In this document: piece after piece, positions 1 to 64,000 of the stretch
How positions within the stretch are numbered: position 1 is the first letter of the stretch
How the letters are laid out: each line of letters opens with the position of its first letter
Assembly (NCBI GenBank): GCA_017527435.1
Contig: JAFXQB010000005.1
Coordinates: 165,322-229,321 of the forward strand
Direction: 5' to 3'
From: Salinivirgaceae bacterium
GTDB lineage: Bacteria > Bacteroidota > Bacteroidia > Bacteroidales > SZUA-534
DNA length: 64,000 bases
Translations under genes and position numbers: made by a program
Notes under the pieces: generated by a model
Told to the model about the DNA's origin: nothing
The model's database searches: none
What the model saw: only the letters and a program-made list of their open reading frames with translations

Positions 1-2472
1 GAAAATCTTCTTGCCGTCGAAATTGAACACCGACAGCATATTGCCATCGACAAAGATGAGCTCGGGGCGGGCGTCGCCGCAGATGTCTTCGATGTCGAAG
101 AAATGTTGCGGCGAGAAATCGGCCACCTTGCGCTTGGTGACGGTGCCGTCGAAGTGCAGGAAGCAAAGCGTGCCGTCGGCCGAAGTGCGTACCAGCATCG
201 CTTCCGCCCCACCCGCGGGCTTCAGGTAAGAAACGCTGTTGTTCACCGACGGGTGGATTCGTTCCTTGAAATCGACGCGCATATTTCCGCGGCGGTCAAT
301 CAGATAGACGCGCGACGTGTCGGTTATCGAGATGTAGTCTTTGCCATTGTCGATGAAATGCTGCGCCGGCTCAATGGGCACTTGGTTGGCGCGCTGCAGC
401 GAGAAGTCGGGCAGCGTCTTGCCGTCGATTGAGTAAACATACACATCGGCGTTGTCGCACTCAACAAACAGGCGGTAGTTGCGGTTTTTGGCGTAATCGA
501 ACACGGCCACCGGCAGGCTTGTGGGGCTCGGCAGCGCTATCGGGTAACGCTCAACGTGGTTGCCGTTGCGGTCCACCAGATACATCTTCGAAGCGGTGTT
601 GAAGAACATCTGCAACTTGCCATTGTGGTAGTAATCAATCTGTTGCACACCGCCAATTATCGGCTCGTCAATCTGTTTTTTCCACATTATGCGGCCGGCG
701 GCGTTTATCAGGTAGATGTTGTTTCGAAGGTCCTGAATGAAGATTTCGCGCTCGCCGGTGTTGTGATTCTCAACCAGCACGGGCTTGAAGGCGGCCAGGG
801 TGTCGAGATGCGTTTCCCAAAGTGTTGACGCCGAGCTCGACTGCACCGGCTGATGGCGCAGGAAGGTGTTGTGATACAGAAATCCGTCTTCGGCCGAGAA
901 CTGCCAGGCCAGACCGTAGAAGTTGCCGTAAGCCGACTGATGGTTGTGGAAGCTGGTGATGTTGGCGCTCGACAGAATGCGACTCAGCAGCGACTCGGCA
1001 CCCGTGAGCGAGACAAAGGTGAAGAAGTTCGACTTGTTGGTTATGTAGTTGCTGAACTGGTCGTAATCGGGGTCGTATTGAAGCCTTTTGCGCAGCACAT
1101 TGTCATACACAAAGTGCGTCACCACGGCGTAGGTGTCGCCAAACACCAGCATATTGTCGATGGCGCACACATACTGCGCCTTGCACTGCCCCATCCACGG
1201 GCCGAACAAACGAGCGGGCGCCTGCTGCAGCGGCATCTCGTAAATGAAATATTTGGTGTCGTTATCGATTTTGAATTCCTGACGGCCGGGGCTGGCTGTC
1301 TTGCCGGCCACCAGCAGCTCGAGCATCTGCCGCGCTTCGTAGCCGCTTTTGCCTTCAACAATGCAGATTGTCGAGCCGTCGGGCATTGCCACCTGCATCA
1401 CACCGTGACCGAAATTGTCGGCCATCTGGTTGACAATCTGATTGCCGAACATCTGCCTGAGCGAGCCGATGTTGGTCTGATGGCGGGTGAGCTGTCCTAC
1501 GTTTTCCATATACGACTCGAGCGACCGCTGATATTTCTGGAAATTGCTGATTCCCAGCCACGTGAATCCGCTGATGCCCATCGGCACTTTTTTAACAAGG
1601 TCGCACTGCACAGCTTCCTGACCTTCAAACAGTTGCGACCACTGGTTTTTGACGGCGCTCTGCAGCGTGAAACCGTTCACCAGCCAGTTGTCGTTCTTTA
1701 TGCTGATGTCGAATCCGCCCCAGTCAGAGAACGTCTGAATGGCCATATCGCTAAACAGATTGTTAACGAACTGTTTCTGTATGAACGGATTAAGGAATTT
1801 AAACTGAAGATAGATGTTGGCATCGACATTTTTGCCGGCCCACTGCCTAACCTTCACAAACGACGGGGTCTGGTTGATTCCGTAGCCGCTAATGGTCTGG
1901 CGCACAGCGTCCTGCATAAGCATCTCGTTGGTCGATGCCATCAGGTAGCCTTGGAAAAAGGTGAAGTAAACCACCACTTTGTTGTTGGCGGTGCTTGTGA
2001 ATTTGGTGATTTTGGCCTGGTCGTACTTCTGCGTTGCCAGGCTGCCCGACGGGCCAAGCAGAGTCAGAATGGCGTCGAGTGCGCGTTTGCCCTGAAGGTT
2101 CGAACTGAAAGCCATCACTGCAAGTGGCTCATAATTAAGCATTGTGGTGTTATGGAACGAAACCACCACCGGCAGCCCCTTGAAGTTGTCGGCAAAAGTG
2201 GGGTTGGTGTTCAGCAGCGAGTCAATAGCAAGCAGATTGGCCGCAAACTCGGCACCCGAACCCACTTCGGCCACATCGGCAAAAACGCGGCTCGATTTCA
2301 TCTTCTTCATCACCGCCCGCGCGTCCTTCACTTCAATAATGGCCGCCGAATTAACCGGCACGGCGTCGATGGCCGACACAGCGCCGTTCTGCTGCTGCTT
2401 GAAGTAGAAATACGACACTGCCATTGCCGCCACAACAACCACTACCGCAACTATGAACAAACCTTTTTTCAT
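1..2472 (-). CDS. Hypothetical N-terminally membrane-anchored protein, 3' end cut by the window edge (at least 824 aa)
   Basis: Own minus-strand translation from ATG 2472-2470 reads MKKGLFIVAVVVVVAAMAVSYFYFKQQQNGAVSAIDAVPVNSAAIIEVKDARAVMKKMKSSRVF... Spot checks (e.g. DTKYFIYEMPLQQAPARLFG at 1260-1201) and the last codons (..KKIF at 12-1) are in this frame. The track lists no ORF in this frame between 1 and 2472, consistent with it staying open to position 1. It is probably absent from the ORF track because it has no in-window stop. The listed + ORF 853..2631 is its antisense shadow. It has one N-terminal hydrophobic helix, and the C-terminal third has repeated strand-like segments suggestive of a beta-propeller. 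Family not recognised. Confidence 0.6.
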   Translation of the reverse strand, partial: MKKGLFIVAVVVVVAAMAVSYFYFKQQQNGAVSAIDAVPVNSAAIIEVKDARAVMKKMKSSRVFADVAEVGSGAEFAANLLAIDSLLNTNPTFADNFKGLPVVVSFHNTTMLNYEPLAVMAFSSNLQGKRALDAILTLLGPSGSLATQKYDQAKITKFTSTANNKVVVYFTFFQGYLMASTNEMLMQDAVRQTISGYGINQTPSFVKVRQWAGKNVDANIYLQFKFLNPFIQKQFVNNLFSDMAIQTFSDWGGFDISIKNDNWLVNGFTLQSAVKNQWSQLFEGQEAVQCDLVKKVPMGISGFTWLGISNFQKYQRSLESYMENVGQLTRHQTNIGSLRQMFGNQIVNQMADNFGHGVMQVAMPDGSTICIVEGKSGYEARQMLELLVAGKTASPGRQEFKIDNDTKYFIYEMPLQQAPARLFGPWMGQCKAQYVCAIDNMLVFGDTYAVVTHFVYDNVLRKRLQYDPDYDQFSNYITNKSNFFTFVSLTGAESLLSRILSSANITSFHNHQSAYGNFYGLAWQFSAEDGFLYHNTFLRHQPVQSSSASTLWETHLDTLAAFKPVLVENHNTGEREIFIQDLRNNIYLINAAGRIMWKKQIDEPIIGGVQQIDYYHNGKLQMFFNTASKMYLVDRNGNHVERYPIALPSPTSLPVAVFDYAKNRNYRLFVECDNADVYVYSIDGKTLPDFSLQRANQVPIEPAQHFIDNGKDYISITDTSRVYLIDRRGNMRVDFKERIHPSVNNSVSYLKPAGGAEAMLVRTSADGTLCFLHFDGTVTKRKVADFSPQHFFDIEDICGDARPELIFVDGNMLSVFNFDGKKIF

Positions 2473-2514
2473 TTGAGCTTTCGTGATAGATGTTTGATTG
2501 TCAGATATATGCCG

Positions 2515-4878
2515 TTAGAAATAGAATTCATCTTCAATATCGTCGCTCTGGCTGCCGCTGCTCTGTTTCTCGTCGTAGTCGGGGCAGTCGAAAGTCTCGT
2601 TCCAGTCGGCTGGCTTCTCAAACACATCTGACTCGCTGTAAGGCAAAGCCGGGTCGTCGTAAACCTTGCGCATAAATCCGGCCCAGATAGGCAGAGCCAT
2701 ATTGGCGCCCTGTCCGTAGGTGATTGACTCGAAGTGAACGCTGCGGTCTTCGGCGCCGGTCCAGACACCGCCCACAAGGTTCGGCGTGACGCCCATAAAC
2801 CAGCCGTCGGACTGCTCGTTGGTGGTTCCAGTTTTGGCGGCAATCTGCGCTTTGAACTTCCACGGATAATCGTCGCGCCACAAGCGTGAGCCGGTGCCCT
2901 TGCGCACAACGCCCTGCAGCATTGTGAGCATCAAGTAGGCCGTGCGCTCGCTGATGGCTTCGTGCTTAACCGGCTGGAAATTGGCCAGCACGTTGCCGTT
3001 CTTATCTTCGATGCGTGTCACAAAAATCGGCTGGGTGTAAACGCCCTTGTTGGCGAAGCAGCAGTAGGCGCTCACCATCTCGCAAAGCGTCAGGTCGGCC
3101 ACGCCAAGGCAAATTGACGGCACACGCGGAATATCGCTCTTGATTCCCATATTATGAGCCAGCTGAATCACAGCCTTCGGTTTGAAACGGTTCATCAGCC
3201 AGGCTGATATGTTGTTGAGCGACTGCGCCAGACCGTATTGCAGTGAGAGCTCGCGGCCTTCGAGAAAACTGCTGCTGCCGGCTTTCGGTGTCCACACAAC
3301 GCCCGTCTCGGGGTCGGTGATGGTGACGGGCACGTTGAGCACGCGGTCGCAGGGCGTGAAGCCGTCCATCATTGCCAATGTGTAAAGGAACGGCTTGAAG
3401 GTCGAGCCCACCTGCCGCTGGGCTTTCGTCACGTGGTCGTATTGGAAATGGTGGTAGTCGATGCCGCCCACGTATGCCTTCACGTAGCCCGAGTGCGGGT
3501 CCATCGCCATAAAGCCCGACTGCAGGAAGTGCTTGTAGTAGCGCATCGAGTCCATCGGGGTCATAACGGTGTCAACATTGCCGTGCCAGCTGAAGACGTT
3601 CATCTCGGTCGGGGTGTTGAAGTTCTTCACAACATCGTCGTACGGCATTTTTCTAACCCTGTAGAGCACGCGGTAACGCTCTGACCATTTCATCGAGTTG
3701 GTCATAATGGTGTTCACCTGCTCGGGTGTGAGTTCGCTCGAGAACGGCGCGTTTTCCTTGTCTTTCTCAAGATAGTCGAACTGCTTTTGCAACGTGTTTT
3801 TCAGATGGTCGCGCACGGCGTTCTCGGCATAGTCCTGCATCTTTGAGTTGACGGTGGTGTAGATTTTCAGACCGTCTTTGTAGATGTCGTATGGCGAGCC
3901 GTCGGGTTTCAGGTTGCGGTTGCACCAGCCACGCAGCGGATTGGTGAACCACTCTATCGAATCTCTCTCATAATCAGACTTGTTTTTGTAATTCTTGCGC
4001 ACGGGCTTTTTGGTGTTCATCTCAATGCGCAGAAACTCGCGGAAATATGTCGCCAGACCTTCCTTGTGGTCAACCTTGTGATAGTCGAGCCCCAGTGGAA
4101 GCTGCTTGAGCGAGTCGTACTCGGCACGGGTGAGCTTATCGTTGTTCAGCATCTGATAGAGAACCACATTGCGGCGCTGCGCAGTCTGCTCGGGGCGGCG
4201 CAGCGGATTGTAGAGCGCCGGGTTCTTGGCCATTCCCACAAGCATTGCCGCCTGCTCAATGCGCAAGTCCTGCGGCGTGGTGTTGAAGTAGATTTTCGCC
4301 GCCGACTTCACGCCCACGGCCAGGTTCATAAAATCGAACTGGTTGAGATACATTGCGATAATCTCTTCTTTGGTGTAGCTGCGCTCAAGCTTGATGGCGA
4401 TAACCCACTCGCGGAACTTGCGGTTCACCATTTGCAGAGAGTTGGTGAAATTCTCGCGCGGGAAAAGCATCTTGGCCAGCTGCTGCGATATGGTGCTACC
4501 GCCGCCCGAACTCTTGTTGCCCGAAACAATGGTCTTGAAGAACACGCGCACCAGACCGGGGAAATCGACGCCCGAGTGCTTGTAGTAGCGCTGGTCTTCA
4601 GTAGAAACCAAGGCATCGACAAGGTACGGCGAGAGCTCGTTGTAGGTGCCGGTCGAGCGGTTCTCTTTGAAATAGGTGCCCAGAAGCACGCCGTCTTCCG
4701 AATACACTTCCGAAGCAAGGTTGCTTTTCGGATTCTCAAGTTCTTCAAACGAAGGCATAAAGCCGAGATTTCCGTTCCAAATGTTGTAGAACATCACAGC
4801 CGTGAGCACAACCGGAAACACCACTAACGACCAAATGATTATCTTCCATTGCAGCCGTTTCGAGATAGATATTGCCAT
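2515..4878 (-). CDS. mrcA: Class A penicillin-binding protein 1A (bifunctional glycosyltransferase/transpeptidase)
   Basis: 787-aa ORF with an ATG start and an N-terminal TM anchor. GT51 motifs EDQRYYKHSGVD and GGSTISQQLAK are present. Transpeptidase motifs present are STFKP (SxxK), SLN (SxN) and KTGTTNE (KTG). Confidence 0.92.
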   Translation of the reverse strand: MAISISKRLQWKIIIWSLVVFPVVLTAVMFYNIWNGNLGFMPSFEELENPKSNLASEVYSEDGVLLGTYFKENRSTGTYNELSPYLVDALVSTEDQRYYKHSGVDFPGLVRVFFKTIVSGNKSSGGGSTISQQLAKMLFPRENFTNSLQMVNRKFREWVIAIKLERSYTKEEIIAMYLNQFDFMNLAVGVKSAAKIYFNTTPQDLRIEQAAMLVGMAKNPALYNPLRRPEQTAQRRNVVLYQMLNNDKLTRAEYDSLKQLPLGLDYHKVDHKEGLATYFREFLRIEMNTKKPVRKNYKNKSDYERDSIEWFTNPLRGWCNRNLKPDGSPYDIYKDGLKIYTTVNSKMQDYAENAVRDHLKNTLQKQFDYLEKDKENAPFSSELTPEQVNTIMTNSMKWSERYRVLYRVRKMPYDDVVKNFNTPTEMNVFSWHGNVDTVMTPMDSMRYYKHFLQSGFMAMDPHSGYVKAYVGGIDYHHFQYDHVTKAQRQVGSTFKPFLYTLAMMDGFTPCDRVLNVPVTITDPETGVVWTPKAGSSSFLEGRELSLQYGLAQSLNNISAWLMNRFKPKAVIQLAHNMGIKSDIPRVPSICLGVADLTLCEMVSAYCCFANKGVYTQPIFVTRIEDKNGNVLANFQPVKHEAISERTAYLMLTMLQGVVRKGTGSRLWRDDYPWKFKAQIAAKTGTTNEQSDGWFMGVTPNLVGGVWTGAEDRSVHFESITYGQGANMALPIWAGFMRKVYDDPALPYSESDVFEKPADWNETFDCPDYDEKQSSGSQSDDIEDEFYF

Positions 4879-4981
4879 TGCAAAAATTTTATTTTAAGTG
4901 GCAAAGATAAAAAATGCCATCTTACAAAACGTGTGACAAGCGTCGTTTTTTCTTGATTTGTAAAATCAACCGTACAAAAAC

Positions 4982-5019
4982 AAAAAAACTCTTTGCAAAC
5001 CATCGTTCACAAAGAGTTT
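4982..5019 (-). terminator. Rho-independent terminator downstream of the tRNA pair
   Basis: Minus strand reads aaactctttg-tgaacgatggtt-tgcaaagagttt followed by a T-run (the plus strand shows aaaaaaa at 4982-4988). It lies just 3' of tRNA-Leu. Confidence 0.55.
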
Positions 5020-5027
5020 AGATCTTG

Positions 5028-5113
5028 TACCCGGAGCCGGTCTCGAACCGGCACGTCCATTACTGGACACAGGATTTTAAGTCCGGCGCGTCTACCAATT
5101 CCGCCATCTGGGC
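5028..5113 (-). tRNA. tRNA-Leu (anticodon UAA), type II with a long variable arm
   Basis: Minus strand: GCCCAGATGGCGGAATTGGTAGACGCGCCGGACTTAAAATCCTGTGTCCAGTAATGGACGTGCCGGTTCGAGACCGGCTCCGGGTA. The D-arm is identical to classic Leu tRNAs, the anticodon loop is CTTAAAA and the T-loop is GGTTCGAGACC. One mismatch each occurs in the acceptor and anticodon stems. No encoded CCA. Confidence 0.9.
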
Positions 5114-5139
5114 AACCTTATAGTAGAACAAAAAAAAAG

Positions 5140-5212
<73 letters not shown>

Positions 5213-5449
5213 GTTTGCGGTTGCAAATGTATGGCAAAATACGTTTCGTGCAACAGATGATGGTGATTTTTTTGATGTTTTTTCATTAACACCTGTCAAT
5301 CAAGACGTTGTAACCACGACAAACAGCTGTTTTTTCATCTAAACAGGTGGTAAAAAGCCGCTTTTGACGCAATTTGTCCAACAATCTTTTGCTTTAATAA
5401 TTTTCAAATATCAACTATTGTCTATATTTACACGATTTTTTGATTTATT

Positions 5450-6634
5450 ATGAATAACGACATAACACGGGGATTCCCCATTGAAAATATTGATTCGGAA
5501 ACAACTTGCTGCAAAATATCCTACTCGGGCAAACTCAATGTTTTCGATTGGTTGAACGATATTCCGGAAGGAATCGACAAGAATGAGATTTACGAAGTGC
5601 GGTTCAAGAACACGCGCAAAGGTTTCTACTACAACTCGAACAAGCTGCGATTAGTTCCGGGCGACATTGTGGCCGTTGAAGCGTCGCCAGGACACGACAT
5701 CGGCATTGTGTCGCTGAAAGGTCCGCTGGTTCTCTGCCAGCTGCGTAAGCACAACATCAACCCACAGGGCGAATTCAAAACCATCTACCGCAAGGTGAAA
5801 CCCGTCGACATTGAGAAATGGAAAGAAGCCATTGCACTCGAAACCGATACAATGATTGAATCACGCAAGATTGCCGCCGACCTGAAGCTGAATATGAAAA
5901 TAGGTGATGTTGAGTATCAGGGCGACAAGACCAAGGCCATCTTCTATTATATTGCCGATGACCGTGTCGATTTCCGGCAACTTATCAAAGTGCTGGCCGA
6001 CCGTTTCCATATCCGCGTTGAGATGCGCCAGATTGGTGCCCGCCAGGAAGCAGGGCGCATTGGCGGTATCGGGTCGTGCGGCCGCGAGCTGTGCTGCGCA
6101 ACCTGGATGAGCAATTTTGTGTCGGTTACCACCACCGCCGCTCGCTATCAGGAACTGTCGCCCAACCCACAAAAGCTGGCCGGACAGTGCTGCAAGCTGA
6201 AATGCTGCCTGAATTACGAAGTCGACTCATACATCGACGAGCGGAAGGACTTCCCGCCGTCAGAAGCCATAATGACCACCAACGGCAAAGCATACCACCA
6301 AAAAACCGATGTGTTCCGCCGTCTGATGTGGTATTCGGTGGGCGACGCCAACAGTCTTGACATGATTCCTGTTTCGGTTGAGAAGGTGAAGGAATACCTT
6401 GACATGAACAAGCGTGGAATAAAGGTTGAACTTGAAGCGCAAACGGCTTCTGACAACAGCAACGCACCCGAAGAAATTGATTTCACACAAGTGGTTGGAC
6501 AAGACAGCCTTACACGATTCGACTCGTCGCGTCGCAAGAAGAAAAAACATCGCAACAGACAAAACCGCGGCAACAACCAGCAGGATTCCAACCGTGGTGG
6601 CAACAACGCAGGCAACAATGAAACAAATGCTTAA
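5450..6634 (+). CDS. PSP1 domain protein (RicT/YaaT-like)
   Basis: 394 aa. The conserved PSP1 C-terminal Cys cluster GSCGRELCCATW...CCKLKCCLNYE is present. It has a basic/Asn-rich low-complexity tail. Its 3' end overlaps the next gene by 17 nt. Confidence 0.8.
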   Translation: MNNDITRGFPIENIDSETTCCKISYSGKLNVFDWLNDIPEGIDKNEIYEVRFKNTRKGFYYNSNKLRLVPGDIVAVEASPGHDIGIVSLKGPLVLCQLRKHNINPQGEFKTIYRKVKPVDIEKWKEAIALETDTMIESRKIAADLKLNMKIGDVEYQGDKTKAIFYYIADDRVDFRQLIKVLADRFHIRVEMRQIGARQEAGRIGGIGSCGRELCCATWMSNFVSVTTTAARYQELSPNPQKLAGQCCKLKCCLNYEVDSYIDERKDFPPSEAIMTTNGKAYHQKTDVFRRLMWYSVGDANSLDMIPVSVEKVKEYLDMNKRGIKVELEAQTASDNSNAPEEIDFTQVVGQDSLTRFDSSRRKKKKHRNRQNRGNNQQDSNRGGNNAGNNETNA

Positions 6635-7091
6635 GATATTAGCTGTTATTGCATTGATGGCAAGCGTTTTATCTTGTTCAAACCAGTCAACATTGTACGA
6701 GAACAATGTGGATATGCGTGATGAGCAGTGGAATCGCGACAGCGTGCTGATTTTCGAAGTTCCGGTCACCGACACCGCAACACCTTATAACATCTTGTTC
6801 TGCAACCGGATAACGGGGCAATACCCCTACAGCAACATGTACCTTTTCATAACCATCACAGCGCCCGATCGTTCGCATCAGACTGACACACTTGAATGTC
6901 TGCTTGCCGACAAGCGCGGAAAATGGCTCGGCAAGGGGTTTGGGAATGTTTGGTCAAACAGCATCGTCTATAAACGGAACGTTGTTTTCCCGCAAAGTGG
7001 CACCTATACCTTCTACATTGAGCAGGCCATGCGCATTGAGAATCTTGAGCATGTGCTCGATGCAGGACTTAAAATAGAGAAAGCCAAATAA
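6618..7091 (+). CDS. gldH: Gliding-motility/T9SS-associated lipoprotein GldH
   Basis: I chose ATG 6618 (MKQMLKILAVIALMASVLSCSNQ, lipobox LSC) rather than the track start 6426, which lies inside PSP1. The roughly 157-aa size, the lipoprotein signal, the body sequence as I recall the GldH family, and the position next to PSP1 fit the usual Bacteroidetes arrangement. Confidence 0.7.
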   Translation: MKQMLKILAVIALMASVLSCSNQSTLYENNVDMRDEQWNRDSVLIFEVPVTDTATPYNILFCNRITGQYPYSNMYLFITITAPDRSHQTDTLECLLADKRGKWLGKGFGNVWSNSIVYKRNVVFPQSGTYTFYIEQAMRIENLEHVLDAGLKIEKAK

Positions 7092-7108
7092 CTTAATATC
7101 AGCAAGCT

Positions 7109-7822
7109 GTGGGCAAAGGAAAATTAGCCAAATTCAGAGAAAACGAAACTTTCGCAAATGTCTTTCAGCCTGAAGTTTCCGATTTCACCAATTTCACACA
7201 CGAACTCAAGGGCACGTGGCACAGCAGTGTGTTCAAAAACAACAACCCGATTGTGCTTGAACTAGGCTGCGGCAAGGGGGAATATACCGTCGGCATGGCG
7301 CGTATGTTCCCTGATAAGAATTTCATCGGTGTTGACATCAAAGGCGCCCGCATTTGGACCGGCGCCAAGGCGTCGAACCTTGAGCAGATGAGCAATGTGG
7401 CCTTTTTGCGGACCCGCATCGAGATAATAAGAGCTTTCTTTGCGCCAGGCGAAGTGAGCGAAATATGGATAACCTTCCCCGACCCGCAAATGAAGAAACG
7501 GCGTGCCAAGAAACGCCTGACATCGAGTCTCTTCCTGACAATGTACCAGCAGTTGCTGACCGACAATGGTTTTGTCAATCTGAAAACCGACAGCCGTTTC
7601 CTTTATAAATATTCATGTGAAGTTGCGGCGCAAAACGGACTTGAGATTATCCGCCAGTCGGCCGACCTTTACAGTGAGCCGTGGATTGACGACGTGCTTG
7701 GCATCAAAACCTACTATGAGCAGCTGCACATCGACGATGGAAACACCATCCACTACCTAAAATTCAGACTTCCGGCCAGCAAGCCGTTGATTGAACCGGA
7801 TTTTGACGGGGAAATTGATTGA
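7109..7822 (+). CDS. trmB: tRNA (guanine46-N7)-methyltransferase
   Basis: 237 aa with a GTG start. SAM-binding motif VLELGCGKGEYTV is present. FIGVDIKGARI and ITFPDPQMKKRRAKKRL are typical of TrmB. Confidence 0.9.
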   Translation: MGKGKLAKFRENETFANVFQPEVSDFTNFTHELKGTWHSSVFKNNNPIVLELGCGKGEYTVGMARMFPDKNFIGVDIKGARIWTGAKASNLEQMSNVAFLRTRIEIIRAFFAPGEVSEIWITFPDPQMKKRRAKKRLTSSLFLTMYQQLLTDNGFVNLKTDSRFLYKYSCEVAAQNGLEIIRQSADLYSEPWIDDVLGIKTYYEQLHIDDGNTIHYLKFRLPASKPLIEPDFDGEID

Positions 7823-7845
7823 GAGTTTTTTACGACGCTCGCGTT

Positions 7846-8844
7846 TCAGGCCAGCTTCTTCACCACATCGTCAAGCAAAGCGTCCTTGTCCACAGGCACA
7901 ACGCCAACTTTCTCGCAGACCAGACCGCCGGCAATGTTGGCAATCTGAGCGGTTAGCACCGGCGGCAGACCAGCTGCCATACAGCAAGCAGCTACACTGA
8001 TAACCGTGTCGCCCGCACCCGAAACATCGGCAATGTCGCGCACTTCGGCAGGTGTGCGAGAGTAGCTCTCGCCGTCGGTGATGAAAACACCCAGCTCTGA
8101 CAGCGTGACCATCACATAGCCGGCGCCGAGCATTGTTTTCAGTTGCTGCGCGGCAGCGTTGAGAGCGCCGAAATCGCCTTTGGCAAGGCTGATTTTCAGT
8201 CCATCGCAAATTTCTTTGAAGTTAGGTTTGAAAAGCGTGACGCCGTTATAGTTGGTGAAATTGCGCTTCTTTGGGTCGACAAGTGTCGGAATGTTGTGCT
8301 TTTTTGCCTGTGCCACAACGTGCTCTATCACCGCGGGGGTGATGTTGCCCTTATCGTAATCTTCAAAAATCACGGCGTCGAACTTGTATTTGCCAAACAG
8401 TCTGTCGATATGACTGATGAATTGTTTTTCAATCTCTTCGGGCAGCGGTGCGGTCTGCTCGTCGTCGATGCGCAGAAGGTGTTGATTGCTGCTGATGACG
8501 CGTGTTTTGACGGTTGTCTTGCGTTGGTCAGATTTGATAATGCCGTCAGCTGTCATTCCGTTCTGCTCGAGCAGGCGGCAGAGTTGGTCGCCCTTCTCGT
8601 CGCTGCCAATGACGGCGCACATCACCGCGTTGGCGCCCATCGCCTTCACGTTCAGCCCCACATTGGCGGCACCGCCCAGGCGCTCTTCGTGGCTTTTGAT
8701 TGATATGATTGGCACCGGTGCTTCGGGCGAGATACGTTCCACCTTGCCCCACATGTAGGCGTCAATCATCACATCGCCCACAACCAGAATGCTGAACTGA
8801 TTGCAGCGGGCAAATGCGTCGGTAATCAATCGCGCCGTACTCAT
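7846..8844 (-). CDS. PfkB-family sugar kinase resembling RfaE/HldE domain I (D-glycero-beta-D-manno-heptose-7-phosphate kinase)
   Basis: 332 aa. ILVVGDVMIDAYMWGKVERISPEAPVPI...LGGAANV and the C-terminal DVSGAGDTV anion-hole motif match the HldE kinase domain. No adenylyltransferase domain is attached. Confidence 0.78.
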   Translation of the reverse strand: MSTARLITDAFARCNQFSILVVGDVMIDAYMWGKVERISPEAPVPIISIKSHEERLGGAANVGLNVKAMGANAVMCAVIGSDEKGDQLCRLLEQNGMTADGIIKSDQRKTTVKTRVISSNQHLLRIDDEQTAPLPEEIEKQFISHIDRLFGKYKFDAVIFEDYDKGNITPAVIEHVVAQAKKHNIPTLVDPKKRNFTNYNGVTLFKPNFKEICDGLKISLAKGDFGALNAAAQQLKTMLGAGYVMVTLSELGVFITDGESYSRTPAEVRDIADVSGAGDTVISVAACCMAAGLPPVLTAQIANIAGGLVCEKVGVVPVDKDALLDDVVKKLA

Positions 8845-8855
8845 AATGCGTTGAA

Positions 8856-9845
8856 TTAATAAACTTTGAAACCGATTATCTTACGCACTTCTTTAAGTGT
8901 GGCCGCCGCACTCTCTCGGGCCTTTTCGGCACCCTGACGGGCAATCTTGTCAAGCAGTTCGGTGTTGCCCGAATACTCTAGAATGCGCTCGCGGATTGGT
9001 GCCAGAGTCTTGACAATGTCTTCGGCCAGCTGCTTCTTCATGTCGCCGTAGCGCAGCGTGCAGTCGTTCCATTTCTCGTCGAAATATTTGTAAGTGTCAG
9101 GCGTGCTCGCTATTTCCATCAGCGTGAACAGGTTCTGAATCACTTCAGGTTTTGGGCTGTTAGGCGCTTGCGGACCGGCGTCGGTCACGGCGCGCATCAC
9201 TTTTTTGGTAATCGTCTTGGCATCTTCGTAAAGATAGATGCAGTTGCCTTCGCTCTTGCCCATCTTGCCGCTGCCGTCGAGTCCGGGAACCTTCACAGCG
9301 TGTTGGCTGAAGTAGAAATTCTGCGGCTCGGGGAAGAATTCAACTTTATAGATGTTGTTGAAACGGCGTGCGCACTTGCGGGCCATTTCCATATTCTGCT
9401 CTTGGTCTTTGCCCACGGGCACCTTCACAGCGCGGTGCTGCAGAATGTCGGCAGCCATCAGCGTCGGGTAGGTGAAGAGTCCGGCGTTCACGTTGTCGGG
9501 CTGCTTGCGTGCCTTCTCTTTGAAGGTGGTCACGCGGCCCAGCTCGCCAATGTAGGTGTTCATATTAAGATAGAGATATAGCTCGATGGTTTCAGGCACA
9601 TCGCTCTGAATGTATATTGTGGCTTTGTCGGGGTCTATTCCGCAGGCCAGATATTCGGCCAGGATGGTCCGGGCGCTTTTTTGTATGTTTTCGGGTGTAG
9701 GGTGCGTTGTGAGCGAGTGCCAGTCGGCAATGAAATAGAAGCATTTATACTCTTCCTGCATCTTCACAAAGCTCTTGACAGCCCCGTAGTAATTTCCCAA
9801 ATGAAGGTTTCCGGTGGGCCGGATTCCGCTTAAAACTATATCCAT
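8856..9845 (-). CDS. trpS: Tryptophan--tRNA ligase
   Basis: 329 aa. It has a class I HIGH-type motif (PTGNLHLGNY) and a KMSKS-type motif (KMGKS). Length and overall sequence are typical of bacterial TrpRS. Confidence 0.95.
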   Translation of the reverse strand: MDIVLSGIRPTGNLHLGNYYGAVKSFVKMQEEYKCFYFIADWHSLTTHPTPENIQKSARTILAEYLACGIDPDKATIYIQSDVPETIELYLYLNMNTYIGELGRVTTFKEKARKQPDNVNAGLFTYPTLMAADILQHRAVKVPVGKDQEQNMEMARKCARRFNNIYKVEFFPEPQNFYFSQHAVKVPGLDGSGKMGKSEGNCIYLYEDAKTITKKVMRAVTDAGPQAPNSPKPEVIQNLFTLMEIASTPDTYKYFDEKWNDCTLRYGDMKKQLAEDIVKTLAPIRERILEYSGNTELLDKIARQGAEKARESAAATLKEVRKIIGFKVY

Positions 9846-9871
9846 ATAATATTGTTTACCAATCTTTTGTG

Positions 9872-10813
9872 TTATTTCAAAACGATGTCGGTCGAGCCAA
9901 TCATACTGCCGTCGCAGAAAATTTCGGTTTTATATGTTCCCGATGTCAGCTCGCCTTCGTCGCACTCGTAGTAAATGACCATATCAACCTTTTCGCCCTT
10001 GTAGTCAACTTCGCGCAAGGCTGAAAATGTGATTTTATCGTCTTCAAATTTGAAAGTGTCCTGTTCTTTGTTCACCAGCATCAAGCCATCGGGCGTGATG
10101 ATTCGGATGTATACTTTCTTGTTGCCCTGTGGCGCTATCGGGTTTTCGTCGAGCGTGAACTTCACAGCCAGGCGTTTAACCTTCTTGGCCTTGTTGGCCG
10201 GTTTGCCCTTCGCCGAGTAGCTGTCCATCGATGTGTTGATGGCCTTGATTACCGACGCCTTTGCCACTTTGGTTGCGGCTTCTTCGTATTTCTTTGTCAG
10301 CTGCTTGTTTTCTTGCTTGGCCTGCGTGATTTGTTTCTTCACCTGCGTGTTTTCTTCGGTGAGTTGGATGTTCAGCGTGTTGAGCGAATCAATGGTGTGA
10401 ACGAAGCTCTTCATCACGTCGCGCAGGGTTTTCAGTTCCTTCTTGAGTTTGTTGATTTGAGCCTTGTTTTCCGACTTGGTGGCCTTCAGCTCGGTCATCA
10501 GCTGCTTGATGTGCTCTTTTTCCTTCTCGAGCTGCGCTGATATGCTGTCGTTGCTCGTCTCAATGTTCTCGTAGTCGGCCAGCAGCAGGTGGTACTGCAC
10601 TGTCAGCGAGTCTTTCTCTTCTGAAACTTGATTGATGGTAATTGTCTGTATATGACTTGTATATGTCTTTGTAAAGTACAAAAAGCACATTACGGCAAGC
10701 AATACCGATTCCACAACAATGATGGTGACGAGCTTCTTATTCCGTCCGCCGCCCGATACTGATTCAAAATCTTTTAAGTTGTCCACGATGATATATTTTT
10801 TAGTGTGGGGCAA
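9872..10813 (-). CDS. Hypothetical membrane-anchored coiled-coil protein with a C-terminal beta-rich domain
   Basis: 313-aa ORF. The start is uncertain: TTG at 10813, GTG at 10786, and no early ATG. It has one TM helix (LVTIIVVESVLLAVMCFLYF), about 130 aa of heptad-like K/E/Q/L-rich sequence, then a beta-strand-like C-terminus. No family recognised. Confidence 0.6.
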   Translation of the reverse strand: MPHTKKYIIVDNLKDFESVSGGGRNKKLVTIIVVESVLLAVMCFLYFTKTYTSHIQTITINQVSEEKDSLTVQYHLLLADYENIETSNDSISAQLEKEKEHIKQLMTELKATKSENKAQINKLKKELKTLRDVMKSFVHTIDSLNTLNIQLTEENTQVKKQITQAKQENKQLTKKYEEAATKVAKASVIKAINTSMDSYSAKGKPANKAKKVKRLAVKFTLDENPIAPQGNKKVYIRIITPDGLMLVNKEQDTFKFEDDKITFSALREVDYKGEKVDMVIYYECDEGELTSGTYKTEIFCDGSMIGSTDIVLK

Positions 10814-10853
10814 AAGTATATTTTTTTCGTTTTCTCTCTATATGTCAGCCCGA

Positions 10854-11312
10854 TTATTGCACCAGAGCCTGTTTTTCGGGGTAGAGAATGTCGTAGAGAG
10901 CCGCCACAGCATCGGCAATAATGCCTGTGCAGACAATCTGATGATGGTCGCGGGCTTCAACCTGCTCTTTGTTCACCTTCTTCTTCAGCAACTCGCCGCA
11001 TTCGGCTGTTCCGTAGATTCCGACAATGGCCGCATTCAGGTCCTGTACCTTTTTGTACTGTGCCAGTTTTGTGTCCATATCTTTCGGGCCGTACTTGCCA
11101 GTAGCCATTCCAAGCACCATAAACGCACCCGTCACAGCGCCGCACTTTCCGCGCAGACGGCCCATGCCGCCGCCAAACGGTGCCGAAATCATTTTCACCG
11201 TGTCAACATCGGTCCCGAACTCGGGCGCAAACGTCATTGCCACCGACTGCGAGCAGGCATAGCCTTCTTTGAAGTATGCCAGAGCCTTGTCAATTGCTTC
11301 CTGTTTTGTCAT
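10854..11312 (-). CDS. C_GCAxxG_C_C family protein (putative redox-active)
   Basis: 152 aa. The spaced Cys signature is present: YACSQSV ... GKCGAVTGAFMVLG ... ECGELL ... VCTGII. Confidence 0.85.
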   Translation of the reverse strand: MTKQEAIDKALAYFKEGYACSQSVAMTFAPEFGTDVDTVKMISAPFGGGMGRLRGKCGAVTGAFMVLGMATGKYGPKDMDTKLAQYKKVQDLNAAIVGIYGTAECGELLKKKVNKEQVEARDHHQIVCTGIIADAVAALYDILYPEKQALVQ

Positions 11313-11342
11313 AATGTTTAGGTTTTTGATTGTATGGATTTT

Positions 11343-13475
11343 CTAATTCTGCTTCACCCCTTTCATTGTCAGGCTGATGCGGTTGCGGCGGTTGTCGACG
11401 CTCTCAACCTTCACCATCACGTGCTGATGCAGCGTCACAACATCGTTGGGGTTGCTCACATACTTGTTGGCCAACTGCGAGATGTGCACCAGACCGTCCT
11501 GATGCACGCCAATATCGACAAACGCGCCGAAGTTGGTGATGTTGGTCACAATGCCAGGCACAACCATTCCTTCCTTCAAATCGTCGATGGTGTTGACGCC
11601 TTCGGCAAATGCAAATTCCTGAATTTCAGAGCGCGGGTCGCGGCCGGGCTTTTCCAGTTCGGCTTTGATGTCCTGCAAGGTGGGCAACCCCACGGTCGGC
11701 GTCACGTAGCGTTTCAGGTCGATGCGTGAGCGCAACTTGCTGTCGGCAATTAGGTCCGACACTGTGCAGCCTAGGTCGCCTGCCATTTGGTCAACAATAT
11801 GGTAACTCTCGGGGTGCACGGCGCTGTTGTCGAGCGGATTACGCGATTCGGGTATCCGCAGGAAGGCGGCGCACTGCTCAAAAGCCTTGTCGCCAAGGCG
11901 CGGCACTTTTTTCAGTTGCTGCCGCGATGTGAAGGCACCGTTCTCTGTGCGGTAATCGACAATGCTCTGCGCCAGTTTCGGCCCCAGACCGCTCACATAG
12001 CCAAGCAGATGCATGCTAGCCGTGTTCAGGTTCACGCCCACCGAGTTCACGCAACTTTCAACCACAAAATCAAGGCTCTCTTTGAGCGCCGTTTGGTCAA
12101 CATCGTGCTGATACTGCCCCACGCCTATCGATTTCGGGTCGATTTTGACCAGTTCGGCCAGCGGGTCCATCAGTCGGCGGCCGATTGAGACCGCACCGCG
12201 CACAGTCACGTCTTGGTCGGGGAACTCGTCGCGCGCCACCTGCGACGCACTGTAAACCGACGCACCGTTCTCGCTCACAACAAAAATCTGCACATCAGTG
12301 TCGAACTTTATCGATTTCACAAATGCTTCCGTCTCGCGGCTTGCCGTGCCGTTGCCGATGGCGATGGCCTTGCAGCCGTATTTTTTCACCAGCGCGGCAA
12401 TGGTTTCCTGCGACTCGCTCCACTCGTTCTGCGGCGGATGCGGAAAGATGGCCTGATGGTGCAGCAGGTTGCCCGTCTCGTCAAGGCAGACCACCTTGCA
12501 GCCCGTGCGGAATCCAGGGTCGAGAGCCAGAATGCTCTTGCGCCCGAGCGGCGCCGCCAGAAGCAGCTGCCGCAGATTGGTCGAGAAGACGCTGATGGCT
12601 TCCTTGTCGGCCTTGTCTTTGGCTATCTTTTTGAATTCGTTTTCGATAGACGGTTGGATGAGCCGCTTGTAACTGTCGTCGATGGCCATCTCAACCTGAC
12701 GGGCGGCTTCGTTGTCGGCTTTCAGAAACTGACGGTGCAGCAGGTCGGTCACGTCGGTGCCCTGCGGCTCGATGCTGATACGCAGGAAGCCTTCGTTCTC
12801 ACCGCGGCGCATGGCTAGCATTCGGTGCGACGGGCAGCGGCGCAGCGGTTCCGAAAAGTCGTAGTAGTCGCCGTATTTGATGGCGTCGGGTTCCTTGCCC
12901 TTCACCACTTTCGATGTTACCACAGCATTGTGGCTGAAGCAGTTGCGCACGCGCTGACGAGCCACGGCATTCTCGCTCACCCATTCGGCAATGATGTCGC
13001 GCGCACCGGCCAGAGCCTTTTCCGGCTCGTCGATGTCGCCCTTCAAGAACCGTTCGGCCATCAGTTCGGCACTGCCCGGATTCTGCTTCATGAGCCATCC
13101 GGCCAATGGTTCCAATCCCTGCTCGCGCGCCACAGTGGCACGGGTGCGTTTCTTCGGCTTGTAGGGCAGATAAAGGTCTTCGAGCGTGGTGCTGTCGAGC
13201 GCATCATCGATTTTGCGCTTCAACTCATCAGTGAGTTTGCCCTGCTCGGCAATGGTCTCGACAATGGTCTGCTTGCGTTTCTCGAGTTCGGCAAACTTGT
13301 GATATTGGCTCTCGATGTTGAAGATGGCCACCTCGTCAAGGCCGCCTGTGGCCTCCTTGCGGTAACGGCTGATGAACGGCACGGTGGCGCCGCCGTCGAG
13401 CAGACCGGTAACGGCCTCAACCTGTTCGAGTTTGATGCCGAGCGCTTCGGCTATTGCTTTTAGATATTTGAGCAT
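11343..13475 (-). CDS. tex: Tex-like transcription accessory protein (YqgF/HhH/S1 domains)
   Basis: 710 aa. N-terminus VPFISRYRKEATGGLDE, a YqgF-like core (ILALDPGFRTGCKVV) and a C-terminal S1 domain (GIVTNITNFGAFVDIGVHQDGLVHISQL) are present. Confidence 0.9.
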   Translation of the reverse strand: MLKYLKAIAEALGIKLEQVEAVTGLLDGGATVPFISRYRKEATGGLDEVAIFNIESQYHKFAELEKRKQTIVETIAEQGKLTDELKRKIDDALDSTTLEDLYLPYKPKKRTRATVAREQGLEPLAGWLMKQNPGSAELMAERFLKGDIDEPEKALAGARDIIAEWVSENAVARQRVRNCFSHNAVVTSKVVKGKEPDAIKYGDYYDFSEPLRRCPSHRMLAMRRGENEGFLRISIEPQGTDVTDLLHRQFLKADNEAARQVEMAIDDSYKRLIQPSIENEFKKIAKDKADKEAISVFSTNLRQLLLAAPLGRKSILALDPGFRTGCKVVCLDETGNLLHHQAIFPHPPQNEWSESQETIAALVKKYGCKAIAIGNGTASRETEAFVKSIKFDTDVQIFVVSENGASVYSASQVARDEFPDQDVTVRGAVSIGRRLMDPLAELVKIDPKSIGVGQYQHDVDQTALKESLDFVVESCVNSVGVNLNTASMHLLGYVSGLGPKLAQSIVDYRTENGAFTSRQQLKKVPRLGDKAFEQCAAFLRIPESRNPLDNSAVHPESYHIVDQMAGDLGCTVSDLIADSKLRSRIDLKRYVTPTVGLPTLQDIKAELEKPGRDPRSEIQEFAFAEGVNTIDDLKEGMVVPGIVTNITNFGAFVDIGVHQDGLVHISQLANKYVSNPNDVVTLHQHVMVKVESVDNRRNRISLTMKGVKQN

Positions 13476-13558
13476 AGTGATAACAAACAGTTATTCAGTA
13501 TCTTCAACATAGTCACTTGACAAGTAAGTTTAAACTTTTGGAATGATTGTTTCTCAAC

Positions 13559-14914
13559 TTATTTTGTCAATCTGTTTTGTTTGACAATCAAGTTGTTGCC
13601 AACAATCGAGCGGTTGCGTCCTGCCACTTTGAATGGCATAATTCTAGCCGCTTTTGCAGTAAGTGGCTGCCCGCCAATGACATCAAGAGCCGTGGCAAGC
13701 ATCGGGTCGTTGGCATCGCCAAACTGATAGCCGTCCATCAATACGTCTTCCACTTCGTAGTCAGGTGTCAAACCATCGACAAAATCGGTAAATCCTTCAG
13801 CGTTTGCATATTTCATGCAGACGGGCAGCAACGCCCAATTTTCCAAATCTTCAAGATCTTCAAGTGTATTGTCGAAAACAAACATACCTGTGTATTTGCC
13901 GTAAGTGCTTGCTCCTATCAGTTTCACGTTCATATAAGGTTTAAGGCCGATGGTAACCAACTCACTTGCTGACGCTGTGCCTTCAGTGACAAGCACATAC
14001 AAGTTTTCAATATCAGCATTATGGCTGTTGGACGGAAACCGGTACTGAATATCATCTTCATTTCCTCTACTTGTATAATACTCTGTCAGCACATTATTAT
14101 AGACATAGGATACAAGCACTTCGTGGTTTTCGACTACGCTTGTGGGCGCGATGGCCGAAGCAAGGTGTCCAGCTGTTTCAATATCGCCGCCACCGTTGTA
14201 GCGCAAGTCGAGAATCAGGTCTTTGACACCTGCAGCCTTGAAGCGGTCGAACACGGCATCCATCGTTGCGTAATAACCGGCATCAGTTGTGAAGGCTGTG
14301 AAAACGTAATAGCCAACAGGCTTGTTATTTACCATGAGAATGGTGTCGTAAACCGAAGGATCGGCCTTGATTTTCTCGGCTTTCATTGAAATATCAACAT
14401 CAGTCACTAACTCATTTTTTACAACATCGTACTTACCGAGTGTGTAAGTAGCCTGTTCTTTCAAGTAAAGTTCATAGTAATTGTCTGGTGTCATGGATTG
14501 CCCATTGATATCGAGAATGATGTCGCCGCGTTTCAATCCGGCACGGTCGGCGGGCGAGCCCGGATAGACGAATTCAACCACAATCAGCACGTTTTTTTGA
14601 TCGTTGTAGTACCAAAATTGTGGTGAGTAACCCATTGAGAACGGGCTTCCGGCGAGCTCATCGTTCAGCGATTGGCTGTCGTCAGTGATAAACGACCAAT
14701 GGTCTTCCTTGCTGTACAGCAGGCTCTCAAAGAAATCGGCCGGATTGCGGTCGTCGCCGCGCTGATATCTCGGCATATGCCTGTTCCACAAATAGTAGTC
14801 AGACATGATGTCGTAGATGCACTTGTTAATAGGCGCATACTCATTATCATTGGAATTTCCGCATGATGCGAACAACACGGCCAACAGACCGAATAAAAGC
14901 AAATGTTTCTTCAT
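13559..14914 (-). CDS. S41-family C-terminal processing peptidase, lipoprotein
   Basis: I chose ATG 14914 (MKKHLLLFGLLAVLFASCGN, lipobox) over the upstream TTG 14938. It has a PDZ-like segment GSPADRAGLKRGDIILDING and an S41 active-site region LDLRYNGGG ... TEGTASASE. Confidence 0.85.
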   Translation of the reverse strand: MKKHLLLFGLLAVLFASCGNSNDNEYAPINKCIYDIMSDYYLWNRHMPRYQRGDDRNPADFFESLLYSKEDHWSFITDDSQSLNDELAGSPFSMGYSPQFWYYNDQKNVLIVVEFVYPGSPADRAGLKRGDIILDINGQSMTPDNYYELYLKEQATYTLGKYDVVKNELVTDVDISMKAEKIKADPSVYDTILMVNNKPVGYYVFTAFTTDAGYYATMDAVFDRFKAAGVKDLILDLRYNGGGDIETAGHLASAIAPTSVVENHEVLVSYVYNNVLTEYYTSRGNEDDIQYRFPSNSHNADIENLYVLVTEGTASASELVTIGLKPYMNVKLIGASTYGKYTGMFVFDNTLEDLEDLENWALLPVCMKYANAEGFTDFVDGLTPDYEVEDVLMDGYQFGDANDPMLATALDVIGGQPLTAKAARIMPFKVAGRNRSIVGNNLIVKQNRLTK

Positions 14915-14972
14915 GATTCTTATTTTTAATAGGTGCAATAATACGATTTTTTCGATTACACCTGTTCGCCCG

Positions 14973-16931
14973 CTACTGTTTCAGGAAATGAAACGCATTG
15001 AAAAGCTTGATGCGGTGGCCAACATGCAGGTCGGGTGTGGGCTGCATGAGCTTTACAACGGCTTCGAGAATATTGTCGGGCGAGTAGCCGCAAATCTCAT
15101 AAAGCTCATGCGACGCGCCGTGCTCAACAAACTTATCGGGGATGCCAAGTCGCACCACATTGGCCGTGAAACTGTGGTCGGCCATAAACTCAAGAACAGC
15201 GCTTCCGAAACCGCCGCTCAACACGCCATCTTCTATAGTAATAATTTTATTGAACCGGCTGAACACGTTGAGTAACAGATCGGTATCCATCGGCTTGACG
15301 AACCGCATATCGTAGTGAGCGTAATCGATGCCGTGCGCTATAATCTTATCGGCCACTTCTTTGACAAAGTTGCCGGTGTTGCCAATGGTGAGAATGGCCA
15401 CATCAGTGCCTTCGCGGATGGTGCGGGCCTTGCCTATCGGAATCAACTCAAATGAGCCGTGCCAATTATTACCCGGCGCTTTTCCGCGCGGATAGCGGAT
15501 AGAGAACGGCCCGGTGGGCTTGTGCTGCGCGGTGTACATCATGTTGCGCAACTCGTGCTCGTCCATTGGGGCGGCAATGGTCATGTTGGGGATGCTGCGC
15601 ATGAAGGCGATGTCAAAAGCTCCGTGGTGCGTGGGACCGTCGGCACCAACAATGCCGGCTCGGTCAAGGCAGAAGACGACATTCAGATTCTGCAGAGCCA
15701 CATCGTGAATAATCTGATCGTAGGCGCGCTGCATGAACGATGAGTAGATATTGCAGAACGGCACCATGCCCTGCGCGGCCAAGCCTGCGGCGAAGGTTAC
15801 GGCGTGCTCTTCGGCAATGCCCACATCGAACGTGCGGTCGGGCAGTTTTTCCATCATAATGTTCATGCTGCAACCCGTTGGCATGGCGGGCGTGATGCCC
15901 ACAATTTTCGGGTTGCGCTCGGCAAGCTCAAGCAGCGTGTGGCCGAACACATCCTGATAGCGCGGACGGTCGTCGGTCTTGCCTTTGATGATTTCGCCCG
16001 TCTTTTTGTCGAACAGACCCGGTGCGTGCCATGTGGTCTGATCCTGCTCGGCCTGCGGGAATCCCTTGCCCTTCACCGTCTTGATGTGCAGCAGCTTGGG
16101 GCCCGGAATGCGTTTCAGGTCGTCGAGCACGCGGGCAAGATAGACGACATCGTGGCCGTCGATAGGGCCGAAATAGCGGAAATTCAGGGCTTCGAACAGG
16201 TTGCCCTGCTTCATCAGGATTGCCTTCACGCCGTGGTCGATTTTCTGTATAAGCGCTTGAGTATTAGGTCCGAAGCGGTTCAGCTTTCCTAATACGTTCC
16301 AAACATCTTCCTTCAGTTTGTTGTAGCGCTGCGATGTCGACACATCGACCAAATAGTCTTTGAACGCGCCCACACTCGGGTCGATGGCCATGTTGTTATC
16401 GTTCAGGACCACAAGCAGATTGGTCTTTTGCACGCCTGCGTTGTTAAGACCTTCAAAAGCCAATCCGCCGGTCATCGAGCCGTCGCCGATGATGGCCACC
16501 ACATTACGATCGGTCTCGCCTTTGAGCTTGGCACCCATGGCCAACCCTAAAGCAGCTGATATTGAAGTTGATGCGTGTCCGGCGCCAAAAGCGTCGTACT
16601 CACTCTCGCTGCGCTTGGGGAAACCAGATATGCCGTGCAGCAGTCGGTTCGACGGGAACTGGTCGCGGCGGCCGGTGAGAATCTTATGGCCGTAAGCTTG
16701 GTGCCCCACATCCCAAACAAGCTGGTCGTAAGGCGTATTATACACATAATGAAGGGCAACCGTGAGCTCAACTACACCTAAACTTGAACCAAAATGACCG
16801 GGGTGCTTGCTCACCACATCGATGATGTACTGGCGCAGCTCGTCGCAAATGGCGGGCAACTCTTCGACCTTGTATTTTTTAAGGTCGTCGGGCGAATTTA
16901 TGTTCGAAAGATATTTACCTGCGTCAGGCAT
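14973..16931 (-). CDS. dxs: 1-deoxy-D-xylulose-5-phosphate synthase
   Basis: 652 aa. DVGHQAYGHKILTGRRD, the TPP-binding GDGSMTGGLAFEGLNNAG and the transketolase-like C-terminal domains are present. Confidence 0.95.
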   Translation of the reverse strand: MPDAGKYLSNINSPDDLKKYKVEELPAICDELRQYIIDVVSKHPGHFGSSLGVVELTVALHYVYNTPYDQLVWDVGHQAYGHKILTGRRDQFPSNRLLHGISGFPKRSESEYDAFGAGHASTSISAALGLAMGAKLKGETDRNVVAIIGDGSMTGGLAFEGLNNAGVQKTNLLVVLNDNNMAIDPSVGAFKDYLVDVSTSQRYNKLKEDVWNVLGKLNRFGPNTQALIQKIDHGVKAILMKQGNLFEALNFRYFGPIDGHDVVYLARVLDDLKRIPGPKLLHIKTVKGKGFPQAEQDQTTWHAPGLFDKKTGEIIKGKTDDRPRYQDVFGHTLLELAERNPKIVGITPAMPTGCSMNIMMEKLPDRTFDVGIAEEHAVTFAAGLAAQGMVPFCNIYSSFMQRAYDQIIHDVALQNLNVVFCLDRAGIVGADGPTHHGAFDIAFMRSIPNMTIAAPMDEHELRNMMYTAQHKPTGPFSIRYPRGKAPGNNWHGSFELIPIGKARTIREGTDVAILTIGNTGNFVKEVADKIIAHGIDYAHYDMRFVKPMDTDLLLNVFSRFNKIITIEDGVLSGGFGSAVLEFMADHSFTANVVRLGIPDKFVEHGASHELYEICGYSPDNILEAVVKLMQPTPDLHVGHRIKLFNAFHFLKQ

Positions 16932-17025
16932 TGCTCACCATTTTAAAATCTCGCAAAGATATACAGAATATAATGCCTTTAGTGTTAGTGGCACAGATTT
17001 TTGCGGCTGGCCGTTTTCTTCCAAG

Positions 17026-17286
17026 TCAGAACTTTTCCGGGTCCATTTCTTCAAGTTCAGCCATTATCTTGACCGCCTCGGCGCGCGACTGGCCGCAGAT
17101 GAGCGGGTCGGGTTGGAAGGCGCTGCAAATGCGCGGGCGCTCGGGGCGGCCGAAAATCTTGCAGCGCAAATCGTCGTCAAGGTTCACGCAGCGCACACCC
17201 GCAGGCTTGCCGTTGGGCATTCCCGGAATGGGCGAACTTATCGAAATCACTATGCAGCAGGCTGCACATTTTGGGCGGCATTCCAT
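17026..17286 (-). CDS. YkgJ-family cysteine-cluster protein (UPF0153)
   Basis: 86 aa. It has N-terminal CRPKCAACC and further Cys residues (VRCVNL, LRCKIF, RICSAF, LICG), typical of the small Zn/Fe-chelating YkgJ family. Confidence 0.72.
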   Translation of the reverse strand: MECRPKCAACCIVISISSPIPGMPNGKPAGVRCVNLDDDLRCKIFGRPERPRICSAFQPDPLICGQSRAEAVKIMAELEEMDPEKF

Positions 17287-17403
17287 AATACTATCGTTTT
17301 AACCGGAGCGAAAATAGAGATTTTTATAACAGTGCCGAAAGTGGTTAAAAAATTGCGTTTCGGCTCTAATATAATCGAATGCTTCAAGTGATTTTAGTAG
17401 AAT

Positions 17404-17436
17404 AAGAAACGGCTGCCGTATTGGTAGCCGTTTCTT
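17404..17436 (-). terminator. Hairpin downstream of the 17449..20139 gene
   Basis: aagaaacggct-gccgtattggt-agccgtttctt forms an 11-bp perfect stem 12 nt after the stop codon. The trailing U-tract on the minus strand is weak. Confidence 0.5.
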
Positions 17437-17448
17437 TATGATTCAAAT

Positions 17449-20139
17449 TTAATAATCATCTTCCAAGAAACTGCTGTCGTTATAGGTGCTGTCGTCGGCC
17501 AGTTCTTCTATATCTATATATTTATCTTTTTCTTTATCATATTTCATATAAACATGTATCAACCAAAAAGGACAATCTCTATCACCAGCCTTTTTGTTTA
17601 TTTTAGTCAACTTATTGGTATACAGATCTTTCATCCAGCTAGGTCTTCCTTTGGTGGGATTGGTGCTTAATTCGGTTTGCCACTCCTCGTCGGTGAGTCT
17701 GTTGCCAAGAGAACCCACAAATTCACGGTAATCGTACACTCCGCCCCGGGTTAGATAGATTTGATTGTTGTGCTCGACAACCACATAAATTGTATTGGCG
17801 TTGCCTATTGCCTCGTACAAAATACCGTTTTTATCGCAGCCATCGATTGAACGGGTGAACACATCGGCAACTACAGCCACACAAGTATCGGCACCTTCAA
17901 CTTGATCCCAACTATTTAACGCATAGTCGTTCATATATAGCAAAGTCATATACTCGAATTCTCCGCCGGTTTTTTCCAAATAATCATTTTCTCTTTTCGT
18001 CAATTTTTCGCCTTTTAACTCTTTCTTTGAGATTTCTATTGCCTCTTCAACCGCTCTCATTAAATTACTTGCAGATGATTGAAGCCATCCATCATAACCT
18101 GCTTTTTTCAGCATTTGAACATTAAGATTTAGCATCTCTTTCATTTTTTCCCAAAATAGAAGATTGGGCTCCAGATAATTTTGAAAATATTCGGGGGCGG
18201 GCAGGCTGATAGCATAATAATAATCATCAGGTCCTCCACCACCCATTTCTGCCCCATCTGGTTGTTCTGAATAAAGAATTGCATCGTGCTTTAATTCTGC
18301 CCACGAGCCCAACGCGGCGTTCATATTCTTGCGTTCCCAGGCGCTGGTTTGCATGTGGCCTGGCCAATCCTTGTTTTTTTTCTGCAAAACAATAAGGCTC
18401 TCGAACCATTTGTTGTACATGGTTTTATCGAAGTTGCTGTATTGAGAGAATTTGCCGCGCATCTTCGTGCTTTTTTCGTTGTACTTGTCCCATGTTTTTG
18501 TTCCATTATCAGTGCTGTCCAATATGTTAGCCGCGGTAGCCGATCCAAACGCATCGAAAACGTCCAATCCGCTGGGATAAGCGCGGTCGGCATTTGGAAC
18601 GCTATCGTACATTGTGCCCAACACCTCATTGTCAGGAACATAGCGCTGTGGCATAAAATTTATCTCAACACCCTTATAAGAATTGATTTTTGAGTGTTCG
18701 GCAAACTTCTGGACAATAATGTTTTGTGCCTGTTTCACCTTTTGCTGGTTGCAAATATCGGCAACCGTGTTTATGCCCAACTCGGTGTCGATAATGTCGG
18801 CAATTTCGGCTATTGAAACATTGTCGGGCTCACCCATAAGGAATGTAACGGGATCGAGAACCGAGAAATACTTATCTTTTATCTCGCTGGACGACAGCTC
18901 AAACTGATATGCCAGATAAAGTGTTTGTTGAAGATTGAAACTGGCGGTTTGAAGCCACATCATGGCTTTGAAATAGCGGCGGCTCTCTTCGGTGCGGGTA
19001 TAATTTCCGCGCGGTTTGAATAAGCTATACGCAAAATAGTCGGTGCCCATAAAGGCAGAACTACCATCGGATTCTGCCATAATTTTCGACAACTCGCTAT
19101 TATACGACTCCCTCATCGATTCGGGCAGATTTTCAACATCTTCGCCTGAAGCAAGTTTTATTGCAATGGCATAGAATGTTGCGGCGTTCGCGGCCAAAAT
19201 CTTTTCGGTTGGGTCTAGTGGTTCGTCAATTGCTTGCAAACTATTATCGTACATTTTGTTGCACAATTCGATAATGGCTGGGAGAAAATGCTTGGTCTCG
19301 AGCTCCTTCAGCAGCCAACTGAAATATTTGTGATAAGTATGCAGATAAAGGTCGGTTGTTACGTACACAGGCAGATTGTCGTAAAGCTCGTAAGGGTTGA
19401 ACAAATGGCTGTATTGGTCGCTGGATATTGCAAAATTCTGTTTTTGAAGGTTGTTCCAAAATTTGTCATCGGCAATGTCAACGTAACTCTTGTTGTATAA
19501 GAGTTGCGAGTTGGGCAAGATTACCCCGTCGACATCAACGTATCGGAGCTTTTCCCATTCGGCAATGCACTCATCGACGCGCGCAACAAACGCCTGCTCC
19601 TCATCGTTCAGCGATATAAGGCTGTAGGTTTTCGGGTAATCCTCATCCCATAATTTCCAATACTCCGAAAAATTGTTCTCGTGTTTTTCTTTAGCATGCT
19701 GTTTTGCAACGGGCTTTAAATCCTGAATATATTGCTTTATGGTGAGAAGTTTTTCGCAAATCTCTCCCTCCTTGAACCAATGGCCGTTGCGAGCGTAAGG
19801 AATGCTACGCAGCAGGCGCAGCTCCTCAAATGAGAAACTGTCTAATGCAATGTCGTAGTTGGGGTTGCAATAGAATTTATCGAAGTCGAACGAAAGGCCG
19901 TAATGATCGGGCGTGCCTTCGTATTTTGCCATTTGTTTTTTGAGTTTATCCAACTTGACGGCAACCCTTTTGCGTACGGCTTCATCATTATCGCTTTTCG
20001 AAACGCCGGTTTCGGTATTAGTAACTGATTCAGAGCCGTTGCCCTTTTTGTTCGATTTATTGCAAGCCAACGTGCCGAAAATCAGCGCAATGCTTACGGT
20101 TATCGGAAGAATTTGTTTAAATGGTTTGTATGTTCTCAT
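17449..20139 (-). CDS. Large lipoprotein with a YARHG-type motif and a DUF3160-like body
   Basis: 896 aa. It has a lipoprotein signal (IFGTLACNKSN) and SIPYARNGHWFKEGE, which matches the YARHG-domain signature. The rest resembles DUF3160 proteins from memory only. It is more AT-rich than its neighbours. Confidence 0.6.
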   Translation of the reverse strand: MRTYKPFKQILPITVSIALIFGTLACNKSNKKGNGSESVTNTETGVSKSDNDEAVRKRVAVKLDKLKKQMAKYEGTPDHYGLSFDFDKFYCNPNYDIALDSFSFEELRLLRSIPYARNGHWFKEGEICEKLLTIKQYIQDLKPVAKQHAKEKHENNFSEYWKLWDEDYPKTYSLISLNDEEQAFVARVDECIAEWEKLRYVDVDGVILPNSQLLYNKSYVDIADDKFWNNLQKQNFAISSDQYSHLFNPYELYDNLPVYVTTDLYLHTYHKYFSWLLKELETKHFLPAIIELCNKMYDNSLQAIDEPLDPTEKILAANAATFYAIAIKLASGEDVENLPESMRESYNSELSKIMAESDGSSAFMGTDYFAYSLFKPRGNYTRTEESRRYFKAMMWLQTASFNLQQTLYLAYQFELSSSEIKDKYFSVLDPVTFLMGEPDNVSIAEIADIIDTELGINTVADICNQQKVKQAQNIIVQKFAEHSKINSYKGVEINFMPQRYVPDNEVLGTMYDSVPNADRAYPSGLDVFDAFGSATAANILDSTDNGTKTWDKYNEKSTKMRGKFSQYSNFDKTMYNKWFESLIVLQKKNKDWPGHMQTSAWERKNMNAALGSWAELKHDAILYSEQPDGAEMGGGGPDDYYYAISLPAPEYFQNYLEPNLLFWEKMKEMLNLNVQMLKKAGYDGWLQSSASNLMRAVEEAIEISKKELKGEKLTKRENDYLEKTGGEFEYMTLLYMNDYALNSWDQVEGADTCVAVVADVFTRSIDGCDKNGILYEAIGNANTIYVVVEHNNQIYLTRGGVYDYREFVGSLGNRLTDEEWQTELSTNPTKGRPSWMKDLYTNKLTKINKKAGDRDCPFWLIHVYMKYDKEKDKYIDIEELADDSTYNDSSFLEDDY

Positions 20140-20142
20140 TGT

Positions 20143-20682
20143 TTAATAATGTTTTATAGTTGCACTTTCGTTTATATACCGCTTGAATTTCAATCCAAAT
20201 TTACTCAAATAGTATTCTGCTTCGTAAAGGCTGCTGTCTTTTCGCCGCTCAATGGTGCGAACCAAGGCTGGTTGCGTGCCGCGGTCGATTCGGAAATCCA
20301 TCAGCTCCGAAGCCACATGTGAGCCTTTCCAAACCGGCACAATATGCTGATTTTTATATATTTGGTAGATAAAAATCCGACGGTCCATTTGCTTCCAATA
20401 GTATGTCTCCTTAATCACGCCAACCGCCACCTCGGGCAGGCTGTCGCCGTCCAAATCGCCGTACGAGAACCTATAAACGGGCCACGGCAGCCGCTGGCTT
20501 GCAACAATCTCGCCGTCGCGCGAAAAGCGGATATAACTCAGTGTGTCGTTCTTACGGTCGAGCCAGACCGTTCCGCCGCAACATTCGAAGGCCTCCTTTT
20601 CAGGTTCCGTGCACGAAGCAAAAGCACCCGCAAGCACAACGGCCAAAATGACACATAGGATTCTGCGTTTATTGCTGTTCAT
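20143..20682 (-). CDS. Hypothetical lipoprotein with one FG-GAP/VCBS-like motif
   Basis: I chose ATG 20682 (MNSNKRRILCVILAVVLAGAFASCTEPE, lipobox). The track start 20754 would read through the REP palindrome. The motif YGDLDGDSLPEVAVGV is present. Its stop lies 3 nt before the start of the next gene, so probably an operon. Confidence 0.6.
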   Translation of the reverse strand: MNSNKRRILCVILAVVLAGAFASCTEPEKEAFECCGGTVWLDRKNDTLSYIRFSRDGEIVASQRLPWPVYRFSYGDLDGDSLPEVAVGVIKETYYWKQMDRRIFIYQIYKNQHIVPVWKGSHVASELMDFRIDRGTQPALVRTIERRKDSSLYEAEYYLSKFGLKFKRYINESATIKHY

Positions 20683-20723
20683 TGTTAATGGTTTGTTTAT
20701 TACAAATATAAAGGATTTTGTGA

Positions 20724-20768
20724 TTGTTGAGACGGGGGTGTAGAGACGTGCCATGGCGCGTCTCTACA
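20724..20768. repeat. REP copy (left flank of the RAYT): half-site GTTGAGACG plus a 30-bp palindrome
   Basis: GTTGAGACG sits at 20726-20734, followed by TGTAGAGACGTGCCATGGCGCGTCTCTACA at 20739-20768. The latter is a near-perfect palindrome centred on CCATGG. Confidence 0.9.
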
Positions 20769-20843
20769 ATGGAATATGCAGAAACATTTGCGATTATCAA
20801 TCATAAAACATATATTCGTATCAAAATCAGAATTTTACACATT

Positions 20844-21413
20844 ATGTCCACCGAATTGTTTCATAATAAATATCGTGTTCCGTCGGCCCGAGCAGAATGG
20901 CACGATTACAGCGGTGGTGAATATTTTGTAACCATTTGCACAGGCGGCCGCGAACATTGGTTTGGCGAAATTTCAAATGGTGAAATGAATTTATCGGTTA
21001 TCGGGAAATATGCCGATGAATGCATTGTGAAAATGTCAACATTGCACAACGACATAACCGTGCCATTATGGGTGGTTATGCCCAACCATATACATTTGAT
21101 TGTAATTGTCAAATCAACGTCCGCAGATACGCCGCGTTGTGTAGAGACGCCATATTATGACGTCTCTACAATGGAACGTGCGAAAAACGAAAAAATGCAG
21201 GCCATTGCCAATGATTGCGGACGTTTATCACATATTATTTCACGATTTAAAACCGCCGTAACAAAATTCGCCCACGAAAACGCCATTCCATTTTCGTGGC
21301 AACCGCGTTTTCATGACCGCATTATTCGCAATCAGGACGAAATGAACGGCATTGCAGAATATATTGAAGGCAACGTGGCCAAATGGGAATCGGACGAATT
21401 TTATAATTCGTGA
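20844..21413 (+). CDS. REP-associated tyrosine transposase (RAYT; IS200/IS605-like Y1 HUH enzyme)
   Basis: 189 aa from ATG 20844. It has an N-terminal YRVPSARAEWHDYSGGEYFVTICT, the HUH motif MPNHIHLIV, a C-terminal FSWQPRFHDRIIRNQDEMNGIAEYIEGNVAKW with the candidate catalytic Tyr, and flanking REPs. Confidence 0.85.
   Translation: MSTELFHNKYRVPSARAEWHDYSGGEYFVTICTGGREHWFGEISNGEMNLSVIGKYADECIVKMSTLHNDITVPLWVVMPNHIHLIVIVKSTSADTPRCVETPYYDVSTMERAKNEKMQAIANDCGRLSHIISRFKTAVTKFAHENAIPFSWQPRFHDRIIRNQDEMNGIAEYIEGNVAKWESDEFYNS
21126..21170. repeat. REP copy embedded in-frame in the RAYT CDS
   Basis: gatacgccgcgttgTGTAGAGACGccatattatgaCGTCTCTACA. The left part matches the right-flank copy (gagacgccgcgttgtgtagagacg). 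The right end (ctctacaatgg) matches the left-flank copy. It translates as DTPRCVETPYYDVST between the HUH and Tyr motifs. Confidence 0.88.
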
Positions 21414-21462
21414 TTTGTTGAGACGCCGCGTTGTGTAGAGACGCGCCATGGCACGTCTCTAC
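21414..21462. repeat. REP copy (right flank of the RAYT)
   Basis: GTTGAGACG sits at 21417-21425, followed by TGTAGAGACGCGCCATGGCACGTCTCTAC at 21434-21462. It starts right after the RAYT stop codon (21411-21413). Confidence 0.9.
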
Positions 21463-21627
21463 GAAGGGTACCAATATTATGTATTTTCCCATTTCCAAAA
21501 AAATTTCCCCTTCCCTATGCAACAATCTTAATATTAAATCCATACCTTTAAACAAAAGTTTGTCGGCCTTGTTCGCGCAAGCGCCGCGATTTTGACATTG
21601 TTTTATAAATTCTTAATTATCAGAATT

Positions 21628-23805
21628 ATGGAAAAATTGATTTACATTGTTCTGGCGGCTTCGGTGGTGGCGTTGAGTTTCGCCTACCTGTTCTTCCGTC
21701 AGATGATGAAGGAAAGTGAAGGCACCGACCTGATGAAACAGATTGCGGCTCACGTGCGCAAGGGCGCGATGGCCTATCTGAAACAGCAGTACAAGGTGGT
21801 GATTATCGTCTTTGTGGTGCTGGCCGCCATTTTCACCGTGATGGCCTTCTTCGGATTGCAGAACAGTTGGGTTCCGTTTGCGTTCCTGACGGGCGGCTTC
21901 TTCTCGGGCCTGGCGGGTTTCTTCGGAATGAAGACGGCTACTTACGCTTCGGCGCGCACGGCCAATGCGGCTCGGCAGACGCTCAACAGCGGCCTACAGG
22001 TTGCGTTCCGCTCGGGCGCCGTTATGGGCCTGACGGTTGTTGGTCTGGCACTGCTCGATGTCTCGGTGTGGTTCCTGGTTCTCGACCACTTCATTCCTAC
22101 TGAAAATCACCTGATTATAATCACCACAACAATGCTGACCTTTGGTATGGGTGCTTCCACACAGGCGCTGTTCGCTCGTGTGGGCGGCGGTATCTACACA
22201 AAGGCTGCCGATGTGGGCGCTGACCTTGTCGGGAAAACCGAATACAACATTCCTGAAGACGACCCGCGCAACCCCGCCACCATTGCCGACAATGTGGGCG
22301 ACAACGTGGGCGACGTGGCTGGTATGGGCGCCGACCTGTACGAGTCGTACGCAGGCTCGATTCTGGCCACAATGGCGCTGGGCGCTTCGGCGTTTGCCGC
22401 TTCAGCCGCCGACCTGCAACTGAAGGCCGTGCTGGCGCCGTCGATGATTGCGGCTGTGGGCGTGGCTCTGTCCATTCTGGGCATTTTCCTTGTCAAGACC
22501 AAGGAAGGCGCTGGAATGAAGCAACTGCTTTCGGCCCTGAGCCGCGGAACAAACACCGCCGCAGTGCTTATCGCGATAGCAACATTCGCCATTCTCTGGG
22601 CTCTGGGAATCGAGAACTGGCTTGGCATTTCGTTCTCGGTGGTTGTGGGCCTGCTGGCTGGCGTAATTATCGGTAAATCAACTGAATACTACACTTCGCA
22701 AACCTATAAGCCGACGCAGAAGGTGGCCGAAAGTTCGCAGACGGGCCCCGCAACGGTTATCATTTCGGGCCTTGGTTTGGGAATGATTTCGACAGCCATT
22801 CCTGTTGTGACGGTGGGCGCGGCTATCGTGCTCTCGTATCTGTGCGCCAACGGTTTCCACGTTGAGTTCACGGCCGCCAACCTGTCGATGGGCCTTTACG
22901 GAATCGGCATTGCTGCTGTGGGAATGCTCTCGACACTGGGCATTACCTTGGCCACCGACGCCTACGGCCCGATTGCCGACAACGCTGGCGGCAACGCTGA
23001 AATGAGCGGTCTGGAACCTGAAGTCCGTAAGCGCACCGACGCTCTCGACGCTCTGGGCAACACCACCGCCGCCACAGGCAAGGGATTCGCCATTGGCTCG
23101 GCCGCACTCACGGCTCTGGCGCTGCTGGCTTCGTATGTCGAAGAGATTAAGATGGCGCTTATCCGTATGGGCGAAGCGCTGCCCAACGGCGTTGAAGCCG
23201 CAAAGGCCACGCTGGTCGATTTTATGGAAGCCTACAACGTGAACCTGATGAACCCGATTGTGCTGGTGGGCGTTTTCATTGGCGCAATGATGGCGTTCCT
23301 GTTCTGCGGCCTGACGATGAACGCCGTGGGACGCGCCGCGCAGAAGATGGTTGAAGAAGTGCGCCGTCAGTTCAGCACCATTAAGGGCATTCTGGAAGGC
23401 AAGGCCGACCCCGACTACGCTCGCTGCGTTGAGATTTCGACCAAAGGCGCACAGCACGAGATGTTGTTCCCGTCGCTGCTGGCAATCATTGTTCCGATAG
23501 TTGTCGGCGTGGTTCTTGGCGTGGGCGGCGTTCTTGGCCTGCTCATTGGCGGCCTGGGCTGCGGATTTGTTCTGGCTGTGTTTATGGCCAACGCAGGCGG
23601 TGCCTGGGACAACGCGAAGAAGTATGTCGAAGAAGGCAACTTCGGCGGCAAGGGCTCTGACTGCCACAAGGCTACCGTGGTTGGCGACACCGTTGGCGAC
23701 CCGTTCAAAGACACTTCGGGCCCGTCACTCAACATTCTTATCAAACTGATGAGTATGGTCTCAATCGTTATGGCTGGCCTGACGGCGGCGTTTACGCTGT
23801 TCTAA
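21628..23805 (+). CDS. hppA: Membrane-integral pyrophosphatase, K+-dependent subfamily (Na+ and/or H+ pumping)
   Basis: 725 aa from ATG 21628; the track start 21592 is an upstream TTG. Motifs GGIYTKAADVGADLVGK, DNVGDNVGD and DTVGDPFKDTSGPSLN are present. GNTTAATGKG carries Ala in GNTTAA, which marks the K+-dependent clade. Many TM helices. Confidence 0.95.
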   Translation: MEKLIYIVLAASVVALSFAYLFFRQMMKESEGTDLMKQIAAHVRKGAMAYLKQQYKVVIIVFVVLAAIFTVMAFFGLQNSWVPFAFLTGGFFSGLAGFFGMKTATYASARTANAARQTLNSGLQVAFRSGAVMGLTVVGLALLDVSVWFLVLDHFIPTENHLIIITTTMLTFGMGASTQALFARVGGGIYTKAADVGADLVGKTEYNIPEDDPRNPATIADNVGDNVGDVAGMGADLYESYAGSILATMALGASAFAASAADLQLKAVLAPSMIAAVGVALSILGIFLVKTKEGAGMKQLLSALSRGTNTAAVLIAIATFAILWALGIENWLGISFSVVVGLLAGVIIGKSTEYYTSQTYKPTQKVAESSQTGPATVIISGLGLGMISTAIPVVTVGAAIVLSYLCANGFHVEFTAANLSMGLYGIGIAAVGMLSTLGITLATDAYGPIADNAGGNAEMSGLEPEVRKRTDALDALGNTTAATGKGFAIGSAALTALALLASYVEEIKMALIRMGEALPNGVEAAKATLVDFMEAYNVNLMNPIVLVGVFIGAMMAFLFCGLTMNAVGRAAQKMVEEVRRQFSTIKGILEGKADPDYARCVEISTKGAQHEMLFPSLLAIIVPIVVGVVLGVGGVLGLLIGGLGCGFVLAVFMANAGGAWDNAKKYVEEGNFGGKGSDCHKATVVGDTVGDPFKDTSGPSLNILIKLMSMVSIVMAGLTAAFTLF

Positions 23806-23870
23806 AGACTAAAGACAACAGACTTCAGACTACAGAACGCTTTCTGTGGCCAATCTGAATAATCTAAAAA
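23805..23870 (+). repeat. Intergenic direct repeat, copy 1
   Basis: aagactaaagacaacagacttcagactacagaacgctttctgtggccaatctgaataatctaaaaa. By my hand alignment it is about four-fifths identical to copy 2. Confidence 0.8.
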
Positions 23871-23902
23871 CGCTCTGGCGGATGACGCTGGGGCGTTTTT
23901 TA
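23866..23902 (+). terminator. Rho-independent terminator of hppA
   Basis: cgctctggcg-gatga-cgctggggcg (23871-23895) forms a 10-bp stem including G:U pairs, followed by TTTTTT. Confidence 0.7.
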
Positions 23903-23927
23903 TTTATTGATTGACTGAATATGGTTG

Positions 23928-23992
23928 AAGACTACGGACAACAGACTTCTGACCACGGACGCTTTTAGCGCTTAATCTGGATAAACTAAAAA
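23928..23992 (+). repeat. Intergenic direct repeat, copy 2
   Basis: aagactacggacaacagacttctgaccacggacgcttttagcgcttaatctggataaactaaaaa. Confidence 0.8.
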
Positions 23993-24145
23993 TGATGGTG
24001 TTTATTCACTCATTAAAGAATTAGTTTAATTGATTCGGAAGAATTGGTTGATTGATATATTGGTATAATAAATGCTTTCAAAATTTTTCGCAAGGCGGCC
24101 ATAATTTCAGAAGTTACCTTACTTTTACTACGTTGTAAAAACGCT

Positions 24146-24763
24146 ATGGCAAACAGGATTTTCAACTGCATATCAATCATTCTGCATCCGGTGTTCACAG
24201 TCACATTGGGCATGATAATCATCATCAGTGTGCTGCTGCCGGGCTCTTTGTCTAGCCAATGGATACTTCTGGCTTTCTGCGCCGGCTATTCCATTCTGAT
24301 GCCGCTGGCTTTCATCGGGTTCGCGCGCGTTCTGGGCTATGTCGACAATCTGCGTATGCGAAGCAAGCGCTCGCGTGTCTTTGCGCTGGTTGTGAACGCT
24401 ATCAGCATTTACGCCTTCGGGCACTTGCTGGCCAACTGGCACGCACCATCGGTGATGCAGATATTTGTGATGGGCGTGTCCATAACGCTGGTTTTTGCCG
24501 CCTTGATGGCTTTTTTCACTCGCATCAGCCTTCACGCCATTGGTTGGGGCGGACTGACGGCGCTGGTGTCGTTCCTGACGTTCTCGCATCCGTGGATTTC
24601 GCCGCTGCTGGCCGTCGTTGTGCTGCTGGCCGGTCTGGCCGGAACGGCTCGCATCTATCTCGATGAGCACAAGCCGTGGCAGGTTTATGCGGGATATGCC
24701 ATTGGATTTTTCTTCATCTGGATTGCTTTTGTAATTATTCCTGTATTCGGACCACATTCATAA
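24146..24763 (+). CDS. Polytopic membrane protein, possibly a degenerate PAP2-like phosphatase
   Basis: 205 aa with about 6 TM helices. ISLHAIGWGG and TARIYLDEHKPWQVYAGY loosely resemble PAP2 motifs 2 and 3 (PSGH; SRxxxxxHxxxD). No clear motif 1. Weak call. Confidence 0.45.
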   Translation: MANRIFNCISIILHPVFTVTLGMIIIISVLLPGSLSSQWILLAFCAGYSILMPLAFIGFARVLGYVDNLRMRSKRSRVFALVVNAISIYAFGHLLANWHAPSVMQIFVMGVSITLVFAALMAFFTRISLHAIGWGGLTALVSFLTFSHPWISPLLAVVVLLAGLAGTARIYLDEHKPWQVYAGYAIGFFFIWIAFVIIPVFGPHS

Positions 24764-24773
24764 TCAGTTCATT

Positions 24774-26948
24774 ATGGTAAAGAAATCACAATCGGCCAAA
24801 AAGGCGAAGGCGAAGAAGCCGGCCGGCGACAACAAAAAAACGCTCAAAAACCGTATTCTTTCAACTTTCAATCAGAACGATGGCAGACTGCTCAACTACA
24901 AGCAGTTGTCGAAGTTGATGGGCATTGCCGACGACGAGACGCGCAAACTGCTCAACACCTGTCTGAACGAGCTGGCGGCCGATGGCGACCTTGACGAACC
25001 GTCGCGCGGGAAATTCCGCATGACGCAGAAATCGGCCTACGTGACTGGCACTGTTGACCTGACATCGAGCGGCGCGGCGTTTGTGGTTTCCGATGAGTTT
25101 GAAGGCGACATCTACATTTCGGCAAGCAACCTGCACCACGCCCTGAACGGCGACACGGTGAAGGTTTTCATCTATGCCGACCGCAGCCGCAAGCACGTTG
25201 AAGGCGAAGTGATTGAGATTATCAAGCGCAAGCGCGAACTGTTTGTGGGCATTGTCGAGACATCGAAACACTTTGCATTCCTGGTGCCCGACCGCACGCA
25301 GATGCCGTTCGACATCTTCATCCCGCTGGACAAGATGAAGGGCGCGCAACGCGGACAGAAAGCCACCGCACGCATTGTGGAATGGACCGAGAAACAGAAA
25401 AACCCGATTGGCGAGATTGTCGAAGTGCTGGGCAACGTGGGCGAGAACAACACCGAGATGCACGCCATTTTGGCCGAATACGGGCTGCCCTACCGCTTCC
25501 CGAAACGCGTTGAAGACGCCGCCGCCGAAGTGGATGAGCAGATTTCGGAAGATGAGATTGCCCGCCGACGCGATTTCCGTCAGGTGACAACTTTCACCAT
25601 CGACCCTGCCGACGCAAAGGATTTCGACGATGCCATATCGTTCCGCCAACTGGACGACGACCGCTATGAAGTGGGTGTCCACATTGCCGACGTCACCTTC
25701 TACGTGCGCCCCAACACGGCTTTGGAAAAAGAAGCCTATCAGCGTGCCACATCGGTCTATCTGGTTGACCGCACGGTGCCCATGCTGCCCGAGAAACTCT
25801 CGAACAAGGTCTGCTCGCTGCGCCCCAACGAAGAGAAACTCTGCTTCTCGGCCGTGTTTGAACTCGATGCCGACGCCAATGTTCTCACGCAATGGTTCGG
25901 CCGCACGGTCATCTGTTCCGACCACAGGTTTGCATACGAAGACGCGCAGCAGGTGATTGAGACCAAGGAAGGCCCGCTGGCCGAAGAGTTGCTGACGCTC
26001 AACGGCCTGGCACAGAAACTTCGCGAAAAGCGCTTTGCCGCAGGCGCCATATCGTTCGAGCGCAGCGAAGTGAAATTCCAACTCGACGAAGAAGCGCGCC
26101 CCATCGGCGTCTATCTGAAAGAGCAGAAGGAAGCCAACCAACTCATTGAAGAGTTCATGCTGCTGGCCAACCGCAAGGTGGCCAAGTTTGTGGGCAAACC
26201 CGATGCGGGCAAGCCGAAGCGCACGTTCGTCTATCGAATCCACGGCGAGCCCAACAGCGACAAACTGACGGCTTTTGCGCAGTTTATCAAGCGGTTCGGC
26301 TATCAGATACAAACCAAATCGAAAAAGAAGATTGCAAGTTCGATGAACGCGCTGCTGTCAGATGTCAACGGCAAAACAGAGCAGACGGTGGTTGAGACGC
26401 TGGCTATCCGCACCATGGCGCGCGCCGAATATTCCACCAAGAACATCGGGCACTACGGCCTGGCGTTCGACTATTACACACATTTCACATCGCCCATCCG
26501 CCGCTACCCCGACATGATGGTGCACCGCCTGCTGGCGCACTATCTGGAGAACGGCAAGAGCGTGCCCGCCGAAACCTACGAGCAGATGTGCAAGCACTCG
26601 TCGGAGATGGAGCAACTGGCCACAAGCGCCGAGCGCGCATCGATAAAATACAAGCAGGTTGAGTTTATGAAGGACAACGTGGGCAAGATTTTCGACGGTG
26701 TGATTTCGGGCGTTACGCAGTGGGGCATCTACGTGGAACTGAACGACAGCAAGTGCGAAGGCATGGTCTCGGTGCGCTCGCTGACCGACGATTTCTACGA
26801 GTACGACGAAGCCGAATTTGCCGTCATCGGCCACCGCACAAAACGCCGCTACACCATGGGCGACAAAGTCTCGGTGCGCGTTGTAGCCGCCAACATGGAG
26901 AAGAAGCAACTCGATTTTGAGATGGTGCGGATGGAAGTGCCGTTTTAA
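24774..26948 (+). CDS. rnr: Ribonuclease R
   Basis: 724 aa. It has a basic N-terminus, cold-shock/OB region, RNB domain (TIDPADAKDFDDAIS, HIADV, SLRPNEEKL, HFTSPIRRYPD) and a C-terminal S1 domain (FDGVISGVTQWGIYVEL). Confidence 0.95.
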   Translation: MVKKSQSAKKAKAKKPAGDNKKTLKNRILSTFNQNDGRLLNYKQLSKLMGIADDETRKLLNTCLNELAADGDLDEPSRGKFRMTQKSAYVTGTVDLTSSGAAFVVSDEFEGDIYISASNLHHALNGDTVKVFIYADRSRKHVEGEVIEIIKRKRELFVGIVETSKHFAFLVPDRTQMPFDIFIPLDKMKGAQRGQKATARIVEWTEKQKNPIGEIVEVLGNVGENNTEMHAILAEYGLPYRFPKRVEDAAAEVDEQISEDEIARRRDFRQVTTFTIDPADAKDFDDAISFRQLDDDRYEVGVHIADVTFYVRPNTALEKEAYQRATSVYLVDRTVPMLPEKLSNKVCSLRPNEEKLCFSAVFELDADANVLTQWFGRTVICSDHRFAYEDAQQVIETKEGPLAEELLTLNGLAQKLREKRFAAGAISFERSEVKFQLDEEARPIGVYLKEQKEANQLIEEFMLLANRKVAKFVGKPDAGKPKRTFVYRIHGEPNSDKLTAFAQFIKRFGYQIQTKSKKKIASSMNALLSDVNGKTEQTVVETLAIRTMARAEYSTKNIGHYGLAFDYYTHFTSPIRRYPDMMVHRLLAHYLENGKSVPAETYEQMCKHSSEMEQLATSAERASIKYKQVEFMKDNVGKIFDGVISGVTQWGIYVELNDSKCEGMVSVRSLTDDFYEYDEAEFAVIGHRTKRRYTMGDKVSVRVVAANMEKKQLDFEMVRMEVPF

Positions 26949-26959
26949 AATTGTGTGAT

Positions 26960-27673
26960 ATGACCGATTATTTTGAAAACCAGCACAGCAGCGGGGCAAG
27001 CCGTTTCGGCAGAATGGAAATCCACTCGTGCCCCGAGCTCATTGAGCGTGTCGGCCAGCTGGGGTTTCTGCCGTTGCTCGACAGCGGTATCAGCGGTTTC
27101 TGCGCCGAGGGGCTGATGGCCGAGGAGTGCCGTTTTGTGCAGTTCGACGACGGCAGCTGGGAGTGGCCGCTCTGGACGTGGAAAAGCTCGGTGATAAAGA
27201 ACGGCGGATGCGTTTATGGCAAGTTTTTCGCCGGAAAGGCTGGGTTTATCAGCCTTGACTGGTGGCCCGACTTCTACAACTGGCGGCGCAGCCAGACACC
27301 CGTTTTGGAAGAAGGCGGCATTGAGGAAGCCATTGTGGCCACCCTGCAGATGAACGGCAGCATGATAACACGCGAGCTTCGGGCAGCCTGCGGGTTCACC
27401 GGACCGAAAATGCGCAGCAAGTTCGACGCCTTTGTCACCCGCCTGCAAATGGCCTGCTACATTGTTACCGAAGATTTTGTCTATCCCACCGACAAGCACG
27501 GACACGAGTACGGCTTCGGCTGGGCACTGCTCACCACACCCGAGCGGCAGCTGGGCCGCACCGCCTGCCAATGCAACCGCACGCCCCAAGAATCGCTCGA
27601 CCGACTCACGGCACACTTCCACAGCATACTGCCCGAAGCAACGGAAAAACAGATTCTTAAACTACTGAAGTGA
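26960..27673 (+). CDS. Hypothetical cytoplasmic protein (possibly winged-helix, AlkZ/YcaQ-related)
   Basis: About 237 aa from ATG 26960; the track start 26951 is TTG. Codon bias supports coding. The family suggestion comes from memory of similar roughly 230-aa Bacteroidales proteins and is unverified. Confidence 0.5.
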   Translation: MTDYFENQHSSGASRFGRMEIHSCPELIERVGQLGFLPLLDSGISGFCAEGLMAEECRFVQFDDGSWEWPLWTWKSSVIKNGGCVYGKFFAGKAGFISLDWWPDFYNWRRSQTPVLEEGGIEEAIVATLQMNGSMITRELRAACGFTGPKMRSKFDAFVTRLQMACYIVTEDFVYPTDKHGHEYGFGWALLTTPERQLGRTACQCNRTPQESLDRLTAHFHSILPEATEKQILKLLK

Positions 27674-27707
27674 TGCCGGGCGGTGGAGTAATCCGCCACA
27701 CTACTCG

Positions 27708-27925
27708 CGCAACCATTTCAACTTCCGCAGCGTCTGCATAATAGTGCGAAAAGTTTTTTAACTTTGGCAAATGGCGTTTAGTAAAACGTGCTATACGTGC
27801 GTTTTAACGATGAAGTAAAACGAAACATTGTATTGTCTCGATTCAAGAATTTGACAGGAGAAAATTTTTATAATGTGTTTGAAACTATGGTAAAAGAGAC
27901 GTTAAAAAATAATCATGAATTATGC
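27708..27925 (+). repeat. Conserved promoter plus 5' leader block, copy A (homologous to 41433..41650)
   Basis: cgcaaccatttcaacttccgcagcgtctgcataatagtgcgaaaagttttttaactttggcaaatggcgtttagtaaaac aligns with 41433-41506. Patchier similarity continues to taatcatgaatta. Confidence 0.75.
27759..27766 (+). promoter_or_regulatory. Bacteroides-type -7 box TAACTTTG
   Basis: It is an exact match to the TAnnTTTG consensus. It sits in the palindrome AAAGTT-tttt-AACTTT and is conserved in copy B. No convincing -33 TTTG. Confidence 0.5.
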
Positions 27926-28410
27926 AATCAGCATCTAAAAAATTCAAAAATAAAACCGAATATTATCGGGAGTTTATATGTTGGTTGTTACTTCTAATTG
28001 TTTTTGTTGTTGGAACAATAGATACTTTGATAACACCAGAACAAGAGTTTGTTGATTTTTTTCTTAACCGAGATTTAATCGGCGGTGCTCACCAAAGAAG
28101 AAATATTTTGATAGAGAAGTTTATCGTAAGCCATTGGGGCAGAACAGGAATGCAAGTGGTGATTGCTGTTGGAATCATTCTGCTAATCAATAAAATTCGT
28201 GACAATATTTGTGCGTACCGCCGACTATTATTCCGAGAAAAACTAATCCGCGAAGGCTTGCGCGCCCCCGATGATTATGTGGATGATTACGTACGAATTC
28301 CATTATGGAAGAAGGTTGCCAACCTGTTTACCAAAAAACGGAAAAAGAAATACCCTTCGGAGCGAGAAATGCGTGATTCGCTAAAGAAGAACAAATACTA
28401 TAAGGAGTAG
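27922..28410 (+). CDS. Hypothetical small membrane protein (2 predicted TM helices, Lys-rich tail)
   Basis: 162-aa ATG ORF in a strongly AT-rich segment. TM segments are FICWLLLLIVFVVGTI and MQVVIAVGIILLI. No family recognised. Confidence 0.5.
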   Translation: MQSASKKFKNKTEYYREFICWLLLLIVFVVGTIDTLITPEQEFVDFFLNRDLIGGAHQRRNILIEKFIVSHWGRTGMQVVIAVGIILLINKIRDNICAYRRLLFREKLIREGLRAPDDYVDDYVRIPLWKKVANLFTKKRKKKYPSEREMRDSLKKNKYYKE

Positions 28411-28440
28411 GGCAAATCGGCAGTCAATCAGTGTGATAAA

Positions 28441-28534
28441 ATCTGCGAACCCCGATAATTATCGGGGCCGTTAAATCTGCGTTCCCGATAGTTATCGGGA
28501 CTGCGTTCAAAAAAATCTGTGCGAAAATAAAACG
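28441..28534 (+). repeat. Tandem atctgcg-plus-CCCGATA hairpin units followed by the tctgcgttcaaaaaa motif
   Basis: Unit 1 is atctgcgaa + CCCCGATAATTATCGGGG (28450-28467, a perfect 18-bp palindrome). Unit 2 is atctgcgt + TCCCGATAgtTATCGGGA (28483-28500). They are followed by ctgcgttcaaaaaaatctgtgcgaaaataaaacg. Related copies occur at 43141-43198 and 43917-43950. Confidence 0.8.
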
Positions 28535-28574
28535 TGGTTGGCGGCCTTGCAAGGTTAAATGATGTGCCAATGGC

Positions 28575-28636
28575 GTAGAGACGCGGCGCAGAAAAATCAG
28601 CAAAAATCAGTTAGTTCCGCATCTTCTGCGTTCAAA
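28575..28636 (+). repeat. Decayed REP half-site plus aaaaatcNgc tail (homologous to 43044..43146)
   Basis: GTAGAGACGcggcgc lacks a right arm. It is followed by aaaaatcagcaaaaatcagttagttccgcatcttctgcgttcaaa, which aligns with gaaaaatctgcgcaaatctgttcaatctgcgtcgtctgcgttcaaa in the second island. Confidence 0.7.
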
Positions 28637-28644
28637 TGAATTTA

Positions 28645-28652
28645 TATTTTTG
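28645..28652 (+). promoter_or_regulatory. Candidate -7 box TATTTTTG for nifJ
   Basis: It is an exact TAnnTTTG match about 115 nt upstream of ATG 28768. No clear -33 element. Confidence 0.4.
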
Positions 28653-28767
28653 CGGCAAATTTCGGATACGGAAACAAAGAATTAAAAATTTAAATAAAAA
28701 ACAGAGTGTCAGATAGTTGGTAGAGGCTCTAAACCTCTCAACTCTTACCTCTCAACTTTCAAAGATT

Positions 28768-31700
28768 ATGTCGAAGAATTTTGTAACAGTTGACGGCAAC
28801 GAGGCTGCAGCGCACATTGCGTACGAGTTCACGGAGATTGCCGCAATCTACCCCATCACACCGTCGTCACCTATGGCGGAGCACACCGACGCGTGGTCGG
28901 CAAAAGGACGCAAAAATATTTTCGGTCAGCAAGTTACGCTGATTGAAATGCAGTCGGAGGCGGGTGCCATTGGTGCCGTTCACGGAGCGGCGCAGACGGG
29001 CTCGCTGGCCACAAGTTTCACATCGAGCCAAGGCCTTATGCTTATGATTCCGGTGCTGCACCGCATTGCTGGCGAGCGTCTGCCGGTGGTTCTGCACGTG
29101 GCCGCACGCACGGTGGGAACACACGCAATGAGCATCTTCGGCGACCATTCCGACGTTATGGGCTGCCGCAACACAGGTTTCGCAATGCTCTGCACGGGCA
29201 GCGTTCAGGAGGTTATCGACCTTGCCGGAGTGGCTCACCTGGCCGCCGTCAAGGGGCAGACGCCGTTTATGCACTTCTTCGACGGATTCCGCACGTCGCA
29301 CGAGATAAACACCGTGGAAATGATTGACACAAAGGCTCTTGCCGATATGCTCGACCGCGACGCCCTGCAAGCCTTCCGCTCACACGCTCTCAATCCGGAG
29401 CATCCGCTTATGCGCGGAACGGTGCAGAATCCCGACGTCTTCTTTCAAGTGCGCGAGGCCTGCAACCCTTACTACGACGCGCTTCCGCAGATTGTTGAAG
29501 ATTATTTCGAAAAGATAGGCACCCTGACAGGCCGCCACTATCACCTGTTCGACTACTACGGCGCAGCCGACGCCGACCGCGTCATTGTTGCAATGGGCAG
29601 TGTTTCGGGCGCGGTGAAAGAGGCCGTTGACAGCCTGAACGCCAAAGGCGAGAAGACTGGCTTTGTGCAGGTTCACCTTTACCGTCCGTTCAGCGCCGAG
29701 CATCTGCTCAAGGCACTGCCGCAGAGCGTCAAGAGCATTGCCGTGCTCGACCGCTGCAAGGAGCCCGGAAGCGCCGGCGAGCCGCTGTTTGAGGACGTCT
29801 GCTCGGTCATCCTGAACAGCGACAGAAAAATCAAGGTTGTGGGCGGCCGCTACGGACTTTCGTCGAAAGACACCGACCCGGGACAGATTCTGGCCGTGTT
29901 CGCCAATCTGTCTGAAAATGAGCCGAAAAACGGCTTCACCATCGGCATCACCGACGACGTTACGCACCTGTCGCTGCCAACACTGCCGTTCGACAATCAG
30001 GGCGGCGACACCTTCAGTTGCAAGTTCTGGGGCCTTGGCGGCGACGGAACGGTGGGCGCCAACAAAAACACCGTCCACATTGTGAGCGAGTGTGCAGGAC
30101 TCTACGGTCAGGCTTACTTTGAGTACGACGCCAAAAAGTCGTTCGGCGTGACCAAATCGCACCTGCGCTTCGGCAAAAACCCCATCGAAAGTTCGTACTA
30201 CGTGAAAAGCGCCGATTTTGTGGCCTGCCACAATCAGAGTTACATCGGCAAATACGATATTGTGTCGGAAGTGAAGCCGGGCGGCACGTTCCTTCTGAAC
30301 TGTACCAAAACCGACGCCGAACTTGAAGCGTGGCTTCCGGCTGACGTGAAACGGACGCTGGCACTCAACAAGATACGCTTCTGCGTGATTGACGCCACCG
30401 ACATTGCAATGAATATTGGTCTGGGAAGCCACACCAACACGGTGCTTCAGGCCGCCTTCTTCGCCTGCACGGGCATCATCAAGGCCGACGTGGCGCTCGA
30501 GGCTATGAAAGCCGCCTCCCGCAAGACCTATTTTGCTAAAGGCGAGGAAGTTGTGAACAAGAACGTGGCCGCCATCGACAAGGGTGCCGCCGGCGTTCGC
30601 GAGATTAAGGTTCCGGCTGCGTGGGCATCGGCTAAAGAAGTGGAAACCAATGCGGTGGACAACCGCCCCGCTGTGGTGCGCAATCTGCTCGAGCCCATCA
30701 ACGCGCAGAAGGGCGACGACCTGCCTGTGAGCGCTTTCGCCGATAACATCGACGGCACTCTGGAAATGGGCCTGACCGCCTACGAGAAGCGCGGCATTGC
30801 CGTGAAGGTGCCCGTCTGGAACACCGACAAGTGCATTCAGTGCAACCGCTGCTCGCTCGTCTGCCCGCACGCCGTCATCCGTCCATATCTGCTGAACGAG
30901 GCCGAAAAAGCCGCCGCGCCCGAAGGGTTCAAAACGGTTGTGGCCAACGGAAAGGCGAAGACTATGGGGCTTCATTTCGCCTTGAGCATATCGGCGCTCG
31001 ACTGCACAAGTTGCGGCAGTTGCGTGCAGAGTTGCCCGGCCAATGCGCTTGAAATGCAGCCGGCAGTGTTCAGCCAACAAGACCGCGACTGCTTCGAATA
31101 CGGATTGACAATCAGTCAGAAAGGCGATATTTTTGAGCCATACTCGATAAAGGGAAGCCAATTCCGTCAGCCGCTGCTCGAATTCTCGGCAGCCTGCGCA
31201 GGTTGCGGCGAGACGCCATACGCCAAACTGCTCACCCAACTGTTCGGCGACCGCGTGTTCTGGGCCAATGCCACAGGCTGCTCGCAGGCGTGGGGCTCGG
31301 CAATGCCCGGAATCCCTTACACGGTGAACCACCGCGGCTTCGGTCCGGCCTGGACCAACAGTCTGTTCGAGAACAATGCCGAACTCTGCCTGGGAATGTA
31401 TCTGTCTGTTAAACAGCGCCGTGCATTGCTCAAAGAGAAGATTGAGACTATGGCCGCCACAGCACAAGGCGACCTGAAAGAGGCTTGCGGCCAATGGCTG
31501 GCAACATTCGACGACATTGACAAATCGCGCGAAGCAACTGATACACTGATAGATAATCTGCAAAAGAACGCTGACGCAAAAGCGGCCGACATTCTGGCTC
31601 AGAAAGACGTTCTGTCGAAGAAGACCTTCTGGATGTTCGGCGGCGACGGCTGGGCCTACGACATTGGCTTCGGCGGCCTTGACCACGTGATTGCCGGCGG

Positions 31701-32247
31701 TGAGAATATCAATGTATTTATCATTGACACAGAGATTTACTCGAACACGGGCGGACAGAGCAGCAAGGCAACGCCGATGGGCGCTGTGGCAAAATTCGCC
31801 GCTTCGGGCAAAAAGAGCCGCAAAAAGGACCTTGGCGCCATAATGATGACCTACGGCAACGTGTATGTGGCGCAGGTGGCAATGGGCGCCGACCCGAACC
31901 AACTGATTAAGGCCGTGAAAGAGGCCGAGGAGTACGACGGACCGTCGATTGTGATTGCCTACACGCCTTGCGCGTCGCACGGAATCTGCATTGGTATGCA
32001 CCGCGTTCAGGAGGAGATGAAACGTGCCGTTGAGAGCGGCTACTGGCTGCTCTACCGCTACGACCCTCGCCGCGAGCACCCGTTCCAACTCGACTCGAAA
32101 GCGCCCACAATGCCATACAAGGAGTTCCTGGCCGGCGAGGTGCGCTACAACTCGCTCACCCGCAGTTTCCCCGAAAATGCCGAAAAACTCTTCGAGCAAG
32201 GCAGCCACGATGCCGAGGAGAGGTACAAACGGTATTCGGAGATGTGA
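28768..32247 (+). CDS. nifJ: Pyruvate:ferredoxin (flavodoxin) oxidoreductase
   Basis: 1159 aa from ATG 28768 (MSKNFVTVDGNEAAAHIAY); the track start 28717 is an upstream TTG. It has two 4Fe-4S ferredoxin motifs (CIQCNRCSLVCPHAVIRP; CTSCGSCVQSCPANAL) and the TPP motif GGDGWAYDIGFGGLDHV. Confidence 0.96.
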   Translation: MSKNFVTVDGNEAAAHIAYEFTEIAAIYPITPSSPMAEHTDAWSAKGRKNIFGQQVTLIEMQSEAGAIGAVHGAAQTGSLATSFTSSQGLMLMIPVLHRIAGERLPVVLHVAARTVGTHAMSIFGDHSDVMGCRNTGFAMLCTGSVQEVIDLAGVAHLAAVKGQTPFMHFFDGFRTSHEINTVEMIDTKALADMLDRDALQAFRSHALNPEHPLMRGTVQNPDVFFQVREACNPYYDALPQIVEDYFEKIGTLTGRHYHLFDYYGAADADRVIVAMGSVSGAVKEAVDSLNAKGEKTGFVQVHLYRPFSAEHLLKALPQSVKSIAVLDRCKEPGSAGEPLFEDVCSVILNSDRKIKVVGGRYGLSSKDTDPGQILAVFANLSENEPKNGFTIGITDDVTHLSLPTLPFDNQGGDTFSCKFWGLGGDGTVGANKNTVHIVSECAGLYGQAYFEYDAKKSFGVTKSHLRFGKNPIESSYYVKSADFVACHNQSYIGKYDIVSEVKPGGTFLLNCTKTDAELEAWLPADVKRTLALNKIRFCVIDATDIAMNIGLGSHTNTVLQAAFFACTGIIKADVALEAMKAASRKTYFAKGEEVVNKNVAAIDKGAAGVREIKVPAAWASAKEVETNAVDNRPAVVRNLLEPINAQKGDDLPVSAFADNIDGTLEMGLTAYEKRGIAVKVPVWNTDKCIQCNRCSLVCPHAVIRPYLLNEAEKAAAPEGFKTVVANGKAKTMGLHFALSISALDCTSCGSCVQSCPANALEMQPAVFSQQDRDCFEYGLTISQKGDIFEPYSIKGSQFRQPLLEFSAACAGCGETPYAKLLTQLFGDRVFWANATGCSQAWGSAMPGIPYTVNHRGFGPAWTNSLFENNAELCLGMYLSVKQRRALLKEKIETMAATAQGDLKEACGQWLATFDDIDKSREATDTLIDNLQKNADAKAADILAQKDVLSKKTFWMFGGDGWAYDIGFGGLDHVIAGGENINVFIIDTEIYSNTGGQSSKATPMGAVAKFAASGKKSRKKDLGAIMMTYGNVYVAQVAMGADPNQLIKAVKEAEEYDGPSIVIAYTPCASHGICIGMHRVQEEMKRAVESGYWLLYRYDPRREHPFQLDSKAPTMPYKEFLAGEVRYNSLTRSFPENAEKLFEQGSHDAEERYKRYSEM

Positions 32248-32289
32248 TTGAAAAGGTAAGAGGGGGAGAGTTTAGGGTTTAGATGATTG

Positions 32290-32328
32290 AGAAGGTTTGG
32301 TGCTGATGCGCTGAACCTTCTTTTTTTG
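32290..32328 (+). terminator. Rho-independent terminator of nifJ
   Basis: gaaggtt (32291-97) ... aaccttc (32314-20) form the stem, followed by TTTTTTT. Confidence 0.75.
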
Positions 32329-32446
32329 TGCATATCGGCACCCGAAAACACTTTTTTCGCCCCCGATTCAAAAAAAATCGCCCGGCAGATGCCAAAATCA
32401 TTAAATAGTAACTACTTTCAAGCGGTTTTTTGCAAAAAACGTATTT

Positions 32447-33223
32447 ATGAAATCACACGAAATTGACTACAAAGTTATCGGGCACGACATTCAACTTGTT
32501 GAGGTTGAGCTTGACCCGGGCGAGACGGTGATTGCCGAGGCCGGCACAATGATGTATATGGAGGACGGCATTGAGTTCGACACCAAGATGGGCGACGGCT
32601 CAAACCCGCAGGCCGGATTCTTCGACAAGCTGCTGTCGGCGGGCTCGCGGATGATTGCCGGCGAGTCGGTTTTCATCACGCACTTCACCAACCGTGGCTT
32701 CGGCAAGCGCCACGTGGCCTTCTCGGCGCCCTATCCGGGCACCATTATGCCGGTGAATCTTGCGCAGTCGGGCTACAGCATCATTGTGCAGAAAGACGCC
32801 TTCTTGTGCGCCGCGCTTGGCACACGCATATCGATAACCTTCAACCGCCGCCTGGGAGCGGGTCTGTTTGGCGGCGAGGGCTTTATTCTGGAGCGGCTCG
32901 ATGGCGATGGAATGGCCTTCCTGCACGCCTGCGGTGCCGTGGTTGAACGGCAGCTCAACAACGAGACGCTGCGCGTTGACACGGGCTGCATTGTGGGCTT
33001 TGAGCCGCAAATCGATTACGACATACAGGTGGCCGGAAACCTGAAATCGTCGCTGTTTGGCGGCGAGGGCCTGTTTGTGGCAACTCTGCGCGGCACGGGG
33101 CGCGTATGGCTGCAGAATATGCCTGTCCGCAAGCTGATTCAGGCTTTGATGCCGCAGTCGCCCAACGCTCGCAAAGAGAACCAAAGTCTGTTCAACAACC
33201 TGAACAATCTGTTTGAACGATAA
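32447..33223 (+). CDS. TIGR00266/AIM24 (DUF124) family protein
   Basis: 258 aa. The N-terminus MKSHEIDYKVIGHDIQLVEVELDPGETVIAEAGTMMYMEDGIEF and the GGEG repeats are typical of this family. Confidence 0.85.
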   Translation: MKSHEIDYKVIGHDIQLVEVELDPGETVIAEAGTMMYMEDGIEFDTKMGDGSNPQAGFFDKLLSAGSRMIAGESVFITHFTNRGFGKRHVAFSAPYPGTIMPVNLAQSGYSIIVQKDAFLCAALGTRISITFNRRLGAGLFGGEGFILERLDGDGMAFLHACGAVVERQLNNETLRVDTGCIVGFEPQIDYDIQVAGNLKSSLFGGEGLFVATLRGTGRVWLQNMPVRKLIQALMPQSPNARKENQSLFNNLNNLFER

Positions 33224-33251
33224 AGTCGGCATTATAAAGATTAAAAAATCA

Positions 33252-33279
33252 GTAGAGACGGTGCGTGTGCCGTCTCTAT
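33252..33279. repeat. REP-family hairpin between convergent genes (likely bidirectional terminator)
   Basis: GTAGAGACGG-tgcgtgtg-CCGTCTCTAT. It has the same arm sequence as the RAYT-flanking REPs. It lies between the stops of 32447..33223 (+) and 33299..34027 (-). Confidence 0.75.
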
Positions 33280-33298
33280 GTGTTTTATACCATCTTCA

Positions 33299-34027
33299 TC
33301 AAGCCATCAGCGCCACAATGCCGCTGACAGCCATGTAGGCATATATCACCTTCCGTAAGGCGGGTGAAGGAATCCGGTCGAACACTTTTTTGCCAATCCA
33401 TGAGCCAATCACCACGCCCACCAGCGCATACAGCCAGCACCAGCCCACCAGCGGCGTGCAGAAGCCGCATTGGGCACGGTAGACGGTCATAAACACATTG
33501 CCGATGAAAAAATAAACCTGCGTCTGCGCCAGATAACGCTCTTTATCCGATTCCGACGCCACAAAATAGAGCACGGCCGGCGGTCCCTGCATGGCGAAAA
33601 GTCCGCCCATGACACCACTCAAAGTTCCCATCGACAATTGGATTGGAATGGTCGGACGCAGATGGATTTTATCGCTAATTATCAGGAAGTAAGCGCTCAT
33701 CACTAAAAGTATTAGTCCAAGTAGATGCTTCAGGTGAGTGTCGCTTGCTATTGACACATACCGGACGGCAAAAAACGATACAACCAGAAAAGTGAGCAGT
33801 ATTGGTATCACCCGCTTCCAGTCAATCAGGCGGTAGATGGCCACAAGCACATAGAGCGACTGCGCCGCCGACAGCATCCCCGACAGAGTGGTGGCTTCGC
33901 CATACGAAGGCATCAAATGGGGGAGCATTGTCATTATGAAAATTCCAAACCCGAATCCGCTCACCCGTTGCACAAAACTCGCGCCGGTGCAGAAAACAAT
34001 TAACAGGATGATGGCTGTTGTTGTCAT
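33299..34027 (-). CDS. TauE/SafE family sulfite/anion exporter
   Basis: 242 aa with about 7-8 TM helices. Gly-rich helices (GTLSGVMGGLFAMQGPP) are typical of TauE/SafE permeases. Confidence 0.8.
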   Translation of the reverse strand: MTTTAIILLIVFCTGASFVQRVSGFGFGIFIMTMLPHLMPSYGEATTLSGMLSAAQSLYVLVAIYRLIDWKRVIPILLTFLVVSFFAVRYVSIASDTHLKHLLGLILLVMSAYFLIISDKIHLRPTIPIQLSMGTLSGVMGGLFAMQGPPAVLYFVASESDKERYLAQTQVYFFIGNVFMTVYRAQCGFCTPLVGWCWLYALVGVVIGSWIGKKVFDRIPSPALRKVIYAYMAVSGIVALMA

Positions 34028-34053
34028 AGCGGCTGCAAAGTTATTAGCTAATA

Positions 34054-34085
34054 TTGAATTTTTACCGCCAAAACCCTTATATTTG
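34054..34085 (+). promoter_or_regulatory. Candidate Bacteroides promoter of the LRR gene (-33 TTG, -7 TATATTTG)
   Basis: TATATTTG at 34078-34085 is an exact TAnnTTTG match. TTG at 34054-34056 lies 21 nt upstream. The ATG is 43 nt downstream. Confidence 0.5.
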
Positions 34086-34127
34086 TTCTTTGTGAATTCT
34101 TGATAACAAACTAAAACACATACTGCT

Positions 34128-37082
34128 ATGAAAAGATTTTTGGTCTTTCTGTTTGCCGTTGCGTTTGCCGGACAGGCGTGGGCAGATGAAGTAAATTTCG
34201 ATTTCTCTGCCGTATGCAGCAGTGGACAAACTTTGTATTACAAAATAATAAGTAGTACAGAAGTTGCAGTCACATTCCCGAATCGTTCGACAGGCGGCTA
34301 CGATGGCTACAACAAACCATCAGGAGCCATTGTTATTCCGGAAACAGTTGTTCACCCAGAAACCGGTGTGTCGTATAGTGTTACAAGCATTACCGCCGGC
34401 GCTTTTTATTATTGTGATATAACATCAATCAGTCTTCCTAATTGCATTACTAACGTTGGCATGTGGGCGTTTGGCGATTGGGACAAATTGCAATTTAATG
34501 AAGAAGAAGACGCAAAGTATTTGGGTAATGCAGAGAACCCGCATTTATGCCTAATGCGTGTAAAATCAGAAAACATTACAACATTCGAGATTAATAACAA
34601 TTGCAAGTGCATATCAGGAAGTGCGTTTAGTGGTAGCGGATTAGAATCAATAACTATTCCTAATAGTGTTGCAGGTATTAGCGAATCTGCCTTTGATGGT
34701 TGTGGGAAACTACGGGCAATAACCTTTGGCAACGGTATTAAAAAAATTGGTAATTATGCTTTTTCTGGTTGCAGCAAGCTTTATTCCATCAGCATACCCA
34801 ATTCAGTAACAAGTATTGGCGATTACGCATTTGAATATTGCAGCAACCTTTATTATGTTACTCTTGGCAGCGGCATTGAAACCATCGGCACAGATGCTTT
34901 CAATAATTGTCCGATTGAAACTCTAACCTATAACAGCAATATTGCAGGCTCAAAACTCGATGGATTAACAACGCTTAAAACTGTTAATGTGGGCAACCTG
35001 GTTACAAGCATTGGCAATGGTGCGTTTAAAAACAGCAGCGGTCTGACAGCAATAAACGTATCGGAAGAAAATAATGATTTTTGCTCAATTGACGGTGTGG
35101 TGTTCAGCAAAGACAAAAAAACACTGATACGTTGTCCGGCCGGAAAATCAGGCTCATACACCATCCCCGACGGTGTTACAGCTATTGGTAAGTATGCGTT
35201 CTGTGGTTGCAAAAGCCTTTCTTCGGTAACAATACCTAACAGCGTTACAAGCATCGGCGACTTTGCGTTCTATCAATGCCACGGCTTGGAATCAATTGCT
35301 ATCCCCGAAAGTGTAGAAAGTATTGCCGACAATGCATTTGGCAGTTGTTTAAAATTGAAATCGATAACTATCCCCGGTTCGGTAAAAAGTGTTGGTAACT
35401 CGGCATTTTCGATGTGTGTTTTGGAATCGGTAATTTTTGAAAATGGCGTTACAAGCATTGGAAGCTCTGTGTTCAGCAATTGCAAAAAACTGAAATCGGT
35501 AACCATTCCTAATTCTGTGACAAGTATTGGACAAAGTGCTTTCTATGAATGTAGTAATTTGGAATCGGTCACTCTTCCAAACAACATTACAAGTATTAAA
35601 TATGGTATGTTCAGCGGTTGCAGCAGTCTGCCGTCAATCAATATCCCTGAAGGTGTCACAAGCATTGCCGACTATGCGTTCAATGGTTGCAGTAGTTTTA
35701 CATCGATAACTATTCCGGGTTCGGTGACAAGCCTGGGCCATGGAGCATTATATGGTTGCAGCGGACTAACAGCAGTATGTATTCCTGAATCAGTAACAAG
35801 TTTCGGGAAGTATGTTTTTAAGAATTGTACCGATTTGGCGGGAGTTTGTTATGAAGGATGCAACGTTCCCGAATTTGGTGAAGCAATGTTCGATGGTGAT
35901 GACGGTTTAAACTATGTGTGCGTACCGGCAACGTATATGGGCGATTCTTGGGGTGGTAAGCCAACAATGAAAAGCGGACACCAAGTAACAACCGAGCCGG
36001 CAACCGCCACTTGCACTGAACCAGGGCTGTCAGAAGGCTCGTATTGCTCATGCTGCGGAAAAGTTTTCGCAACACCGCACGAAGTAGCTGCATTAGGTCA
36101 CAGCTACAGCACCACCGTTGTTACCCCAACTTGTACCGAAGTAGGTTACACAACGCACACCTGCTCTGCATGCAGCTATATGTATAATTCAGACACGGTT
36201 GCAGCCAAAGGCCACAAAGCCGATAGTGTTGAATTTGAGAATATTATACCGGCAACCTGCACCGCCGCCGGCTCAAAAGATTCTGTGGTTTTCTGCTCGG
36301 TTTGTCAACTTGAAATGAGTCGCGAAGAGCGTGCCATTCCAGCTCTCGGCCATACCGAAGTTGTGAATGAAGCTGTGGCGCCAACCTGCACTAAAGCCGG
36401 CAAGACCGAAGGAAAATACTGCTCTGTTTGCAATGCGGTGATTAAACTGCCGATTGCTATTCCGGCCACCGGCCATACAGCAGACAGTGTTGCGTTTGAA
36501 AACGTTGTGGCCGCAACCTGCACCGTTGCCGGCACAAAAGATTCGGTGGTCTATTGTTCGGTTTGCCAAGATGAGTTGTCACGTGAGACAAAAGAGATTC
36601 CGGCCAAAGGTCACACCGTTGTTATAGACGAAGCTGTTGAGCCAACCTGCACCAAAACAGGATTGGGAGAAGGCAAGCATTGTTCTGTTTGCAATGAATA
36701 CGATTGGACACAAGAACTTATACCACCATTAGGCCACGATTTTGGCAAGTACGTTTATAACAACGACGCCACTCTTGAAGCGGATGGCACTGAAACCGCC
36801 ATATGCTCACGTTGCGGCGAAAAAGACACCCACGTGGCCGAAGGCACCAAACTGAATGCCACCGCCGTTTCCGATGCTGCCAGCACGTTGAACATCTACG
36901 CCAACCACAACATTATTGTGGTTGAGAACGCCACCGATGAAATCCGTGTTTATGACGCAATGGGCAAATTAATTTGTAGGGACGTGGCGTGCCGCGTCTC
37001 TACAACCGAAATTCGCGTCACAACCCCCGGCGTTTACATTGTCAAAACCGGCAACGCAGTTAAACGGGTGGTGGTGAATTAA
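34128..37082 (+). CDS. Secreted BspA-type leucine-rich-repeat protein with Cys/His tandem repeats and a T9SS type A C-terminal sorting domain
   Basis: 984 aa. It has a signal peptide (FAVAFAGQAWA) and about 20 LRR_5-like units (IPNSVTSIGDYAF..C..L). Seven GH..PTCT..G...C..C repeats follow. The C-terminus LNIYANHNIIVVENATDEIRVYDAMGKLI...PGVYIVKTGNAVKRVVVN is typical of Por/T9SS tails. Confidence 0.85.
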   Translation: MKRFLVFLFAVAFAGQAWADEVNFDFSAVCSSGQTLYYKIISSTEVAVTFPNRSTGGYDGYNKPSGAIVIPETVVHPETGVSYSVTSITAGAFYYCDITSISLPNCITNVGMWAFGDWDKLQFNEEEDAKYLGNAENPHLCLMRVKSENITTFEINNNCKCISGSAFSGSGLESITIPNSVAGISESAFDGCGKLRAITFGNGIKKIGNYAFSGCSKLYSISIPNSVTSIGDYAFEYCSNLYYVTLGSGIETIGTDAFNNCPIETLTYNSNIAGSKLDGLTTLKTVNVGNLVTSIGNGAFKNSSGLTAINVSEENNDFCSIDGVVFSKDKKTLIRCPAGKSGSYTIPDGVTAIGKYAFCGCKSLSSVTIPNSVTSIGDFAFYQCHGLESIAIPESVESIADNAFGSCLKLKSITIPGSVKSVGNSAFSMCVLESVIFENGVTSIGSSVFSNCKKLKSVTIPNSVTSIGQSAFYECSNLESVTLPNNITSIKYGMFSGCSSLPSINIPEGVTSIADYAFNGCSSFTSITIPGSVTSLGHGALYGCSGLTAVCIPESVTSFGKYVFKNCTDLAGVCYEGCNVPEFGEAMFDGDDGLNYVCVPATYMGDSWGGKPTMKSGHQVTTEPATATCTEPGLSEGSYCSCCGKVFATPHEVAALGHSYSTTVVTPTCTEVGYTTHTCSACSYMYNSDTVAAKGHKADSVEFENIIPATCTAAGSKDSVVFCSVCQLEMSREERAIPALGHTEVVNEAVAPTCTKAGKTEGKYCSVCNAVIKLPIAIPATGHTADSVAFENVVAATCTVAGTKDSVVYCSVCQDELSRETKEIPAKGHTVVIDEAVEPTCTKTGLGEGKHCSVCNEYDWTQELIPPLGHDFGKYVYNNDATLEADGTETAICSRCGEKDTHVAEGTKLNATAVSDAASTLNIYANHNIIVVENATDEIRVYDAMGKLICRDVACRVSTTEIRVTTPGVYIVKTGNAVKRVVVN
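36975..37004. repeat. REP-family palindrome inside the LRR protein CDS
   Basis: TGTAGGGACGtggcgtgccgCGTCTCTACA is in frame as CRDVACRVST within the C-terminal sorting domain. Confidence 0.85.
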
Positions 37083-37112
37083 TAATCTGCGTAAATAATT
37101 GAAAAATATGAT

Positions 37113-37141
37113 TGTAGAGACGATGTATACATCGTCTTTAC
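37113..37141. repeat. REP-family hairpin 30 nt after the LRR gene stop (probable terminator)
   Basis: tGTAGAGACGATGTA-TACATCGTCTTTAC is followed by T-rich sequence (tttttttact) and preceded by aatctgcgtaaat. Confidence 0.7.
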
Positions 37142-37398
37142 TTTTTTTACTGCAATTATTTCTAAAAACTTCCGCTCGCCAAAAATGTTTCGTCTTTTTC
37201 CAACGAAAACCTTTCGCCGAATCATCTTTTTTCAATCCTTCCTACATTCATTCAATTCTTCTTTTCCCCCTTCCCGTTTTCCCCTTCCCATTACCTTGGC
37301 ACACAATTTGCTAATACGTATATCCACCATTTTTATATGGCACAATTGTTTAAACAGCAAAATCACTAATTTCGCGCGATTTTTTTGAACTTATTAAG

Positions 37399-38811
37399 AT
37401 GAAACGTAAAATCACCATTGGCGACATTACAATGAAACAGGCCGCCGACAAGGCCGACTACGCCTTCTCGTTCCGCGAGAAGATTGAATTGGCCAAAATG
37501 CTTGACAAAACAGGCCTTTCGGTCATTGAACTTGCACCTATAACCGACGGCAAAACCGACTCGCTGCTAATCAAATCGCTCGCTTCGGCGGTGAAGAACA
37601 GCGCTGTGGCCGTGCCGCTCAACATTAGCGAGGCCGACACCGTTGAAACCACTTGGAACGCCCTGAAGGGCGCCGCTCACCCGCGATTGCAGATTTCGGT
37701 TCCTGTGAGCACCGTGCAGATGGAATATTTCTGCCATAAGAAACCCGCCGCCATTGTCGAGATGATTGCCAGCCTGACAAAGCAAAGCCGTGCGCTCTGC
37801 CCCGATGTTGAGTTTGTGGCCGAAGATTTTGGCCGCAGTGACATCAGTTTCCTGTGGCAGGCCATTGAAGCCGCCACGCAGAACGGCGCAACCACCGTCA
37901 CGGTGTGCGACGCCGCAGGCAACCTGCTGCCCGAAGAGTTTTTCGACCTTGTGAAACAGGTGAAAGTGCACCTGCCCGCTGGTGTTCGGTTGGGCGTTCG
38001 CTGCTCAAACGAGTTCTATTTGGCCGACTCGTGCGCCATTGCCGCCGTGCGTGCGGGTGCCGACGAGATTAAGACCGCGCCCTTCGGCAACTTCACCGTT
38101 TCGCTCGAAAGGTTTGTCAAGATACTGAACGTGAAAGCCGATGTGTGCGACGCCTGCTGCGACGTGCGTGCCACCGAACTGCACCGCGCCGTTGAGCAAA
38201 TCAAGCGCCTGTGCCAGACCAACCGTTCGAAACCCACTTCGTTCTCGAACATTGCCCCAACCGAGCGCCCCGACATTCAACTCACCGTGCGCGACTCGAA
38301 AGAGACCGTGCTCAAGGCCGTGCAGAGTCTGAACTTCGACCTGACCGACGAAGATGCCGACAATGTTTACAACGAATTCCTGAAAGCCGCCGCCACTCAC
38401 GAGACCGTTGGCGCGAAGGAACTCGACGCCATTATCGCCACAGCGGCGTTCCAGGTGCCACCAACCTATAAATTAGAGAATTACGTTATCAATTCGGGCA
38501 ACATTATCTCGGCCACCTGCCACATTCTCTTGAAGAAGGGCGACGATGTGCTCGAGAGCGTCTGCATTGGCGACGGCCCGATTGACGCCGCCTTCCAGGC
38601 CATTGAGAAAGTCATCGGCAAGCACTACGAACTCGACGACTTCCAGATTCAGGCCGTGACCGAAGGCCGCGAGGCAATGGGCGAAACCGTTGTCCGCCTG
38701 CGCTCTGAAGGCAAAATCTACTCGGGCCGCGGAATCTCAACCGACATTGTCGGCTCAAGCATTGCCGCCTACCTGAACGCCGTCAACAAGATAGCATTCG
38801 AAGAGGCATAA
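37399..38811 (+). CDS. Isopropylmalate/citramalate-synthase homologue lacking catalytic residues, with an intact LeuA regulatory (dimerisation) domain
   Basis: 470 aa. It is colinear with LeuA, but DTTLRDGEQ is replaced by DITMKQAAD and HCHNDLG by RCSNEFY. VEFVAEDFGRSD and VTVCDAAGNLLPEEF are retained. The C-terminal domain GDGPIDAAFQAIEKV...GREAMGETVVRLRSEGKIYSGRGISTDIVGSSIAAYLNAVNK matches LeuA_dimer. Confidence 0.75.
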   Translation: MKRKITIGDITMKQAADKADYAFSFREKIELAKMLDKTGLSVIELAPITDGKTDSLLIKSLASAVKNSAVAVPLNISEADTVETTWNALKGAAHPRLQISVPVSTVQMEYFCHKKPAAIVEMIASLTKQSRALCPDVEFVAEDFGRSDISFLWQAIEAATQNGATTVTVCDAAGNLLPEEFFDLVKQVKVHLPAGVRLGVRCSNEFYLADSCAIAAVRAGADEIKTAPFGNFTVSLERFVKILNVKADVCDACCDVRATELHRAVEQIKRLCQTNRSKPTSFSNIAPTERPDIQLTVRDSKETVLKAVQSLNFDLTDEDADNVYNEFLKAAATHETVGAKELDAIIATAAFQVPPTYKLENYVINSGNIISATCHILLKKGDDVLESVCIGDGPIDAAFQAIEKVIGKHYELDDFQIQAVTEGREAMGETVVRLRSEGKIYSGRGISTDIVGSSIAAYLNAVNKIAFEEA

Positions 38812-38849
38812 ATCGAAAATTATCAGCATTTTACAGAAAATCACTTAAA

Positions 38850-41336
38850 ATGAAACTTTCATTTTCAACACGCGGATGGGCCGATATGTCGTGGACCGAA
38901 ATCCTTGACAACGCAAGCCTGATGCGCTTTTCGGGTATCGAGATATACAACGTTTTCAAAACGCCTGAATTTGTGGCCAAGGGCGGGCCGTTCCACAAGT
39001 ACTCGCTCACGGCTTCGCTGCGCGATTTGCGCGAGAAGAAACTCGCCATTCCCTGCTTCGACAGTTCGCTCGACCTTTCGGAAGACAGCGCCGAGATGAT
39101 TGACGAGATGACCGCCCTCATTGGCATTGCCGCCGATATGCGCAGCCCATACGTTTGCGCTTTCGCGAAGAAGGGCACCGTTGAGCAGGTGAAGCAGAAC
39201 CTGACCCGACTCATTCCTGTGGCCGAAGCCAAGGGTATCACCATTCTGATAAAGACCAGCGGAATATACGCCGACACGGCGCTGCTGCGCGATTTGCTCG
39301 ACTTTTTCGCCTGCGACCAGATTGCCGTCATTTGGGATGTGCACCACCCCTACCGCGACAAGGGCGAGACGCCTGCGCAGACAATCACCAACCTTGGCGC
39401 ATACGTTAAGCACGTGCACCTTCGCGACAGCGACGACGCCAACCGCTACAACATTATCGGCGAGGGCAACTTCCCCATTGCCGACGTGATGAAGGCCCTT
39501 TCGTCGGTCGATTACGACGGGTTTATCTCGCTTGAGTGGAAGCCCGAGTGGATGCTCGACTTCACCGACCGCGACGTCATTTTCCCGCACTTTGTCAACT
39601 ATATGAGCCAGTTCGAGAACACCCGCGGCAAGCGCAGCGAACTCTACCCGAACCACGACGGCTCAGGCTACTACATTTGGAAGAAGGACGAGCTGCTGAA
39701 TATGACCTTCTCGCAGGTTTTGGACCGCGTGGTTGAGGAATTCCCCGACCAGTACTGCTTCAAATACACCACTTTGGACTACACCCGCACCTACGCCGAG
39801 TTCCGCGACGATGTTGACAACTTCGCCCGCGCGCTTGTATCGCTCGGCGTGCGCCCAGGCTCGAAGGTGGCCGTTTGGTGCACCAACATACCTGCTTGGT
39901 ACATAACATTTTGGGCAACCGTAAAAATCGGCGCCGTGCTTGTGACGGTGAACACCGCCTACAAGATTCACGAGGCCGAATATCTGCTGCGGCAGTCTGA
40001 TACTCACACACTTGTGATGATTGAGAGCGCCTTGGACTCGAACTATCGCGCCATTATCAACGAACTCTGTCCCGAGATTGCCACCAACACGGCGGGCAAG
40101 CCGCTTCACTGCAAGCGTCTGCCGTTCCTGCGCAACGTTATCACCGTGGGCTTCCGCCAGAAAGGCTGCCTGACGCTGCAACAGGCGATGGACCGCCACG
40201 ACCTTGTGCCGTTGGAGGAAATCCAGCGAATGGCCGCCGCCGTCAAACCCGACGACGTGTGCAATATGCAGTACACCAGCGGCACCACGGGCTTCCCCAA
40301 GGGCGTGATGCTGACGCACTACAACGTGGTGAACAACGGCAAGTGCATTGGCGACCGTATGGGCCTTTCAACCGCCGACCGAATGATGATTCAGGTGCCG
40401 ATGTTCCACTGCTTCGGAATGGTTCTGTCGATGACTTCGTCGATGACGCACGGTACCACAATGTGCCCGATGCCCTACTTCTCGGCCAAATCGTCGTTGG
40501 CGTGCATAAACCAGGAACACATAACCTGCTTCAACGGCGTGCCCACAATGTTCATTGCAATGTTCAACCACCCCGACTACCGCAGCACCGACTTCTCATA
40601 TATGCGCACAGGCATTATGGCAGGCTCAGGCTGTCCACCCGAACTGATGCGCCGTGCCGCCGAGCCGTCGGAGATGAATATGCGCGGCATTGTGAGCGTT
40701 TACGGACAGACCGAATCGGCGCCAGGCAGCACAATGTCGGCTTGGACCGACTCAATCGACGTGCGCACCGAGACCGTGGGCTACGCCTTCCCGCACGTGC
40801 GCTGCAAGGTGGTTGACCCCGAAACGGGCCTTGAGGTTCCGCCCAACACCAACGGCGAGTTCTGCGCCAAAGGCTACAACGTGATGAAAGGCTACTACAA
40901 GATGCCCGAAGCCACCGCGCAGACCATTGACGCCGACGGTTGGCTTCACAGCGGCGACCTTGCCTGCGTTGACGAGAACGGAAACTACAAAATCACAGGC
41001 CGCCTGAAAGATATGATTATCCGCGGCGGCGAGAATATCTATCCAAAAGAGATTGAGGAGTTTATCTACACCCACCCCAAGGTGAAGGACGTTCAGGTTA
41101 TCGGCGTTCCCGACGAGAAATACGGCGAGGAGGCAATGGCCTGCATTATTCTGAAGGAGGGCGAGGAGATAAGCGAACCCGAAATGCGCGAATTCATTAT
41201 GGGCCGCCTTGCCCGCCACAAGGTTCCGCGCTATATCGATTTCGTCAAATCGTTCCCGATGAACGCCGCAGGCAAAATCCTGAAATACAAGATGCGCGAG
41301 GAGGCCGTGGAGAAATTGGGGCTGAAGAAGAAATAA
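38850..41336 (+). CDS. Fusion protein: xylose-isomerase-like TIM barrel (AP endonuclease 2 fold) plus AMP-dependent acyl-CoA synthetase/ligase
   Basis: 828 aa, 38 nt after the previous gene. The N-terminal about 265 aa resemble sugar-phosphate isomerase/epimerase TIM barrels (..GIEIY.., HVHLRD, ISLEWKPEW). The C-terminal about 550 aa carry adenylate-forming motifs YTSGTTGFPKG, VYGQTESAP, WLHSGDLA, GRLKDMIIRGGENIYPKEIE and PMNAAGKILK. Confidence 0.85.
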   Translation: MKLSFSTRGWADMSWTEILDNASLMRFSGIEIYNVFKTPEFVAKGGPFHKYSLTASLRDLREKKLAIPCFDSSLDLSEDSAEMIDEMTALIGIAADMRSPYVCAFAKKGTVEQVKQNLTRLIPVAEAKGITILIKTSGIYADTALLRDLLDFFACDQIAVIWDVHHPYRDKGETPAQTITNLGAYVKHVHLRDSDDANRYNIIGEGNFPIADVMKALSSVDYDGFISLEWKPEWMLDFTDRDVIFPHFVNYMSQFENTRGKRSELYPNHDGSGYYIWKKDELLNMTFSQVLDRVVEEFPDQYCFKYTTLDYTRTYAEFRDDVDNFARALVSLGVRPGSKVAVWCTNIPAWYITFWATVKIGAVLVTVNTAYKIHEAEYLLRQSDTHTLVMIESALDSNYRAIINELCPEIATNTAGKPLHCKRLPFLRNVITVGFRQKGCLTLQQAMDRHDLVPLEEIQRMAAAVKPDDVCNMQYTSGTTGFPKGVMLTHYNVVNNGKCIGDRMGLSTADRMMIQVPMFHCFGMVLSMTSSMTHGTTMCPMPYFSAKSSLACINQEHITCFNGVPTMFIAMFNHPDYRSTDFSYMRTGIMAGSGCPPELMRRAAEPSEMNMRGIVSVYGQTESAPGSTMSAWTDSIDVRTETVGYAFPHVRCKVVDPETGLEVPPNTNGEFCAKGYNVMKGYYKMPEATAQTIDADGWLHSGDLACVDENGNYKITGRLKDMIIRGGENIYPKEIEEFIYTHPKVKDVQVIGVPDEKYGEEAMACIILKEGEEISEPEMREFIMGRLARHKVPRYIDFVKSFPMNAAGKILKYKMREEAVEKLGLKKK

Positions 41337-41384
41337 AAATCACAGAGAGCGCAGAGGAAACGAGAGAACACAGAGTTTAAATAG

Positions 41385-41417
41385 CAAGGCTGCCTGATTG
41401 GGCGGCCTTGTTTTATT
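41385..41417 (+). terminator. Rho-independent terminator of the 37399..41336 operon
   Basis: caaggctgcc-tgattg-ggcggccttg forms the stem, followed by TTTTATT. Confidence 0.7.
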
Positions 41418-41432
41418 ATCGACAGGCAACCC

Positions 41433-41650
41433 CGCAACCATTCCCGCCTCCACCGCGTCATATAACTGCAAAAAGTTTTAACTTTGGCTTATGGTGTTTA
41501 GTAAAAACAGATGACAATCCATTGAATAAATGAGAGGAAAGTTTGTTTTATAATCTTGAAAAAAATGACGAAAGAAAAAATACAATTCGTAAGGGTAGTA
41601 CTAAGGATATAATGGATTATGAAAAACTGTACACTAATCATAGGGAATTA
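41433..41650 (+). repeat. Conserved promoter plus 5' leader block, copy B (homologous to 27708..27925)
   Basis: cgcaaccattcccgcctccaccgcgtcatataactgcaaaaagttttaactttggcttatggtgtttagtaaaaac matches copy A. Patchy similarity continues to taatcatagggaatta. Confidence 0.75.
41479..41486 (+). promoter_or_regulatory. Bacteroides-type -7 box TAACTTTG
   Basis: It is an exact TAnnTTTG match at the same position in the conserved block as 27759-27766. It sits in the palindrome AAAGTT-tt-AACTTT. Confidence 0.5.
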
Positions 41651-41709
41651 TTTTATAAATATCAAATAAACCATATTTATAAAACTCACAAAACTTATAA
41701 TGCAAGCAA

Positions 41710-42831
41710 ATGAAAAAGTTTATAATTCTGTTGCTATTGTTTATTTGTATAAACGGCAATTGTCAAAGCATAGACGAGATTTTGACAAAATTTGAACAAA
41801 TACAAAGTTATGCACGGCATCGCCTACTTAATTATCGCAGCTACCGCTACAGGCCTTTGCAAGATTTTAGTAGCGAATTGCCATTTAGTTTTGGATTAAC
41901 ACATTTAGACAATCCCACTTATAATGGGTTTGATTTATCGACACGAGGTGTTTTTTCCGATTCCTCTATGCAGATGCGCATACTTCAATTATTGAATAAT
42001 GAATTCTACGATGGTGAGGTTGACGACTTGTGGAAAAAAGATATGCAAAAAAACAATTATGCAAATTTGACTGATAGTTTGTTGCGCATAAAAAGGATAG
42101 AAAGAGAAACTTGTTATAAAAAGTATATTGATGAAAATGAATTGGTTGATTTGTTGGAAATTTGCACATACATAAATAACAAGCAAATAATCAAAAGAAT
42201 TGAAGAAATTTACAAAGACACCACATACCGCAAAAATTGGGCAGATGCTTACGCTTGTCTTGTTGCCAACCATATAGAGCCATATACTTCAGAATGTCTC
42301 AAAAAATATAGGTATAAGAAAGAACAATCATATGAAGAACAAGTATTGGCATGCAATTATTTATGGCTGATTCAAACTCAACAATCATTTAGGTACTTAT
42401 CTGAATATTTATTTTCAGATAAGTACTACACAAACATTATATGCGAAGATAATACGTATGAATGCGAGTCATTGGATGACATTATTGTTGAGATAGATTG
42501 TGAATCGGGAGTTGCAGATACGATTATTAAATGTGAAAATAATACGAATAAAGGCGATACATTGAAATACGATATTGATGTAGATTATATTGATTTAGAA
42601 GATGAAGATACAAATCCAATAATAGCGGAATGGGAATATAAAACATATTTGTATTGGGGAGTTTTCTCTATTATCCAAAAGAGCATTTTAAATCTAGACT
42701 TGTATGACATGCTGGGCATAACAAATGACATATTTGTATCTCAAGAATTCTTGACAGAAGAAACTCGTAAAAAGATTTATAATTGGATGCAGGAAAATTA
42801 TGGTAAGTATAAAATCAAGAATCGTTGGTAA
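41710..42831 (+). CDS. Hypothetical secreted protein (AT-rich, Cys/Asp/Glu/Tyr-rich)
   Basis: 373 aa with a signal peptide (MKKFIILLLLFICINGNCQS). AT content is very high. No family recognised. Its ATG overlaps the stop of a 33-codon upstream ORF (ATGA). Confidence 0.6.
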   Translation: MKKFIILLLLFICINGNCQSIDEILTKFEQIQSYARHRLLNYRSYRYRPLQDFSSELPFSFGLTHLDNPTYNGFDLSTRGVFSDSSMQMRILQLLNNEFYDGEVDDLWKKDMQKNNYANLTDSLLRIKRIERETCYKKYIDENELVDLLEICTYINNKQIIKRIEEIYKDTTYRKNWADAYACLVANHIEPYTSECLKKYRYKKEQSYEEQVLACNYLWLIQTQQSFRYLSEYLFSDKYYTNIICEDNTYECESLDDIIVEIDCESGVADTIIKCENNTNKGDTLKYDIDVDYIDLEDEDTNPIIAEWEYKTYLYWGVFSIIQKSILNLDLYDMLGITNDIFVSQEFLTEETRKKIYNWMQENYGKYKIKNRW

Positions 42832-42899
42832 TAAAAGAAATTTGTGTCGCATATTTCGCAAAATACTATCAATATGAAGAAAACAAAACCAACTAAACC

Positions 42900-42989
42900 A
42901 TGCCAAACCTTAGAAAACTACTAATGGTGCTGCTGTGTGCTGTCTGCGGTACGGCAGCGGGGCAAACCTACACCACAAAAACGCAATGA
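42900..42989 (+). pseudogene. Possible remnant of a secreted-protein gene (signal peptide only)
   Basis: The GC-normal 29-codon ORF MPNLRKLLMVLLCAVCGTAAGQTYTTKTQ* looks like a signal peptide followed immediately by a stop and repeat-derived sequence. Speculative. Confidence 0.3.
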
Positions 42990-43043
42990 AAAAATACCGC
43001 AAGGCTTGCCGGGAATGCCGGGGTTGTATGGGGTGCCCTTAAC

Positions 43044-43198
43044 GTAGAGACGCGGCGCGCCACGTTTGTGCAGGTGGCGGGCGTTAGTGAAGCATAGAAA
43101 AATCTGCGCAAATCTGTTCAATCTGCGTCGTCTGCGTTCAAAAAATCTGCGTACCCCGATAGTTTATCGGGACTGTGTCGTCAGTGCGAGAATAAACA
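43044..43198 (+). repeat. Composite REP-derived tail, copy B
   Basis: GTAGAGACGcggcgcgccaCGTTTGTGC is a REP with a decayed right arm. It is followed by gaaaaatctgcgcaaatctgttcaatctgcgtcgtctgcgttcaaaaaatctgcgta, then CCCGATAgttTATCGGG (43154-43170), then gtgcgagaataaacac. The same modules occur at 28441-28636 in a different order. Confidence 0.75.
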
Positions 43199-43206
43199 CA
43201 ATTTTT

Positions 43207-43214
43207 TAAATTTG
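43207..43214 (+). promoter_or_regulatory. Candidate -7 box TAAATTTG
   Basis: It is an exact TAnnTTTG match 16 nt upstream of ATG 43230. Confidence 0.45.
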
Positions 43215-43229
43215 ACACATTAAAACTTG

Positions 43230-43865
43230 ATGGATATGAAATCAATAGTTGCCGTTATCGCGTCGCTGACATTGCTGTTTACGGGGATTTATATCGCTCT
43301 TATGCTTAGAATCAATTCCACACCAGGAGCATTCAACTATCCAGCCAGTAATATCTCGGAACCCAACAGACAAGCGATAGAAAAAACACTGAAAGTATTT
43401 CAAGAAGGTTACACGTTGCGCGATGTGTCGAAAATCGACGAGTGCATAGCCCAAACCATCGACACCGCTTCGATTTTTATTTTGGGCACCAATCCCAACG
43501 AAATATTCGAGGGGAAAGACGGGGCGCAGGCGCTGCTATATGGCGATTGGACATATTGGGGCAGTGTGAAATATGACATCGACCGCCTTTATGCCAACCA
43601 AATCGCCGACAGCATTGCTTATGTGGTTTTCCCAGGAAATATCACACTTGATGTTGGAAAAATGAACTTCCCACTGCAAGTTACAGGCTTGATGGCGCAA
43701 GATGAGGACGGCCAGTGGAAATTCTCGAAAATGCAGTTCATATATGGTTGGAACACCAATTATATCATCTTCGCCCGCATTGCGGCTTACGGAACCCTGA
43801 TTCTACTGGCAGCGCTGCTGGCGTTTATCTGCATCATAAGGTGCGTATTGAGCCGAAAGAAATAA
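43230..43865 (+). CDS. Hypothetical membrane protein with a possible NTF2/SnoaL-like (DUF4440-like) central domain
   Basis: About 211 aa, with the start at ATG 43230 or 43236. It has N- and C-terminal TM helices. The central region (IEKTLKVFQEGYTLRDVSKIDECIAQ...QWKFSKMQFIYG) resembles NTF2-fold proteins from memory only. Confidence 0.5.
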   Translation: MDMKSIVAVIASLTLLFTGIYIALMLRINSTPGAFNYPASNISEPNRQAIEKTLKVFQEGYTLRDVSKIDECIAQTIDTASIFILGTNPNEIFEGKDGAQALLYGDWTYWGSVKYDIDRLYANQIADSIAYVVFPGNITLDVGKMNFPLQVTGLMAQDEDGQWKFSKMQFIYGWNTNYIIFARIAAYGTLILLAALLAFICIIRCVLSRKK

Positions 43866-44200
43866 GGAATACATTCCGTTCTGATTCTGTGTCGTCTGTG
43901 TGATATAAAATCTACGTTATCTGCGTTCAAAAAATCCATGCAAGAACAAACGCAAAATGCTGTGTAGCTGCTAGTTTGGTAGCGTTTTTTATGCAGTTTC
44001 GAAAAAAAATTTAATACCCACGCAACCTTTTCACAAACACCAGCGTCTTGGAAACGTGAAAAGTAATTCCGATGACTGCAAACATCGATTTAATTTGCAG
44101 ATTGAAATTAATATCTATATTTGTTGATATGAAAACTTGTTTTAGCAACAGTGAAAAAATCATGCATGACAGGCATAACCTGCTGAATGCCAGCATTTTA

Positions 44201-44225
44201 CCCCCCCCCCCCCCACCCCACCCCA
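44201..44225. repeat. Homopolymeric tract C14-A-C4-A-C4-A (G-quadruplex-capable on the minus strand)
   Basis: Direct count: 44201-44214 are all C, then a cccc a cccc a. It lies 121 nt upstream of ATG 44346. Confidence 0.95.
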
Positions 44226-44345
44226 CGCTCAGATAATCTCACTTGCAATAAAAAAAATGAGCAGCCTTCACGGCCGAGCATTTTCAATGTCACTAGACTA
44301 ATTCCATTTTTTAATAATTATTGTTTAACTCTTAAATCATTTTTT

Positions 44346-45395
44346 ATGAAAAAATTATGTGTTTTTGGAATGCTGTTACTGTCCACAGCAGCTATGGCTC
44401 AGTATGGAACCAATGGCGAATCGGGCAGATACCACGTTGTTAAATTCCCAAAGTACTATGTGGAGCAAGACCAACGGACATTTGCTGTTAATGTTGACAT
44501 TGCGACAAAGAAAGTCGCAGGCTATGTGGATGCCGAAGAATTGGCAGAAAAAGTGCGGTTCAAAGGTTGGTCAAAAACACCTGAAGACAAAGCTTATTTG
44601 AATATTAAAATCACGTTAGGCGAGTTTCTTTATCTTTCAACAGAAATACTTGATCAATCTGTTGATGAAAAGCAAAAAGACGGTAGCGTTAAACGCAAAC
44701 CTATTTATGTAGGTTCTTTTAAGTATTCTTTCCCCATCACTCTCTCTCTGACATCGCCTGTCAACAATGATAAGTATCGTCTTAACCAAGATGGGATGAT
44801 GGTTAAGACTCTGACTTATACCGATGACCACAAGTTTTCAACCCGTGCTGATGCTTCTGCGTTTATGAAAGAAAACAGAGATGTTCTTAGTGAAAAAGTT
44901 ATTAGACAACTTGCGAACGAAGCAGCCGCAAGTGCGGTAAATTCGGCCGTTATTGATTATGGTTTCGCAAGCACAACCGAAAAAGCATCTTATGTTTTCT
45001 TAGATTCAAAAAAGAATCCTCACTATGAATCTCAAAAGAACGCTAATACACAACTTAAAGAGATATTCAAGACAAGTTCTGCTGATGAACCAATTAGTTC
45101 TGATGCGTTAACTCCAATTATTGAAGAATACATTAGCATAATAAACGAATTGAATGATGCTGATAAAAAGCAACTGAAAGCTAAAATTGAGCTTATAACT
45201 TCTGTTGCAGAGTTCTATCTTATGCTGGATGATCTTGCATCATGCGAAACTTGGGCCAAACGCGCGTTTGACGAATATAAGGAGAAAGATGGTTCAAAAA
45301 TTTTGGAAAAAGCAGCCGCAGTGAAGGCTTTGTTTGACAAGCACCATGTTACTTCACGCCATTTTGTTCCGCAAGCTCCTGCTGTTGAAGAATAA
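44346..45395 (+). CDS. Hypothetical secreted protein
   Basis: 349 aa from ATG 44346 (MKKLCVFGMLLLSTAAMAQ signal peptide). The track start 44187 reads through the poly-C tract and is rejected. The C-terminal third is helical and Lys/Glu-rich. No family recognised. Confidence 0.6.
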   Translation: MKKLCVFGMLLLSTAAMAQYGTNGESGRYHVVKFPKYYVEQDQRTFAVNVDIATKKVAGYVDAEELAEKVRFKGWSKTPEDKAYLNIKITLGEFLYLSTEILDQSVDEKQKDGSVKRKPIYVGSFKYSFPITLSLTSPVNNDKYRLNQDGMMVKTLTYTDDHKFSTRADASAFMKENRDVLSEKVIRQLANEAAASAVNSAVIDYGFASTTEKASYVFLDSKKNPHYESQKNANTQLKEIFKTSSADEPISSDALTPIIEEYISIINELNDADKKQLKAKIELITSVAEFYLMLDDLASCETWAKRAFDEYKEKDGSKILEKAAAVKALFDKHHVTSRHFVPQAPAVEE

Positions 45396-45429
45396 TATTA
45401 CTTTTAATAACAATTAATAATTAACAAAA

Positions 45430-46236
45430 ATGAAAACAAATCTTATTAGTATTGTTGCCACAACTGCTGTTATGGCTTTATTCCTTTCTTGCGACGGTCC
45501 TGATTATATCGGGGAAGAAAACGGTCATGAATATGTAAATCTTGATTTGCCAAGCGGCACCATGTGGGCGAGATGCAACATAGGCGCTGATCGTGCTTCG
45601 GGAAACGGCAACTATTATGCTTGGGCCGAAACCAGCACAAAGACCAACTACTCGTACTCATCATATTTCTATATGGATGAGAACAATAATTCTTGGAAAG
45701 GGTATACAAAATATACCATTCCCGATGGACAATATTCTGCCTATTGGTATGAGGATTATGTATTCAGCGGTGACCGAAAGACTAAATTGGAAGATGGTGA
45801 TGATGTGGCATTTCAGTCTTGGGGCGGAAAATGGAGAGTTCCCACCAACCTACAATTGGCAGAGCTTAAGAATGAGTGTTATTGGGTGTATACCACTAAT
45901 TACAACGATTCAGGCGTTGAAGGATTCATCGTCTATAAGGCTAAAACAAGCTCTGACAAGGGCAAAAACTCTAAAACCAGCACGGCTTCAGGCAGTTATG
46001 ATATTTCTTCCGACGCAAATATCTTCCTTCCCTTATCTGGATATCGTTATAATTTGAATGTCAATAGAGTTGGATCAGAAGGCAACCTTTGGTCAAGTTC
46101 ATTATCAGAAGAATATACTGACTATGCCAATTGCTTGACTTATTCTTCTTATGGTTCCGCATCTGTCAGCTCACTGGAACGTATTTATGGTTTGAACATT
46201 CGTGCCGTTTGTGTTAATCCGGGAGATGCAGAATAA
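45430..46236 (+). CDS. Lipoprotein with a FISUMP (Fibrobacter succinogenes major paralogous, TIGR02145-like) / DUF1566-like domain
   Basis: 268 aa with lipobox LFLSCDG. The motifs MWARCNIGA..GNYYAW, GGKWRVPTNLQLAEL, IFLPLSGYR, GNLWSSS and the terminal YGLNIRAVC follow the FISUMP pattern as I recall it. Confidence 0.6.
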   Translation: MKTNLISIVATTAVMALFLSCDGPDYIGEENGHEYVNLDLPSGTMWARCNIGADRASGNGNYYAWAETSTKTNYSYSSYFYMDENNNSWKGYTKYTIPDGQYSAYWYEDYVFSGDRKTKLEDGDDVAFQSWGGKWRVPTNLQLAELKNECYWVYTTNYNDSGVEGFIVYKAKTSSDKGKNSKTSTASGSYDISSDANIFLPLSGYRYNLNVNRVGSEGNLWSSSLSEEYTDYANCLTYSSYGSASVSSLERIYGLNIRAVCVNPGDAE

Positions 46237-46261
46237 AAATCCGCATAGATAATTAACAAAG

Positions 46262-46299
46262 GGGCTGCTCATGACTGTTGAGCAGCCCTTTTTGTTTTT
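46262..46299 (+). terminator. Rho-independent terminator
   Basis: gggctgctca-tgactgt-tgagcagccc forms a 10-bp perfect stem, followed by TTTTTGTTTTT. Confidence 0.85.
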
Positions 46300-46416
46300 C
46301 AGCCCTGACAACTGGCAGAACCACGATGATTCAAATTGCCATCAATTTTTTCGTTTGTAATTGTTTTTTAACGAATTTTTACACAACTTGCTGATTGAAT
46401 TTTACACCATCAGACA

Positions 46417-47481
46417 ATGAGACTTTTTGTTTCCGTCATCGCCCTTGCGGCACTTTTTACAACAGCCTGCCAGCCAGCCGGCTCATCGCGCAGCAGCGAG
46501 AAACACGGTGGCACCCTGCGTATCAACATCAGCGACATTCCGCACATCATTTTCCCCGGACAGGTTGAAAAACGCAGCGAGCAGATATTAGTCAATCAGG
46601 TTTATGCGGGGCTGGTGAAGTACAACCAACGGACACTCGAGATTGTTCCATCGCTTGCCAAAAACTACACCATCTCGCCCGACGAGTGCACTTACACCTT
46701 TGTTCTGAACACCCGCGCACGCTTCCACGACGACCGCTGCTTCAAGCAGGGAAAGGGCCGCCGAATTGTGGCTGCCGATGTCAAATACTCGATTGAGCAG
46801 ATTTGTCGCAACAAACTTGTGGACGATATCGGCATATCGCGCCAAGTGATGAACATTGAAGGTGCTGACAGTTTCATGCCAGTTGCAAAAAACAACGATA
46901 CGGTGAACATCTCGGGAATTGTGGCTGTGAACGACAGCGTGCTGACCATCAGGCTGAAAAAGCCCGACAAACTGTTCATCTACTTTCTGGCCGGCACCAA
47001 TGCTCTTGTCTTTGCCCGCGAAGCCTACAACGCCTACGGTGTGAACGGCACTGTCGGCTCTGGGGCCTTCTGCTTCCACTACCCGAAAGGCATCGGACAG
47101 GCCATTGAGCTGACCTACAACCCGCACTATTGGGGCATGTCTGAACAAAACGAGCAGCTACCCTATCTCGACACCGTAGTCGTTTCGTTCATCACATCAA
47201 TACAGAAGGAACTCTACATGTTCGGCGCCGGGCTTGTTGACATGGTGTTCGACCTGCCGACTAACTATCTGGCCGGTTTCCTGGAATCCAACATCAGTGG
47301 TTTCCAATCGGACCCGCCGCGGTTCATAATGACCAACACCATGAAGGCTAATGGTGAAAAACGTTTCAATCTGATGACTTCCAACATCAATGAAATGCAC
47401 GTGAACTCACAAGGCTACTTCGATTTCTCAAATATCTACCTGAAAGCTCTGGAATCATCGGACGAACCAGTCAATAAATGA
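46417..47481 (+). CDS. Family-5 (peptide/nickel type) ABC substrate-binding-protein homologue, lipoprotein, shorter than usual
   Basis: 354 aa with lipobox FTTACQP. GGTLRINISD...VNQVYAGLVKYN...LEIVPSLAKNYTISPDECTYTFVLNTRARFHDD is typical of the SBP_bac_5 N-terminal lobe. No permease or ATPase genes are adjacent. Confidence 0.65.
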   Translation: MRLFVSVIALAALFTTACQPAGSSRSSEKHGGTLRINISDIPHIIFPGQVEKRSEQILVNQVYAGLVKYNQRTLEIVPSLAKNYTISPDECTYTFVLNTRARFHDDRCFKQGKGRRIVAADVKYSIEQICRNKLVDDIGISRQVMNIEGADSFMPVAKNNDTVNISGIVAVNDSVLTIRLKKPDKLFIYFLAGTNALVFAREAYNAYGVNGTVGSGAFCFHYPKGIGQAIELTYNPHYWGMSEQNEQLPYLDTVVVSFITSIQKELYMFGAGLVDMVFDLPTNYLAGFLESNISGFQSDPPRFIMTNTMKANGEKRFNLMTSNINEMHVNSQGYFDFSNIYLKALESSDEPVNK

Positions 47482-47520
47482 CAGCAAGTTAGCACTTTAA
47501 CATACCTTATCTAAACAATA

Positions 47521-47553
47521 AAGGGAAGTCGTTGCGGCTTCCCTTTTGTTTTT
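47521..47553 (+). terminator. Hairpin terminator between convergent genes
   Basis: gggaagtc-gttgc-ggcttccc forms the stem, followed by TTTTGTTTTT. An A-run on the other side may serve queA. Confidence 0.7.
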
Positions 47554-47567
47554 ATCAGGTCTGACTA

Positions 47568-48623
47568 TCAGAGAATCAGCATTGCGTCGCCGTAAGCGCC
47601 GAATTTGTAGCCTTCCTTCAGAGCCACGCGGTACGCTTCCATCAGCAAATCGTAACCTGCGTAGGCGGCCACCATCATCATCAGCGTTGACTGCGGCAGA
47701 TGGAAGTTGGAAACCATGGCGTTGGCCACGCTGAACTCATACGGCGGGAAGATGAACTTGTTGGTCCAGCCGTCGAAAGGTTTCAGGTAGCCGTATGTCG
47801 ACACCGAACTCTCGAGTGTGCGCATGACGGTGGTGCCGATGGCGCAAACCTTATGATGACCGTCTTTTGCCTTGTTCACGGTGTTTGCGGCATCTTCCGG
47901 AATAAGAATCTGTTCAGAGTCCATCTTGTGTTTTGTCAAATCTTCGACATCAACGGGGCGGAAGTTGCCCAGGCCCACGTGAAGTGTGATTTCGGCAAAG
48001 TTGATACCCTTAATCTCGCAGCGTTTCAGCAATTCGCGGCTGAAGTGCAAACCGGCTGTTGGCGCGGCCACAGCACCTTCGTGCTTTGCAAATATGGTCT
48101 GGTAGCGCACGGCGTCGTCGGGTGTCACTTCGCGACGGGTGGTGATATATCGCGGCAGCGGTGTTTCGCCGAGCGAGTAGAGAGTCTTTTTAAACTCATC
48201 GTGCGGGCCGTCGAACAGGAAACGCAGTGTTCGTCCGCGCGATGTGGTGTTGTCAATGACTTCGGCCACAAGCGAGTCGTCTTCGCCGAAATAGAGTTTG
48301 TTTCCGATGCGGATTTTGCGCGCGGGATCGACCAGCACGTCCCAAAGGCGCTGATCCTGATTGAGCTCGCGCAGCAGGAAAACTTCAATTTTGGCACCGG
48401 TTTTTTCCTTGTTGCCGTAAAGGCGGGCCGGGAACACTTTTGTGTTGTTGAACACAAACACATCCTGATCATCGAAATAATTGATAATCTCTTTGAAAAT
48501 GCGGTGCTCAAATTGTCCGGTCTTGCGGTTGACAACAAGCAGACGAGCTTCGTCACGGTTTTCCGACGGATAGAGAGCTATACTCTCTTCGGGAAGTTCG
48601 TAGTTAAATTGCGAAAGTTTCAT
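47568..48623 (-). CDS. queA: S-adenosylmethionine:tRNA ribosyltransferase-isomerase
   Basis: 351 aa. [28 protein letters not shown] and [10 protein letters not shown] are QueA hallmarks. Confidence 0.95.
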
Positions 48624-48674
48624 TCGAAAAATATTTACTGTTTTATATCGCGTTCGAGCTGAACGGCGACAAAT

Positions 48675-49421
48675 TCATAACAAATTGTTTACGTTGTTTT
48701 TTGAAAGCGGTTGCAGGTTTCTCACAATTTTTTCAAATTCATCAATTCCGATGGCGTTTTCGACTCTGAAATCGCCGCTTGCCGTACGCCGCAGGTCGTG
48801 CAGATAGGCGCCAGAGCCGAGCCGCTCACCGAAATCGCGGGCCAGTGCTCTGATGTAGGTGCCCTTGCTGCAGCGGATGCCCACCGTCACTTGCGGCAGA
48901 CTGCAATCGATGAGCCAGATGCGCTCAATGTTGATGCGCGCGGGCTTCAGGTCGATGGTCTTGCCCTTGCGTGCCGCCACGTATGCGCGCTGACCGTCTA
49001 TTTGCTTGGCCGAAAAAACGGGCGGAATCTGATCCTGCTCGCCTTCGAATGTCTGCAGCACCTGCCCGACACGCTCGCGTGTGATGCCGTCGGTGCTGAA
49101 GGTGCGGTCTATCTCGGTTTCGCGGTCGTACGACGGTGTGGTGGCGCCAAGCATAAACGTGGCCACATACTCCTTGCTGCAGGCCTGAAGCGACTCAATC
49201 TGCTTGGTGAGTTTCCCTGTGCATATTATCAGCAGCCCCGTTGCCAAAGGGTCGAGAGTGCCAGCGTGCCCCACTTTTATCTTTTTGAATCCGAATTGGT
49301 TGCGAAGCAGGTAGCGCACCTTGTTGACCGCATCGAACGATGTCCACTTGAGCGGCTTGTCAATCAACACTATCTGGCCTTCTTCAAAATCGTATTGTTC
49401 TTTTTCTGGCTCGAAAATCAT
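48675..49421 (-). CDS. truB: tRNA pseudouridine(55) synthase
   Basis: 248 aa from ATG 49421; the track start 49508 is an upstream extension. The catalytic motif is VGHAGTLDPLATGLL. Confidence 0.9.
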   Translation of the reverse strand: MIFEPEKEQYDFEEGQIVLIDKPLKWTSFDAVNKVRYLLRNQFGFKKIKVGHAGTLDPLATGLLIICTGKLTKQIESLQACSKEYVATFMLGATTPSYDRETEIDRTFSTDGITRERVGQVLQTFEGEQDQIPPVFSAKQIDGQRAYVAARKGKTIDLKPARINIERIWLIDCSLPQVTVGIRCSKGTYIRALARDFGERLGSGAYLHDLRRTASGDFRVENAIGIDEFEKIVRNLQPLSKNNVNNLL

Positions 49422-49431
49422 TGCGCAAAGG

Positions 49432-49677
49432 TCAATCGTCGGTTTTAGGCTTGCGCATGATCGCATAAATCTCGAACAGGAATCCGGCCAGCACCACAAC
49501 CGGTGCAATCACAATCCGGCGGACGCTGAACATGCTTTCGTTGAACACTTGCGGATCGTCGGAACGGCCGCCAGCCATAAGAATGAAGCCAAAAACCACG
49601 ATGGCAATGCCTATCCAGATGAATTTGTAGTTTGACGGGTGCAAGGCGAACCCGGTTTTTTTAGTCTCGTTATCCAT
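49432..49677 (-). CDS. DUF3098-like small membrane protein
   Basis: 81 aa with two TM helices. Its position between ftsX and truB is typical of Bacteroidetes. Confidence 0.7.
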   Translation of the reverse strand: MDNETKKTGFALHPSNYKFIWIGIAIVVFGFILMAGGRSDDPQVFNESMFSVRRIVIAPVVVLAGFLFEIYAIMRKPKTDD

Positions 49678-49689
49678 AATGATGATATT

Positions 49690-50568
49690 TTATGCGTATA
49701 AATCGTTGCCCTTCATCCGCAGATAGCGGTTGACGGCGAAAAAGTTCGATATCCAGACAATGAAGAACCCGATGGCCATTATGCCTGCAAACAATATGGC
49801 AATGGTGTCGAGTTCGTACATGATAGACAGTTCGGGAATGTGCTTGTCGGTGATGTAGATGGTGCCGCCCAGAAGCACGAATGTTATCAGGATGCTGATG
49901 AGCGCGTGCTCAAGGCTCTTGATGATGAACGGCGCCCTGACAAACGAGCGTGTGGCGCCCACAAGTTCCATTGTCTTTATCAGGAACCGCCGTGCGTAAA
50001 CCGACAGCCGTATGGTGTTGTTTATCAGCGAAAGCGATATGATGAACAGCAGTCCGCAGAACACAAGCAGCACCAGACTGATTCTCTTGATGTTCTGATT
50101 GACAGCTTCGATGAGCGACTTCTGATACGACACTTCCTTCACCTGCGAGTATTTAACCAACCGTTGCTCTATTTTCGCAATGCTGTCGGCGTTGGCGTAC
50201 TCTGCTTTCAGTTTCACTTCAATCGACGGCAGCAGCGGATTGTATCCTAAAAAGGCGACAAAATCTTCGCCCAGCTCGTCTTTCAGTTCCTGCGCGGCCT
50301 GTTCCTTCGAAATGAAATCGGTGCTGCGAACAAAAGCTGACGCGTCAAGGCTTTTTTGCAGTTTAATCATGTCGACTTCCTTGACATCGTTATTCAAAAA
50401 CACAGTGACGCTGATGTTCTCTTTCACATGGCGCGAAATCTTGTGCGCGTTCAGAATCAGCAGCCCGACCAGCCCTATCACAAACAAAACCAACGAGATG
50501 CTTATTATTGTGGTGAGATACGAGCTTCGCAATTGGCGCGAAGTGACACGTGATTCTTTTTTGCTCAT
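49690..50568 (-). CDS. ftsX: Cell-division FtsX-like permease
   Basis: 292 aa from ATG 50568; the track start 50577 is TTG. It has an N-terminal TM helix, a periplasmic loop of about 100 aa and three C-terminal TM helices (FtsX topology). Confidence 0.82.
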   Translation of the reverse strand: MSKKESRVTSRQLRSSYLTTIISISLVLFVIGLVGLLILNAHKISRHVKENISVTVFLNNDVKEVDMIKLQKSLDASAFVRSTDFISKEQAAQELKDELGEDFVAFLGYNPLLPSIEVKLKAEYANADSIAKIEQRLVKYSQVKEVSYQKSLIEAVNQNIKRISLVLLVFCGLLFIISLSLINNTIRLSVYARRFLIKTMELVGATRSFVRAPFIIKSLEHALISILITFVLLGGTIYITDKHIPELSIMYELDTIAILFAGIMAIGFFIVWISNFFAVNRYLRMKGNDLYA

Positions 50569-50707
50569 TTTCAACAATTATTGAATGGCAAATATATGCG
50601 AGTTCTGCAAAATAGCAAAGCCTGTTTTTATGGTTGATAAAATAAGCCCCGCTGTTGTTTCTTATGGCACGATTTTTCGATAAGTTTAGTGCCAAATTTT
50701 ATCTGTC

Positions 50708-51874
50708 ATGAAGATTATCCACACGGCTGACTGGCACTTGGGACAGCAATTTTTCCAATACGACCGCAGCAGCGAGCACGAGCATTTTTTCGATTGCCTT
50801 TGCCGGATTATTGCCGACGAGCGTCCCGATGCGCTTGTAGTCAGCGGTGATGTCTACCACAATGCCACGCCGTCGAATGGCGCGATGAAACTGTTCACCG
50901 ACAATATGGTGCGGCTGCACAACACGCTGCCCGAGATGGTGATTGTGGTCACGGCGGGCAACCACGACAGCTGCTCGCGCCTTGAATCGACGGGCGAAGT
51001 ATGGCGGCTGGCCAATGTGCACGTGGTGGGCGGCGTCAGACGCAATGCCGACAGCGGACTTTTCGATACCGAAGGGCAGATTATTGAGATTACTGACAAG
51101 GGCTACATTCTGGCCGTTCCGTTTGTCCAAAGCAATAACACTGACATTTTCGGCCAACTGCTTGACGAAACGGCCGCATTCAACACGCGCAACCTTCCGG
51201 TTGTGATGACAGGACATCTCTACGTGTCGGGGGCCGACCTGACTGGCCACAATATGGCGGTTGTGGGCGGAATTGAAGGCGAAGACATCGCGCTTATGGG
51301 AACAGGTTACGACTATCTGGCGCTGGGACACATCCACTGCCCGCAGACAATCAAGGGCAGCAACGGCCGTGCCCGCTACAGCGGCAGCCCCGTGCAGGTC
51401 GATTTCGACGAGACCTATCCGCACTCGGTGACGATTGTCGAGATTGCCAGCCACGGCGCCGAGCCTGTCGTCCGCACTGCCGAAATTGAACGGAAAATGC
51501 GCTTCTACACCATTCCGGGCAAGCCGCAGCCTTTCGACGAAGCCCTTGCCTGTCTGCGCGACTTCGTCCCTGACAAGCCCGGCTACGTAAGGCTCAACCT
51601 GCTTGTTAAAGACTATGCGCCATCGTTTGCCGAAGAGCGGGTTTACCAGGTTTTGGAATCCAAGCCCCAACTCAAATTCTGCTACATCCGCTCTGAACGC
51701 GAGCAAACGCAAGAATCGGCCCGCAAGGTGCTCAACATTCAGGAAGTGAGAGAAACTAGTCCGATGGAACTGGCCCAAATCTACTACAACCGCAAGGTGG
51801 GCACCGATATGGATCCTAAACTTTGGCAACTGCTGTCGGAAGTGGTTGAGTCTGTAAGAAACAGTGAAGATTAA
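50708..51874 (+). CDS. sbcD: Exonuclease SbcD (Mre11-type metallophosphoesterase)
   Basis: 388 aa. The motifs IIHTADWHLG, VSGDVYH, AGNHDS, MTGHLYV and LGHIHCPQ are present. Confidence 0.9.
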   Translation: MKIIHTADWHLGQQFFQYDRSSEHEHFFDCLCRIIADERPDALVVSGDVYHNATPSNGAMKLFTDNMVRLHNTLPEMVIVVTAGNHDSCSRLESTGEVWRLANVHVVGGVRRNADSGLFDTEGQIIEITDKGYILAVPFVQSNNTDIFGQLLDETAAFNTRNLPVVMTGHLYVSGADLTGHNMAVVGGIEGEDIALMGTGYDYLALGHIHCPQTIKGSNGRARYSGSPVQVDFDETYPHSVTIVEIASHGAEPVVRTAEIERKMRFYTIPGKPQPFDEALACLRDFVPDKPGYVRLNLLVKDYAPSFAEERVYQVLESKPQLKFCYIRSEREQTQESARKVLNIQEVRETSPMELAQIYYNRKVGTDMDPKLWQLLSEVVESVRNSED

Positions 51875-51887
51875 TCGATTTAACGCC

Positions 51888-54800
51888 ATGAAATTCAAAA
51901 CATTATCCATAAACAACATTGCGTCGATAGAGAGTGCGTTTATCGATTTCCGCGACCCCATGCTCGACCGTGAGTCGCTGTTTCTGATTTACGGCGAGAC
52001 CGGCGCGGGCAAAACCACCATTCTCGACGCCATCTGCCTTGCACTATACAACGAAACCCCGCGTCTGACACAAATCAAGAAACAAAGGTATATTGATGAC
52101 CTGACCAGCCTGTCGTCGAGCGATTACTACACTACGGGCGATGTCAGACAATACTTGCGGAAGGGCGCGAAAAAGGGCTCGGTTGAACTTGTGTTTGAAG
52201 GAAACGACGGCGACGAATATAAGGCCTGCATTGCTTTCCGGGTGTCGGAACGGTCGGGCACGCTGCAAAAGACCGAAAGAAGCATCGAGCACAATGGCGA
52301 CGTGTTTGTCAAAGACATCGATGATATTGTTAAAGAAGCCGTAGGGCTCGATTTTGAGCAGTTCTGCCGCACCACAATGCTTGCGCAGGGCGAATTCACC
52401 AAATTTCTGAAGAGCGATGACGACAAAAAGTCGGAAATTCTGGAAAAAATAACCGGAACGGGTATTTACACACTCATCGGCAAACAGATTTTTGTCAGGT
52501 CGAGTGAGAAAAAAGCCGAACGGGACCTGGCCGTGCAGGAAGCAGCCAATATCAAGGCTCTTTCCGCTGACGAGAAGGATGCTCTGAACAGTGAGCAAAA
52601 GCAACTGAACGAGAGCCTTGCCCGGCTGACGGCAGAAAAAACATCGCTGGAAAACGCCCGGAACTGGCTGCAGACAAAAAATAGGTTCGAAGACGAAATC
52701 AAGACCGCACATGAAAAACTGCAGGCAAACATTCGGTTGAGTCAGTCGCAAGAATTTATTGAAAAACAACAGTTTATATCCGATTATAAATTGTCGGCCG
52801 ATGCAATAAAATCATTGGCGGAAATCGACTTGAACCAGAAAAATCTTGATGACTTGCGCAACAAGGAAACCGCCTACGGCCAGGCGTTCAAAGCCATCAC
52901 CAACGGCGATTTGTTTCGCAACAATCTGATTGACAGTCTTGAAAAGAGTTTGTCGGACATCGAAGACTATTTGAAGGCTTCGGCCGGTCAAACCGAAATG
53001 TTTGCCGAAAGCCAACTCATCGCCGAAAGGCTTCAACAGTGTGTGAAAGCCCGCGCTGATGCGGCTTCGAACGCCAAAACAGCCGATGATGTTGAGCGCA
53101 CCGAGCTGCCGGAAATAATGGGCAAACAAAAAGCCGAAACGGAAAAACTGGCGCAAAAGCAAGCCGAAAAAGAAAAACTGCAAGCCGAACTGAAACAAAA
53201 GCAGGCTGAACTAGCAGCAATGAACGTTGATGCGCTGCAGAAAGAGCAGGATGCCGGCAATCTGCAGAAAGAGAATGCCAACGCGGCCATCAACAGCCTG
53301 AAAAACCTGACCAGCGCACAGAACAACTACCGTCAGGCGGCTGACAACGAAGCAAAACTCAAATCGCACATTGCACAACTGACGGCCGATGCCGAGAACC
53401 TGACAAAAAACACCGAACAGGCCCGCCTGGCAATGGACGAAGCCGACCGCCTGTTTAAGACCGTGCTTGCCGGCGTGACTGATGCGGCCAAATCGCTGCG
53501 GGCGGGCTTGCACCAGGGCGACAAATGTCCGGTTTGCGGGCAGGTGGTTGCCGGAATTCCGCACGACAACGAGTTTGATGCTGCACTGAAACCGCTTGAA
53601 GAGAGTTTCAACGAGAAAAAGAAAGCTTACGAAAAAGCCGATTCGCAATTGAAAGAAGTGACCGCACAAATCAAGGCCGAAAACAACCAGCTCGGTGTTG
53701 TCAGGCAAGATGCTGCCACAAAAAAGAGCGAATTAGAAAACGCCGCGCAGGAAGCCGAACAAAAGTGCGGCGCCTTAGGCATTGCTTTCGGCCGCGACAG
53801 CGCCACCATTGCCGAACAGTTATATGAGAACGCCCGTCGGGCGGTTGAACAGGCTGCCGAAAAGATAAGAACCGCTAACGGCATCCGTTCCACAATCGAC
53901 AATCTGATTGAAGTAAAGAATAAAATAGATGAAGAAAACAGCCTGATTAATGAGCAAATAAACAAACTGAATAACGATGCTGCCCAATGCCGTACAAAAA
54001 TAGAGAAACTGCGTGGTCTTGCTCAGCAAAGCACGGCAACAGCTAATGAAGCTTTGGTGTCAGTGTCATCAAAAATCACTTATCCCGACTGGCAAAGCAA
54101 CATTGAAAAGACCATTGAAAAACTATGCGCCGATGCCGACAACTACGAGAAACAGAAACAGTTGCGCACCGACCTGATAAACAAAACCGAGAACCAGAAA
54201 AACCTGCGCAACAGGTCGCTGGAAATCCGCCGGCAGATTGAAGCAATGTTCCCTGACTGGACAGCAGGCTCTGATGCGCAGGAATTAGACAAGGACATCG
54301 ACGAGAGCTGGAACAGTTTTCTGAAAAGTGCTTCGATTCTGCGTGAGCACATCGACATGGCAACTGCCAATTTGCAGAAAGAGAAGAGTTTTATTAGCGA
54401 CTTCCTTGCTTCCAATAATATGTCTGCAGAGCGACTCAGCAACCTGACTGCTGCCGAGAGCTCGCAAATCACCGCCCTGGAAAAAGAACAGTCCGACCTG
54501 AAGGACACCATCAATCAGGCTAAAGGCGCCCTGATACAAACCAACGACCTACTTGCACAACATCTGACAAAGAAACCGGAATTTGAAGAAACACTTGAAT
54601 TAACCGATATTGAAACCTTGATAACCAGTCTGACAAAAGAAACAAATGTCTGCAGTCAGCGCATTCTCGAAATAGGAATTCTGCTGAAAACCGACGATGA
54701 CAACGCCAAACTAAAAGAGCAGAAAGAGATGAAAATCAAGCAACTGCAGGATGAATACGAATTGTGGAACCAGCTGGCCAAGCACTTTGGCGATGCCGAA

Positions 54801-55262
54801 GGGAAAAAATTCCGTGTGATAGCACAAAGCTTCATTCTCAGGGAACTTCTCCTGAAGGCAAATTATTTTCTTGCCCAATTGTCGGGGCGGTATGAGCTTG
54901 ATTGCCAAGACGATTCGCTGACCATTCTGGTGCGAGACATGTATTTTGGCGGCTCGGTCAGACCGGTCAATATGGTGTCGGGCGGTGAGAGCTTTGTTGT
55001 GTCGCTGGCACTGGCCTTGGGACTTTCAACCATTGGCGGCAACGGGTTTGCAACCGATATGCTCTTCATCGATGAAGGGTTTGGCACACTCGACAGCAGC
55101 ACGCTCGAAGTGGTGATGAACACTCTTGAGCGCCTACGCGAGACCGGCAACCGCAAAGTGGGCATCATCAGTCATGTGGAAACACTCTGCGAGCGCATCC
55201 CGGTGAAAATTCTTGTCGAACGCACGGGCAGCGCAGCAAAAATCAGAATGGTGAAAGATTAG
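51888..55262 (+). CDS. sbcC: Exonuclease SbcC (Rad50-type SMC-like ATPase)
   Basis: 1124 aa from ATG 51888; the track GTG 51864 overlaps sbcD. It has Walker A GETGAGKTT, a long coiled coil with the central zinc hook CPVCGQ, the signature SGGESFVVSLALAL and Walker B LFIDEGFGTLD. Confidence 0.9.
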   Translation: MKFKTLSINNIASIESAFIDFRDPMLDRESLFLIYGETGAGKTTILDAICLALYNETPRLTQIKKQRYIDDLTSLSSSDYYTTGDVRQYLRKGAKKGSVELVFEGNDGDEYKACIAFRVSERSGTLQKTERSIEHNGDVFVKDIDDIVKEAVGLDFEQFCRTTMLAQGEFTKFLKSDDDKKSEILEKITGTGIYTLIGKQIFVRSSEKKAERDLAVQEAANIKALSADEKDALNSEQKQLNESLARLTAEKTSLENARNWLQTKNRFEDEIKTAHEKLQANIRLSQSQEFIEKQQFISDYKLSADAIKSLAEIDLNQKNLDDLRNKETAYGQAFKAITNGDLFRNNLIDSLEKSLSDIEDYLKASAGQTEMFAESQLIAERLQQCVKARADAASNAKTADDVERTELPEIMGKQKAETEKLAQKQAEKEKLQAELKQKQAELAAMNVDALQKEQDAGNLQKENANAAINSLKNLTSAQNNYRQAADNEAKLKSHIAQLTADAENLTKNTEQARLAMDEADRLFKTVLAGVTDAAKSLRAGLHQGDKCPVCGQVVAGIPHDNEFDAALKPLEESFNEKKKAYEKADSQLKEVTAQIKAENNQLGVVRQDAATKKSELENAAQEAEQKCGALGIAFGRDSATIAEQLYENARRAVEQAAEKIRTANGIRSTIDNLIEVKNKIDEENSLINEQINKLNNDAAQCRTKIEKLRGLAQQSTATANEALVSVSSKITYPDWQSNIEKTIEKLCADADNYEKQKQLRTDLINKTENQKNLRNRSLEIRRQIEAMFPDWTAGSDAQELDKDIDESWNSFLKSASILREHIDMATANLQKEKSFISDFLASNNMSAERLSNLTAAESSQITALEKEQSDLKDTINQAKGALIQTNDLLAQHLTKKPEFEETLELTDIETLITSLTKETNVCSQRILEIGILLKTDDDNAKLKEQKEMKIKQLQDEYELWNQLAKHFGDAEGKKFRVIAQSFILRELLLKANYFLAQLSGRYELDCQDDSLTILVRDMYFGGSVRPVNMVSGGESFVVSLALALGLSTIGGNGFATDMLFIDEGFGTLDSSTLEVVMNTLERLRETGNRKVGIISHVETLCERIPVKILVERTGSAAKIRMVKD

Positions 55263-55321
55263 GAGATTTGAACTATCCTGAAATTGCTCGTGTAGAGCGG
55301 TTTCAGCATAGCGCGTGCCGA

Positions 55322-56116
55322 TTAATAAAATACAGTGATGTAGCCGTTCAGCGGGTTATAGTCGGTTGAGCCCTCCTCAACAGTGATAACATAAAAATAG
55401 GTTCCTGGCGAAACCAGCGTGCCCTGCGGGTTGTATCCGTCCCACACAATGTTCTCGGTTCCGGTGCGGCTGAACATCTTATAACCCCAGCGGTTGAAAA
55501 TCTCAAGCTTAAGCCGGGCTCCATTGGCCGAAATCATAAAGTAGTCGTTCTGCCCATCACCGTTCGGGGTGAAGACGTTCGGCACCTGAGTCGACGCTTC
55601 TATAACGACAGCATGCATGGTGGTGTCGATGCAATTCTGGTTGTCGGTGGTGGTGAGAATGGCATTGTAAATGCCGGGGGCACTATAAGTGTGCTCGGTT
55701 TTGTTTCCTGTAGCGGTTGAGCCGTCGCCGAAATCCCAAGTGAAATTATGGCTGGCTCCCGAATTTGCAGTGAACACTTTGGTGTTGCGCTGCGCCGTGG
55801 TATCAATGTCAAATCCGACTTTCGGCATGGCGTTCACGGTGATGGTTTTCTCTTCGGTCTTTGATTCACCACCGTTCTTAGTGGCCGTTATTTTTACAGT
55901 GTAAGTTCCGGCTTCATATTTGTGAGTCGGCTCAATGCTGTTGTCAGCTGCACTGCCATCGCCAAAAGTCCACGAGAAAGTGTCGTACCGGTTTGCCAGA
56001 CTATATTTGAACTTCAAATTCTCGTTTTCACACAGATTGCCATCAATAACAATATCTTGCGCCGATACAGAAAAGGCGGCTGCCACGATTGTCAGTAATA
56101 CAGAAATTCGCTTCAT
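55322..56116 (-). CDS. Secreted protein with two PKD domains and a T9SS type B (gliding-motility-associated) C-terminal sorting domain
   Basis: 264 aa from ATG 56116 (MKRISVLLTIVAAAFSVSAQD). It has PKD signatures WTFGDGS and WDFGDGS. The C-terminus VPNVFTPNGDGQNDYF...IFNRWGYKMF...WDG....G..VSPGTYFYV is present. Confidence 0.82.
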   Translation of the reverse strand: MKRISVLLTIVAAAFSVSAQDIVIDGNLCENENLKFKYSLANRYDTFSWTFGDGSAADNSIEPTHKYEAGTYTVKITATKNGGESKTEEKTITVNAMPKVGFDIDTTAQRNTKVFTANSGASHNFTWDFGDGSTATGNKTEHTYSAPGIYNAILTTTDNQNCIDTTMHAVVIEASTQVPNVFTPNGDGQNDYFMISANGARLKLEIFNRWGYKMFSRTGTENIVWDGYNPQGTLVSPGTYFYVITVEEGSTDYNPLNGYITVFY

Positions 56117-56186
56117 TGCATTCAAAATGATTACAAACATAAACATTTTTAACGACAGCGCTAAAAATGTGCTGTTTTATTTTCAT

Positions 56187-57821
56187 TTAGCCGATTTTGA
56201 ACGGCTCTTCGGCTTCAATAACCGTTTCGGCGCCTGTCGCGGGATGGATGAACGAAATGCCGGCAGCATGAAGCATGAGCCTGTCGGCGGGTGAGCCATA
56301 CAGATTGTCGCCGACGATGGGGCACCCCAGTCCTAGCTGATGGGCGGCGTGAACGCGCAGTTGATGCGTGCGGCCTGTCTCGGGGTAAAAATTCACAAGC
56401 GTTTGGCTATTGGTCCGGGCGACGACCGTGAAACGGGTAACGGCCTTTTTCCCATGCTCATAATCGACCATTTGCCGCGGCCGGTCACTGATGTCGGGGC
56501 GCAGTGGAAGAGTGATGGTGCCGCTGTCGTCTTTAATAATCCCGTCGAGCACGGCCACATAACGTTTTTTTACGGCACGTGTGGCGAATTGCCGCTGCAG
56601 TGTCTTGAAAACCGCTTCGGTTTTGGCAATGAGCAAGATGCCCGATGTGTCCATGTCGAGCCGGTGCACCATCAACGGGCCGCTGGCATCCGGAAACATC
56701 TCTCTTGCAATGGAATAAGCCGACACTTTATGCTCTTTCCCCGGCACCGACGGCAGTCCTGCCGGCTTGTCGATGGCGGCAATCCATTGGTCGTTGTAGA
56801 TGATTTTCAGTTCGGTTGCAGCTTGCTTTCTGAGCGGATTGGGTTCAACGTCGAGACCTTGAAGCATGAAGTTCAGCAGCGGCTCGCACTTGCTGTGGCA
56901 CGCCGGATAGAACGCCCCGTGGTGCCGCACTTCGCCTTCCGGCGACTTCCCCCACCAAAATTCGGCCATTGCAACAGGCTGAAATCCATTGGCAAATGCC
57001 GCCTGCAGCAGCTTCGGCGCCGCGCACTCGCCTGTGGCGGCCGGTGGCTCGGTGCCGCGCTCGTCGGCAAAAATTCTGGTCACGGTTTTTCGCTCGCCGC
57101 GTGCGTTCAGAACAACATACTGGTTGAAAAGCCATGTCTGCAGCTCTTCCGACCGCTGCTGCCGCAGTTTTTTTAGTCTTTCGATTTCTGATTTGACACC
57201 GGCTATTTCGGCCTCAACTTTTGCAATTTCGTCGGCCCAGCGACGCTCAATGCGTTTCCGTTCGGCCTTCTCAAACTGGCTCTGGCGGATTAGCTCAGCT
57301 TCTTTTTCGGCTGTCAGATTCTGCTGGCGCTGTGCTGCACGCTCAGCTTTGTGCTGCTTGGCAAGAGCCGCAAACCTGCCGGTTTCTTCTTCGGCCTGAC
57401 AACGCATTGCCAAAAGCCGTTCTTCGGTCTGGCGCAGAGCCGTGCTGCTTTCAAGTGCCGCTATCTGTCTGTTGAGTTCCGAAATGACTTTTTCCTCGGT
57501 GCGGAAATGTCCGTCGGGTGCGGTGATGTCGAAAATGGGTGGTACGAAATAACTGTGCTGGCCCCTGCCGCCAATGTTCCCCGAGAAAGCCGCCAGAAAG
57601 CCCAGCTGTCCGCTGCCGGCTTTGGCCACCAGCACACCAAACATCTTCCCTTCGGCAAGCTCGGCAGCCCAGTCGGTTCGGGTGGACAGGTAGTCCTGCA
57701 CCTGCCTGGCAGCCGCCACAGCCAGCGGATGTGGTGTGTAGCAGAACGGGCATGTGAATAGTTCCGGCAGGACAATTTTGCCGGACGTCTCGGGAAAGGC
57801 GTGAAACCAATCGGGAAGCAT
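56187..57821 (-). CDS. RluA-family pseudouridine synthase with a roughly 320-aa N-terminal extension
   Basis: 544 aa. The C-terminal about 220 aa carry the catalytic motif HRLDMDTSGILLIAK and TGRTHQLRVH. The N-terminal part has Cys motifs and a coiled-coil insert of about 110 aa. Confidence 0.85.
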   Translation of the reverse strand: MLPDWFHAFPETSGKIVLPELFTCPFCYTPHPLAVAAARQVQDYLSTRTDWAAELAEGKMFGVLVAKAGSGQLGFLAAFSGNIGGRGQHSYFVPPIFDITAPDGHFRTEEKVISELNRQIAALESSTALRQTEERLLAMRCQAEEETGRFAALAKQHKAERAAQRQQNLTAEKEAELIRQSQFEKAERKRIERRWADEIAKVEAEIAGVKSEIERLKKLRQQRSEELQTWLFNQYVVLNARGERKTVTRIFADERGTEPPAATGECAAPKLLQAAFANGFQPVAMAEFWWGKSPEGEVRHHGAFYPACHSKCEPLLNFMLQGLDVEPNPLRKQAATELKIIYNDQWIAAIDKPAGLPSVPGKEHKVSAYSIAREMFPDASGPLMVHRLDMDTSGILLIAKTEAVFKTLQRQFATRAVKKRYVAVLDGIIKDDSGTITLPLRPDISDRPRQMVDYEHGKKAVTRFTVVARTNSQTLVNFYPETGRTHQLRVHAAHQLGLGCPIVGDNLYGSPADRLMLHAAGISFIHPATGAETVIEAEEPFKIG

Positions 57822-57920
57822 AATGATACGCTTATGATAGTTACAATTCTATCAAAGTGTTAGCTGTGGTTATTTCATCTAAAAGATGAACAACCTGCGG
57901 TCCATCATCCGGCAGACAGT

Positions 57921-58202
57921 CTATAAAAGTTCGCGCTGGCTGTACTGCTCGGGGTTTTTACGGATGGCGTTGGCAAGGGCGCGGAAATCATCGGATTCAA
58001 ATTCTTCTTGTGTCAGCTCGTAAAATCTCGACGCGTCGCCACCGGGCGTCTGGAAGATTACTTCCATCACTACAACACCGCTTTTCTTGTAGACGGCGTA
58101 GTTGCGCATAAAGAAATCGATTTGGTTTTTGGTCACAACAACCTTCATTTTTGGATTTTGCGAGCTGTTCTGCTGTTCCTCTGTCTGATTCAATTCTTCC
58201 AT
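57921..58202 (-). CDS. Hypothetical small protein
   Basis: 93 aa from ATG 58202 (MEELNQTEEQQ...). Its codon usage resembles its neighbours. No family recognised. Confidence 0.4.
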   Translation of the reverse strand: MEELNQTEEQQNSSQNPKMKVVVTKNQIDFFMRNYAVYKKSGVVVMEVIFQTPGGDASRFYELTQEEFESDDFRALANAIRKNPEQYSQRELL

Positions 58203-58343
58203 TTTAAAACACACATATTAGTTAACATCTCACCAACCGCCAAGAACGGTCGGCAAAACTGCCTTTTTTGCAAAAAGCTTCGCAATATAGCAAAACTTCT
58301 ATAAAGCGTACCGCGAAAACCGCCCAACGGTCATATTCTGTGG

Positions 58344-61300
58344 TCAGTCGTCATAATCAATGGCGTCGGCAGGCACCAAGCTTTCCATTTCATCGTCAGA
58401 CTGTTCCACAACTTCTTCTTTTTTCCGGCGTTGCTTCCATTTGTCGTCGTTCAGAGTGAACGATACCATGTTTTCGTTTTTGTACAGAAAATCAGCCAGT
58501 TCGCTGGACACTTCGATTGACTGTGCGTGCGACAGCAGATTCAGCGTCAGGCCGGTTTGCTCATCCTGCACCATGAAATAGAGATTCACATTGCCTTTCT
58601 TCTGCAGAGCGTCCTGCAGCATCTTGATGTTCATCTTGTTCAAATCGCCAAGGTTGATTTTGATGGTGATTTTTTTTATTAACTCATCTTTGATATTGCT
58701 TAGCAGTCTGACGCTCTTAACCTTCACCTCGAGTGGCTTTTTGCCTTCCTTGTCGGCATATTGGCGTTCCTCAACCCTGGCTTTTATGAACAGCGTGCTG
58801 TTTTTGTCAATGGTTCTACCGAACGACTCGTAATCTTTCCCGAACAAGGCTATTTCCTTGCTGCCGTTATAGTCTTCAATGACGAACACCTTGTAGGGCT
58901 TGTTGTTTTTTGTCAGTCCCTCGCGCGATTCGGTAACAAGTCCGCCAAACGACACGTCGCAGTTTCTGAACCGTTCCAGGTCCGACAGCTCGTTAGGCGA
59001 AACGGTGCAGTAGTAATCGAGCTCGAAGCGGAACGGGTCGAGCGGGTGTCCCGAAAGGAAGATACCCACAACTTCTTTCTCAAGATTGAGTTTCTCGAGC
59101 AGCGGCATCTCGGGCACATCAGGCACATGCGGACGCGGAATGGCAACCGTCTCGCTCATCTGGCCGAAGAGTGTGTTTGTATTGCTTTTCTTGTCGGTCT
59201 GATAAACGTTGCCGTAACGCACCAGCGTGTCAAGGAAGCGGTCACGGTCCGACGACTCACCAAAAAACACCTCCCGCCTAACGTCGAGCGAGTCGAAAGC
59301 GCCGGCCTGGGCAAGGCTTTGGATGGTTTTTGAGTTGCACGAAGCCAGATTGATGCGCTCAACAAAATCGAAAATGTCTTTGTATTTGCCATTGGCCTCA
59401 CGCTCTTTCACAATCGATTCAACGGCTCCGCCACCAACGCCTTTGATGCCGCCAAGTCCGAAACGGATCTCTCCCTTCTTGTTCACGGTGAAGTTCAGCT
59501 CCGACTCGTTAACATCAGGTCCTTTCACGGTTATCTTCATGGCTTTGCACTCTTCCATGAACTTCTGCACATCGGTAATCGAGTCCTTGCTCTGCGTAAG
59601 GTTGGCAGCCATATACTCTGCCGGATAGTGCGCCTTCAGGTAGCCTGTCTGATAGGCCACCCAAGCGTAGCAGGCGGCGTGCGATTTGTTGAAGGCGTAC
59701 GATGCGAATTTCTCCCAGTCGGCCCAAATCTTGAGCAGAATCTTTTCATCATGGCCGTTTTTCTTTCCGCCCTCGATGAACTTCGGCTTCAGCATTGCCA
59801 GCATTGCGGCTATCTTCTTACCCATGGCTTTACGCAGGGTATCGGCCTCGCCACGGGTGAATCCAGCCAGCAGCCGGCTCAGCAGCATCACTTGCTCCTG
59901 ATAGACGGTTACTCCGTAAGTGTCCTTCAGATATTTTTCCATCACTGGAATGTCGTAGGTGATGGGCTCCTCTCCGTGCTTGCGGTGGATGAACTGCGGA
60001 ATGTAGTCCATCGGGCCCGGACGGTAGAGTGCGTTCATGGCAATAAGGTCCGATATCTGCGTGGGCTGCAAATCGCGCAAGTACTTCTGCATGCCGGGGC
60101 TTTCAAACTGGAACGTACCGATGGTGCGGCCCTCGCTGTAGAGCTTGTAAGTCAGCTTGTCGTCGATTGGTATGTGGTCGATGTCAATGTCTTTTCCGGT
60201 GGTTTTCTTTATGTTGCGAATAGCTTCTTTGATGAGCGACAACGTGCTCAACCCCAGAAAGTCCATTTTGATTAAACCAACACTTTCAACAACGTGTCCA
60301 TCGTATTGTGTTACAACAACATCCTGATTGGTTTTCCGGTCTTTAACAGTGCAGACAGGTGCGAATTTTGTAAGGTCGTCGGCACCAATGATGACGCCGC
60401 AGGCATGAATGCCAATCTGGCGGTTGGTGTCTTCAAGTTCCTGCGCATAGGTCAGGATGGAAGGAATGGCCTCAGCCGCATCGCCAAGTTGGATGTCGGC
60501 GGTGTCCTGACCTTCGAGAAGTTTCTTGAAATCAGGTATATACTTGTAACAGTTCTTAAGGTTAACCTTCGGCATCTTCTTCGGCACGCTGCCCTCGACA
60601 GCTTTCACCTGATTCTCATCAAAATCGCGGTCGGGTACCAGCTTCTTAATGGCGTTCGATATTTTAAGGTCAATTTTCTGCACGCGGCACACGTCGGCCA
60701 GCGACGATTTGGTGGCCATGGTTCCGTAGGTGATGATGTGCGCCACTTTTTCGGCGCCATATTTCTTTGTAACCCAATCCAATACACGGCCACGGCCTTC
60801 GTCGTCGAAGTCAACATCGATATCGGGCAACGAGATACGGTCGGGGTTAAGGAAACGCTCGAACAGCAAGTCGTACTTGAGCGGGTCAAGATCAGTGATG
60901 CCAAGGCAGTAGGCCACCACCGAGCCGGCAGCCGAACCACGGCCCGGACCAACACTCACGCCCAGCTCCTCACGTGCGGCGCGAATATAGTCCTGCACAA
61001 TAAGGAAGTAGCCCGGGAAACCCATCGTCTTCATAATGTGAAGCTCGAAGGTGATACGTTCGGTCAGTTCGTCGGTCAGCGTGTCGCCATAGCGTTTTTT
61101 TGCACCGTCCCAAGTGAGTTTTGCCAGATAATCAGCTTCAAGTTTTATTCTATATAACTTATCGTAACCGCCTAATTTCTTGATTTTTTTCTCTGCTTCT
61201 TCCTGATTCAGCACCACCTCGTGCTTCTCGTTTTGTGTGAATTCGTCGAAAAGGTCTTTCTCGGTGAATTTCTGACGGTACTGCTCCTCGGTGCCAAAAT

Positions 61301-63137
61301 CCTCTGGAATCGGGAATTTCGGCATGATAGGGTCGGAATCGATGCTGTAAACCTCAACCTTGTCGGCAATCTCCTGCGTGTTGGCAAGTGCCTCGGGAAT
61401 ATCGGAAAAGATGGCGGCCATCTCTTCGGGTGTTTTCAGCCATTCCTGCTTGGTATAGTGCATGCGGCTTGGGTCGTCGAAGTCTTTGCCGGTGCTCAGG
61501 CAGATGAGCCGGTCGTGAGCCTCGCCGTGCGCTTCCTCAACAAAATGCACGTCGTTGGTGGCTATCAGTTTGATGTTGTGCTTACGGGCAAACCCGATCA
61601 GCACCTTGTTCACCTCCTGCTGACGGACAAAAACTTCCTGGTCGGCATTTGGTTTGTCGGTCTGATGGCGCTGCATCTCTAGATAGTAATCGTCGCCGAA
61701 CAGATTCTTGAACCACAACACCGACTCTTCGGCTCCCTTGATGTCGCCATTCATAATTTTCTGCGGCACCTCGCCACCCAGGCAGGCCGAGCAGCAGATA
61801 ATTCCTTCGTGGTACTGCTCCAAAAGCTCGTGGTCGATTCGGGCGTTGTAGTAGTAGCCCTCGGTGAAGGCCTTCGAACTGAGCTTGCACAGGTTTTTAT
61901 AGCCCGTTTTGTTCTTGGCAAGCAAGATAAGGTGCCATCCGCGGGTGTCTTTTTCCAGACGCGACTTGTGGGCGCAGTAGGCTTCAATGCCGATGATGGG
62001 CTTGAACGGTATAAAAGCTTCGGCTTTGGCTTTCAGCTCCTCGAGCTTTGTCTGCAGCTCGGCTTTTTTTGCTTCGTCAGTCTCTTTGTCAATTTCCTCC
62101 TGACACTCCTTGACTTTCTTTTTCGGTGCGCCGTTCACCTTGCCCGCCGTGTCAACAAAATCCTTGATTCCGAACATGTTACCATGGTCGGTCAGAGCCA
62201 TGGCGTGCATGTTGTTGGCCATACACTTGTTTATCAGATCGGGCACTTTCGACATTCCGTCGAGTATCGAGTAGTGAGAGTGGACGTGTAAGTGAGTGTA
62301 TTCAAAGTTTTTTAAATCAATGGGTTGTGATTCGGCAGGTGCCTGCTGCTCAACAACCGGTGCTTCGAACGACTCAAACTCAATCTTTTCGGGTTCGATG
62401 GGTGCCGGGTTCTGCTGCTTGAATTCCTGAAGCTCGGCATCAGTGATGCCCAGCTGCTGAGCGCCTAACACGCCAACGCGCACCAGCTCAAGGAAGCAGC
62501 GGGTAGTGGCCACCACATCGCCGGCGGCGTTGTGAGCGTCGGTGAAAGGCTCACCGAACAGCTTCTGATGCAGCTCGGTCAAGGTCGGCCATTTCGGTTT
62601 GCCCTTCTGCATGATGGCGCAGAATTCGGTCGAACTCTCTTTGGTGCACAATGAGCGCGCACCGGCCAGAACATTGTCCATGCCGCAGCGCAGGTACTCA
62701 CAGCCCACAATGCTCTTATCGAATTCGATATTGTGCCCCACAACCAGAGTAGCCTTCTGCACATCGGCGGCAAACTCGCGCAGCACAAAATCAAGGTCGC
62801 GGCCTATCTCAAGCGCTTTCTCGGTGGTTATGTGGTGCACAACCGACGCACCGATAGGAATGACGAACCCATCGGGTTTGACCACGTAGTTCTTGGCGAA
62901 AAGGAACTTTCCGTTCAGGTCGTGGCACTGCCACGCCAGCTGCACCAGCCGCGGCCAGTTTTCGAAATTGGTCAATGGCGCCTTATAGTCGGCAGGCAGC
63001 CCAGTTGTCTCAGTGTCAAAGATTAAGAACATATCGGAATCTGTTTTTTTGAGTTTATAAATATAGGTTTTTGATGCTTGGAAAATATCAGTGTTGATAA
63101 GTTTTGGCGATGACGCAAAACGCTTGTTGTCAGCCAT
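58344..63137 (-). CDS. dnaE: DNA polymerase III alpha subunit (DnaE1-type) with an N-terminal DEDDh 3'-5' exonuclease domain
   Basis: 1597 aa. Exonuclease motifs are FDTETTGL (ExoI), VGHNIEFDKSI (ExoII) and HNAAGDVVAT (ExoIII). Then come a Pro/Glu-rich linker, the PHP domain (HLHVHSHYSILDG), the pol III alpha core (KMDFLGL), an OB fold and a C-terminal domain. An alternative start is Met36. Confidence 0.9.
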   Translation of the reverse strand: MADNKRFASSPKLINTDIFQASKTYIYKLKKTDSDMFLIFDTETTGLPADYKAPLTNFENWPRLVQLAWQCHDLNGKFLFAKNYVVKPDGFVIPIGASVVHHITTEKALEIGRDLDFVLREFAADVQKATLVVGHNIEFDKSIVGCEYLRCGMDNVLAGARSLCTKESSTEFCAIMQKGKPKWPTLTELHQKLFGEPFTDAHNAAGDVVATTRCFLELVRVGVLGAQQLGITDAELQEFKQQNPAPIEPEKIEFESFEAPVVEQQAPAESQPIDLKNFEYTHLHVHSHYSILDGMSKVPDLINKCMANNMHAMALTDHGNMFGIKDFVDTAGKVNGAPKKKVKECQEEIDKETDEAKKAELQTKLEELKAKAEAFIPFKPIIGIEAYCAHKSRLEKDTRGWHLILLAKNKTGYKNLCKLSSKAFTEGYYYNARIDHELLEQYHEGIICCSACLGGEVPQKIMNGDIKGAEESVLWFKNLFGDDYYLEMQRHQTDKPNADQEVFVRQQEVNKVLIGFARKHNIKLIATNDVHFVEEAHGEAHDRLICLSTGKDFDDPSRMHYTKQEWLKTPEEMAAIFSDIPEALANTQEIADKVEVYSIDSDPIMPKFPIPEDFGTEEQYRQKFTEKDLFDEFTQNEKHEVVLNQEEAEKKIKKLGGYDKLYRIKLEADYLAKLTWDGAKKRYGDTLTDELTERITFELHIMKTMGFPGYFLIVQDYIRAAREELGVSVGPGRGSAAGSVVAYCLGITDLDPLKYDLLFERFLNPDRISLPDIDVDFDDEGRGRVLDWVTKKYGAEKVAHIITYGTMATKSSLADVCRVQKIDLKISNAIKKLVPDRDFDENQVKAVEGSVPKKMPKVNLKNCYKYIPDFKKLLEGQDTADIQLGDAAEAIPSILTYAQELEDTNRQIGIHACGVIIGADDLTKFAPVCTVKDRKTNQDVVVTQYDGHVVESVGLIKMDFLGLSTLSLIKEAIRNIKKTTGKDIDIDHIPIDDKLTYKLYSEGRTIGTFQFESPGMQKYLRDLQPTQISDLIAMNALYRPGPMDYIPQFIHRKHGEEPITYDIPVMEKYLKDTYGVTVYQEQVMLLSRLLAGFTRGEADTLRKAMGKKIAAMLAMLKPKFIEGGKKNGHDEKILLKIWADWEKFASYAFNKSHAACYAWVAYQTGYLKAHYPAEYMAANLTQSKDSITDVQKFMEECKAMKITVKGPDVNESELNFTVNKKGEIRFGLGGIKGVGGGAVESIVKEREANGKYKDIFDFVERINLASCNSKTIQSLAQAGAFDSLDVRREVFFGESSDRDRFLDTLVRYGNVYQTDKKSNTNTLFGQMSETVAIPRPHVPDVPEMPLLEKLNLEKEVVGIFLSGHPLDPFRFELDYYCTVSPNELSDLERFRNCDVSFGGLVTESREGLTKNNKPYKVFVIEDYNGSKEIALFGKDYESFGRTIDKNSTLFIKARVEERQYADKEGKKPLEVKVKSVRLLSNIKDELIKKITIKINLGDLNKMNIKMLQDALQKKGNVNLYFMVQDEQTGLTLNLLSHAQSIEVSSELADFLYKNENMVSFTLNDDKWKQRRKKEEVVEQSDDEMESLVPADAIDYDD

Positions 63138-63293
63138 TTGGCTGATAGCCTGTAGGTATTTCTTTGATAATCATAACTGAAATTTTTTATAACCGTCTGT
63201 AACTATTCAGGGCGCAATAGTAACGGCAGCCTGTGCGAGATTGCGGCATAGGTTCGGTGAAAAATTCAAAAAAAGCGATTTTTTTCGCCGACA

Positions 63294-64000
63294 CTATTTC
63301 ACCATGTGTCTTTTGCGATAGAGCTGATAAGAATTGACAAAGTTGTGCCAGATGCTGTATAGTCCGCCGGCCACGGCCACCACAGGATTCATGAAGGTGT
63401 AGGCCATCCAGATGATGAAGACGGTGTTCTTCTGCCCCATGGCCTGTCCGCCGCTGATGCGGTCGTGGTAGCGCCCGCCGATGCGCTTGCCCAGCCAGAA
63501 CTGCAGGGCGCAGCACACAAAGGTGACCGCAAGCATTCCCGCAAAGCACAAAACGGAAATCCGGCTGTTGACAATGGCTCGCGTGGTGACGGCCATGGCC
63601 AGCGCCAGCGCCACCATCCAGATGTAGAATGCCAAATCGCGGACCGACACCACCATCTGCAGAAAGCGTGGCAGGAACAGCCGCGTGAGCCATGCAAGCG
63701 CGAACGGGAAGACCAGCAGCGGAAAAACCCGCTTTATGATGATGAAAAACGAGTGTGCGAAACTCATTCCGATGCCCGGATTGACCACCGGCACCACCGC
63801 CGGCACCACCAGCGCCGTGACAATGTTTATCAGAATGGTGTAGCCCACCAGCGATAGTGTGTTGCCGCCCAGCTTGTCGGTCACCACCACGGCGGCAGTG
63901 GCTGTTGGGCAGATAAGGCACACCATGGCGCTTTCCACAATGATACCCCACTCGCTTCCGCGCAGAAGGCACGCCACCGCAGCCATCGCCACAAACGCGC
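63294..64000 (-). CDS. Bile acid:sodium symporter (BASS/SBF-like) family transporter, 5' end beyond the window
   Basis: The frame stays open to position 64000, and the track start 63992 is an internal GTG. The sequence is polytopic and hydrophobic. The C-terminal GGQAMGQKNT...FMNP region resembles SBF-like permeases from memory. Confidence 0.65.
   Translation of the reverse strand, partial: AFVAMAAVACLLRGSEWGIIVESAMVCLICPTATAAVVVTDKLGGNTLSLVGYTILINIVTALVVPAVVPVVNPGIGMSFAHSFFIIIKRVFPLLVFPFALAWLTRLFLPRFLQMVVSVRDLAFYIWMVALALAMAVTTRAIVNSRISVLCFAGMLAVTFVCCALQFWLGKRIGGRYHDRISGGQAMGQKNTVFIIWMAYTFMNPVVAVAGGLYSIWHNFVNSYQLYRKRHMVK

What the first reader, a model, noticed from the sequence alone, without database searches (positions are those of the whole stretch)
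27708..27925. Same promoter and long 5' leader drive two unrelated AT-rich genes 13.7 kb apart
27708-27790 and 41433-41510 align over about 80 nt, with roughly four of five positions identical by hand alignment: cgcaaccatt..c..c.gcgtc..ata..gc.aaaagtttt(tt)aactttggc..atgg.gtttagtaaaa. The block contains an exact Bacteroides -7 box TAACTTTG (27759-27766 and 41479-41486) nested in the palindrome AAAGTT-N-AACTTT. Recognisable similarity continues about 130 nt further into the presumed 5' UTR. Examples are attcaagaatttgacaggagaaaattt versus attgaataaatgagaggaaagttt, and taatcatgaatta versus taatcatagggaatta. The similarity stops where two unrelated, strongly AT-rich ORFs begin: a 162-aa two-TM protein and a 373-aa secreted protein. 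A shared promoter and leader with swapped cargo resembles integron-like or rAID-like cassette arrays, or a shared cis-regulatory RNA. No recombinase is present in the window, and the copies sit between housekeeping genes.
Basis: seen in the sequence. Interest (0 to 1): 0.65.

Follow-up and report, generated by a model that had tools for sequence, protein, structure and literature searches.

The report
Portable promoter on swappable gene cassettes
An ~83-base promoter-like block is repeated in front of unrelated, AT-rich accessory genes in an uncultured gut/rumen Bacteroidales bacterium, and related genomes show the genes behind it being swapped like cassettes, at least one being a stranded "immunity-type" gene with a stump of its partner gene.

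Summary
The shared block is real: 27706-27790 and 41431-41511 align far above chance (z about 21). A third, partial copy lies at 44021-44064. The claimed shared long leader is not real (z -0.8). The leader of the second gene is instead the 3' stump of a metallopeptidase gene.

In 11 distinct copies from related metagenomic genomes, the block heads at least seven unrelated cargo genes. One locus (downstream of an AMP-ligase gene) carries different cargo in different strains. One cassette, 97.8% identical, sits in two unrelated contexts.

The block reads GCAAC-17 nt-CGTC, then 19-25 nt, then TAnnTTTG. That is an ECF-sigma-like -35/-10 pair followed by a Bacteroidetes housekeeping -7 box. No RNA structure, covariation or Rfam match was found. 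No recombinase was found in the 64 kb window.

Best reading: a portable promoter module at the head of accessory, partly orphan-immunity-like, gene cassettes in a rearrangement-prone variable island. It resembles rAID/integron arrays but fails their membership tests: there is no adjacent recombinase, and each cassette has its own promoter. I rate it a new variant of a known kind, of moderate interest. Promoter activity, the sigma factor and the recombination mechanism are inferred, not shown.

The parts
27706..27790 (+). Block copy A (A-type). GCAAC at 27709-27713, a 17-nt spacer, CGTC at 27731-27734, and the -7 box TAACTTTG at 27759-27766, followed by ATGGCGTTTAGTAAAA.
   Evidence: (R1 model, 85 bits, E 8e-25).
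27791..27850 (+). A-type conserved 5' segment. It is 95-100% identical in L003, L025 and L016 although the ORF behind it has diverged. A predicted 10-bp hairpin at 27782-27806 overlaps it and is followed by UUUU.
27851..27921 (+). Variable part of leader A (about 65% identity between variants). One reading frame stays open up to the cargo ATG in all variants, but the peptide has no database homologue.
27922..28410 (+). Cargo A: a 162-aa protein with two predicted TM segments and no Pfam, NCBIfam or PADLOC match. Its family has 72 clusters, two of them labelled Salinivirgaceae MAG by NCBI. The first 100 codons are 61-67% identical between variants and the last 63 codons about 90%.
28440..28508 (+). 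3' module of cassette A: AATCTGCG repeats and two palindromic hairpins (28451-28466 and 28484-28499), ending in GGACTGCGTTC. It folds strongly (z = -5.3). It is the right edge of the unit shared with L003.
28509..28636 (+). Right-flank repeats: a half REP palindrome (GTAGAGACGCGGCGC) and AGAAAAATC...TCTGCGTTCAAA. They are shared with 43022-43142. The rearrangement junction with the L007 strain lies at about 28625.
   Evidence: (D13, D15).
41386..41414 (+). Terminator-like hairpin plus T-run downstream of the AMP-ligase fusion gene. It lies directly upstream of block B and is conserved with L017, L025 and L026, and partly with L003 and L041.
41431..41511 (+). Block copy B (B-type). GCAAC at 41434-41438, a 17-nt spacer, CGTC at 41456-41459, and the -7 box TAACTTTG at 41479-41486, followed by ATGGTGTTTAGTAAAA.
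   Evidence: (81.9 bits, E 7e-24).
41512..41551 (+). B-type 5' segment. It is still shared with L017, which has the same locus but different cargo. L002 and L032 share it only to about 41518.
41552..41712 (+). 3' stump of a metallopeptidase gene (the ORF call is 41543-41713). Its last 54 codons are 72% identical to the C-terminus of the large L018 protein. The match starts just after that protein's HELGH..H motif.
   Evidence: E 7e-24.
41710..42831 (+). Cargo B: a 373-aa protein with an N-terminal signal peptide (by eye) and a predicted all-alpha helical repeat fold. Homologues at 41-79% identity lie directly after metallopeptidase-domain genes, overlapping them by 4-8 nt.
42884..43011 (+). 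Segment where similarity to L017 resumes after the swapped cargo. It contains a 29-aa signal-peptide-like ORF fragment at 42900-42989.
43022..43190 (+). Right-side repeats of locus B: a REP palindrome, AATCTGCG repeats, the hairpin 43155-43171, and ...ACTGTGTCGTCAGTGCGAG.
43227..43865 (+). 212-aa TM/SnoaL-like gene of the island (the SnoaL_3 hit, E 0.005, is below the Pfam cut-off). Its 87%-identical homologue in L041 is fused directly to a block copy at the -7 box.
44021..44064 (+). Third, partial block copy. GCAAC (44022-44026), the 17-nt spacer and CGTC (44044-44047) are intact, but the rest of the block is absent. A different TATATTTG follows at 44116-44123.
   Evidence: (E 0.008; this copy was not used to build the model).
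44347..46236 (+). Two co-oriented AT-rich ORFs behind the third copy: 341 aa with a signal peptide, and 268 aa. Neither has a family match.

Best explanation
The repeated block is a portable promoter module. It has two parts. The first is an ECF-sigma-class -35/-10 pair, GCAAC-17 nt-CGTC. The second, 19-25 nt downstream, is a housekeeping sigma-ABfr -7 box, TAnnTTTG. The module sits at the head of single-gene, AT-rich accessory cassettes, which end in a hairpin module (AATCTGCG...CCCGAT..ATCGGG...GTGCGAG).

The cassettes belong to a variable island. In related genomes this island lies between the AMP-ligase fusion gene and the PFOR gene. In the window strain a rearrangement whose junctions lie in the island's own repeats has separated it into two parts. 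That is why two full copies lie 13.7 kb apart, with a third partial copy 2.6 kb further on.

Cargo is exchanged between strains and loci by recombination that uses the conserved head and tail modules. At least one cargo, the 373-aa gene, is an orphan of a metallopeptidase/partner-gene pair and still carries the 3' stump of the metallopeptidase gene. This is the pattern of orphan immunity modules.

Shown: the repeat, its anatomy, its association with many cargos, the swaps, the gene stump, and the absence of RNA structure.

Inferred: that it fires as a promoter, that an ECF sigma factor reads it, that the cargos are immunity genes, and how recombination occurs.
For: 1. The repeat is real, and the window holds two full copies and one partial copy. 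All are on the + strand, intergenic, and upstream of AT-rich ORFs.

2. Eleven distinct copies head at least 7 cargo types:
- 2-TM A-family: winA, L003, L025, L016, and, with a B-type block, L032/L045
- 373 aa: winB
- 174 aa: L017
- 128 aa: L002
- 422 aa: L026
- 208 aa: L041
- 341 aa: third window copy

3. The AMP-ligase locus carries different cargo in different genomes: 373 aa (window), 174 aa (L017), an A-family gene (L025) and 422 aa (L026).

4. Cassette A is 97.8% identical over 27706-28508 in L003, while the flanks are unrelated at 25-31% identity.

5. GCAAC and CGTC are invariant in 11/11 copies. The spacer is 17 nt in 10 of 11, although 13 of its 17 positions vary. The distance from CGTC to the -7 box varies from 19 to 25 nt. 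The conserved block starts 2-4 nt before GCAAC. The third copy keeps only this half. ECF promoters typically have AAC at -35, many have CGTC at -10, and some have a T-tract after AAC (PMC5758882). TAnnTTTG at -7 is the sigma-ABfr consensus (PMC7366714).

6. Fusion points to cargo differ, but all full copies keep the -7 box. Fusion falls right after it in L041, 13 nt after in L026, and about 26-67 nt after in the others.

7. The B leader matches the metallopeptidase C-terminus (E 7e-24). Homologues of cargo B overlap the stop codon of such genes.

8. AMP-ligase and PFOR flank one island in L007/L010 and L026. In L041 only the PFOR end of such an island is seen, and that locus starts at a block copy. 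The junction with the window arrangement falls in the TCTGCGTTC repeats.
Against: - No transcription data are available. The -33 TTTG partner of the -7 box is absent.
- The ECF reading rests on consensus resemblance in copies that are related by descent. No ECF sigma gene was seen in the window.
- Only cargo B has evidence linking it to a toxin-like partner, and that partner is only a Reprolysin-like metallopeptidase domain, not a proven toxin. The peptide encoded by leader A has no homologue. All cargos lack family matches. The model of cargo B has no structural match.
- A-family genes also occur without the block: L026/L041 after an AAA_14 gene, and L036-40 inside a uxaC-kdgK operon. The block is therefore not obligatory.
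- Exact-pattern scans found few copies: 2 loci among 185,579 species genomes and 4 among JGI metagenome contigs. The pattern covered only the 3' half of the block, so the scans probably undercount.
- The right edges of the shared units are not sharp: 28508 against L003 and about 28588 against L016/L025. This fits homologous or illegitimate recombination, but it leaves the mechanism open.
Confidence: 0.6

Rival explanations
1. This is a true site-specific cassette system, integron- or rAID-like. A recombinase encoded elsewhere in the genome would insert and excise the cassettes. It would use a site in the block (for example around ATGGYGTTTAGTAAAA or the AAAGTT-N-AACTTT palindrome) and the 3' hairpin module as attI/attC-like partners. 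The promoter would be the platform's Pc equivalent.
For: - The head and tail modules are conserved, and the left edge is sharp.
- The 3' module of cassette A folds into a long imperfect hairpin (z -5.3).
- The same cassette occurs in two contexts with unrelated flanks and no flanking homology.
- L041 looks like an empty site, with the block fused to the next gene.
- rAID systems are defined by conserved intergenic motifs, and polyimmunity loci often adjoin XerC/D genes (10.1101/471110, PMC12247911, PMC3482391).
Against: - No recombinase was found among the window ORFs scanned or among the precomputed gene calls of the fetched loci.
- Cargo junctions behind the block are scattered over about 70 nt rather than falling at one crossover point.
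- The right edges vary.
- The hairpin module also follows the non-orphan metallopeptidase/partner pairs (L018-L024), as an ordinary terminator would.
- The copies are dispersed singletons rather than one array.
Confidence: 0.2
2. The block is a selfish or neutral intergenic repeat of REP/BIME or MITE type. It happens to contain promoter-like words, and its position before AT-rich genes only reflects the hotspot where both accumulate.
For: The same intergenic regions are full of other repeats: GTAGAGACG..CGTCTCTAC palindromes, AATCTGCG runs and hairpins. Rearrangement junctions fall within these repeats.
Against: - Every copy is oriented towards a downstream ORF.
- There are no terminal inverted repeats or target-site duplications at the edges.
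- Only the two short motifs and their spacing are invariant, while the spacer sequence varies.
- The -7 box is retained at every fusion, including the shortest ones.
Confidence: 0.12
3. The block is a shared structured leader or cis-regulatory RNA, or the two loci are a simple duplication of one gene whose copies have diverged.
For: Short uORFs (MAFSK...) follow the -7 box in most copies (and reading).
Against: - Leader similarity is at chance level (z -0.8).
- The proteins are unrelated.
- The block does not fold better than shuffles, and there is no covariation.
- There is no Rfam match even at E <= 1.
- Most of the block lies upstream of the likely transcription start.
Confidence: 0.03

Closest known systems
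rAID-1 (recombinase-associated acquired interbacterial defence) arrays of Bacteroidales (Ross et al. 2019, 10.1101/471110; PMC12247911)
   Same: AT-rich short genes sit in a GC-richer Bacteroidales genome. A conserved non-coding motif is repeated in front of unrelated genes. Content varies strongly between strains. At least one cargo looks like an orphan of a toxin-like/partner pair.
   Different: There is no XerD-like recombinase at the head, either in the 64 kb window or in the fetched loci. The units are dispersed singletons or pairs rather than arrays of up to 31 genes. The 212-aa member has 45.5% GC. Whether the motif matches the rAID motif could not be tested, because the papers give logos only and no rAID sequence was obtainable.
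Integrons (IntI, attI, Pc, attC cassettes)
   Same: A promoter lies at the insertion point, and interchangeable single-gene units end in an imperfect hairpin. L041 resembles an empty platform.
   Different: There is no IntI and no recognisable R''/L''-L'/R' attC organisation. Every unit has its own promoter copy instead of sharing one Pc. Junctions are not at one fixed point.
Orphan toxin-CT/immunity modules of Rhs, CDI and other polymorphic toxin loci, and polyimmunity loci (Zhang et al. 2012, PMC3482391)
   Same: Cassette B consists of the 3' end of a C-terminal metallopeptidase-domain gene plus the gene that overlaps that gene's stop codon in the intact pairs. Intact pairs exist in other genomes.
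   Different: The stump is not preceded by conserved pre-toxin coding sequence that would allow it to be grafted onto a full-length toxin. It is preceded by a promoter module, which would express the partner gene alone. The toxin and immunity functions are not demonstrated.
ECF sigma factor promoters (e.g. B. subtilis sigma-M/V/W/X class; PMC5758882) and the Bacteroidetes sigma-ABfr promoter (PMC7366714)
   Same: GCAAC, a 16-17 nt spacer and CGTC, with a T-rich stretch after AAC, match the ECF pattern. TAnnTTTG matches the -7 consensus.
   Different: There is no cognate sigma factor, no mapped TSS, and no -33 TTTG. ECF motifs are barely characterised in Bacteroidota.

Membership tests
rAID-1 | A XerD-like tyrosine recombinase gene (>=44% identity to BF9343_RS08045) at the 5' end of the cluster | tested here: not met
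   Pfam scans of about 45 window ORFs found only housekeeping or unknown proteins and no integrase or recombinase domain. None appears among the precomputed Pfam calls in the fetched loci. The rest of the genome could not be searched.
rAID-1 | Two or more co-oriented downstream genes with <=41% GC | tested here: inconclusive
   The run 41710-46236 has four co-oriented ORFs with GC of 31.4, 45.5, 38.7 and 41.0%. Cassette A is a single gene at 37.4%.
rAID-1 | The conserved intergenic sequence motifs of the family | not testable with these tools
   A repeated intergenic block exists here. The rAID motifs are published only as figure logos, and no rAID locus sequence could be fetched.
rAID-1 / polyimmunity locus | Cargo homologous to known immunity genes | tested here: inconclusive
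   There is no Pfam, NCBIfam or PADLOC hit. Homologues of cargo B lie directly after metallopeptidase-domain genes. For cargo A there is no such evidence.
Integron | An IntI integrase with adjacent attI and Pc | tested here: not met
   No integrase was found in the window or the loci.
Integron | Promoterless cassettes ending in attC (R''-L''...L'-R' with GTTRRRY cores) | tested here: not met
   Each unit carries its own promoter block. The 3' module consists of short perfect palindromes plus AATCTGCG repeats. By eye, one GTTAAAT word fits GTTRRRY without the paired RYYYAAC core.
Orphan toxin-fragment/immunity module | A 3' fragment of a toxin gene followed by its cognate downstream gene | tested here: met
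   Met for cassette B only. ORF 41543-41713 matches the C-terminal 54 aa of the L018 metallopeptidase protein at 72% identity (E 7e-24), starting after the HELGH motif. The toxin nature of the partner is inferred.
Sigma-ABfr (Bacteroidetes housekeeping) promoter | TAnnTTTG at -7, TTTG near -33, and a TSS a few nt downstream | tested here: inconclusive
   TAnnTTTG is present in all 10 full copies. No TTTG is visible at about -33 in the sequences. The TSS is not testable.
ECF sigma-dependent promoter | AAC-containing -35, CGT(C) -10, a 16-17 nt spacer, and a cognate (usually autoregulated) ECF sigma factor | tested here: inconclusive
   The sequence features are met in 11/11 copies, with an invariant spacer length and a variable spacer sequence. 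No sigma gene was available to test, and the copies share ancestry.
Structured cis-regulatory RNA / known Rfam family | A conserved secondary structure with covariation, or an Rfam match | tested here: not met
   Fold z-scores are +0.86 and +0.65. RNAalifold gives -7.8 kcal/mol with a covariation term of +0.11. There are no Rfam hits apart from one chance-level hit outside the block.
MITE / IS-derived element | Terminal inverted repeats and target-site duplication | tested here: not met
   The edges CCGCAACC... and ...GGACTGCGTTC or ...GTGCGAG are not inverted repeats. The flanks in the window and in L003 show no duplication. There is no match in the plasmid or phage collections.

The most novel reading that the evidence does not exclude
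A dispersed, recombinase-free (or trans-served) counterpart of rAID/integron arrays. In it, each orphan immunity-type cassette carries its own copy of a stress-responsive ECF-sigma promoter. One envelope-stress sigma factor would then switch on a strain-specific, swappable set of defence genes scattered through the chromosome of rumen and gut Bacteroidales.
Probability: 0.2. Interest if true: 0.7.

Novelty: new variant of a known kind. Interest (0 to 1): 0.5.

Why it matters
If the block is an active, regulated promoter, it shows how horizontally acquired AT-rich genes obtain ready-made expression signals in a GC-richer Bacteroidales host. It would also link orphan immunity-type genes to a possible single regulator. 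It offers a simple sequence tag (GCAAC-N17-CGTC...TAnnTTTG) for cataloguing the accessory or defence gene pool of an uncultured, livestock-associated lineage. It would extend the rAID/polyimmunity idea from arrays with a recombinase to dispersed, self-promoted cassettes. The conserved head and tail modules also coincide with rearrangement breakpoints, which matters for assembling and comparing these MAGs.

Tried and rejected
- **Shared leader:** alignment against shuffles gives no signal.
- **Paralogous cargo:** rejected.
- **Structured RNA:** single-sequence folds, RNAalifold, and Rfam at gathering and at E <= 1 all found nothing.
- **Leader A as a toxin stump:** the 44-aa frame-2 peptide has no homologue, so this stays unresolved.
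- **Cargo function:** Pfam, NCBIfam and PADLOC gave nothing. The AlphaFold model of cargo B (pLDDT 64.6) is an all-alpha repeat with no PDB match better than E 0.6.
- **Known mobile DNA:** no blastn match in plasmids or phages, and no hit in viral contigs.
- **Palindrome as a dimer operator or crossover site:** the AAAGTT-N-AACTTT spacing differs between types (2 and 4 nt), so I did not adopt it.
- **TIR or TSD at cassette edges:** none found.
- **Pattern design:** my collection scans used the 3' half of the block.
- **Direct comparison with rAID-1 motifs:** impossible, because the text of the papers gives no sequences.

Full report
**1. What is in the sequence**

A local alignment scores 67, against 14.9 +/- 2.5 for 500 dinucleotide-preserving shuffles (z = 20.9). 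The block contains TAACTTTG at 27759-27766 and 41479-41486.

The downstream 'leaders' (27791-27921 and 41511-41709) are no more alike than shuffles (z = -0.8). The two ORFs are unrelated (DNA z = 0.8; BLASTP E = 3.6). The core observation therefore stands, but the claimed 130 nt of further similarity does not.

Both ORFs are AT-rich, at 37.4% and 31.4% GC. Their neighbours are near 57%.

Pfam annotation of about 45 window ORFs gives ordinary housekeeping genes and no recombinase. They include PBP1, TrpRS, Tex, DXS, H+-PPase, RNase R, an AlkZ-related protein, PFOR, LeuA, an AMP-ligase fusion, QueA, TruB, FtsX, SbcCD, DnaE and GldH.

**2.

The 3' sides of both loci also share repeats: 28553-28636 matches 43022-43142 (D13/D15). 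CCCGAT..ATCGGG hairpins, preceded by AATCTGCG words, occur in the whole window only at 28451, 28484 and 43155.

A third, partial copy of the block lies at 44021-44064, in front of two more AT-rich co-oriented ORFs. A sequence-only model built from nine other copies (R1) recovers it independently at E = 0.008. The model finds nothing else in the window.

**3. Related loci**

The exact-pattern scans returned few loci. Together with look-ups of the cargo proteins and their homologues, they gave 45 loci. These come from animal-gut and rumen metagenomes and from MAGs that NCBI labels Salinivirgaceae or Bacteroidetes (Bacteroidales).

Eleven distinct block copies were found:

| Cargo behind the block | Copies |
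|---|---|
| 2-TM 'A-family' protein, A-type block | window A, L003, L025, L016 |
| 2-TM 'A-family' protein, B-type block (rnpA locus) | L032/L045 |
| 373-aa protein | window B |
| 174-aa protein | L017 |
| 128-aa membrane protein | L002 |
| 422-aa protein | L026 |
| 208-aa protein | L041 |
| 341-aa protein (partial block) | third window copy |

Three comparisons show cassette-like behaviour.

- **Different cargo at one locus.** Directly after the terminator of the AMP-ligase gene, strains carry 373-aa (window), 174-aa (L017, with 92% identical flanks), A-family (L025) or 422-aa (L026) genes.
- **The same cassette in two contexts.** L003 matches window 27706-28508 at 97.8% identity, while both flanks are unrelated at 25-31%.
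- **Mosaic conservation within the A-type units.** Against L025 and L016 the block is 84-91% identical and the next 60 nt 95-98%. The rest of the leader and the first 100 codons are only 61-67%. The last 63 codons are 90%.

A-family genes also occur without the block.

**4. The 'leader' of the 373-aa gene is a gene stump**

Homologues of the 373-aa protein (41-79% identity; a small family of 16 clusters) lie immediately after large proteins. They overlap these by 4-8 nt. The large proteins run off the contig ends, and the longest fragment seen is 816 aa. Their C-terminus is a Reprolysin-like zinc metallopeptidase domain.

The window ORF 41543-41713 matches the last 54 residues of that protein at 72% identity (E = 7e-24). 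The match begins just after the HELGH..H motif. Cassette B is therefore the downstream partner gene plus a catalytically dead 3' fragment of its upstream neighbour. This is the pattern known for orphan toxin/immunity modules (PMC3482391).

That the pair is toxin and immunity is an inference from gene arrangement. No family or structure match supports it.

For cassette A, an open frame runs through the leader in all four variants, but its peptide has no homologue.

**5. Anatomy of the block**

Across the 11 copies the order is GCAAC, a spacer, CGTC, a variable stretch, then TAnnTTTG.

- The spacer is 17 nt in 10 copies and 16 nt in one, and 13 of its 17 positions vary.
- GCAAC and CGTC never vary.
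- The stretch between CGTC and TAnnTTTG is 19-25 nt.
- The conserved region begins only 2-4 nt upstream of GCAAC.
- The third window copy keeps exactly the GCAAC-N17-CGTC half and nothing else.
- In the window, GCAAC-N16-17-CGTC occurs only at these three places (chance expectation 1.64 anywhere in the window).

AAC at -35, CGTC at -10, and a T-rich stretch after AAC are the usual marks of ECF sigma promoters (PMC5758882). TAnnTTTG is the -7 element of the Bacteroidetes primary sigma factor (PMC7366714). No -33 TTTG is visible.

All ten full copies keep the -7 box, although the point where cargo-specific sequence begins is scattered. It falls directly after the box in L041, 13 nt after in L026, and about 26-67 nt after in the others.

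Invariant short elements, fixed spacing, free spacer sequence, an edge at the -35 element and variable downstream junctions are together what selection on promoter function would leave. It remains an inference. The copies share ancestry, and there are no transcript data.

The block shows no RNA structure signal and no Rfam match.

**6. Why there are two copies 13.7 kb apart**

In L007/L010 the order is AMP-ligase, block, 373-aa gene, 212-aa gene, PFOR. These are two assemblies of one sample, and L007 is the GTDB representative MAG. In L026 the AMP-ligase and PFOR genes again flank one island of cassettes and AAA_14 ATPase genes. L041 shows a similar island ending at PFOR, but that locus begins at a block copy and the AMP-ligase gene is not in it.

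The join between the L007 arrangement and the window falls at window positions 43911 and 28625. Both lie within TCTGCGTTC-type repeats. The window arrangement is itself supported by independent assemblies (L004-L006, L008, L009).

The simplest reading is one variable island whose parts were separated by a rearrangement through its own repeats. The direction of the change is not established.

L041 fuses a block copy, at the -7 box, directly to the homologue (87% identity) of the window's 212-aa gene. This is either an empty state or a deletion between two similar -7 regions.

**7. Mechanism and rivals**

I favour a portable promoter module that travels with, or is retained in front of, accessory cassettes. 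Exchange would be by homologous or illegitimate recombination through the head and tail modules (confidence about 0.6). The ECF part on its own I put at about one in three.

A dedicated site-specific system (integron- or rAID-like, with the recombinase encoded elsewhere) is not excluded (0.2).

- For it: the unrelated flanks of the identical cassette in L003, and the strongly folding 3' module (z = -5.3).
- Against it: no recombinase was found, junctions are scattered, right edges vary (28508 against about 28588), and the hairpin module also follows intact metallopeptidase/partner pairs, as a terminator would.

A purely selfish repeat (0.12) does not explain the constant orientation or the conservation pattern. 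A shared RNA leader or simple gene duplication is contradicted by the tests (0.03).

**8. Comparison with known systems**

The behaviour is closest to rAID-1 arrays and polyimmunity loci of Bacteroidales (10.1101/471110; PMC12247911; PMC3482391), and more loosely to integrons.

Membership fails or is untestable on the defining points:

- There is no adjacent XerD-like recombinase.
- There is no array.
- One member exceeds the GC threshold.
- The rAID motif is not available for comparison.

One fetched locus (L029) does show an rAID-like array of at least nine AT-rich small genes. It has a different repeated intergenic motif and contains a distant A-family member. This shows that the same cargo pool circulates between the two kinds of arrangement.

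I class the finding as a new variant of a known kind.

Noticed in passing
window 44201-44214 (with ACCCCACCCC following): A run of 14 C lies between the third block copy and the 341-aa secreted-protein gene. The fetched stretches of two independent assemblies (L009, L011) end at or within a few bases of this tract. It could be a slipped-strand (phase-variable) tract or simply a sequencing breakpoint.
   Followed up: partly
window 20738-20772, 21141-21169, 21433-21467, 36974-37008, 37114-37140; half copies at 28575, 33252, 43044: REP-like palindromes GTAGAGACG(N)CGTCTCTAC are scattered in intergenic regions. In L016 (about 2003-2850) a DUF3800 gene sits between the two halves of such a palindrome, as if it had been inserted into it.
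   Followed up: partly
window 28625 and 43911; L007 8160-8340; L010: The GTDB representative MAG of this species (CAMJCK010000015.1) joins the 212-aa gene directly to PFOR. It lacks cassette A, and its first 1.5 kb (a MutS gene) has no counterpart in the window. This is a strain-level rearrangement whose junctions lie in short repeats.
   Followed up: partly
L029 2427-8327: An array of at least nine co-oriented small genes with 25-38% GC. A different repeated intergenic motif recurs in it (TTACCTTTGCA...AACCAGCCGTTTGACGTTAGCAGCGACGTAGCGGGGACGCTACGCCGAACG). The array contains a 36%-identical A-family member and looks like an rAID-type array in another organism.
   Followed up: partly
L036-L040 (e.g. 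L036 1378-1869): An A-family gene (74% identical to cargo A) lies 20 nt after uxaC and before kdgK, that is, inside a hexuronate operon. It has no block and no hairpin module.
   Followed up: no
window 27772-27819 and 41492-41515: A short ORF starts at the conserved ATGG just after the -7 box. It reads MAFSKTCYTCVLTMK* in A-type copies and M(A/V)FSK(N/S)R* in B-type copies (window B, L002, L017). In A-type copies it overlaps a 10-bp hairpin followed by UUUU, which looks like an attenuator. It is absent from L026 and L041.
   Followed up: partly
window 42900-42989: A 29-aa ORF fragment, MPNLRKLLMVLLCAVCGTAAGQTYTTKTQ*, looks like the signal peptide of a lost lipoprotein gene. The DNA is conserved with L017 although the cargo in front of it differs.
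   Followed up: no
L003 988-2322; L017 1-830; L026 2644-3945 and 5388-6530; L041; L032 4619-6094: AAA_14/DUF4143 (or ATPase_2) ATPase genes recur next to the cassettes in several genomes. They have different paralogues at different loci, and their role is unknown.
   Followed up: no
window 34128-37082: A 984-aa BspA-type leucine-rich-repeat protein gene that is AT-rich (38-44% GC) in its 5' part and has internal 261-bp and roughly 200-bp DNA repeats. It lies between the two block copies and is absent at this position in the L007 strain.
   Followed up: no
L018 residues 72-104 versus 539-592 of the partial metallopeptidase protein: The large protein upstream of the cargo-B homologues contains a second, weaker copy of its own C-terminal motif (MDY..ELF.KYQ..IH). 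This suggests tandem peptidase-like modules.
   Followed up: no

Follow-up and report, generated by a model that had tools for sequence, protein, structure and literature searches.

A LeuA-derived pseudoenzyme paired with a TIM barrel-acyl-CoA ligase fusion: a possible leucine-controlled module for isovalerate use in gut and rumen bacteria

Introduction

Why should a bacterium keep a LeuA-like protein that appears to have lost its active site, and why beside an acyl-CoA ligase that is fused to a TIM barrel? The question is raised by two consecutive genes, gene 1 (LEUAX) and gene 2, in a 64,000-nucleotide stretch of DNA from a Salinivirgaceae bacterium, the whole of which is called the window here (Table 1). 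A sequence-only reading had suggested, as one hypothesis, an acyl-activation module responsive to an amino acid or keto acid. No published description of a dead-LeuA/fused-ligase pair was found in the literature.

Table 1. Features of the two-gene locus and its surroundings (positions in the window)
Feature	Position	Strand	Description
Single-chain pyruvate:ferredoxin oxidoreductase (PFOR/NifJ type)	28768..32247	+	Pfam POR_N, POR, EKR, PFOR_II, TPP_enzyme_C, Fer4
Terminator-like hairpin after upstream BspA-like gene	37114..37141	+	12-bp stem, then T run
Candidate Bacteroidetes-type -7 promoter box, TAATTTCG	37367..37374	+	25 nt 5' of gene 1 start codon
Gene 1 (LEUAX), LeuA-derived pseudoenzyme	37399..38811	+	470 aa; HMGL-like and LeuA_dimer domains
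DITMKQAAD, degenerate counterpart of LeuA D-T-T-L-R-D-G-E-Q	37423..37449	+	Residues 9-17 of gene 1; sequence and profile alignments
RCSNEFY, degenerate counterpart of LeuA H-x-H-(N/D)-D-L-G metal motif	37999..38019	+	Residues 201-207 of gene 1; both His gone
LeuA-type regulatory (allosteric/dimerisation) domain of gene 1	38449..38808	+	Residues 351-470; Pfam LeuA_dimer
Gene 2, fused TIM barrel and ligase	38850..41336	+	ORF, 828 aa
N-terminal xylose-isomerase-like TIM barrel of gene 2	38850..39635	+	Residues 1-262; Pfam AP_endonuc_2
Adenylate-forming acyl-CoA ligase of gene 2	39690..41336	+	Residues 281-828; AMP-binding and AMP-binding_C
Terminator-like hairpin ending the two-gene unit	41383..41412	+	13-bp stem, 7 G-C pairs, T-rich tail

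Results and Discussion

Gene 1 is predicted to have the LeuA fold without the catalytic apparatus

Gene 1 is collinear with LeuA and CimA, the DRE-TIM metallolyases with a C-terminal allosteric domain, and like them combines an HMGL-like TIM barrel (Pfam, residues 5-231, E 1.4e-29) with a LeuA_dimer domain (residues 339-465, E 9.2e-31). The sequence-only reading had taken its DRE-TIM active site to be substituted, and this was borne out when the LeuA structures 3ewb, 3rmj, 3eeg and 6e1j were aligned to it by sequence and profile: DITMKQAAD lies opposite DTTLRDGEQ, with Lys in place of the substrate Arg and Gln in place of the metal-binding Asp, and RCSNEFY opposite HCH(D/N)DLG. A structure-based check for loss of the metal triad and the substrate Arg, which had been proposed, agreed, since no shifted metal ligands were found in sequence, profile or fold alignments. 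Two further losses had gone unnoticed: the GERAGN loop of LeuA is missing, and about 30 residues are deleted from the catalytic subdomain, which in genuine LeuA bears the H-x-x-G-x-H stretch. The former metal-ligand positions 14, 201 and 203 are variable across 68 family members, and the NCBIfam LeuA models reach 268 bits versus a cut-off of 532, gene 1 being far under every LeuA equivalog cut-off.

The scaffold, in turn, appears intact, as had been expected. The AlphaFold model of gene 1 (mean pLDDT 82) superimposes on the LeuA catalytic domain 3ewb with a target-normalised TM of 0.91 and an rmsd of 2.0 A, and matches the leucine-bound LeuA of M. tuberculosis, 3fig (E 1e-22). As in LeuA/CimA, the regulatory motifs GxGP(I/V)DA (here the GDGPIDA loop, nt 38569-38589) and TDI..(A/S)S..AY..A.N are kept. 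The regulatory domain is the region of gene 1 closest to genuine LeuA and the best conserved one in the family, with 37 of its 120 positions conserved at 95% or more among 68 homologues. Together with the strong purifying selection on gene 1, this conservation agrees with retention for ligand binding and not with decay, in line with the earlier view of a retained pseudoenzyme. Alignments and model thus confirm gene 1 as a predicted LeuA fold which lacks the catalytic apparatus and keeps the regulatory domain, and it may serve as a leucine sensor or as a complex scaffold. No mapping of its leucine-pocket residues onto a solved LeuA regulatory domain was obtained.

Gene 2 joins a xylose-isomerase-like barrel to a complete ligase

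The 828-residue fusion described 38 nt downstream of gene 1 was recovered both as an ORF and in the Pfam assignments: AP_endonuc_2 (residues 27-232, E 6.9e-18), AMP-binding (residues 292-683, E 1.8e-89) and AMP-binding_C (residues 734-809, E 3.3e-16). At least 59 independent assemblies from three phyla share this fused reading frame, and therefore the fusion is genuine and the suspicion of an assembly or frameshift artefact can be dropped.

The ligase half has both subdomains and the core motifs of short/medium-chain acyl-CoA ligases of the ANL type (YTSGTTGFPKG, GRLKDMIIRGGENIYP and PMNAAGKILK), complete as had been stated, and its catalytic Lys809 is invariant in the family alignment. Matches in the PDB reach an E value of 5e-79, and the solved relatives include 8weu/8wev, FadD13 (3r44), MatB (4fut) and the MMPA-CoA ligase 6ijb. 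The top NCBIfam model, PRK12583 (fatty acid CoA ligase family, 670 bits), is generic and is hit under its cut-off; by similarity, the ligase can be placed in this short/medium-chain family. Unlike other ANL ligases, gene 2 carries a 260-residue xylose-isomerase-like barrel at the N-terminus, and its ligase is unusually conserved, with 70-87% identity among three phyla.

The barrel is modelled with a pLDDT above 90. It belongs to the same Pfam family as MJ1311 (3wqo), the 3-dehydroshikimate dehydratase AsbF (3dx5), the ketose 3-epimerases and IolI, the first three of which were among its profile matches, but it differs from these barrels in its fusion to a ligase, in the lack of a sugar-metabolism context and in its first metal/catalytic Glu, replaced by Lys in 42 of the 52 family members (Lys135 in the window). 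The remaining three canonical ligands of the metal (D163, H190 and E229) are present, and this mostly intact polar, metal-type site hints at an extra catalytic step.

In a related explanation, gene 1 itself would be a neofunctionalised, metal-independent enzyme that carries out, with the gene 2 barrel, an extra step in leucine supply; its substrate may be, e.g., isovaleryl-CoA, 2-oxoisocaproate or another precursor. The barrel of gene 1 does contain invariant residues (E44, S104, E109, Y110, K115, D143, R146, D171, E223 and K225), that of gene 2 resembles a working site (D163, H166, H190, D193 and E229 plus conserved Arg/Lys), and an Amidohydro_2 gene within the Leu-T-box unit of seven loci (L067, L074, L075, L076 and L078-L080) hints at chemistry beyond ligation. 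We nevertheless regard this as unlikely, since several of the invariant residues are common to LeuA for structural or CoA-binding reasons, the former metal-ligand positions vary without a new conserved set, the subdomain with the genuine H-x-x-G-x-H stretch is deleted, and the strongest constraint falls on the regulatory domain and less on the barrel. Moreover, ligase, oxidoreductase and aminotransferase already make up a complete route.

The two genes are strictly paired

Gene 1 was found in at least 559 species-level genomes of Bacteroidota, Bacillota and Actinomycetota, and the pair is present in gut and rumen bacteria well beyond the Bacteroidales, a spread that the sequence-only reading had not recognised. 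In 77 of the 80 loci fetched, fused gene 2 lies directly 3' of gene 1, and the contigs of the remaining three stop first, so that the co-occurrence asked for earlier holds without exception wherever a contig reaches far enough. Even two divergent gene 1 members are paired with gene 2 (divergent members are 31-37% identical to that of the window). In 51 of these 77 loci the stop codon of gene 1 shares bases with the start codon of gene 2 (ATGA or TAATG), an arrangement that shows predicted translational coupling; the spacer in the window is 38 nt. Unlike in LeuA/CimA, the constant neighbour is an acyl-CoA ligase, and leuBCD never stands beside gene 1 in the fetched loci.

Leaders of related loci indicate control by leucine

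In Bacillota, T-box leaders at or above the Rfam gathering score are located directly 5' of gene 1, and the specifier is a leucine codon, CUC or CUG, in all 32 aligned leaders. Five loci of Eggerthellaceae/Coriobacteriia have a leucine-rich leader ORF 5' of the pair. This ORF ends in ...LLLSLLLI* or a near variant, and a hairpin (-25 to -30 kcal/mol) comes next. The Leu-specific T-box with a CUC specifier is known from the ilv-leu operon of Bacillus subtilis, and leu operons use attenuation at Leu-codon leader peptides; mechanisms and specificity are the same in these relatives, but the regulated genes lie outside the isopropylmalate pathway. The predicted leaders show leucine-specific control of the pair in relatives from two phyla, and this narrows to leucine the amino-acid-responsive module suggested before. 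In the same clusters, T-boxes for Ile (AUC) and Val (GUA) precede paralogous ligases, so that each branched-chain amino acid may have a ligase of its own. Where T-box control has been verified experimentally, the specifier codon agrees with what the controlled genes do (PMC2494555).

A possible route from isovalerate to leucine

A linkage that the sequence-only reading had missed, together with the PFOR of the window, concerns the neighbouring genes. A PFOR or a three-subunit 2-oxoacid:ferredoxin oxidoreductase is encoded within 8 kb in 43 of the 80 loci; of the 42 loci that extend 4 kb or more to both sides, 29 have one and 13 have none within this distance. A branched-chain aminotransferase (BCAT) occurs within 8 kb in 14 of the 80. 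In locus L014, promoter, Leu T-box, gene 1, gene 2, BCAT, PFOR and terminator form a single unit, and this gene order is repeated in L015, L023 and L024.

We propose, with a probability of about 0.6, that the pair is a leucine-controlled acyl-activation module feeding a reductive carboxylation from isovalerate to leucine. The ligase half of gene 2 would convert isovalerate, ATP and CoA into isovaleryl-CoA, the linked ferredoxin-dependent 2-oxoacid oxidoreductase would carboxylate this to 4-methyl-2-oxopentanoate (2-oxoisocaproate), and the BCAT would perform the last step to leucine. For the carboxylation, Bacteroidales and many Clostridia would rely on a single-chain PFOR, and other bacteria on an enzyme of three subunits. 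A pair switched on by leucine shortage probably supplies genes for such a route. The gene 1 protein may bind the ligase, with the fused TIM barrel as the probable contact, and exert leucine feedback on the ATP-consuming first step. What we infer here is that isovalerate is the substrate, that the two proteins associate physically, that gene 1 binds leucine and that the TIM barrel has the role given above. An analogous case is HisZ: this paralogue of histidyl-tRNA synthetase is catalytically dead and senses histidine as the regulatory subunit of ATP phosphoribosyltransferase (HisG). There too, a dead paralogue that recognises the end product has become the allosteric subunit of an ATP-consuming first enzyme, although folds and enzymes are unrelated, and complex and amino-acid binding are only proposed for gene 1 and gene 2.

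Rumen and gut Bacteroides/Prevotella reportedly carboxylate isovalerate to leucine, according to work of Allison and co-workers from the 1960s to 1984, which is said to have relied on labelling and enzyme assays and to have assigned no genes. The route employs 2-oxoisovalerate- or pyruvate-type ferredoxin oxidoreductases. All three activities, acid activation, ferredoxin-dependent carboxylation and transamination, are represented in the neighbourhood of the pair, and both route and pair belong to rumen/gut anaerobes, the pair occurring in Bacteroidales and Clostridia. No literature was found tying this carboxylation to gene 1 or gene 2; if the proposal is true, genes would be assigned for leucine synthesis from the fermentation acid isovalerate. 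Against it speaks that the chemistry can do without gene 1 and the TIM barrel, two accessory TIM-barrel proteins that the classical work did not foresee. Furthermore, the linked PFOR scores above the threshold of the NCBIfam equivalog for pyruvate:ferredoxin oxidoreductase and thus may be a plain housekeeping pyruvate enzyme, and 13 of the 42 longer loci lack an oxidoreductase within 8 kb.

Gene 1 could also be a passive scaffold or channelling adaptor that brings the ligase to the ferredoxin oxidoreductase for the handover of isovaleryl-CoA, with no leucine sensing. Strict pairing, translational coupling and the oxidoreductase gene often adjoining the pair would suit such a role, as would the Foldseek matches to the DmpG and AmnG aldolases (1nvm, 8ih7), members of the same TIM-barrel superfamily that form channelling complexes with dehydrogenases. 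However, a nearby oxidoreductase is missing in many loci, and a most constrained LeuA regulatory domain with an intact GDGP(I/V)DA loop would be superfluous for a mere tether, which makes this explanation rather improbable.

It seems still more doubtful that the module supplies leucine through another acid, such as 2-hydroxyisocaproate or a broad range of short acids, or serves methionine through 3-methylthiopropionate. In favour of such a reading, ligase specificity is unreadable from sequence, the best family model being generic and under its cut-off, searches by sequence and by fold both list the 3-methylmercaptopropionate-CoA ligase 6ijb as a relative, and MetA or MetX is found near the pair in nine loci. 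On the other hand, the specifiers are leucine codons in 32 of 32 cases and methionine codons in none, the oxidoreductase and BCAT neighbours supply the activities for lengthening a C5 branched acid by one carbon, and the separate Ile and Val T-box ligases argue against a single broad enzyme. The isovalerate proposal leaves these homoserine O-acyltransferase genes, directly 5' of gene 1 in eight of the nine loci, unexplained.

The pair in the Bacteroidales window

Several features of the window speak against the isovalerate proposal: no T-box or other known riboswitch was found in it, no aminotransferase adjoins the pair there, and the PFOR of the window (true ATG at 28768) lies 5 kb upstream of the pair with three unrelated genes between. 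A leucine-rich leader peptide was not found either. This PFOR is 87-91% identical to the PFORs directly 3' of the pair in the closest relatives L007, L008 and L009; because of this linkage in relatives, we count it in the module as the candidate carboxylating enzyme. The terminator-like hairpin behind the BspA-like gene marks the left limit of the two-gene unit. The candidate -7 box TAATTTCG, for which we take TAnnTTTG to be the Bacteroidetes-type consensus, is found at an equal distance from the start in the relative loci L005, L007, L008 and L009. At the right end, the clean terminator reported earlier corresponds to a terminator-like hairpin, at 41383-41412 instead of 41385-41417.

The LeuA homologue keeps the fold and has lost the catalytic residues

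Gene 1 of the pair, a LeuA-derived open reading frame, contains an HMGL-like (DRE-TIM) barrel (Pfam PF00682, E 1.4e-29) and the C-terminal LeuA_dimer allosteric domain (PF08502, E 9.2e-31). Foldseek matched its AlphaFold model (pLDDT 82) to LeuA catalytic domains, with a target-normalised TM of 0.91 and an rmsd of 2.0 A for 3ewb, and also to the full-length leucine-bound LeuA of M. tuberculosis. The sequence-only reading had claimed that the metal triad is lost from an otherwise intact scaffold, and this was borne out. The LeuA divalent-metal triad is absent, the Asp being replaced by Gln14 and H-x-H by R201-C-S203. In sequence and profile alignments with solved LeuA structures, DITMKQAAD stands opposite DTTLRDGEQ and RCSNEFY opposite HCH(D/N)DLG, and no shifted metal ligands were found in sequence, profile or fold alignments. 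Among 68 non-identical homologues the three metal-binding positions are variable. The substrate-binding Arg of the R-D-G motif is Lys13 in the window, and at this position the family has Lys in 46, Arg in 13 and other residues in 9 of the 68 sequences. The GERAGN loop is missing, and about 30 residues of the subdomain bearing H-x-x-G-x-H are deleted with respect to LeuA-length sequences. The best NCBIfam LeuA model, NF002086, gives 267.8 bits against a cut-off of 532, below equivalog level, and all NCBIfam LeuA models score gene 1 at about half their cut-off or less.

The most conserved region across the 68 homologues is the regulatory domain, which has in common with genuine LeuA a GDGP(I/V)DA loop and a TDI..SS..AY..A.NK helix. 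A search of this domain alone against PDB sequences gave no informative match for mapping leucine-pocket residues. Decay to a pseudogene was ruled out, since the gene is full length and highly conserved. These results indicate that gene 1 is a pseudoenzyme retained for a function other than Claisen condensation. Three proteins of LeuA length (P0369, P0386 and P0368; 503-516 aa) keep the catalytic subdomain, but their motifs have degenerated in part (DSTLCEGER combined with HSQNDLG, for instance, or DTTLCDGEQ with RAYNDLG). These proteins may represent LeuA lineages that are intermediate or that are degenerating independently.

The barrel-ligase fusion is genuine and strictly paired with gene 1

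Gene 2 had been read from the sequence as a single frame joining a TIM barrel to a complete acyl-CoA ligase, with its catalytic Lys in AAGKILK, in an operon with gene 1, and all of this held when homologues were compared. The ligase half matches AMP-binding (PF00501, E 1.8e-89) and its C-terminal subdomain (PF13193, E 3.3e-16). All core motifs of the ANL family are present, namely YTSGTTGFPKG (P-loop), GRLKDMIIRGGENIYP (hinge GRxKD) and PMNAAGK809ILK (catalytic Lys), and they are invariant or nearly so, including the terminal Lys, in 44-52 homologues. An assembly artefact was ruled out by the fused frame occurring in at least 59 independent assemblies from three phyla.

The barrel (AP_endonuc_2, PF01261, E 6.9e-18, residues 27-232) is modelled with a pLDDT above 90 over residues 1-250, and the ligase part is modelled poorly (mean pLDDT 69). 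Among the 50 Foldseek matches listed for the gene 2 model there were only ligase chains, the barrel having no fold-level neighbours there. In a profile search of PDB sequences, the closest solved relatives of the barrel were generic (MJ1311, AsbF, tagatose epimerases and IolI). Residues D163, H190 and E229 are conserved and align with three of the four metal ligands (Glu-Asp-His-Glu) of ketose 3-epimerases; the first Glu is Lys135 in the window, with Lys in 42 and Glu in 8 of 52 members. We considered that the barrel might be an AsbF-like dehydratase giving an aryl acid to the ligase, and dropped this reading because the catalytic Glu is not conserved and the regulation, described below, is leucine-specific.

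Relatives of gene 1 with 58% identity or more form over 120 clusters, and relatives were found in at least 559 species genomes. A 50%-identity library contains 338 representatives that score below E 1e-30, about 120 of them full length, with identities down to about 30%. The carriers belong to Bacteroidales, Oscillospiraceae, Lachnospiraceae, Christensenellales, Erysipelotrichaceae, Peptococcaceae and Eggerthellaceae. When 80 loci were fetched (L-numbers below), the fused gene 2 directly followed gene 1 in 77, the contig ending first in the other three, and it also followed gene 1 in two divergent members with 31% and 37% identity to the window. Where the stop codon of gene 1 overlaps the start codon of gene 2, the overlap reads ATGA in 43 loci and TAATG in 8. 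Identity across phyla is 70-87% in the ligase part, 42-69% in the barrel and 50-62% in gene 1. Bacteroidales and Oscillospiraceae copies are interleaved when ranked by similarity, which suggests lateral spread of the module.

Expression of the pair is tied to leucine in relatives

In nearly all Bacillota loci a motif search found the T-box core motif 75-140 nt 5' of gene 1, and the leaders were confirmed by Rfam with scores at or above the gathering score. Specifiers were assigned in 46 aligned leaders as the three bases preceding the last unpaired base before the basal stem of stem I, and the register was checked against the Rfam structure line and the B. subtilis glyQS leader. In all 32 aligned leaders that precede gene 1 the specifier is CUC or CUG, which are synonymous leucine codons. 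In five loci of Eggerthellaceae/Coriobacteriia, a short leader ORF with a Leu-rich end (GNGLLLSLLLI*, GHSLLLSLLLI*, GNEALLNLLLI*, GNLLLGLLLI* and GNELLGLLLI*) precedes a hairpin of -25 to -30 kcal/mol that abuts its stop codon, the layout of a classical leucine attenuator. The pair is thus tied to leucine shortage by two unrelated mechanisms in two phyla. In experimentally verified T-boxes the specifier codon agrees with the function of the regulated gene (PMC2494555). This pair illustrates how specifier codons can assign a function to unannotated operons.

Neighbouring genes point to an oxidoreductase and an aminotransferase

A single-chain pyruvate:ferredoxin oxidoreductase (PFOR) gene lies directly downstream of the pair in 22 loci. 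In at least nine loci, genes for a three-subunit 2-oxoacid:ferredoxin oxidoreductase are found directly 5' of gene 1, or 5' of an intervening gene for a branched-chain aminotransferase (BCAT). Either type of oxidoreductase occurs within 8 kb of the pair in 43 of the 80 loci, and in 29 of the 42 with long flanks. A BCAT that passes the NCBIfam BCAT equivalog is near the pair in 14/80 loci. In the Oscillospiraceae locus L014, a promoter, a leucine T-box with terminator, gene 1, gene 2, BCAT, PFOR and a terminator form a single unit, and L015, L023 and L024 have the same gene order.

Clostridia clusters also hold paralogous acyl-CoA ligases of about 760 aa with an N-terminal XRE-type HTH and a cupin domain, adenylating enzymes with a DNA-binding domain that recall BirA. 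The T-box before these ligases reads AUC (Ile) in nine loci (L046, L048, L067, L074 and L076-L080) and GUA (Val) in L075. They usually precede a gene for a MinD/Mrp-like P-loop ATPase, which is followed by three-subunit 2-oxoacid:ferredoxin oxidoreductase and BCAT genes. A GUA (Val) T-box is also found 5' of such P-loop/oxidoreductase/BCAT genes in L048 and L072. T-box-like leaders at the same place in L046 and L071 show GCA and GAA at the aligned specifier position, where relatives read GUA, and score below the Rfam gathering score.

The locus in the window is rearranged

Features of the window and of the related loci are collected in the table.

Features of the gene pair locus in the window and of selected related loci
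Feature	Position	Strand	Remarks
Gene 1	37399-38811	+	ORF, 470 aa
Gene 2	38850-41336	+	ORF, 828 aa; 38 nt spacer after gene 1
Terminator-like hairpin, left bracket of pair	37114-37141
Terminator-like hairpin, right bracket of pair	41383-41412
Candidate Bacteroidetes-type -7 box, TAATTTCG	37367-37374		25 nt 5' of gene 1 start codon
PFOR	28768-32247		window ORF
BspA-type leucine-rich-repeat protein	34128-37082		984 aa, T9SS sorting tail
Four consecutive ORFs downstream of pair	41710-46236	same strand	373/212/402/268 aa; 39% GC
HTH-cupin ligases (examples)	L075:606-2897, L051:11930-16502, L048:~840-3108, L067:~13180-15114, others
T-box-like leaders, GCA and GAA specifiers	L046:~3250-3520, L071:~3230-3500
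Amidohydro_2 gene after gene 2	L067:12002-12805, L074:7950-8765, L075:11906-12724, L076, L078-L080
Homoserine O-acyltransferase, MetX type	L010:6974-7996, L011, L016, L035
Homoserine O-acyltransferase, MetA type	L020:7045-7926, L026
Homoserine O-acyltransferase	L058, L059, L062	opposite
Gene 2 homologue with in-frame TGA	L081:2968-4533

The candidate -7 box is found again at an unchanged position in the nearest relatives of the window. The surrounding genes are ordinary chromosomal ones, coding for DnaE, a class A PBP, TrpRS, Dxs, H+-pyrophosphatase and RNase R. The window PFOR is orthologous to the PFORs adjoining the pair in L007-L009 (87-91% identity), and is separated from the pair by genes for AIM24, TauE and a BspA-like surface protein of low GC. 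Since PFOR lies directly 3' of the pair in these close relatives, the window locus has been rearranged. The GC content of the BspA stretch (34001-36000) is 41%, against roughly 49-57% nearby. The four ORFs downstream of the pair gave no significant Pfam match, only one weak sub-threshold SnoaL-like match. A BCAT gene was not found among the scanned window ORFs, nor was a T-box or leader peptide for leucine control found in the window. Rfam searches of the window and of eight Bacteroidales and Eggerthellaceae loci returned tRNAs only and no riboswitch; Bacteroidales upstream regions carry a box that resembles a promoter, but neither a convincing leader peptide nor a conserved RNA was found in them.

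A proposed route from isovalerate to leucine

Since a ligase, an oxidoreductase and a BCAT are found together with leucine-specific control, the simplest reading is a route from isovalerate to leucine. The AMP-forming ligase of gene 2, for which we propose isovalerate as substrate on the basis of gene context and T-box specifiers, would run towards the thioester, isovaleryl-CoA; the ferredoxin oxidoreductase would add CO2 to give 4-methyl-2-oxopentanoate, and BCAT would convert this to leucine. Such a route was reportedly shown decades ago by labelling in rumen Bacteroides/Prevotella. Gene 1 would most plausibly be a leucine-sensing partner of the ligase, recruited in the manner of HisZ, the dead histidyl-tRNA synthetase paralogue that regulates ATP phosphoribosyltransferase. 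This is suggested by its keeping precisely the LeuA region to which the feedback amino acid binds, by its being made in step with the ligase (strict pairing and stop/start overlap), and by its being specific to the leucine branch. We consider it possible, with a probability of roughly 0.35, that both parts of the reading are right: that gene 1 and the barrel-fused ligase form a new allosteric switch for leucine feedback, and that the genes of the pair, together with those of a PFOR-type enzyme and BCAT, underlie the isovalerate-to-leucine route of rumen and gut bacteria. If so, the HTH-cupin ligases behind isoleucine and valine T-boxes would serve 2-methylbutyrate and isobutyrate likewise, and gene 1 would be a further clear case in which an enzyme paralogue has been reused as a regulatory or structural subunit.

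The component families are already known, and the pathway was observed biochemically long ago. What appears to be new is the family of pseudoenzymes, its obligatory association with a TIM-fused ligase and the assignment to leucine. A full-text literature search found no description of the gene pair, and in the databases searched these proteins are named only 'hypothetical protein' and 'AMP-binding protein'. To our knowledge, the isovalerate route has stood without gene assignments, and none for its activation step and control was found in the literature search. Rumen nutrition has long relied on the need for, or use of, branched-chain volatile fatty acids by many fibre-degrading and gut anaerobes in making branched-chain amino acids. 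The module offers a concrete, testable candidate set (ligase, accessory pseudoenzyme, PFOR and BCAT), and the pair is present in hundreds of species of three phyla. With such a set the trait could be scored across metagenomes; the module is also relevant to the use of isoacids as feed supplements and to the production of branched-chain amino acids by gut microbes.

Other observations in related loci

Nine loci, from two phyla, have a homoserine O-acyltransferase gene near gene 1, for which the leucine model does not account; it is only 4 nt away in L010 and about 6 kb upstream in L062. The leucine T-box unit also seems to include an Amidohydro_2 gene, placed after gene 2, in loci of Acutalibacteraceae and other Clostridia. 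This family takes in reversible decarboxylases and lactonases, and together with the fused TIM barrel it may hint at further chemistry in the pathway.

The ligases of L014 and L015 (Oscillospiraceae, with T-boxes) and of L010-L013 (Bacteroidales) all show 84-86% identity to that of the window. This likeness points to a fairly recent transfer between phyla, or else to unusually strong constraint. Finally, in the gene 2 homologue of locus L081, in-frame TGA codons stand where Trp is conserved (W10, W15, W162 and W230 of the window protein); TGA is probably translated as Trp in this organism, as it is under genetic code 4.

Follow-up and report, generated by a model that had tools for sequence, protein, structure and literature searches.

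In the 64,000 nt window analysed here, the whole stretch taken from contig JAFXQB010000005.1 of a Salinivirgaceae bacterium, the segment 41425-42989 is very probably a toxin-immunity module that derives from a polymorphic toxin system and has decayed, leaving an orphan immunity gene beside the remnant of a toxin gene. Its observed basis is the homologies of the parts, the gene contexts of their homologues, the variation from genome to genome and the selective constraint on the cargo gene. The toxin gene would have been almost wholly deleted at this site, leaving a head that carries the start codon (41425..41514), the last 54 codons of a metzincin-type toxin domain (41549..41713), an intact downstream gene for a 373 aa protein (41710..42831) and a stub of the next gene of the donor locus (42883..42989), all on the plus strand. 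Loss of the toxin with an intact immunity gene left behind is a familiar fate in bacterial warfare loci. All of the features listed in the initial annotation of this DNA, namely a leader copy, short ORFs, a cargo gene, a stub, a REP and tail modules, are present at their positions, and what had been described as an orphan secreted protein with uORFs can now be read as an orphan immunity gene, a toxin pseudogene fragment and a truncated neighbouring gene. The toxin family concerned is a barely studied one from uncultured gut and rumen Bacteroidales.

The toxin remnant was recognised by tblastn, in which the frame 41549-41713 matches residues 539-592 of the metagenomic toxin P0017 with 72% amino acid identity over 54 residues (E 4e-16), and the nucleotide identity is 86.6% over 41609-41720. 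The remnant is the 3' end of a gene for a polymorphic toxin whose C-terminal domain is a metzincin; the HExxHxxGxxH motif itself has been deleted. The metagenomic metzincin toxins end in HELGHVLGLSH, with a match to Pfam Reprolysin_5 at 3.4e-7. Since the contigs break inside the gene, this toxin has never been seen complete, and a search of the genus (16 genomes) with the conserved toxin region as query did not find it.

The 373 aa protein encoded at 41710..42831 begins with a signal-peptide-like segment and, as had been noted, its gene is far more AT-rich than its surroundings, with a GC content of 0.32-0.40 against 0.55-0.58 in the upstream gene. It belongs to no Pfam or NCBIfam family, and when named genomes were scanned with the cargo alignment, the sister MAG and one Bacteroidales MAG from horse faeces were the only matches. 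In all five contigs seen (within L026-L031), a metzincin-ended toxin lies directly 5' of the cargo homologue (41-80% identity), with a 4 nt overlap between the genes. Because the homologues always follow the toxin directly and share this ATGA overlap, the immunity protein of the metzincin toxin is the most likely identity of the cargo, and the suggestion of an immunity protein made in the initial annotation is, from these toxin-adjacent homologues, the best reading of the gene. The dN/dS of 0.15 against a 79% identical homologue indicates purifying selection. Structure prediction, proposed as a way of recognising an immunity or effector fold, yielded nothing of the kind; the AlphaFold2 model, from a 14-sequence alignment, is an all-alpha helical solenoid of moderate confidence (pLDDT 63.5), for which Foldseek found no match in the PDB at E ≤ 0.001, only generic alpha-solenoids.

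The 373 aa protein is unlikely to be a chaperone, an adaptor, a secreted co-factor or some other accessory of the metzincin domain that has been retained in a different role, or the product of a stranded gene in the course of being lost. The lack of an immunity-family domain and of a fold match would agree with such a role, as would the use of alpha-solenoids as adaptors and the great rarity of the family, which has 16 clusters among 5.8 billion proteins and two species representatives only. However, a place directly 3' with overlapping start and stop codons is the standard toxin-immunity layout, the survival of an intact and constrained gene after toxin loss is the pattern of orphan immunity, an accessory factor would have no obvious use once the toxin had gone, and the signal peptide suits protection of the periplasm. 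As an immunity protein, the product would be exported to the periplasm by its signal peptide and would there neutralise the metzincin toxin sent by competitors, so that the orphan gene would be retained for defence. The metzincin toxin domain and the 373 aa helical protein are thus a candidate pair for experiment. Searches of Pfam and NCBIfam with the five cargo proteins of this genome, ten cargo candidates from its relatives and four small leader ORFs returned sub-threshold noise only, and no Pfam immunity family was found on any of the 15 cargo proteins. In metagenome contexts, the cargo of the sister unit (u1) had no toxin beside it in any instance, and therefore not every cargo associated with a head is demonstrably an immunity gene.

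The sequence 41425..41514 had been described as the second copy of a leader, and its 41430-41507 portion does match 27706-27787 at about 80% identity over about 85 nt, with repeat family D14 (31 nt, 90%) joining the two. The first copy heads the sister unit u1 (27706..28660, plus strand), which has a head of subtype A+x, a small leader ORF, a 162 aa cargo with two TM segments, and a tail of the same modules. Three further copies in the genome, at C6:17318, C20:112839 and C5:559255, show that the match is not due to chance. The sequence model R1, which matches the present head (subtype A') at 41430-41507 with 62.7 bits, detects the head about 50 times within the genus, in 12 of 16 genomes, but not once in 45 genomes of other genera; the 85 nt head can serve as a simple marker for such modules within the genus. 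In the whole window the Rfam scan found two tRNAs and nothing else, and the head is therefore no known RNA element.

As judged from the genes that follow it, the head represents the start codon and the preceding sequence of a genus-specific, short-form toxin gene family. In G009:C10 it precedes an intact toxin ORF of 906 aa with an overlapping ORF of 109 aa, in G002:C55 a 5'-deleted toxin of 539 aa with a TM protein, and elsewhere toxin remnants of 54-157 aa, giving a graded series of 906, 539, 157, 70, and 54 aa. Deletion remnants appear to follow most of the approximately 50 heads seen in the genus. That the toxin has been lost behind most heads seen, with the upstream region and the intact downstream gene kept, points to selection for defence over attack. 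The head was also considered as a piece of toxin coding sequence and rejected as such, for it is just the 3' part of y-type heads that shares 25 nt with a toxin gene, the 5' part being unmatched.

The head contains the box TAACTTTG (41479-41486), which fits the Bacteroidetes -7 consensus TAnnTTTG, and a conserved ATG at 41491 that in the present unit opens a frame of just 7 codons (MVFSKNR and a stop). With 4 nt between the -7 box and the ATG, an mRNA starting here would be nearly leaderless, and the real promoter may be further upstream within the head. Directly upstream, a terminator-like hairpin with a T-run (41386..41415, plus strand), read from the sequence as AAGGCTGCC..GGCGGCCTT then gtttt, closes the preceding TIM-barrel::acyl-CoA-ligase gene (38850-41336), which would mean that the module probably needs a promoter of its own. 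Together with the -7 box this suggests that the head is probably the source of that promoter.

The likely relationship of the parent toxins emerges from their long forms, which are 1,000-2,300 aa and have a Sec signal, Fn3 domains, a conserved middle region of about 330 aa, and a variable C-terminal toxin. This conserved region is represented by 1,506 representative clusters, mostly of 1,000-2,300 aa, in which the match is mid-protein and is followed by unrelated C-termini; members in the genus have the ITIDY..HExxH region in common and differ in the C-terminus. In the short form of the genus, the protein begins within this middle region (MTTLRT..HSGITIDY..HELSHGAF), and the gene is preceded by a conserved sequence of its own, about 85 nt long. 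The full-length toxin locus of the present genome, C21, has a toxin with an AT-rich C-terminus, a 136 aa multi-TM ORF, and further on the 682 aa gene that matches the stub. The long form in G004:C11 is 1,228 aa, begins MKRSILHIILLLWAMLPATTAHSQ, has an Fn3 match at 2.3e-9, and follows a 2,846 aa SprB-repeat protein with a T9SS CTD (signal peptide and CTD judged by eye).

These toxins look like members of the TANFOR class. The available part of its description portrays large proteins that carry a Sec signal, Fn3 domains and a polymorphic toxin domain at the C-terminus, each followed by an immunity gene; the toxin genes adjoin SprB-repeat T9SS substrates, and a toxin domain may also have a downstream gene to itself (Jana, Salomon & Bosis 2020, PMC7073777). 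The Sec signal, Fn3 and SprB-repeat neighbour of the G004:C11 long form repeat this layout, and four of six long relatives match the TANFOR model TIGR02542 in full-length yet sub-threshold fashion (E 3e-5 to 1e-4, model positions 4-142, below the 67-bit cut-off). In contrast, TIGR02542 reaches its cut-off in none of the members tested and has no match in the 1,228 aa long form of the genus, and the unit studied here derives from, or is joined to, a short form without the signal peptide and N-terminal half and with a conserved upstream region of its own. Neither the metzincin C-terminal domain nor the 373 aa immunity family is in that part of the TANFOR description (PMC7073777). Immunity genes of the present kind would face a large uncharacterised TANFOR-like branch, of about 1,500 representative clusters, whose conserved region has no Pfam model.

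Homology to the toxin locus extends a short way beyond the immunity gene. In blastn against L026, 42805-42873 is 80% identical before the sequences diverge, so that the flank 42832..42873 (plus strand) would have come along with the immunity gene. The 29-codon ORF that follows (42900-42989) had been suspected to be the decapitated 5' end of a displaced gene, and this is borne out by 72% protein identity to C21:71402-71316, the start of a 682 aa Fn3 ORF (C21:71402..69354) downstream of the genome's own full-length toxin locus. The stub as a whole (42883..42989), with its 29-codon signal peptide, is 79% identical in DNA to C21:71317-71419. G015:C17 has two copies of this stub between its modules, and the stub probably served as the right-hand homology arm in module exchange.

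Comparison of the orthologous site, another course that had been proposed, found other cargo, tandem modules or nothing in the congeners. Other cargo stands behind the same head in G011, G002 and G004, there are tandem modules in G008, G009, G013 and G015, and in G007 both head and cargo are absent. The cargo type of u1 is present at the u2 site in G002 and G003. On the right, the variable stretch is bordered in 10 congeners by a conserved gene outside the module (43227..43865, plus strand), which encodes a membrane-anchored SnoaL/NTF2-like protein with a weak match to Pfam SnoaL_3. Of the cassette-like unit put forward in the initial annotation, the strain-variable module with a conserved head is upheld, but not the paired ends of an element mobilised by REP and RAYT.

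The cargo at the present and sister sites would have been swapped by homologous recombination, with the head or the conserved toxin region as left arm and the stub, the REP, the heptamer repeats or the flank gene as right arm. Like the promoter activity, the periplasmic location and the neutralisation of the toxin, this mechanism of recombination is a part of the module reading that we infer. Some exchange junctions and one apparent recent rearrangement, at 28.6 kb and 43.9 kb, which separates the present genome from CAMJCK01, the two being 97-98% identical over their aligned stretches, fall inside REP or heptamer repeats; the coincidence of short intergenic repeats with exchange junctions and rearrangement bears on genome structure. 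Orphan cdiA-CT/cdiI and rhs-CT/rhsI modules are reportedly displaced downstream of CDI and Rhs loci. The present modules are like these in having toxin 3' fragments with an intact immunity gene, exchanged by homologous recombination, as proposed here, through short homology to the conserved part of a full-length toxin, here the 25 identical nt (E 5e-10) between y-type heads and the codons HSGITIDY of the C21 toxin, and in boundary fragments repeated between modules, here the stub found twice in G015. They differ in that they are not stacked behind a main toxin but dispersed at five separate loci between housekeeping genes, in that they carry a promoter-like head, and in that the remnant is the last 54 codons only, with no conserved pre-toxin region left.

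A wider reading of these modules is more doubtful than probable. It would have the heads and the generic repeats (REPs, heptamer arrays and CCCGATA hairpins) make up a genus-specific, recombinase-free cassette system, in which toxin-less immunity modules from TANFOR-like, T9SS-associated toxins stay expressed through the retained toxin promoter and move among five or more landing sites in the chromosome, recombining through the head of about 85 nt at the left end and through portable repeats at the right end. If so, the idea of acquired interbacterial defence would extend to rumen Bacteroidales that lack T6SS, and REP-type repeats would gain a role as homology arms for gene exchange.

The AID-1, AID-2 and rAID-1 systems of gut Bacteroidales likewise hold orphan immunity genes without toxins (Ross et al. 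2019; bioRxiv 10.1101/471110), and in rAID-1 a XerD-family recombinase heads the cluster and arrays comprise up to 31 genes (bioRxiv 10.1101/471110). The units described here share with them toxin-less orphan immunity, a skewed low GC (0.32 against 0.55-0.58), a strain-variable content and sometimes an array, and, as in rAID, there is repetitive sequence between cassettes, the head and tail being repeated between tandem modules. They differ in having no adjacent XerD-family recombinase or mobile element, in being spread, singly or in pairs, over several places in the chromosome instead of forming one array, and in that each keeps the toxin's upstream region, start codon and 3' remnant. The toxins are of a TANFOR-like class, and none of the 15 cargo proteins matched a catalogued immunity family in Pfam. 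The T6SS sheath gene VipB/TssC was not detected in any of the 16 genomes of the genus, in a search whose control set held no T6SS-positive Bacteroidales, and Bacteroidales without a detected sheath gene still appear to stock immunity genes without toxins.

An integron-like or rAID-like platform, in which the 10 nt centre of the head, TTAACTTTGGC, would be the crossover core at which a site-specific recombinase acting in trans inserts or shuffles promoter-proximal immunity cassettes, is improbable. An alignment of 14 heads does show them to be mosaic, with 5' parts (A, A', B) and 3' parts (x, y) recombined around this invariant centre, and G011, G002 and G004 share the 5' part at one site and differ from the centre onwards. 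The presence of one cargo type at two different sites, the repeated intergenic units in tandem arrays, and the combination of skewed GC with repetitive intergenic sequence seen in rAID-1 (bioRxiv 10.1101/471110) would also agree with it. However, no recombinase gene adjoins the module; none of the seven tyrosine recombinase genes of the genome (PF00589) is near any head, and there are none in the loci read in relatives. The marks of an integron were sought, and there is no adjacent integrase; apart from the generic repeats, the 3' ends of the cassettes show no conserved imperfect palindrome. On the right, the junctions differ from one another (hairpin, heptamers, REP, stub), which fits homologous rather than site-specific recombination, and the graded deletions of the toxin suggest that the genes decayed where they stood. 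Functional constraint accounts for the invariant centre, which falls together with the -7 consensus and the start codon.

The tail of the unit begins with a REP composite (43022..43071, repeat families D5 and D13) that, as had been reported, is half decayed, the left arm being intact, with GTAGAGACG at 43044, and the right arm degraded to CGTTTGTGC. It is followed at 43096..43171 by generic intergenic repeats (families D11 and D16), consisting of degenerate ATCTGCG-type heptamers (43096-43150), ctgcgttcaaaaaa, and a CCCGATA..TATCGGG hairpin (43155-43171). The same modules also follow the 27.7 kb unit (D11, D13), as described previously. They are, however, not specific to such units, since they occur genome-wide, matching in both orientations, with 65 REP loci, 684 ATCTGCG heptamers and 92 CCCGATA hairpins in the genome; every head has such a tail and most tails have no head. 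The REP is site DNA in common with G004, which is identical from the REP onwards despite its different cargo, and the tail repeats are the site-specific right flank in G011, G002, and G004. A REP is nevertheless present in the tails of four of the five units, against 0.18 expected by chance, an enrichment that is real.

REP/RAYT systems and REPINs have reportedly been described in bacteria, and the window has the corresponding parts: a REP palindrome family, the half-decayed copy in the unit tail and, as described, a REP-flanked RAYT-like gene 20 kb away (20724-21413), the closest RAYT to the unit, with a perfect flanking inverted repeat of 29 nt and a weak match to Pfam Y1_Tnp (E 0.017). It had been supposed that head and tail are paired ends between which this transposase captures or mobilises cargo, which is now very improbable and largely refuted by the anatomy of the units. 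Besides the enrichment at module tails, it would be consistent with the three REP loci in the C21 toxin locus, with a RAYT gene inside the variable stretch of G009:C10, and with the boundary between cassette-specific and site-specific sequence, which falls in the REP when G004 is compared with the present genome. Yet the REPs are on the 3' side only, the head is REP-free and accounted for as the 5' region of a toxin gene, the tail is generic, and inverted REPs do not enclose any of the units. In unit u3 a REP is lacking altogether, 61 of the 65 REP loci have no relation to a head, and G011 and G002 carry cargo at the site without a REP. The unit is also far larger than the DNA that RAYTs are known to move; to our knowledge, they move only REP or REPIN units of tens of bases, not kilobases of cargo. 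The tail REP is a passenger or homology patch, not the end of an element.

The two short ORFs described upstream of the cargo are both present, MTKEKIQFVRVVLRI at 41566-41613, which is the remnant read out of frame, and a 33-codon ORF at 41612-41713, which falls inside the 54-codon toxin remnant and whose TGA overlaps the cargo ATG at 41710 in ATGA. Although such ORFs and their overlap exist, and the kept last 33-54 toxin codons could still bring ribosomes to the cargo start, there is hardly any likelihood that they are a translational attenuator or coupling device controlling the cargo, as had been suggested, given that the overlapping ORF is homologous to the toxin 3' end rather than a conserved leader peptide, that MTKEKIQFVRVVLRI is out of frame, and that the small ORFs behind the five heads (7-77 codons) are mutually unrelated, with no leader peptide conserved among the copies. 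The recurrence of the ATGA overlap in the five contigs indicates that it is inherited from the junction of toxin and immunity genes.

A sixth, decayed head is present at 44019..44085 (plus strand), where R1 matches with 15.3 bits (E 0.0022) over model positions 4-51 only, upstream of another AT-rich gene for a secreted protein (44346-45395).

The unit under study (u2) probably behaves as an orphan immunity gene that retains a toxin remnant, an arrangement known from CDI and Rhs orphan modules. All of the sequence features listed in the initial annotation were found in the window, which is C16:165322-229321 of a 3.17 Mb Bacteroidales genome in 26 contigs. A terminator-like hairpin lies 3' of the acyl-CoA-ligase fusion gene, followed by the head, a conserved leader of about 85 nt (41425-41512) that resembles 27706-27787, and then by the 373-codon cargo ORF (41710-42831), the ATG of which is overlapped by the TGA of a short ORF. 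The GC content falls from 0.55-0.58 to 0.32-0.40 in u2. Further 3' are a signal-peptide ORF of 29 codons, the stub (42900-42989), a half-decayed REP (43044), and a tail of heptamer-like atctgcg modules and a CCCGATA..TATCGGG hairpin, these tail modules being present also after the sister unit at 27.7 kb (u1).

Among 5.8 billion proteins there are 16 clusters of homologues of the 373-aa cargo protein, which matched no family in Pfam or NCBIfam. In every metagenome contig with a homologue, there is a 4-nt overlap with the gene immediately before it. The large proteins encoded there, severed by the contig end at lengths of at least 226 to at least 816 aa, terminate in ..VHELGHVLGLSHTF..NIMDYESTYTNHRKLFYKYQINHIYKTHKTYNANK, a metzincin motif with a Pfam Reprolysin_5 match (3.4e-7). 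The short overlapping ORF of the window had been suggested to be a uORF acting in attenuation or translational coupling. The frame 41549-41713, reading ..DIMDYEKLYTNHRELFYKYQINHIYKTHKTYNASK, is 72% identical to the last 54 residues of the toxin (E 4e-16), which means that it is instead the 3' stump of a toxin gene that has lost its catalytic motif. The cargo is the gene normally next after the toxin; its dN/dS is 0.15 versus a 79%-identical homologue, and homology to the intact toxin locus stops about 40 nt past its stop codon. When the suggestion of an immunity or effector fold was followed up, the structure model, of moderate confidence, was an all-helical solenoid, which would suit an immunity protein without being diagnostic of one, and comparison with PDB folds gave no significant match.

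The sole full-length member of the toxin family in this genome is at the end of contig C21 (G000 C21:69354-77945) and, being severed by the contig end, is at least 989 aa long; the C-terminal third is AT-rich. Directly after it comes a multi-TM ORF of 136 aa (GC 0.27), and beyond this are repeats, a DUF4143 ATPase gene, and the gene for a 682-aa Fn3 protein. There are three REP loci within the locus. A search of the genus with the conserved part of this toxin placed that region immediately behind several heads. In the case of G009:C10, the head ATG opens an intact 906-aa ORF, starting MTTLRTDSTHSGITIDY..HELSHGAFALHHTF and ending in a variable C-terminus, which is followed by an overlapping 109-aa ORF; this module occupies the site that holds u1 in the window genome. 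In G002:C55, the head is fused to a 5'-deleted 539-aa toxin followed by a 165-aa TM protein, and elsewhere stumps of 54-157 aa are all that is left. Stretches of 25 and 19 nt (E 5e-10), in the y-type heads of u5 and G004, respectively, recur in the C21 gene at codons HSGITIDY. With heads joined to toxin ORFs and sharing these nucleotides, the head is therefore the upstream region and start codon of a short form of the toxin gene. The Bacteroidetes -7 promoter consensus is TAnnTTTG, and the head carries TAACTTTG, which matches it; together with the terminator before the head, this leads us to infer that the head carries a promoter. Each head is a mosaic in which a 5' variant (A, A' or B) and a 3' variant (x or y) flank the invariant TTAACTTTGGC. 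Internal deletions would have taken out the toxin and left the head and downstream gene, the units of this genome being what remained. Between the intact short-form module of G009:C10 and nifJ (L043) are two ORFs (455-1102 and 1349-2158), one a RAYT-like gene of 215 aa with the motif PNHIHLIV, the other of 269 aa with shorter paralogues in the C21 locus.

The conserved toxin region, covered by no Pfam model, was found in 1,506 representative clusters (E <= 0.001), most of them 1,000-2,300 aa long and matching at about residues 600-950. Of six long members, four have full-length but sub-threshold matches to the TANFOR domain (TIGR02542), and one of the six ends in an M23 peptidase. In G004:C11 (L058, 206-13367), a 2,846-aa SprB-repeat protein, T9SS-type at its C-terminal end, precedes a 1,228-aa long-form toxin, with a signal peptide and an Fn3 domain, and a 305-aa exported protein. 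This gene order matches the layout reported for TANFOR polymorphic toxins, proposed to be T9SS-associated (PMC7073777). A search of the 16 genomes of the genus for a T6SS sheath gene was negative, the control set for this search being without T6SS-positive Bacteroidales.

A sequence-only covariance model identified about 50 heads in 12 of the 16 genomes of the genus, 1-11 per genome, and none in 45 further genomes from other genera within the family and order. At the orthologous u2 site, the two flanking genes are conserved, that of the ligase and, downstream, that of a SnoaL-like membrane protein, and the content between them is variable. The cargo is as in the window in G014 (97-98% identical over aligned stretches); there is a head of the same type and then a 190-aa two-TM protein in G011, a u1-type cargo in G002, a 63-aa ORF and a 171-aa cytoplasmic protein in G004, and two heads or several modules, some with DUF4143 ATPase genes, in G008, G009, G013, and G015. 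In G007 there is only about 100 bp with a plain terminator, and neither head nor cargo. The proposed comparison therefore revealed both an empty site and polymorphic ones, and such varied content between conserved flanks makes this stretch a hypervariable module site. In four genomes, and also in metagenome contigs, AAA_14/DUF4143 ATPase genes recur inside the variable toxin/immunity stretches (L014 3601-4902; L015 2752-4053; C21:71749-73104; L063 3644-4945 and 6388-7530). The u1 cargo (window 27922-28410) is a 162-aa two-TM protein. Its family comprises 72 clusters, in which the basic C-terminal tail, ..REGLRAPDDYVDDYVR.PLW..KKRKKKYPSEREMRDSLKKNKYYKE, is strongly conserved. Every context seen for this family is without toxin, at a ligase..nifJ locus, and two members are labelled 'Salinivirgaceae bacterium' by NCBI.

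It had been proposed that u2 is a mobile cassette with paired REP-type ends. BLAST and nhmmer of the whole genome identified five heads, those of u2, u1, u3 (C6:17318), u4 (C20:112839), and u5 (C5:559255), each followed by a small AT-rich ORF and then a larger one with a TM segment or signal peptide. REP loci are enriched at these units, with 4 of 5 having one versus 0.18 expected. Tail modules are, however, spread genome-wide in both orientations (65 REP loci, 684 ATCTGCG heptamers, and 92 CCCGATA hairpins), so that every head has such a tail, yet tails occur independently of heads. G004 has a different cargo but identical sequence from the REP onwards; the REP composite and following heptamers are site DNA. 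u2 does not qualify as a REP-bounded element. Orphan immunity genes also occur in gut Bacteroidales, in AID and rAID-1 clusters (bioRxiv 10.1101/471110). An adjacent XerD-type recombinase would be expected for rAID-1, which u2 lacks; there is no tyrosine recombinase near any head in this genome. An integron cassette and a leader-peptide attenuator were also considered for u2 and rejected.

The stub is, as had been supposed, the decapitated 5' end of a displaced gene: it is 72% identical in protein and 79% in DNA to the beginning of the C21-locus gene for the 682-aa Fn3 protein. It is present twice in G015, between successive modules, as expected if the 5' end of the Fn3 gene served as a right-hand homology arm when new toxin-tip/immunity blocks recombined in. 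The junctions of the G011 and G002 cargoes lie to the right of the REP, within the heptamers or the CCCGATA hairpin. The sister MAG (L060 = CAMJCK010000015.1), 97-98% identical over aligned stretches, joins window 37288-43911 directly to 28625-33224, with both breakpoints (43911, 28625) in tctgcgttcaaa tail repeats. Either intergenic repeats were the site of a very recent rearrangement or one of the two genomes is misassembled here; most congeners have the gene order of the sister MAG, ligase then nifJ. Together, the junctions are consistent with homologous recombination between short stretches of shared sequence. A terminator-like hairpin, GGGGCGGAAACCAAATTCCCGCCCC, stands before B-type heads and again after their modules (L032 = G002:C61 560-1300; G000 C5:559200-561130), these modules therefore being bracketed by direct repeats of about 40 nt; tandem arrays with B-type heads have the order hairpin-head-cargo-REP-tail-hairpin-head.

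The novelty is modest. What is new is a TANFOR-like toxin branch with a short form that is confined to one uncultured genus and would bear its own promoter; the pairing of a metzincin with a helical protein; the prevalence of modules that lack the toxin yet keep its own upstream region; and the finding that exchange junctions coincide with REP and heptamer repeats.

A decayed sixth head (window 44019-44085), matching the 5' half of the head model only, is located upstream of an AT-rich secreted-protein gene (44346-45395) and after a second tail-type repeat patch (43880-43936). One more module, of greater age, may account for the low-GC island at 43.9-46.3 kb. A C14-A-C4-A-C4 tract is present at 44201-44225, upstream of the 44346 ORF.
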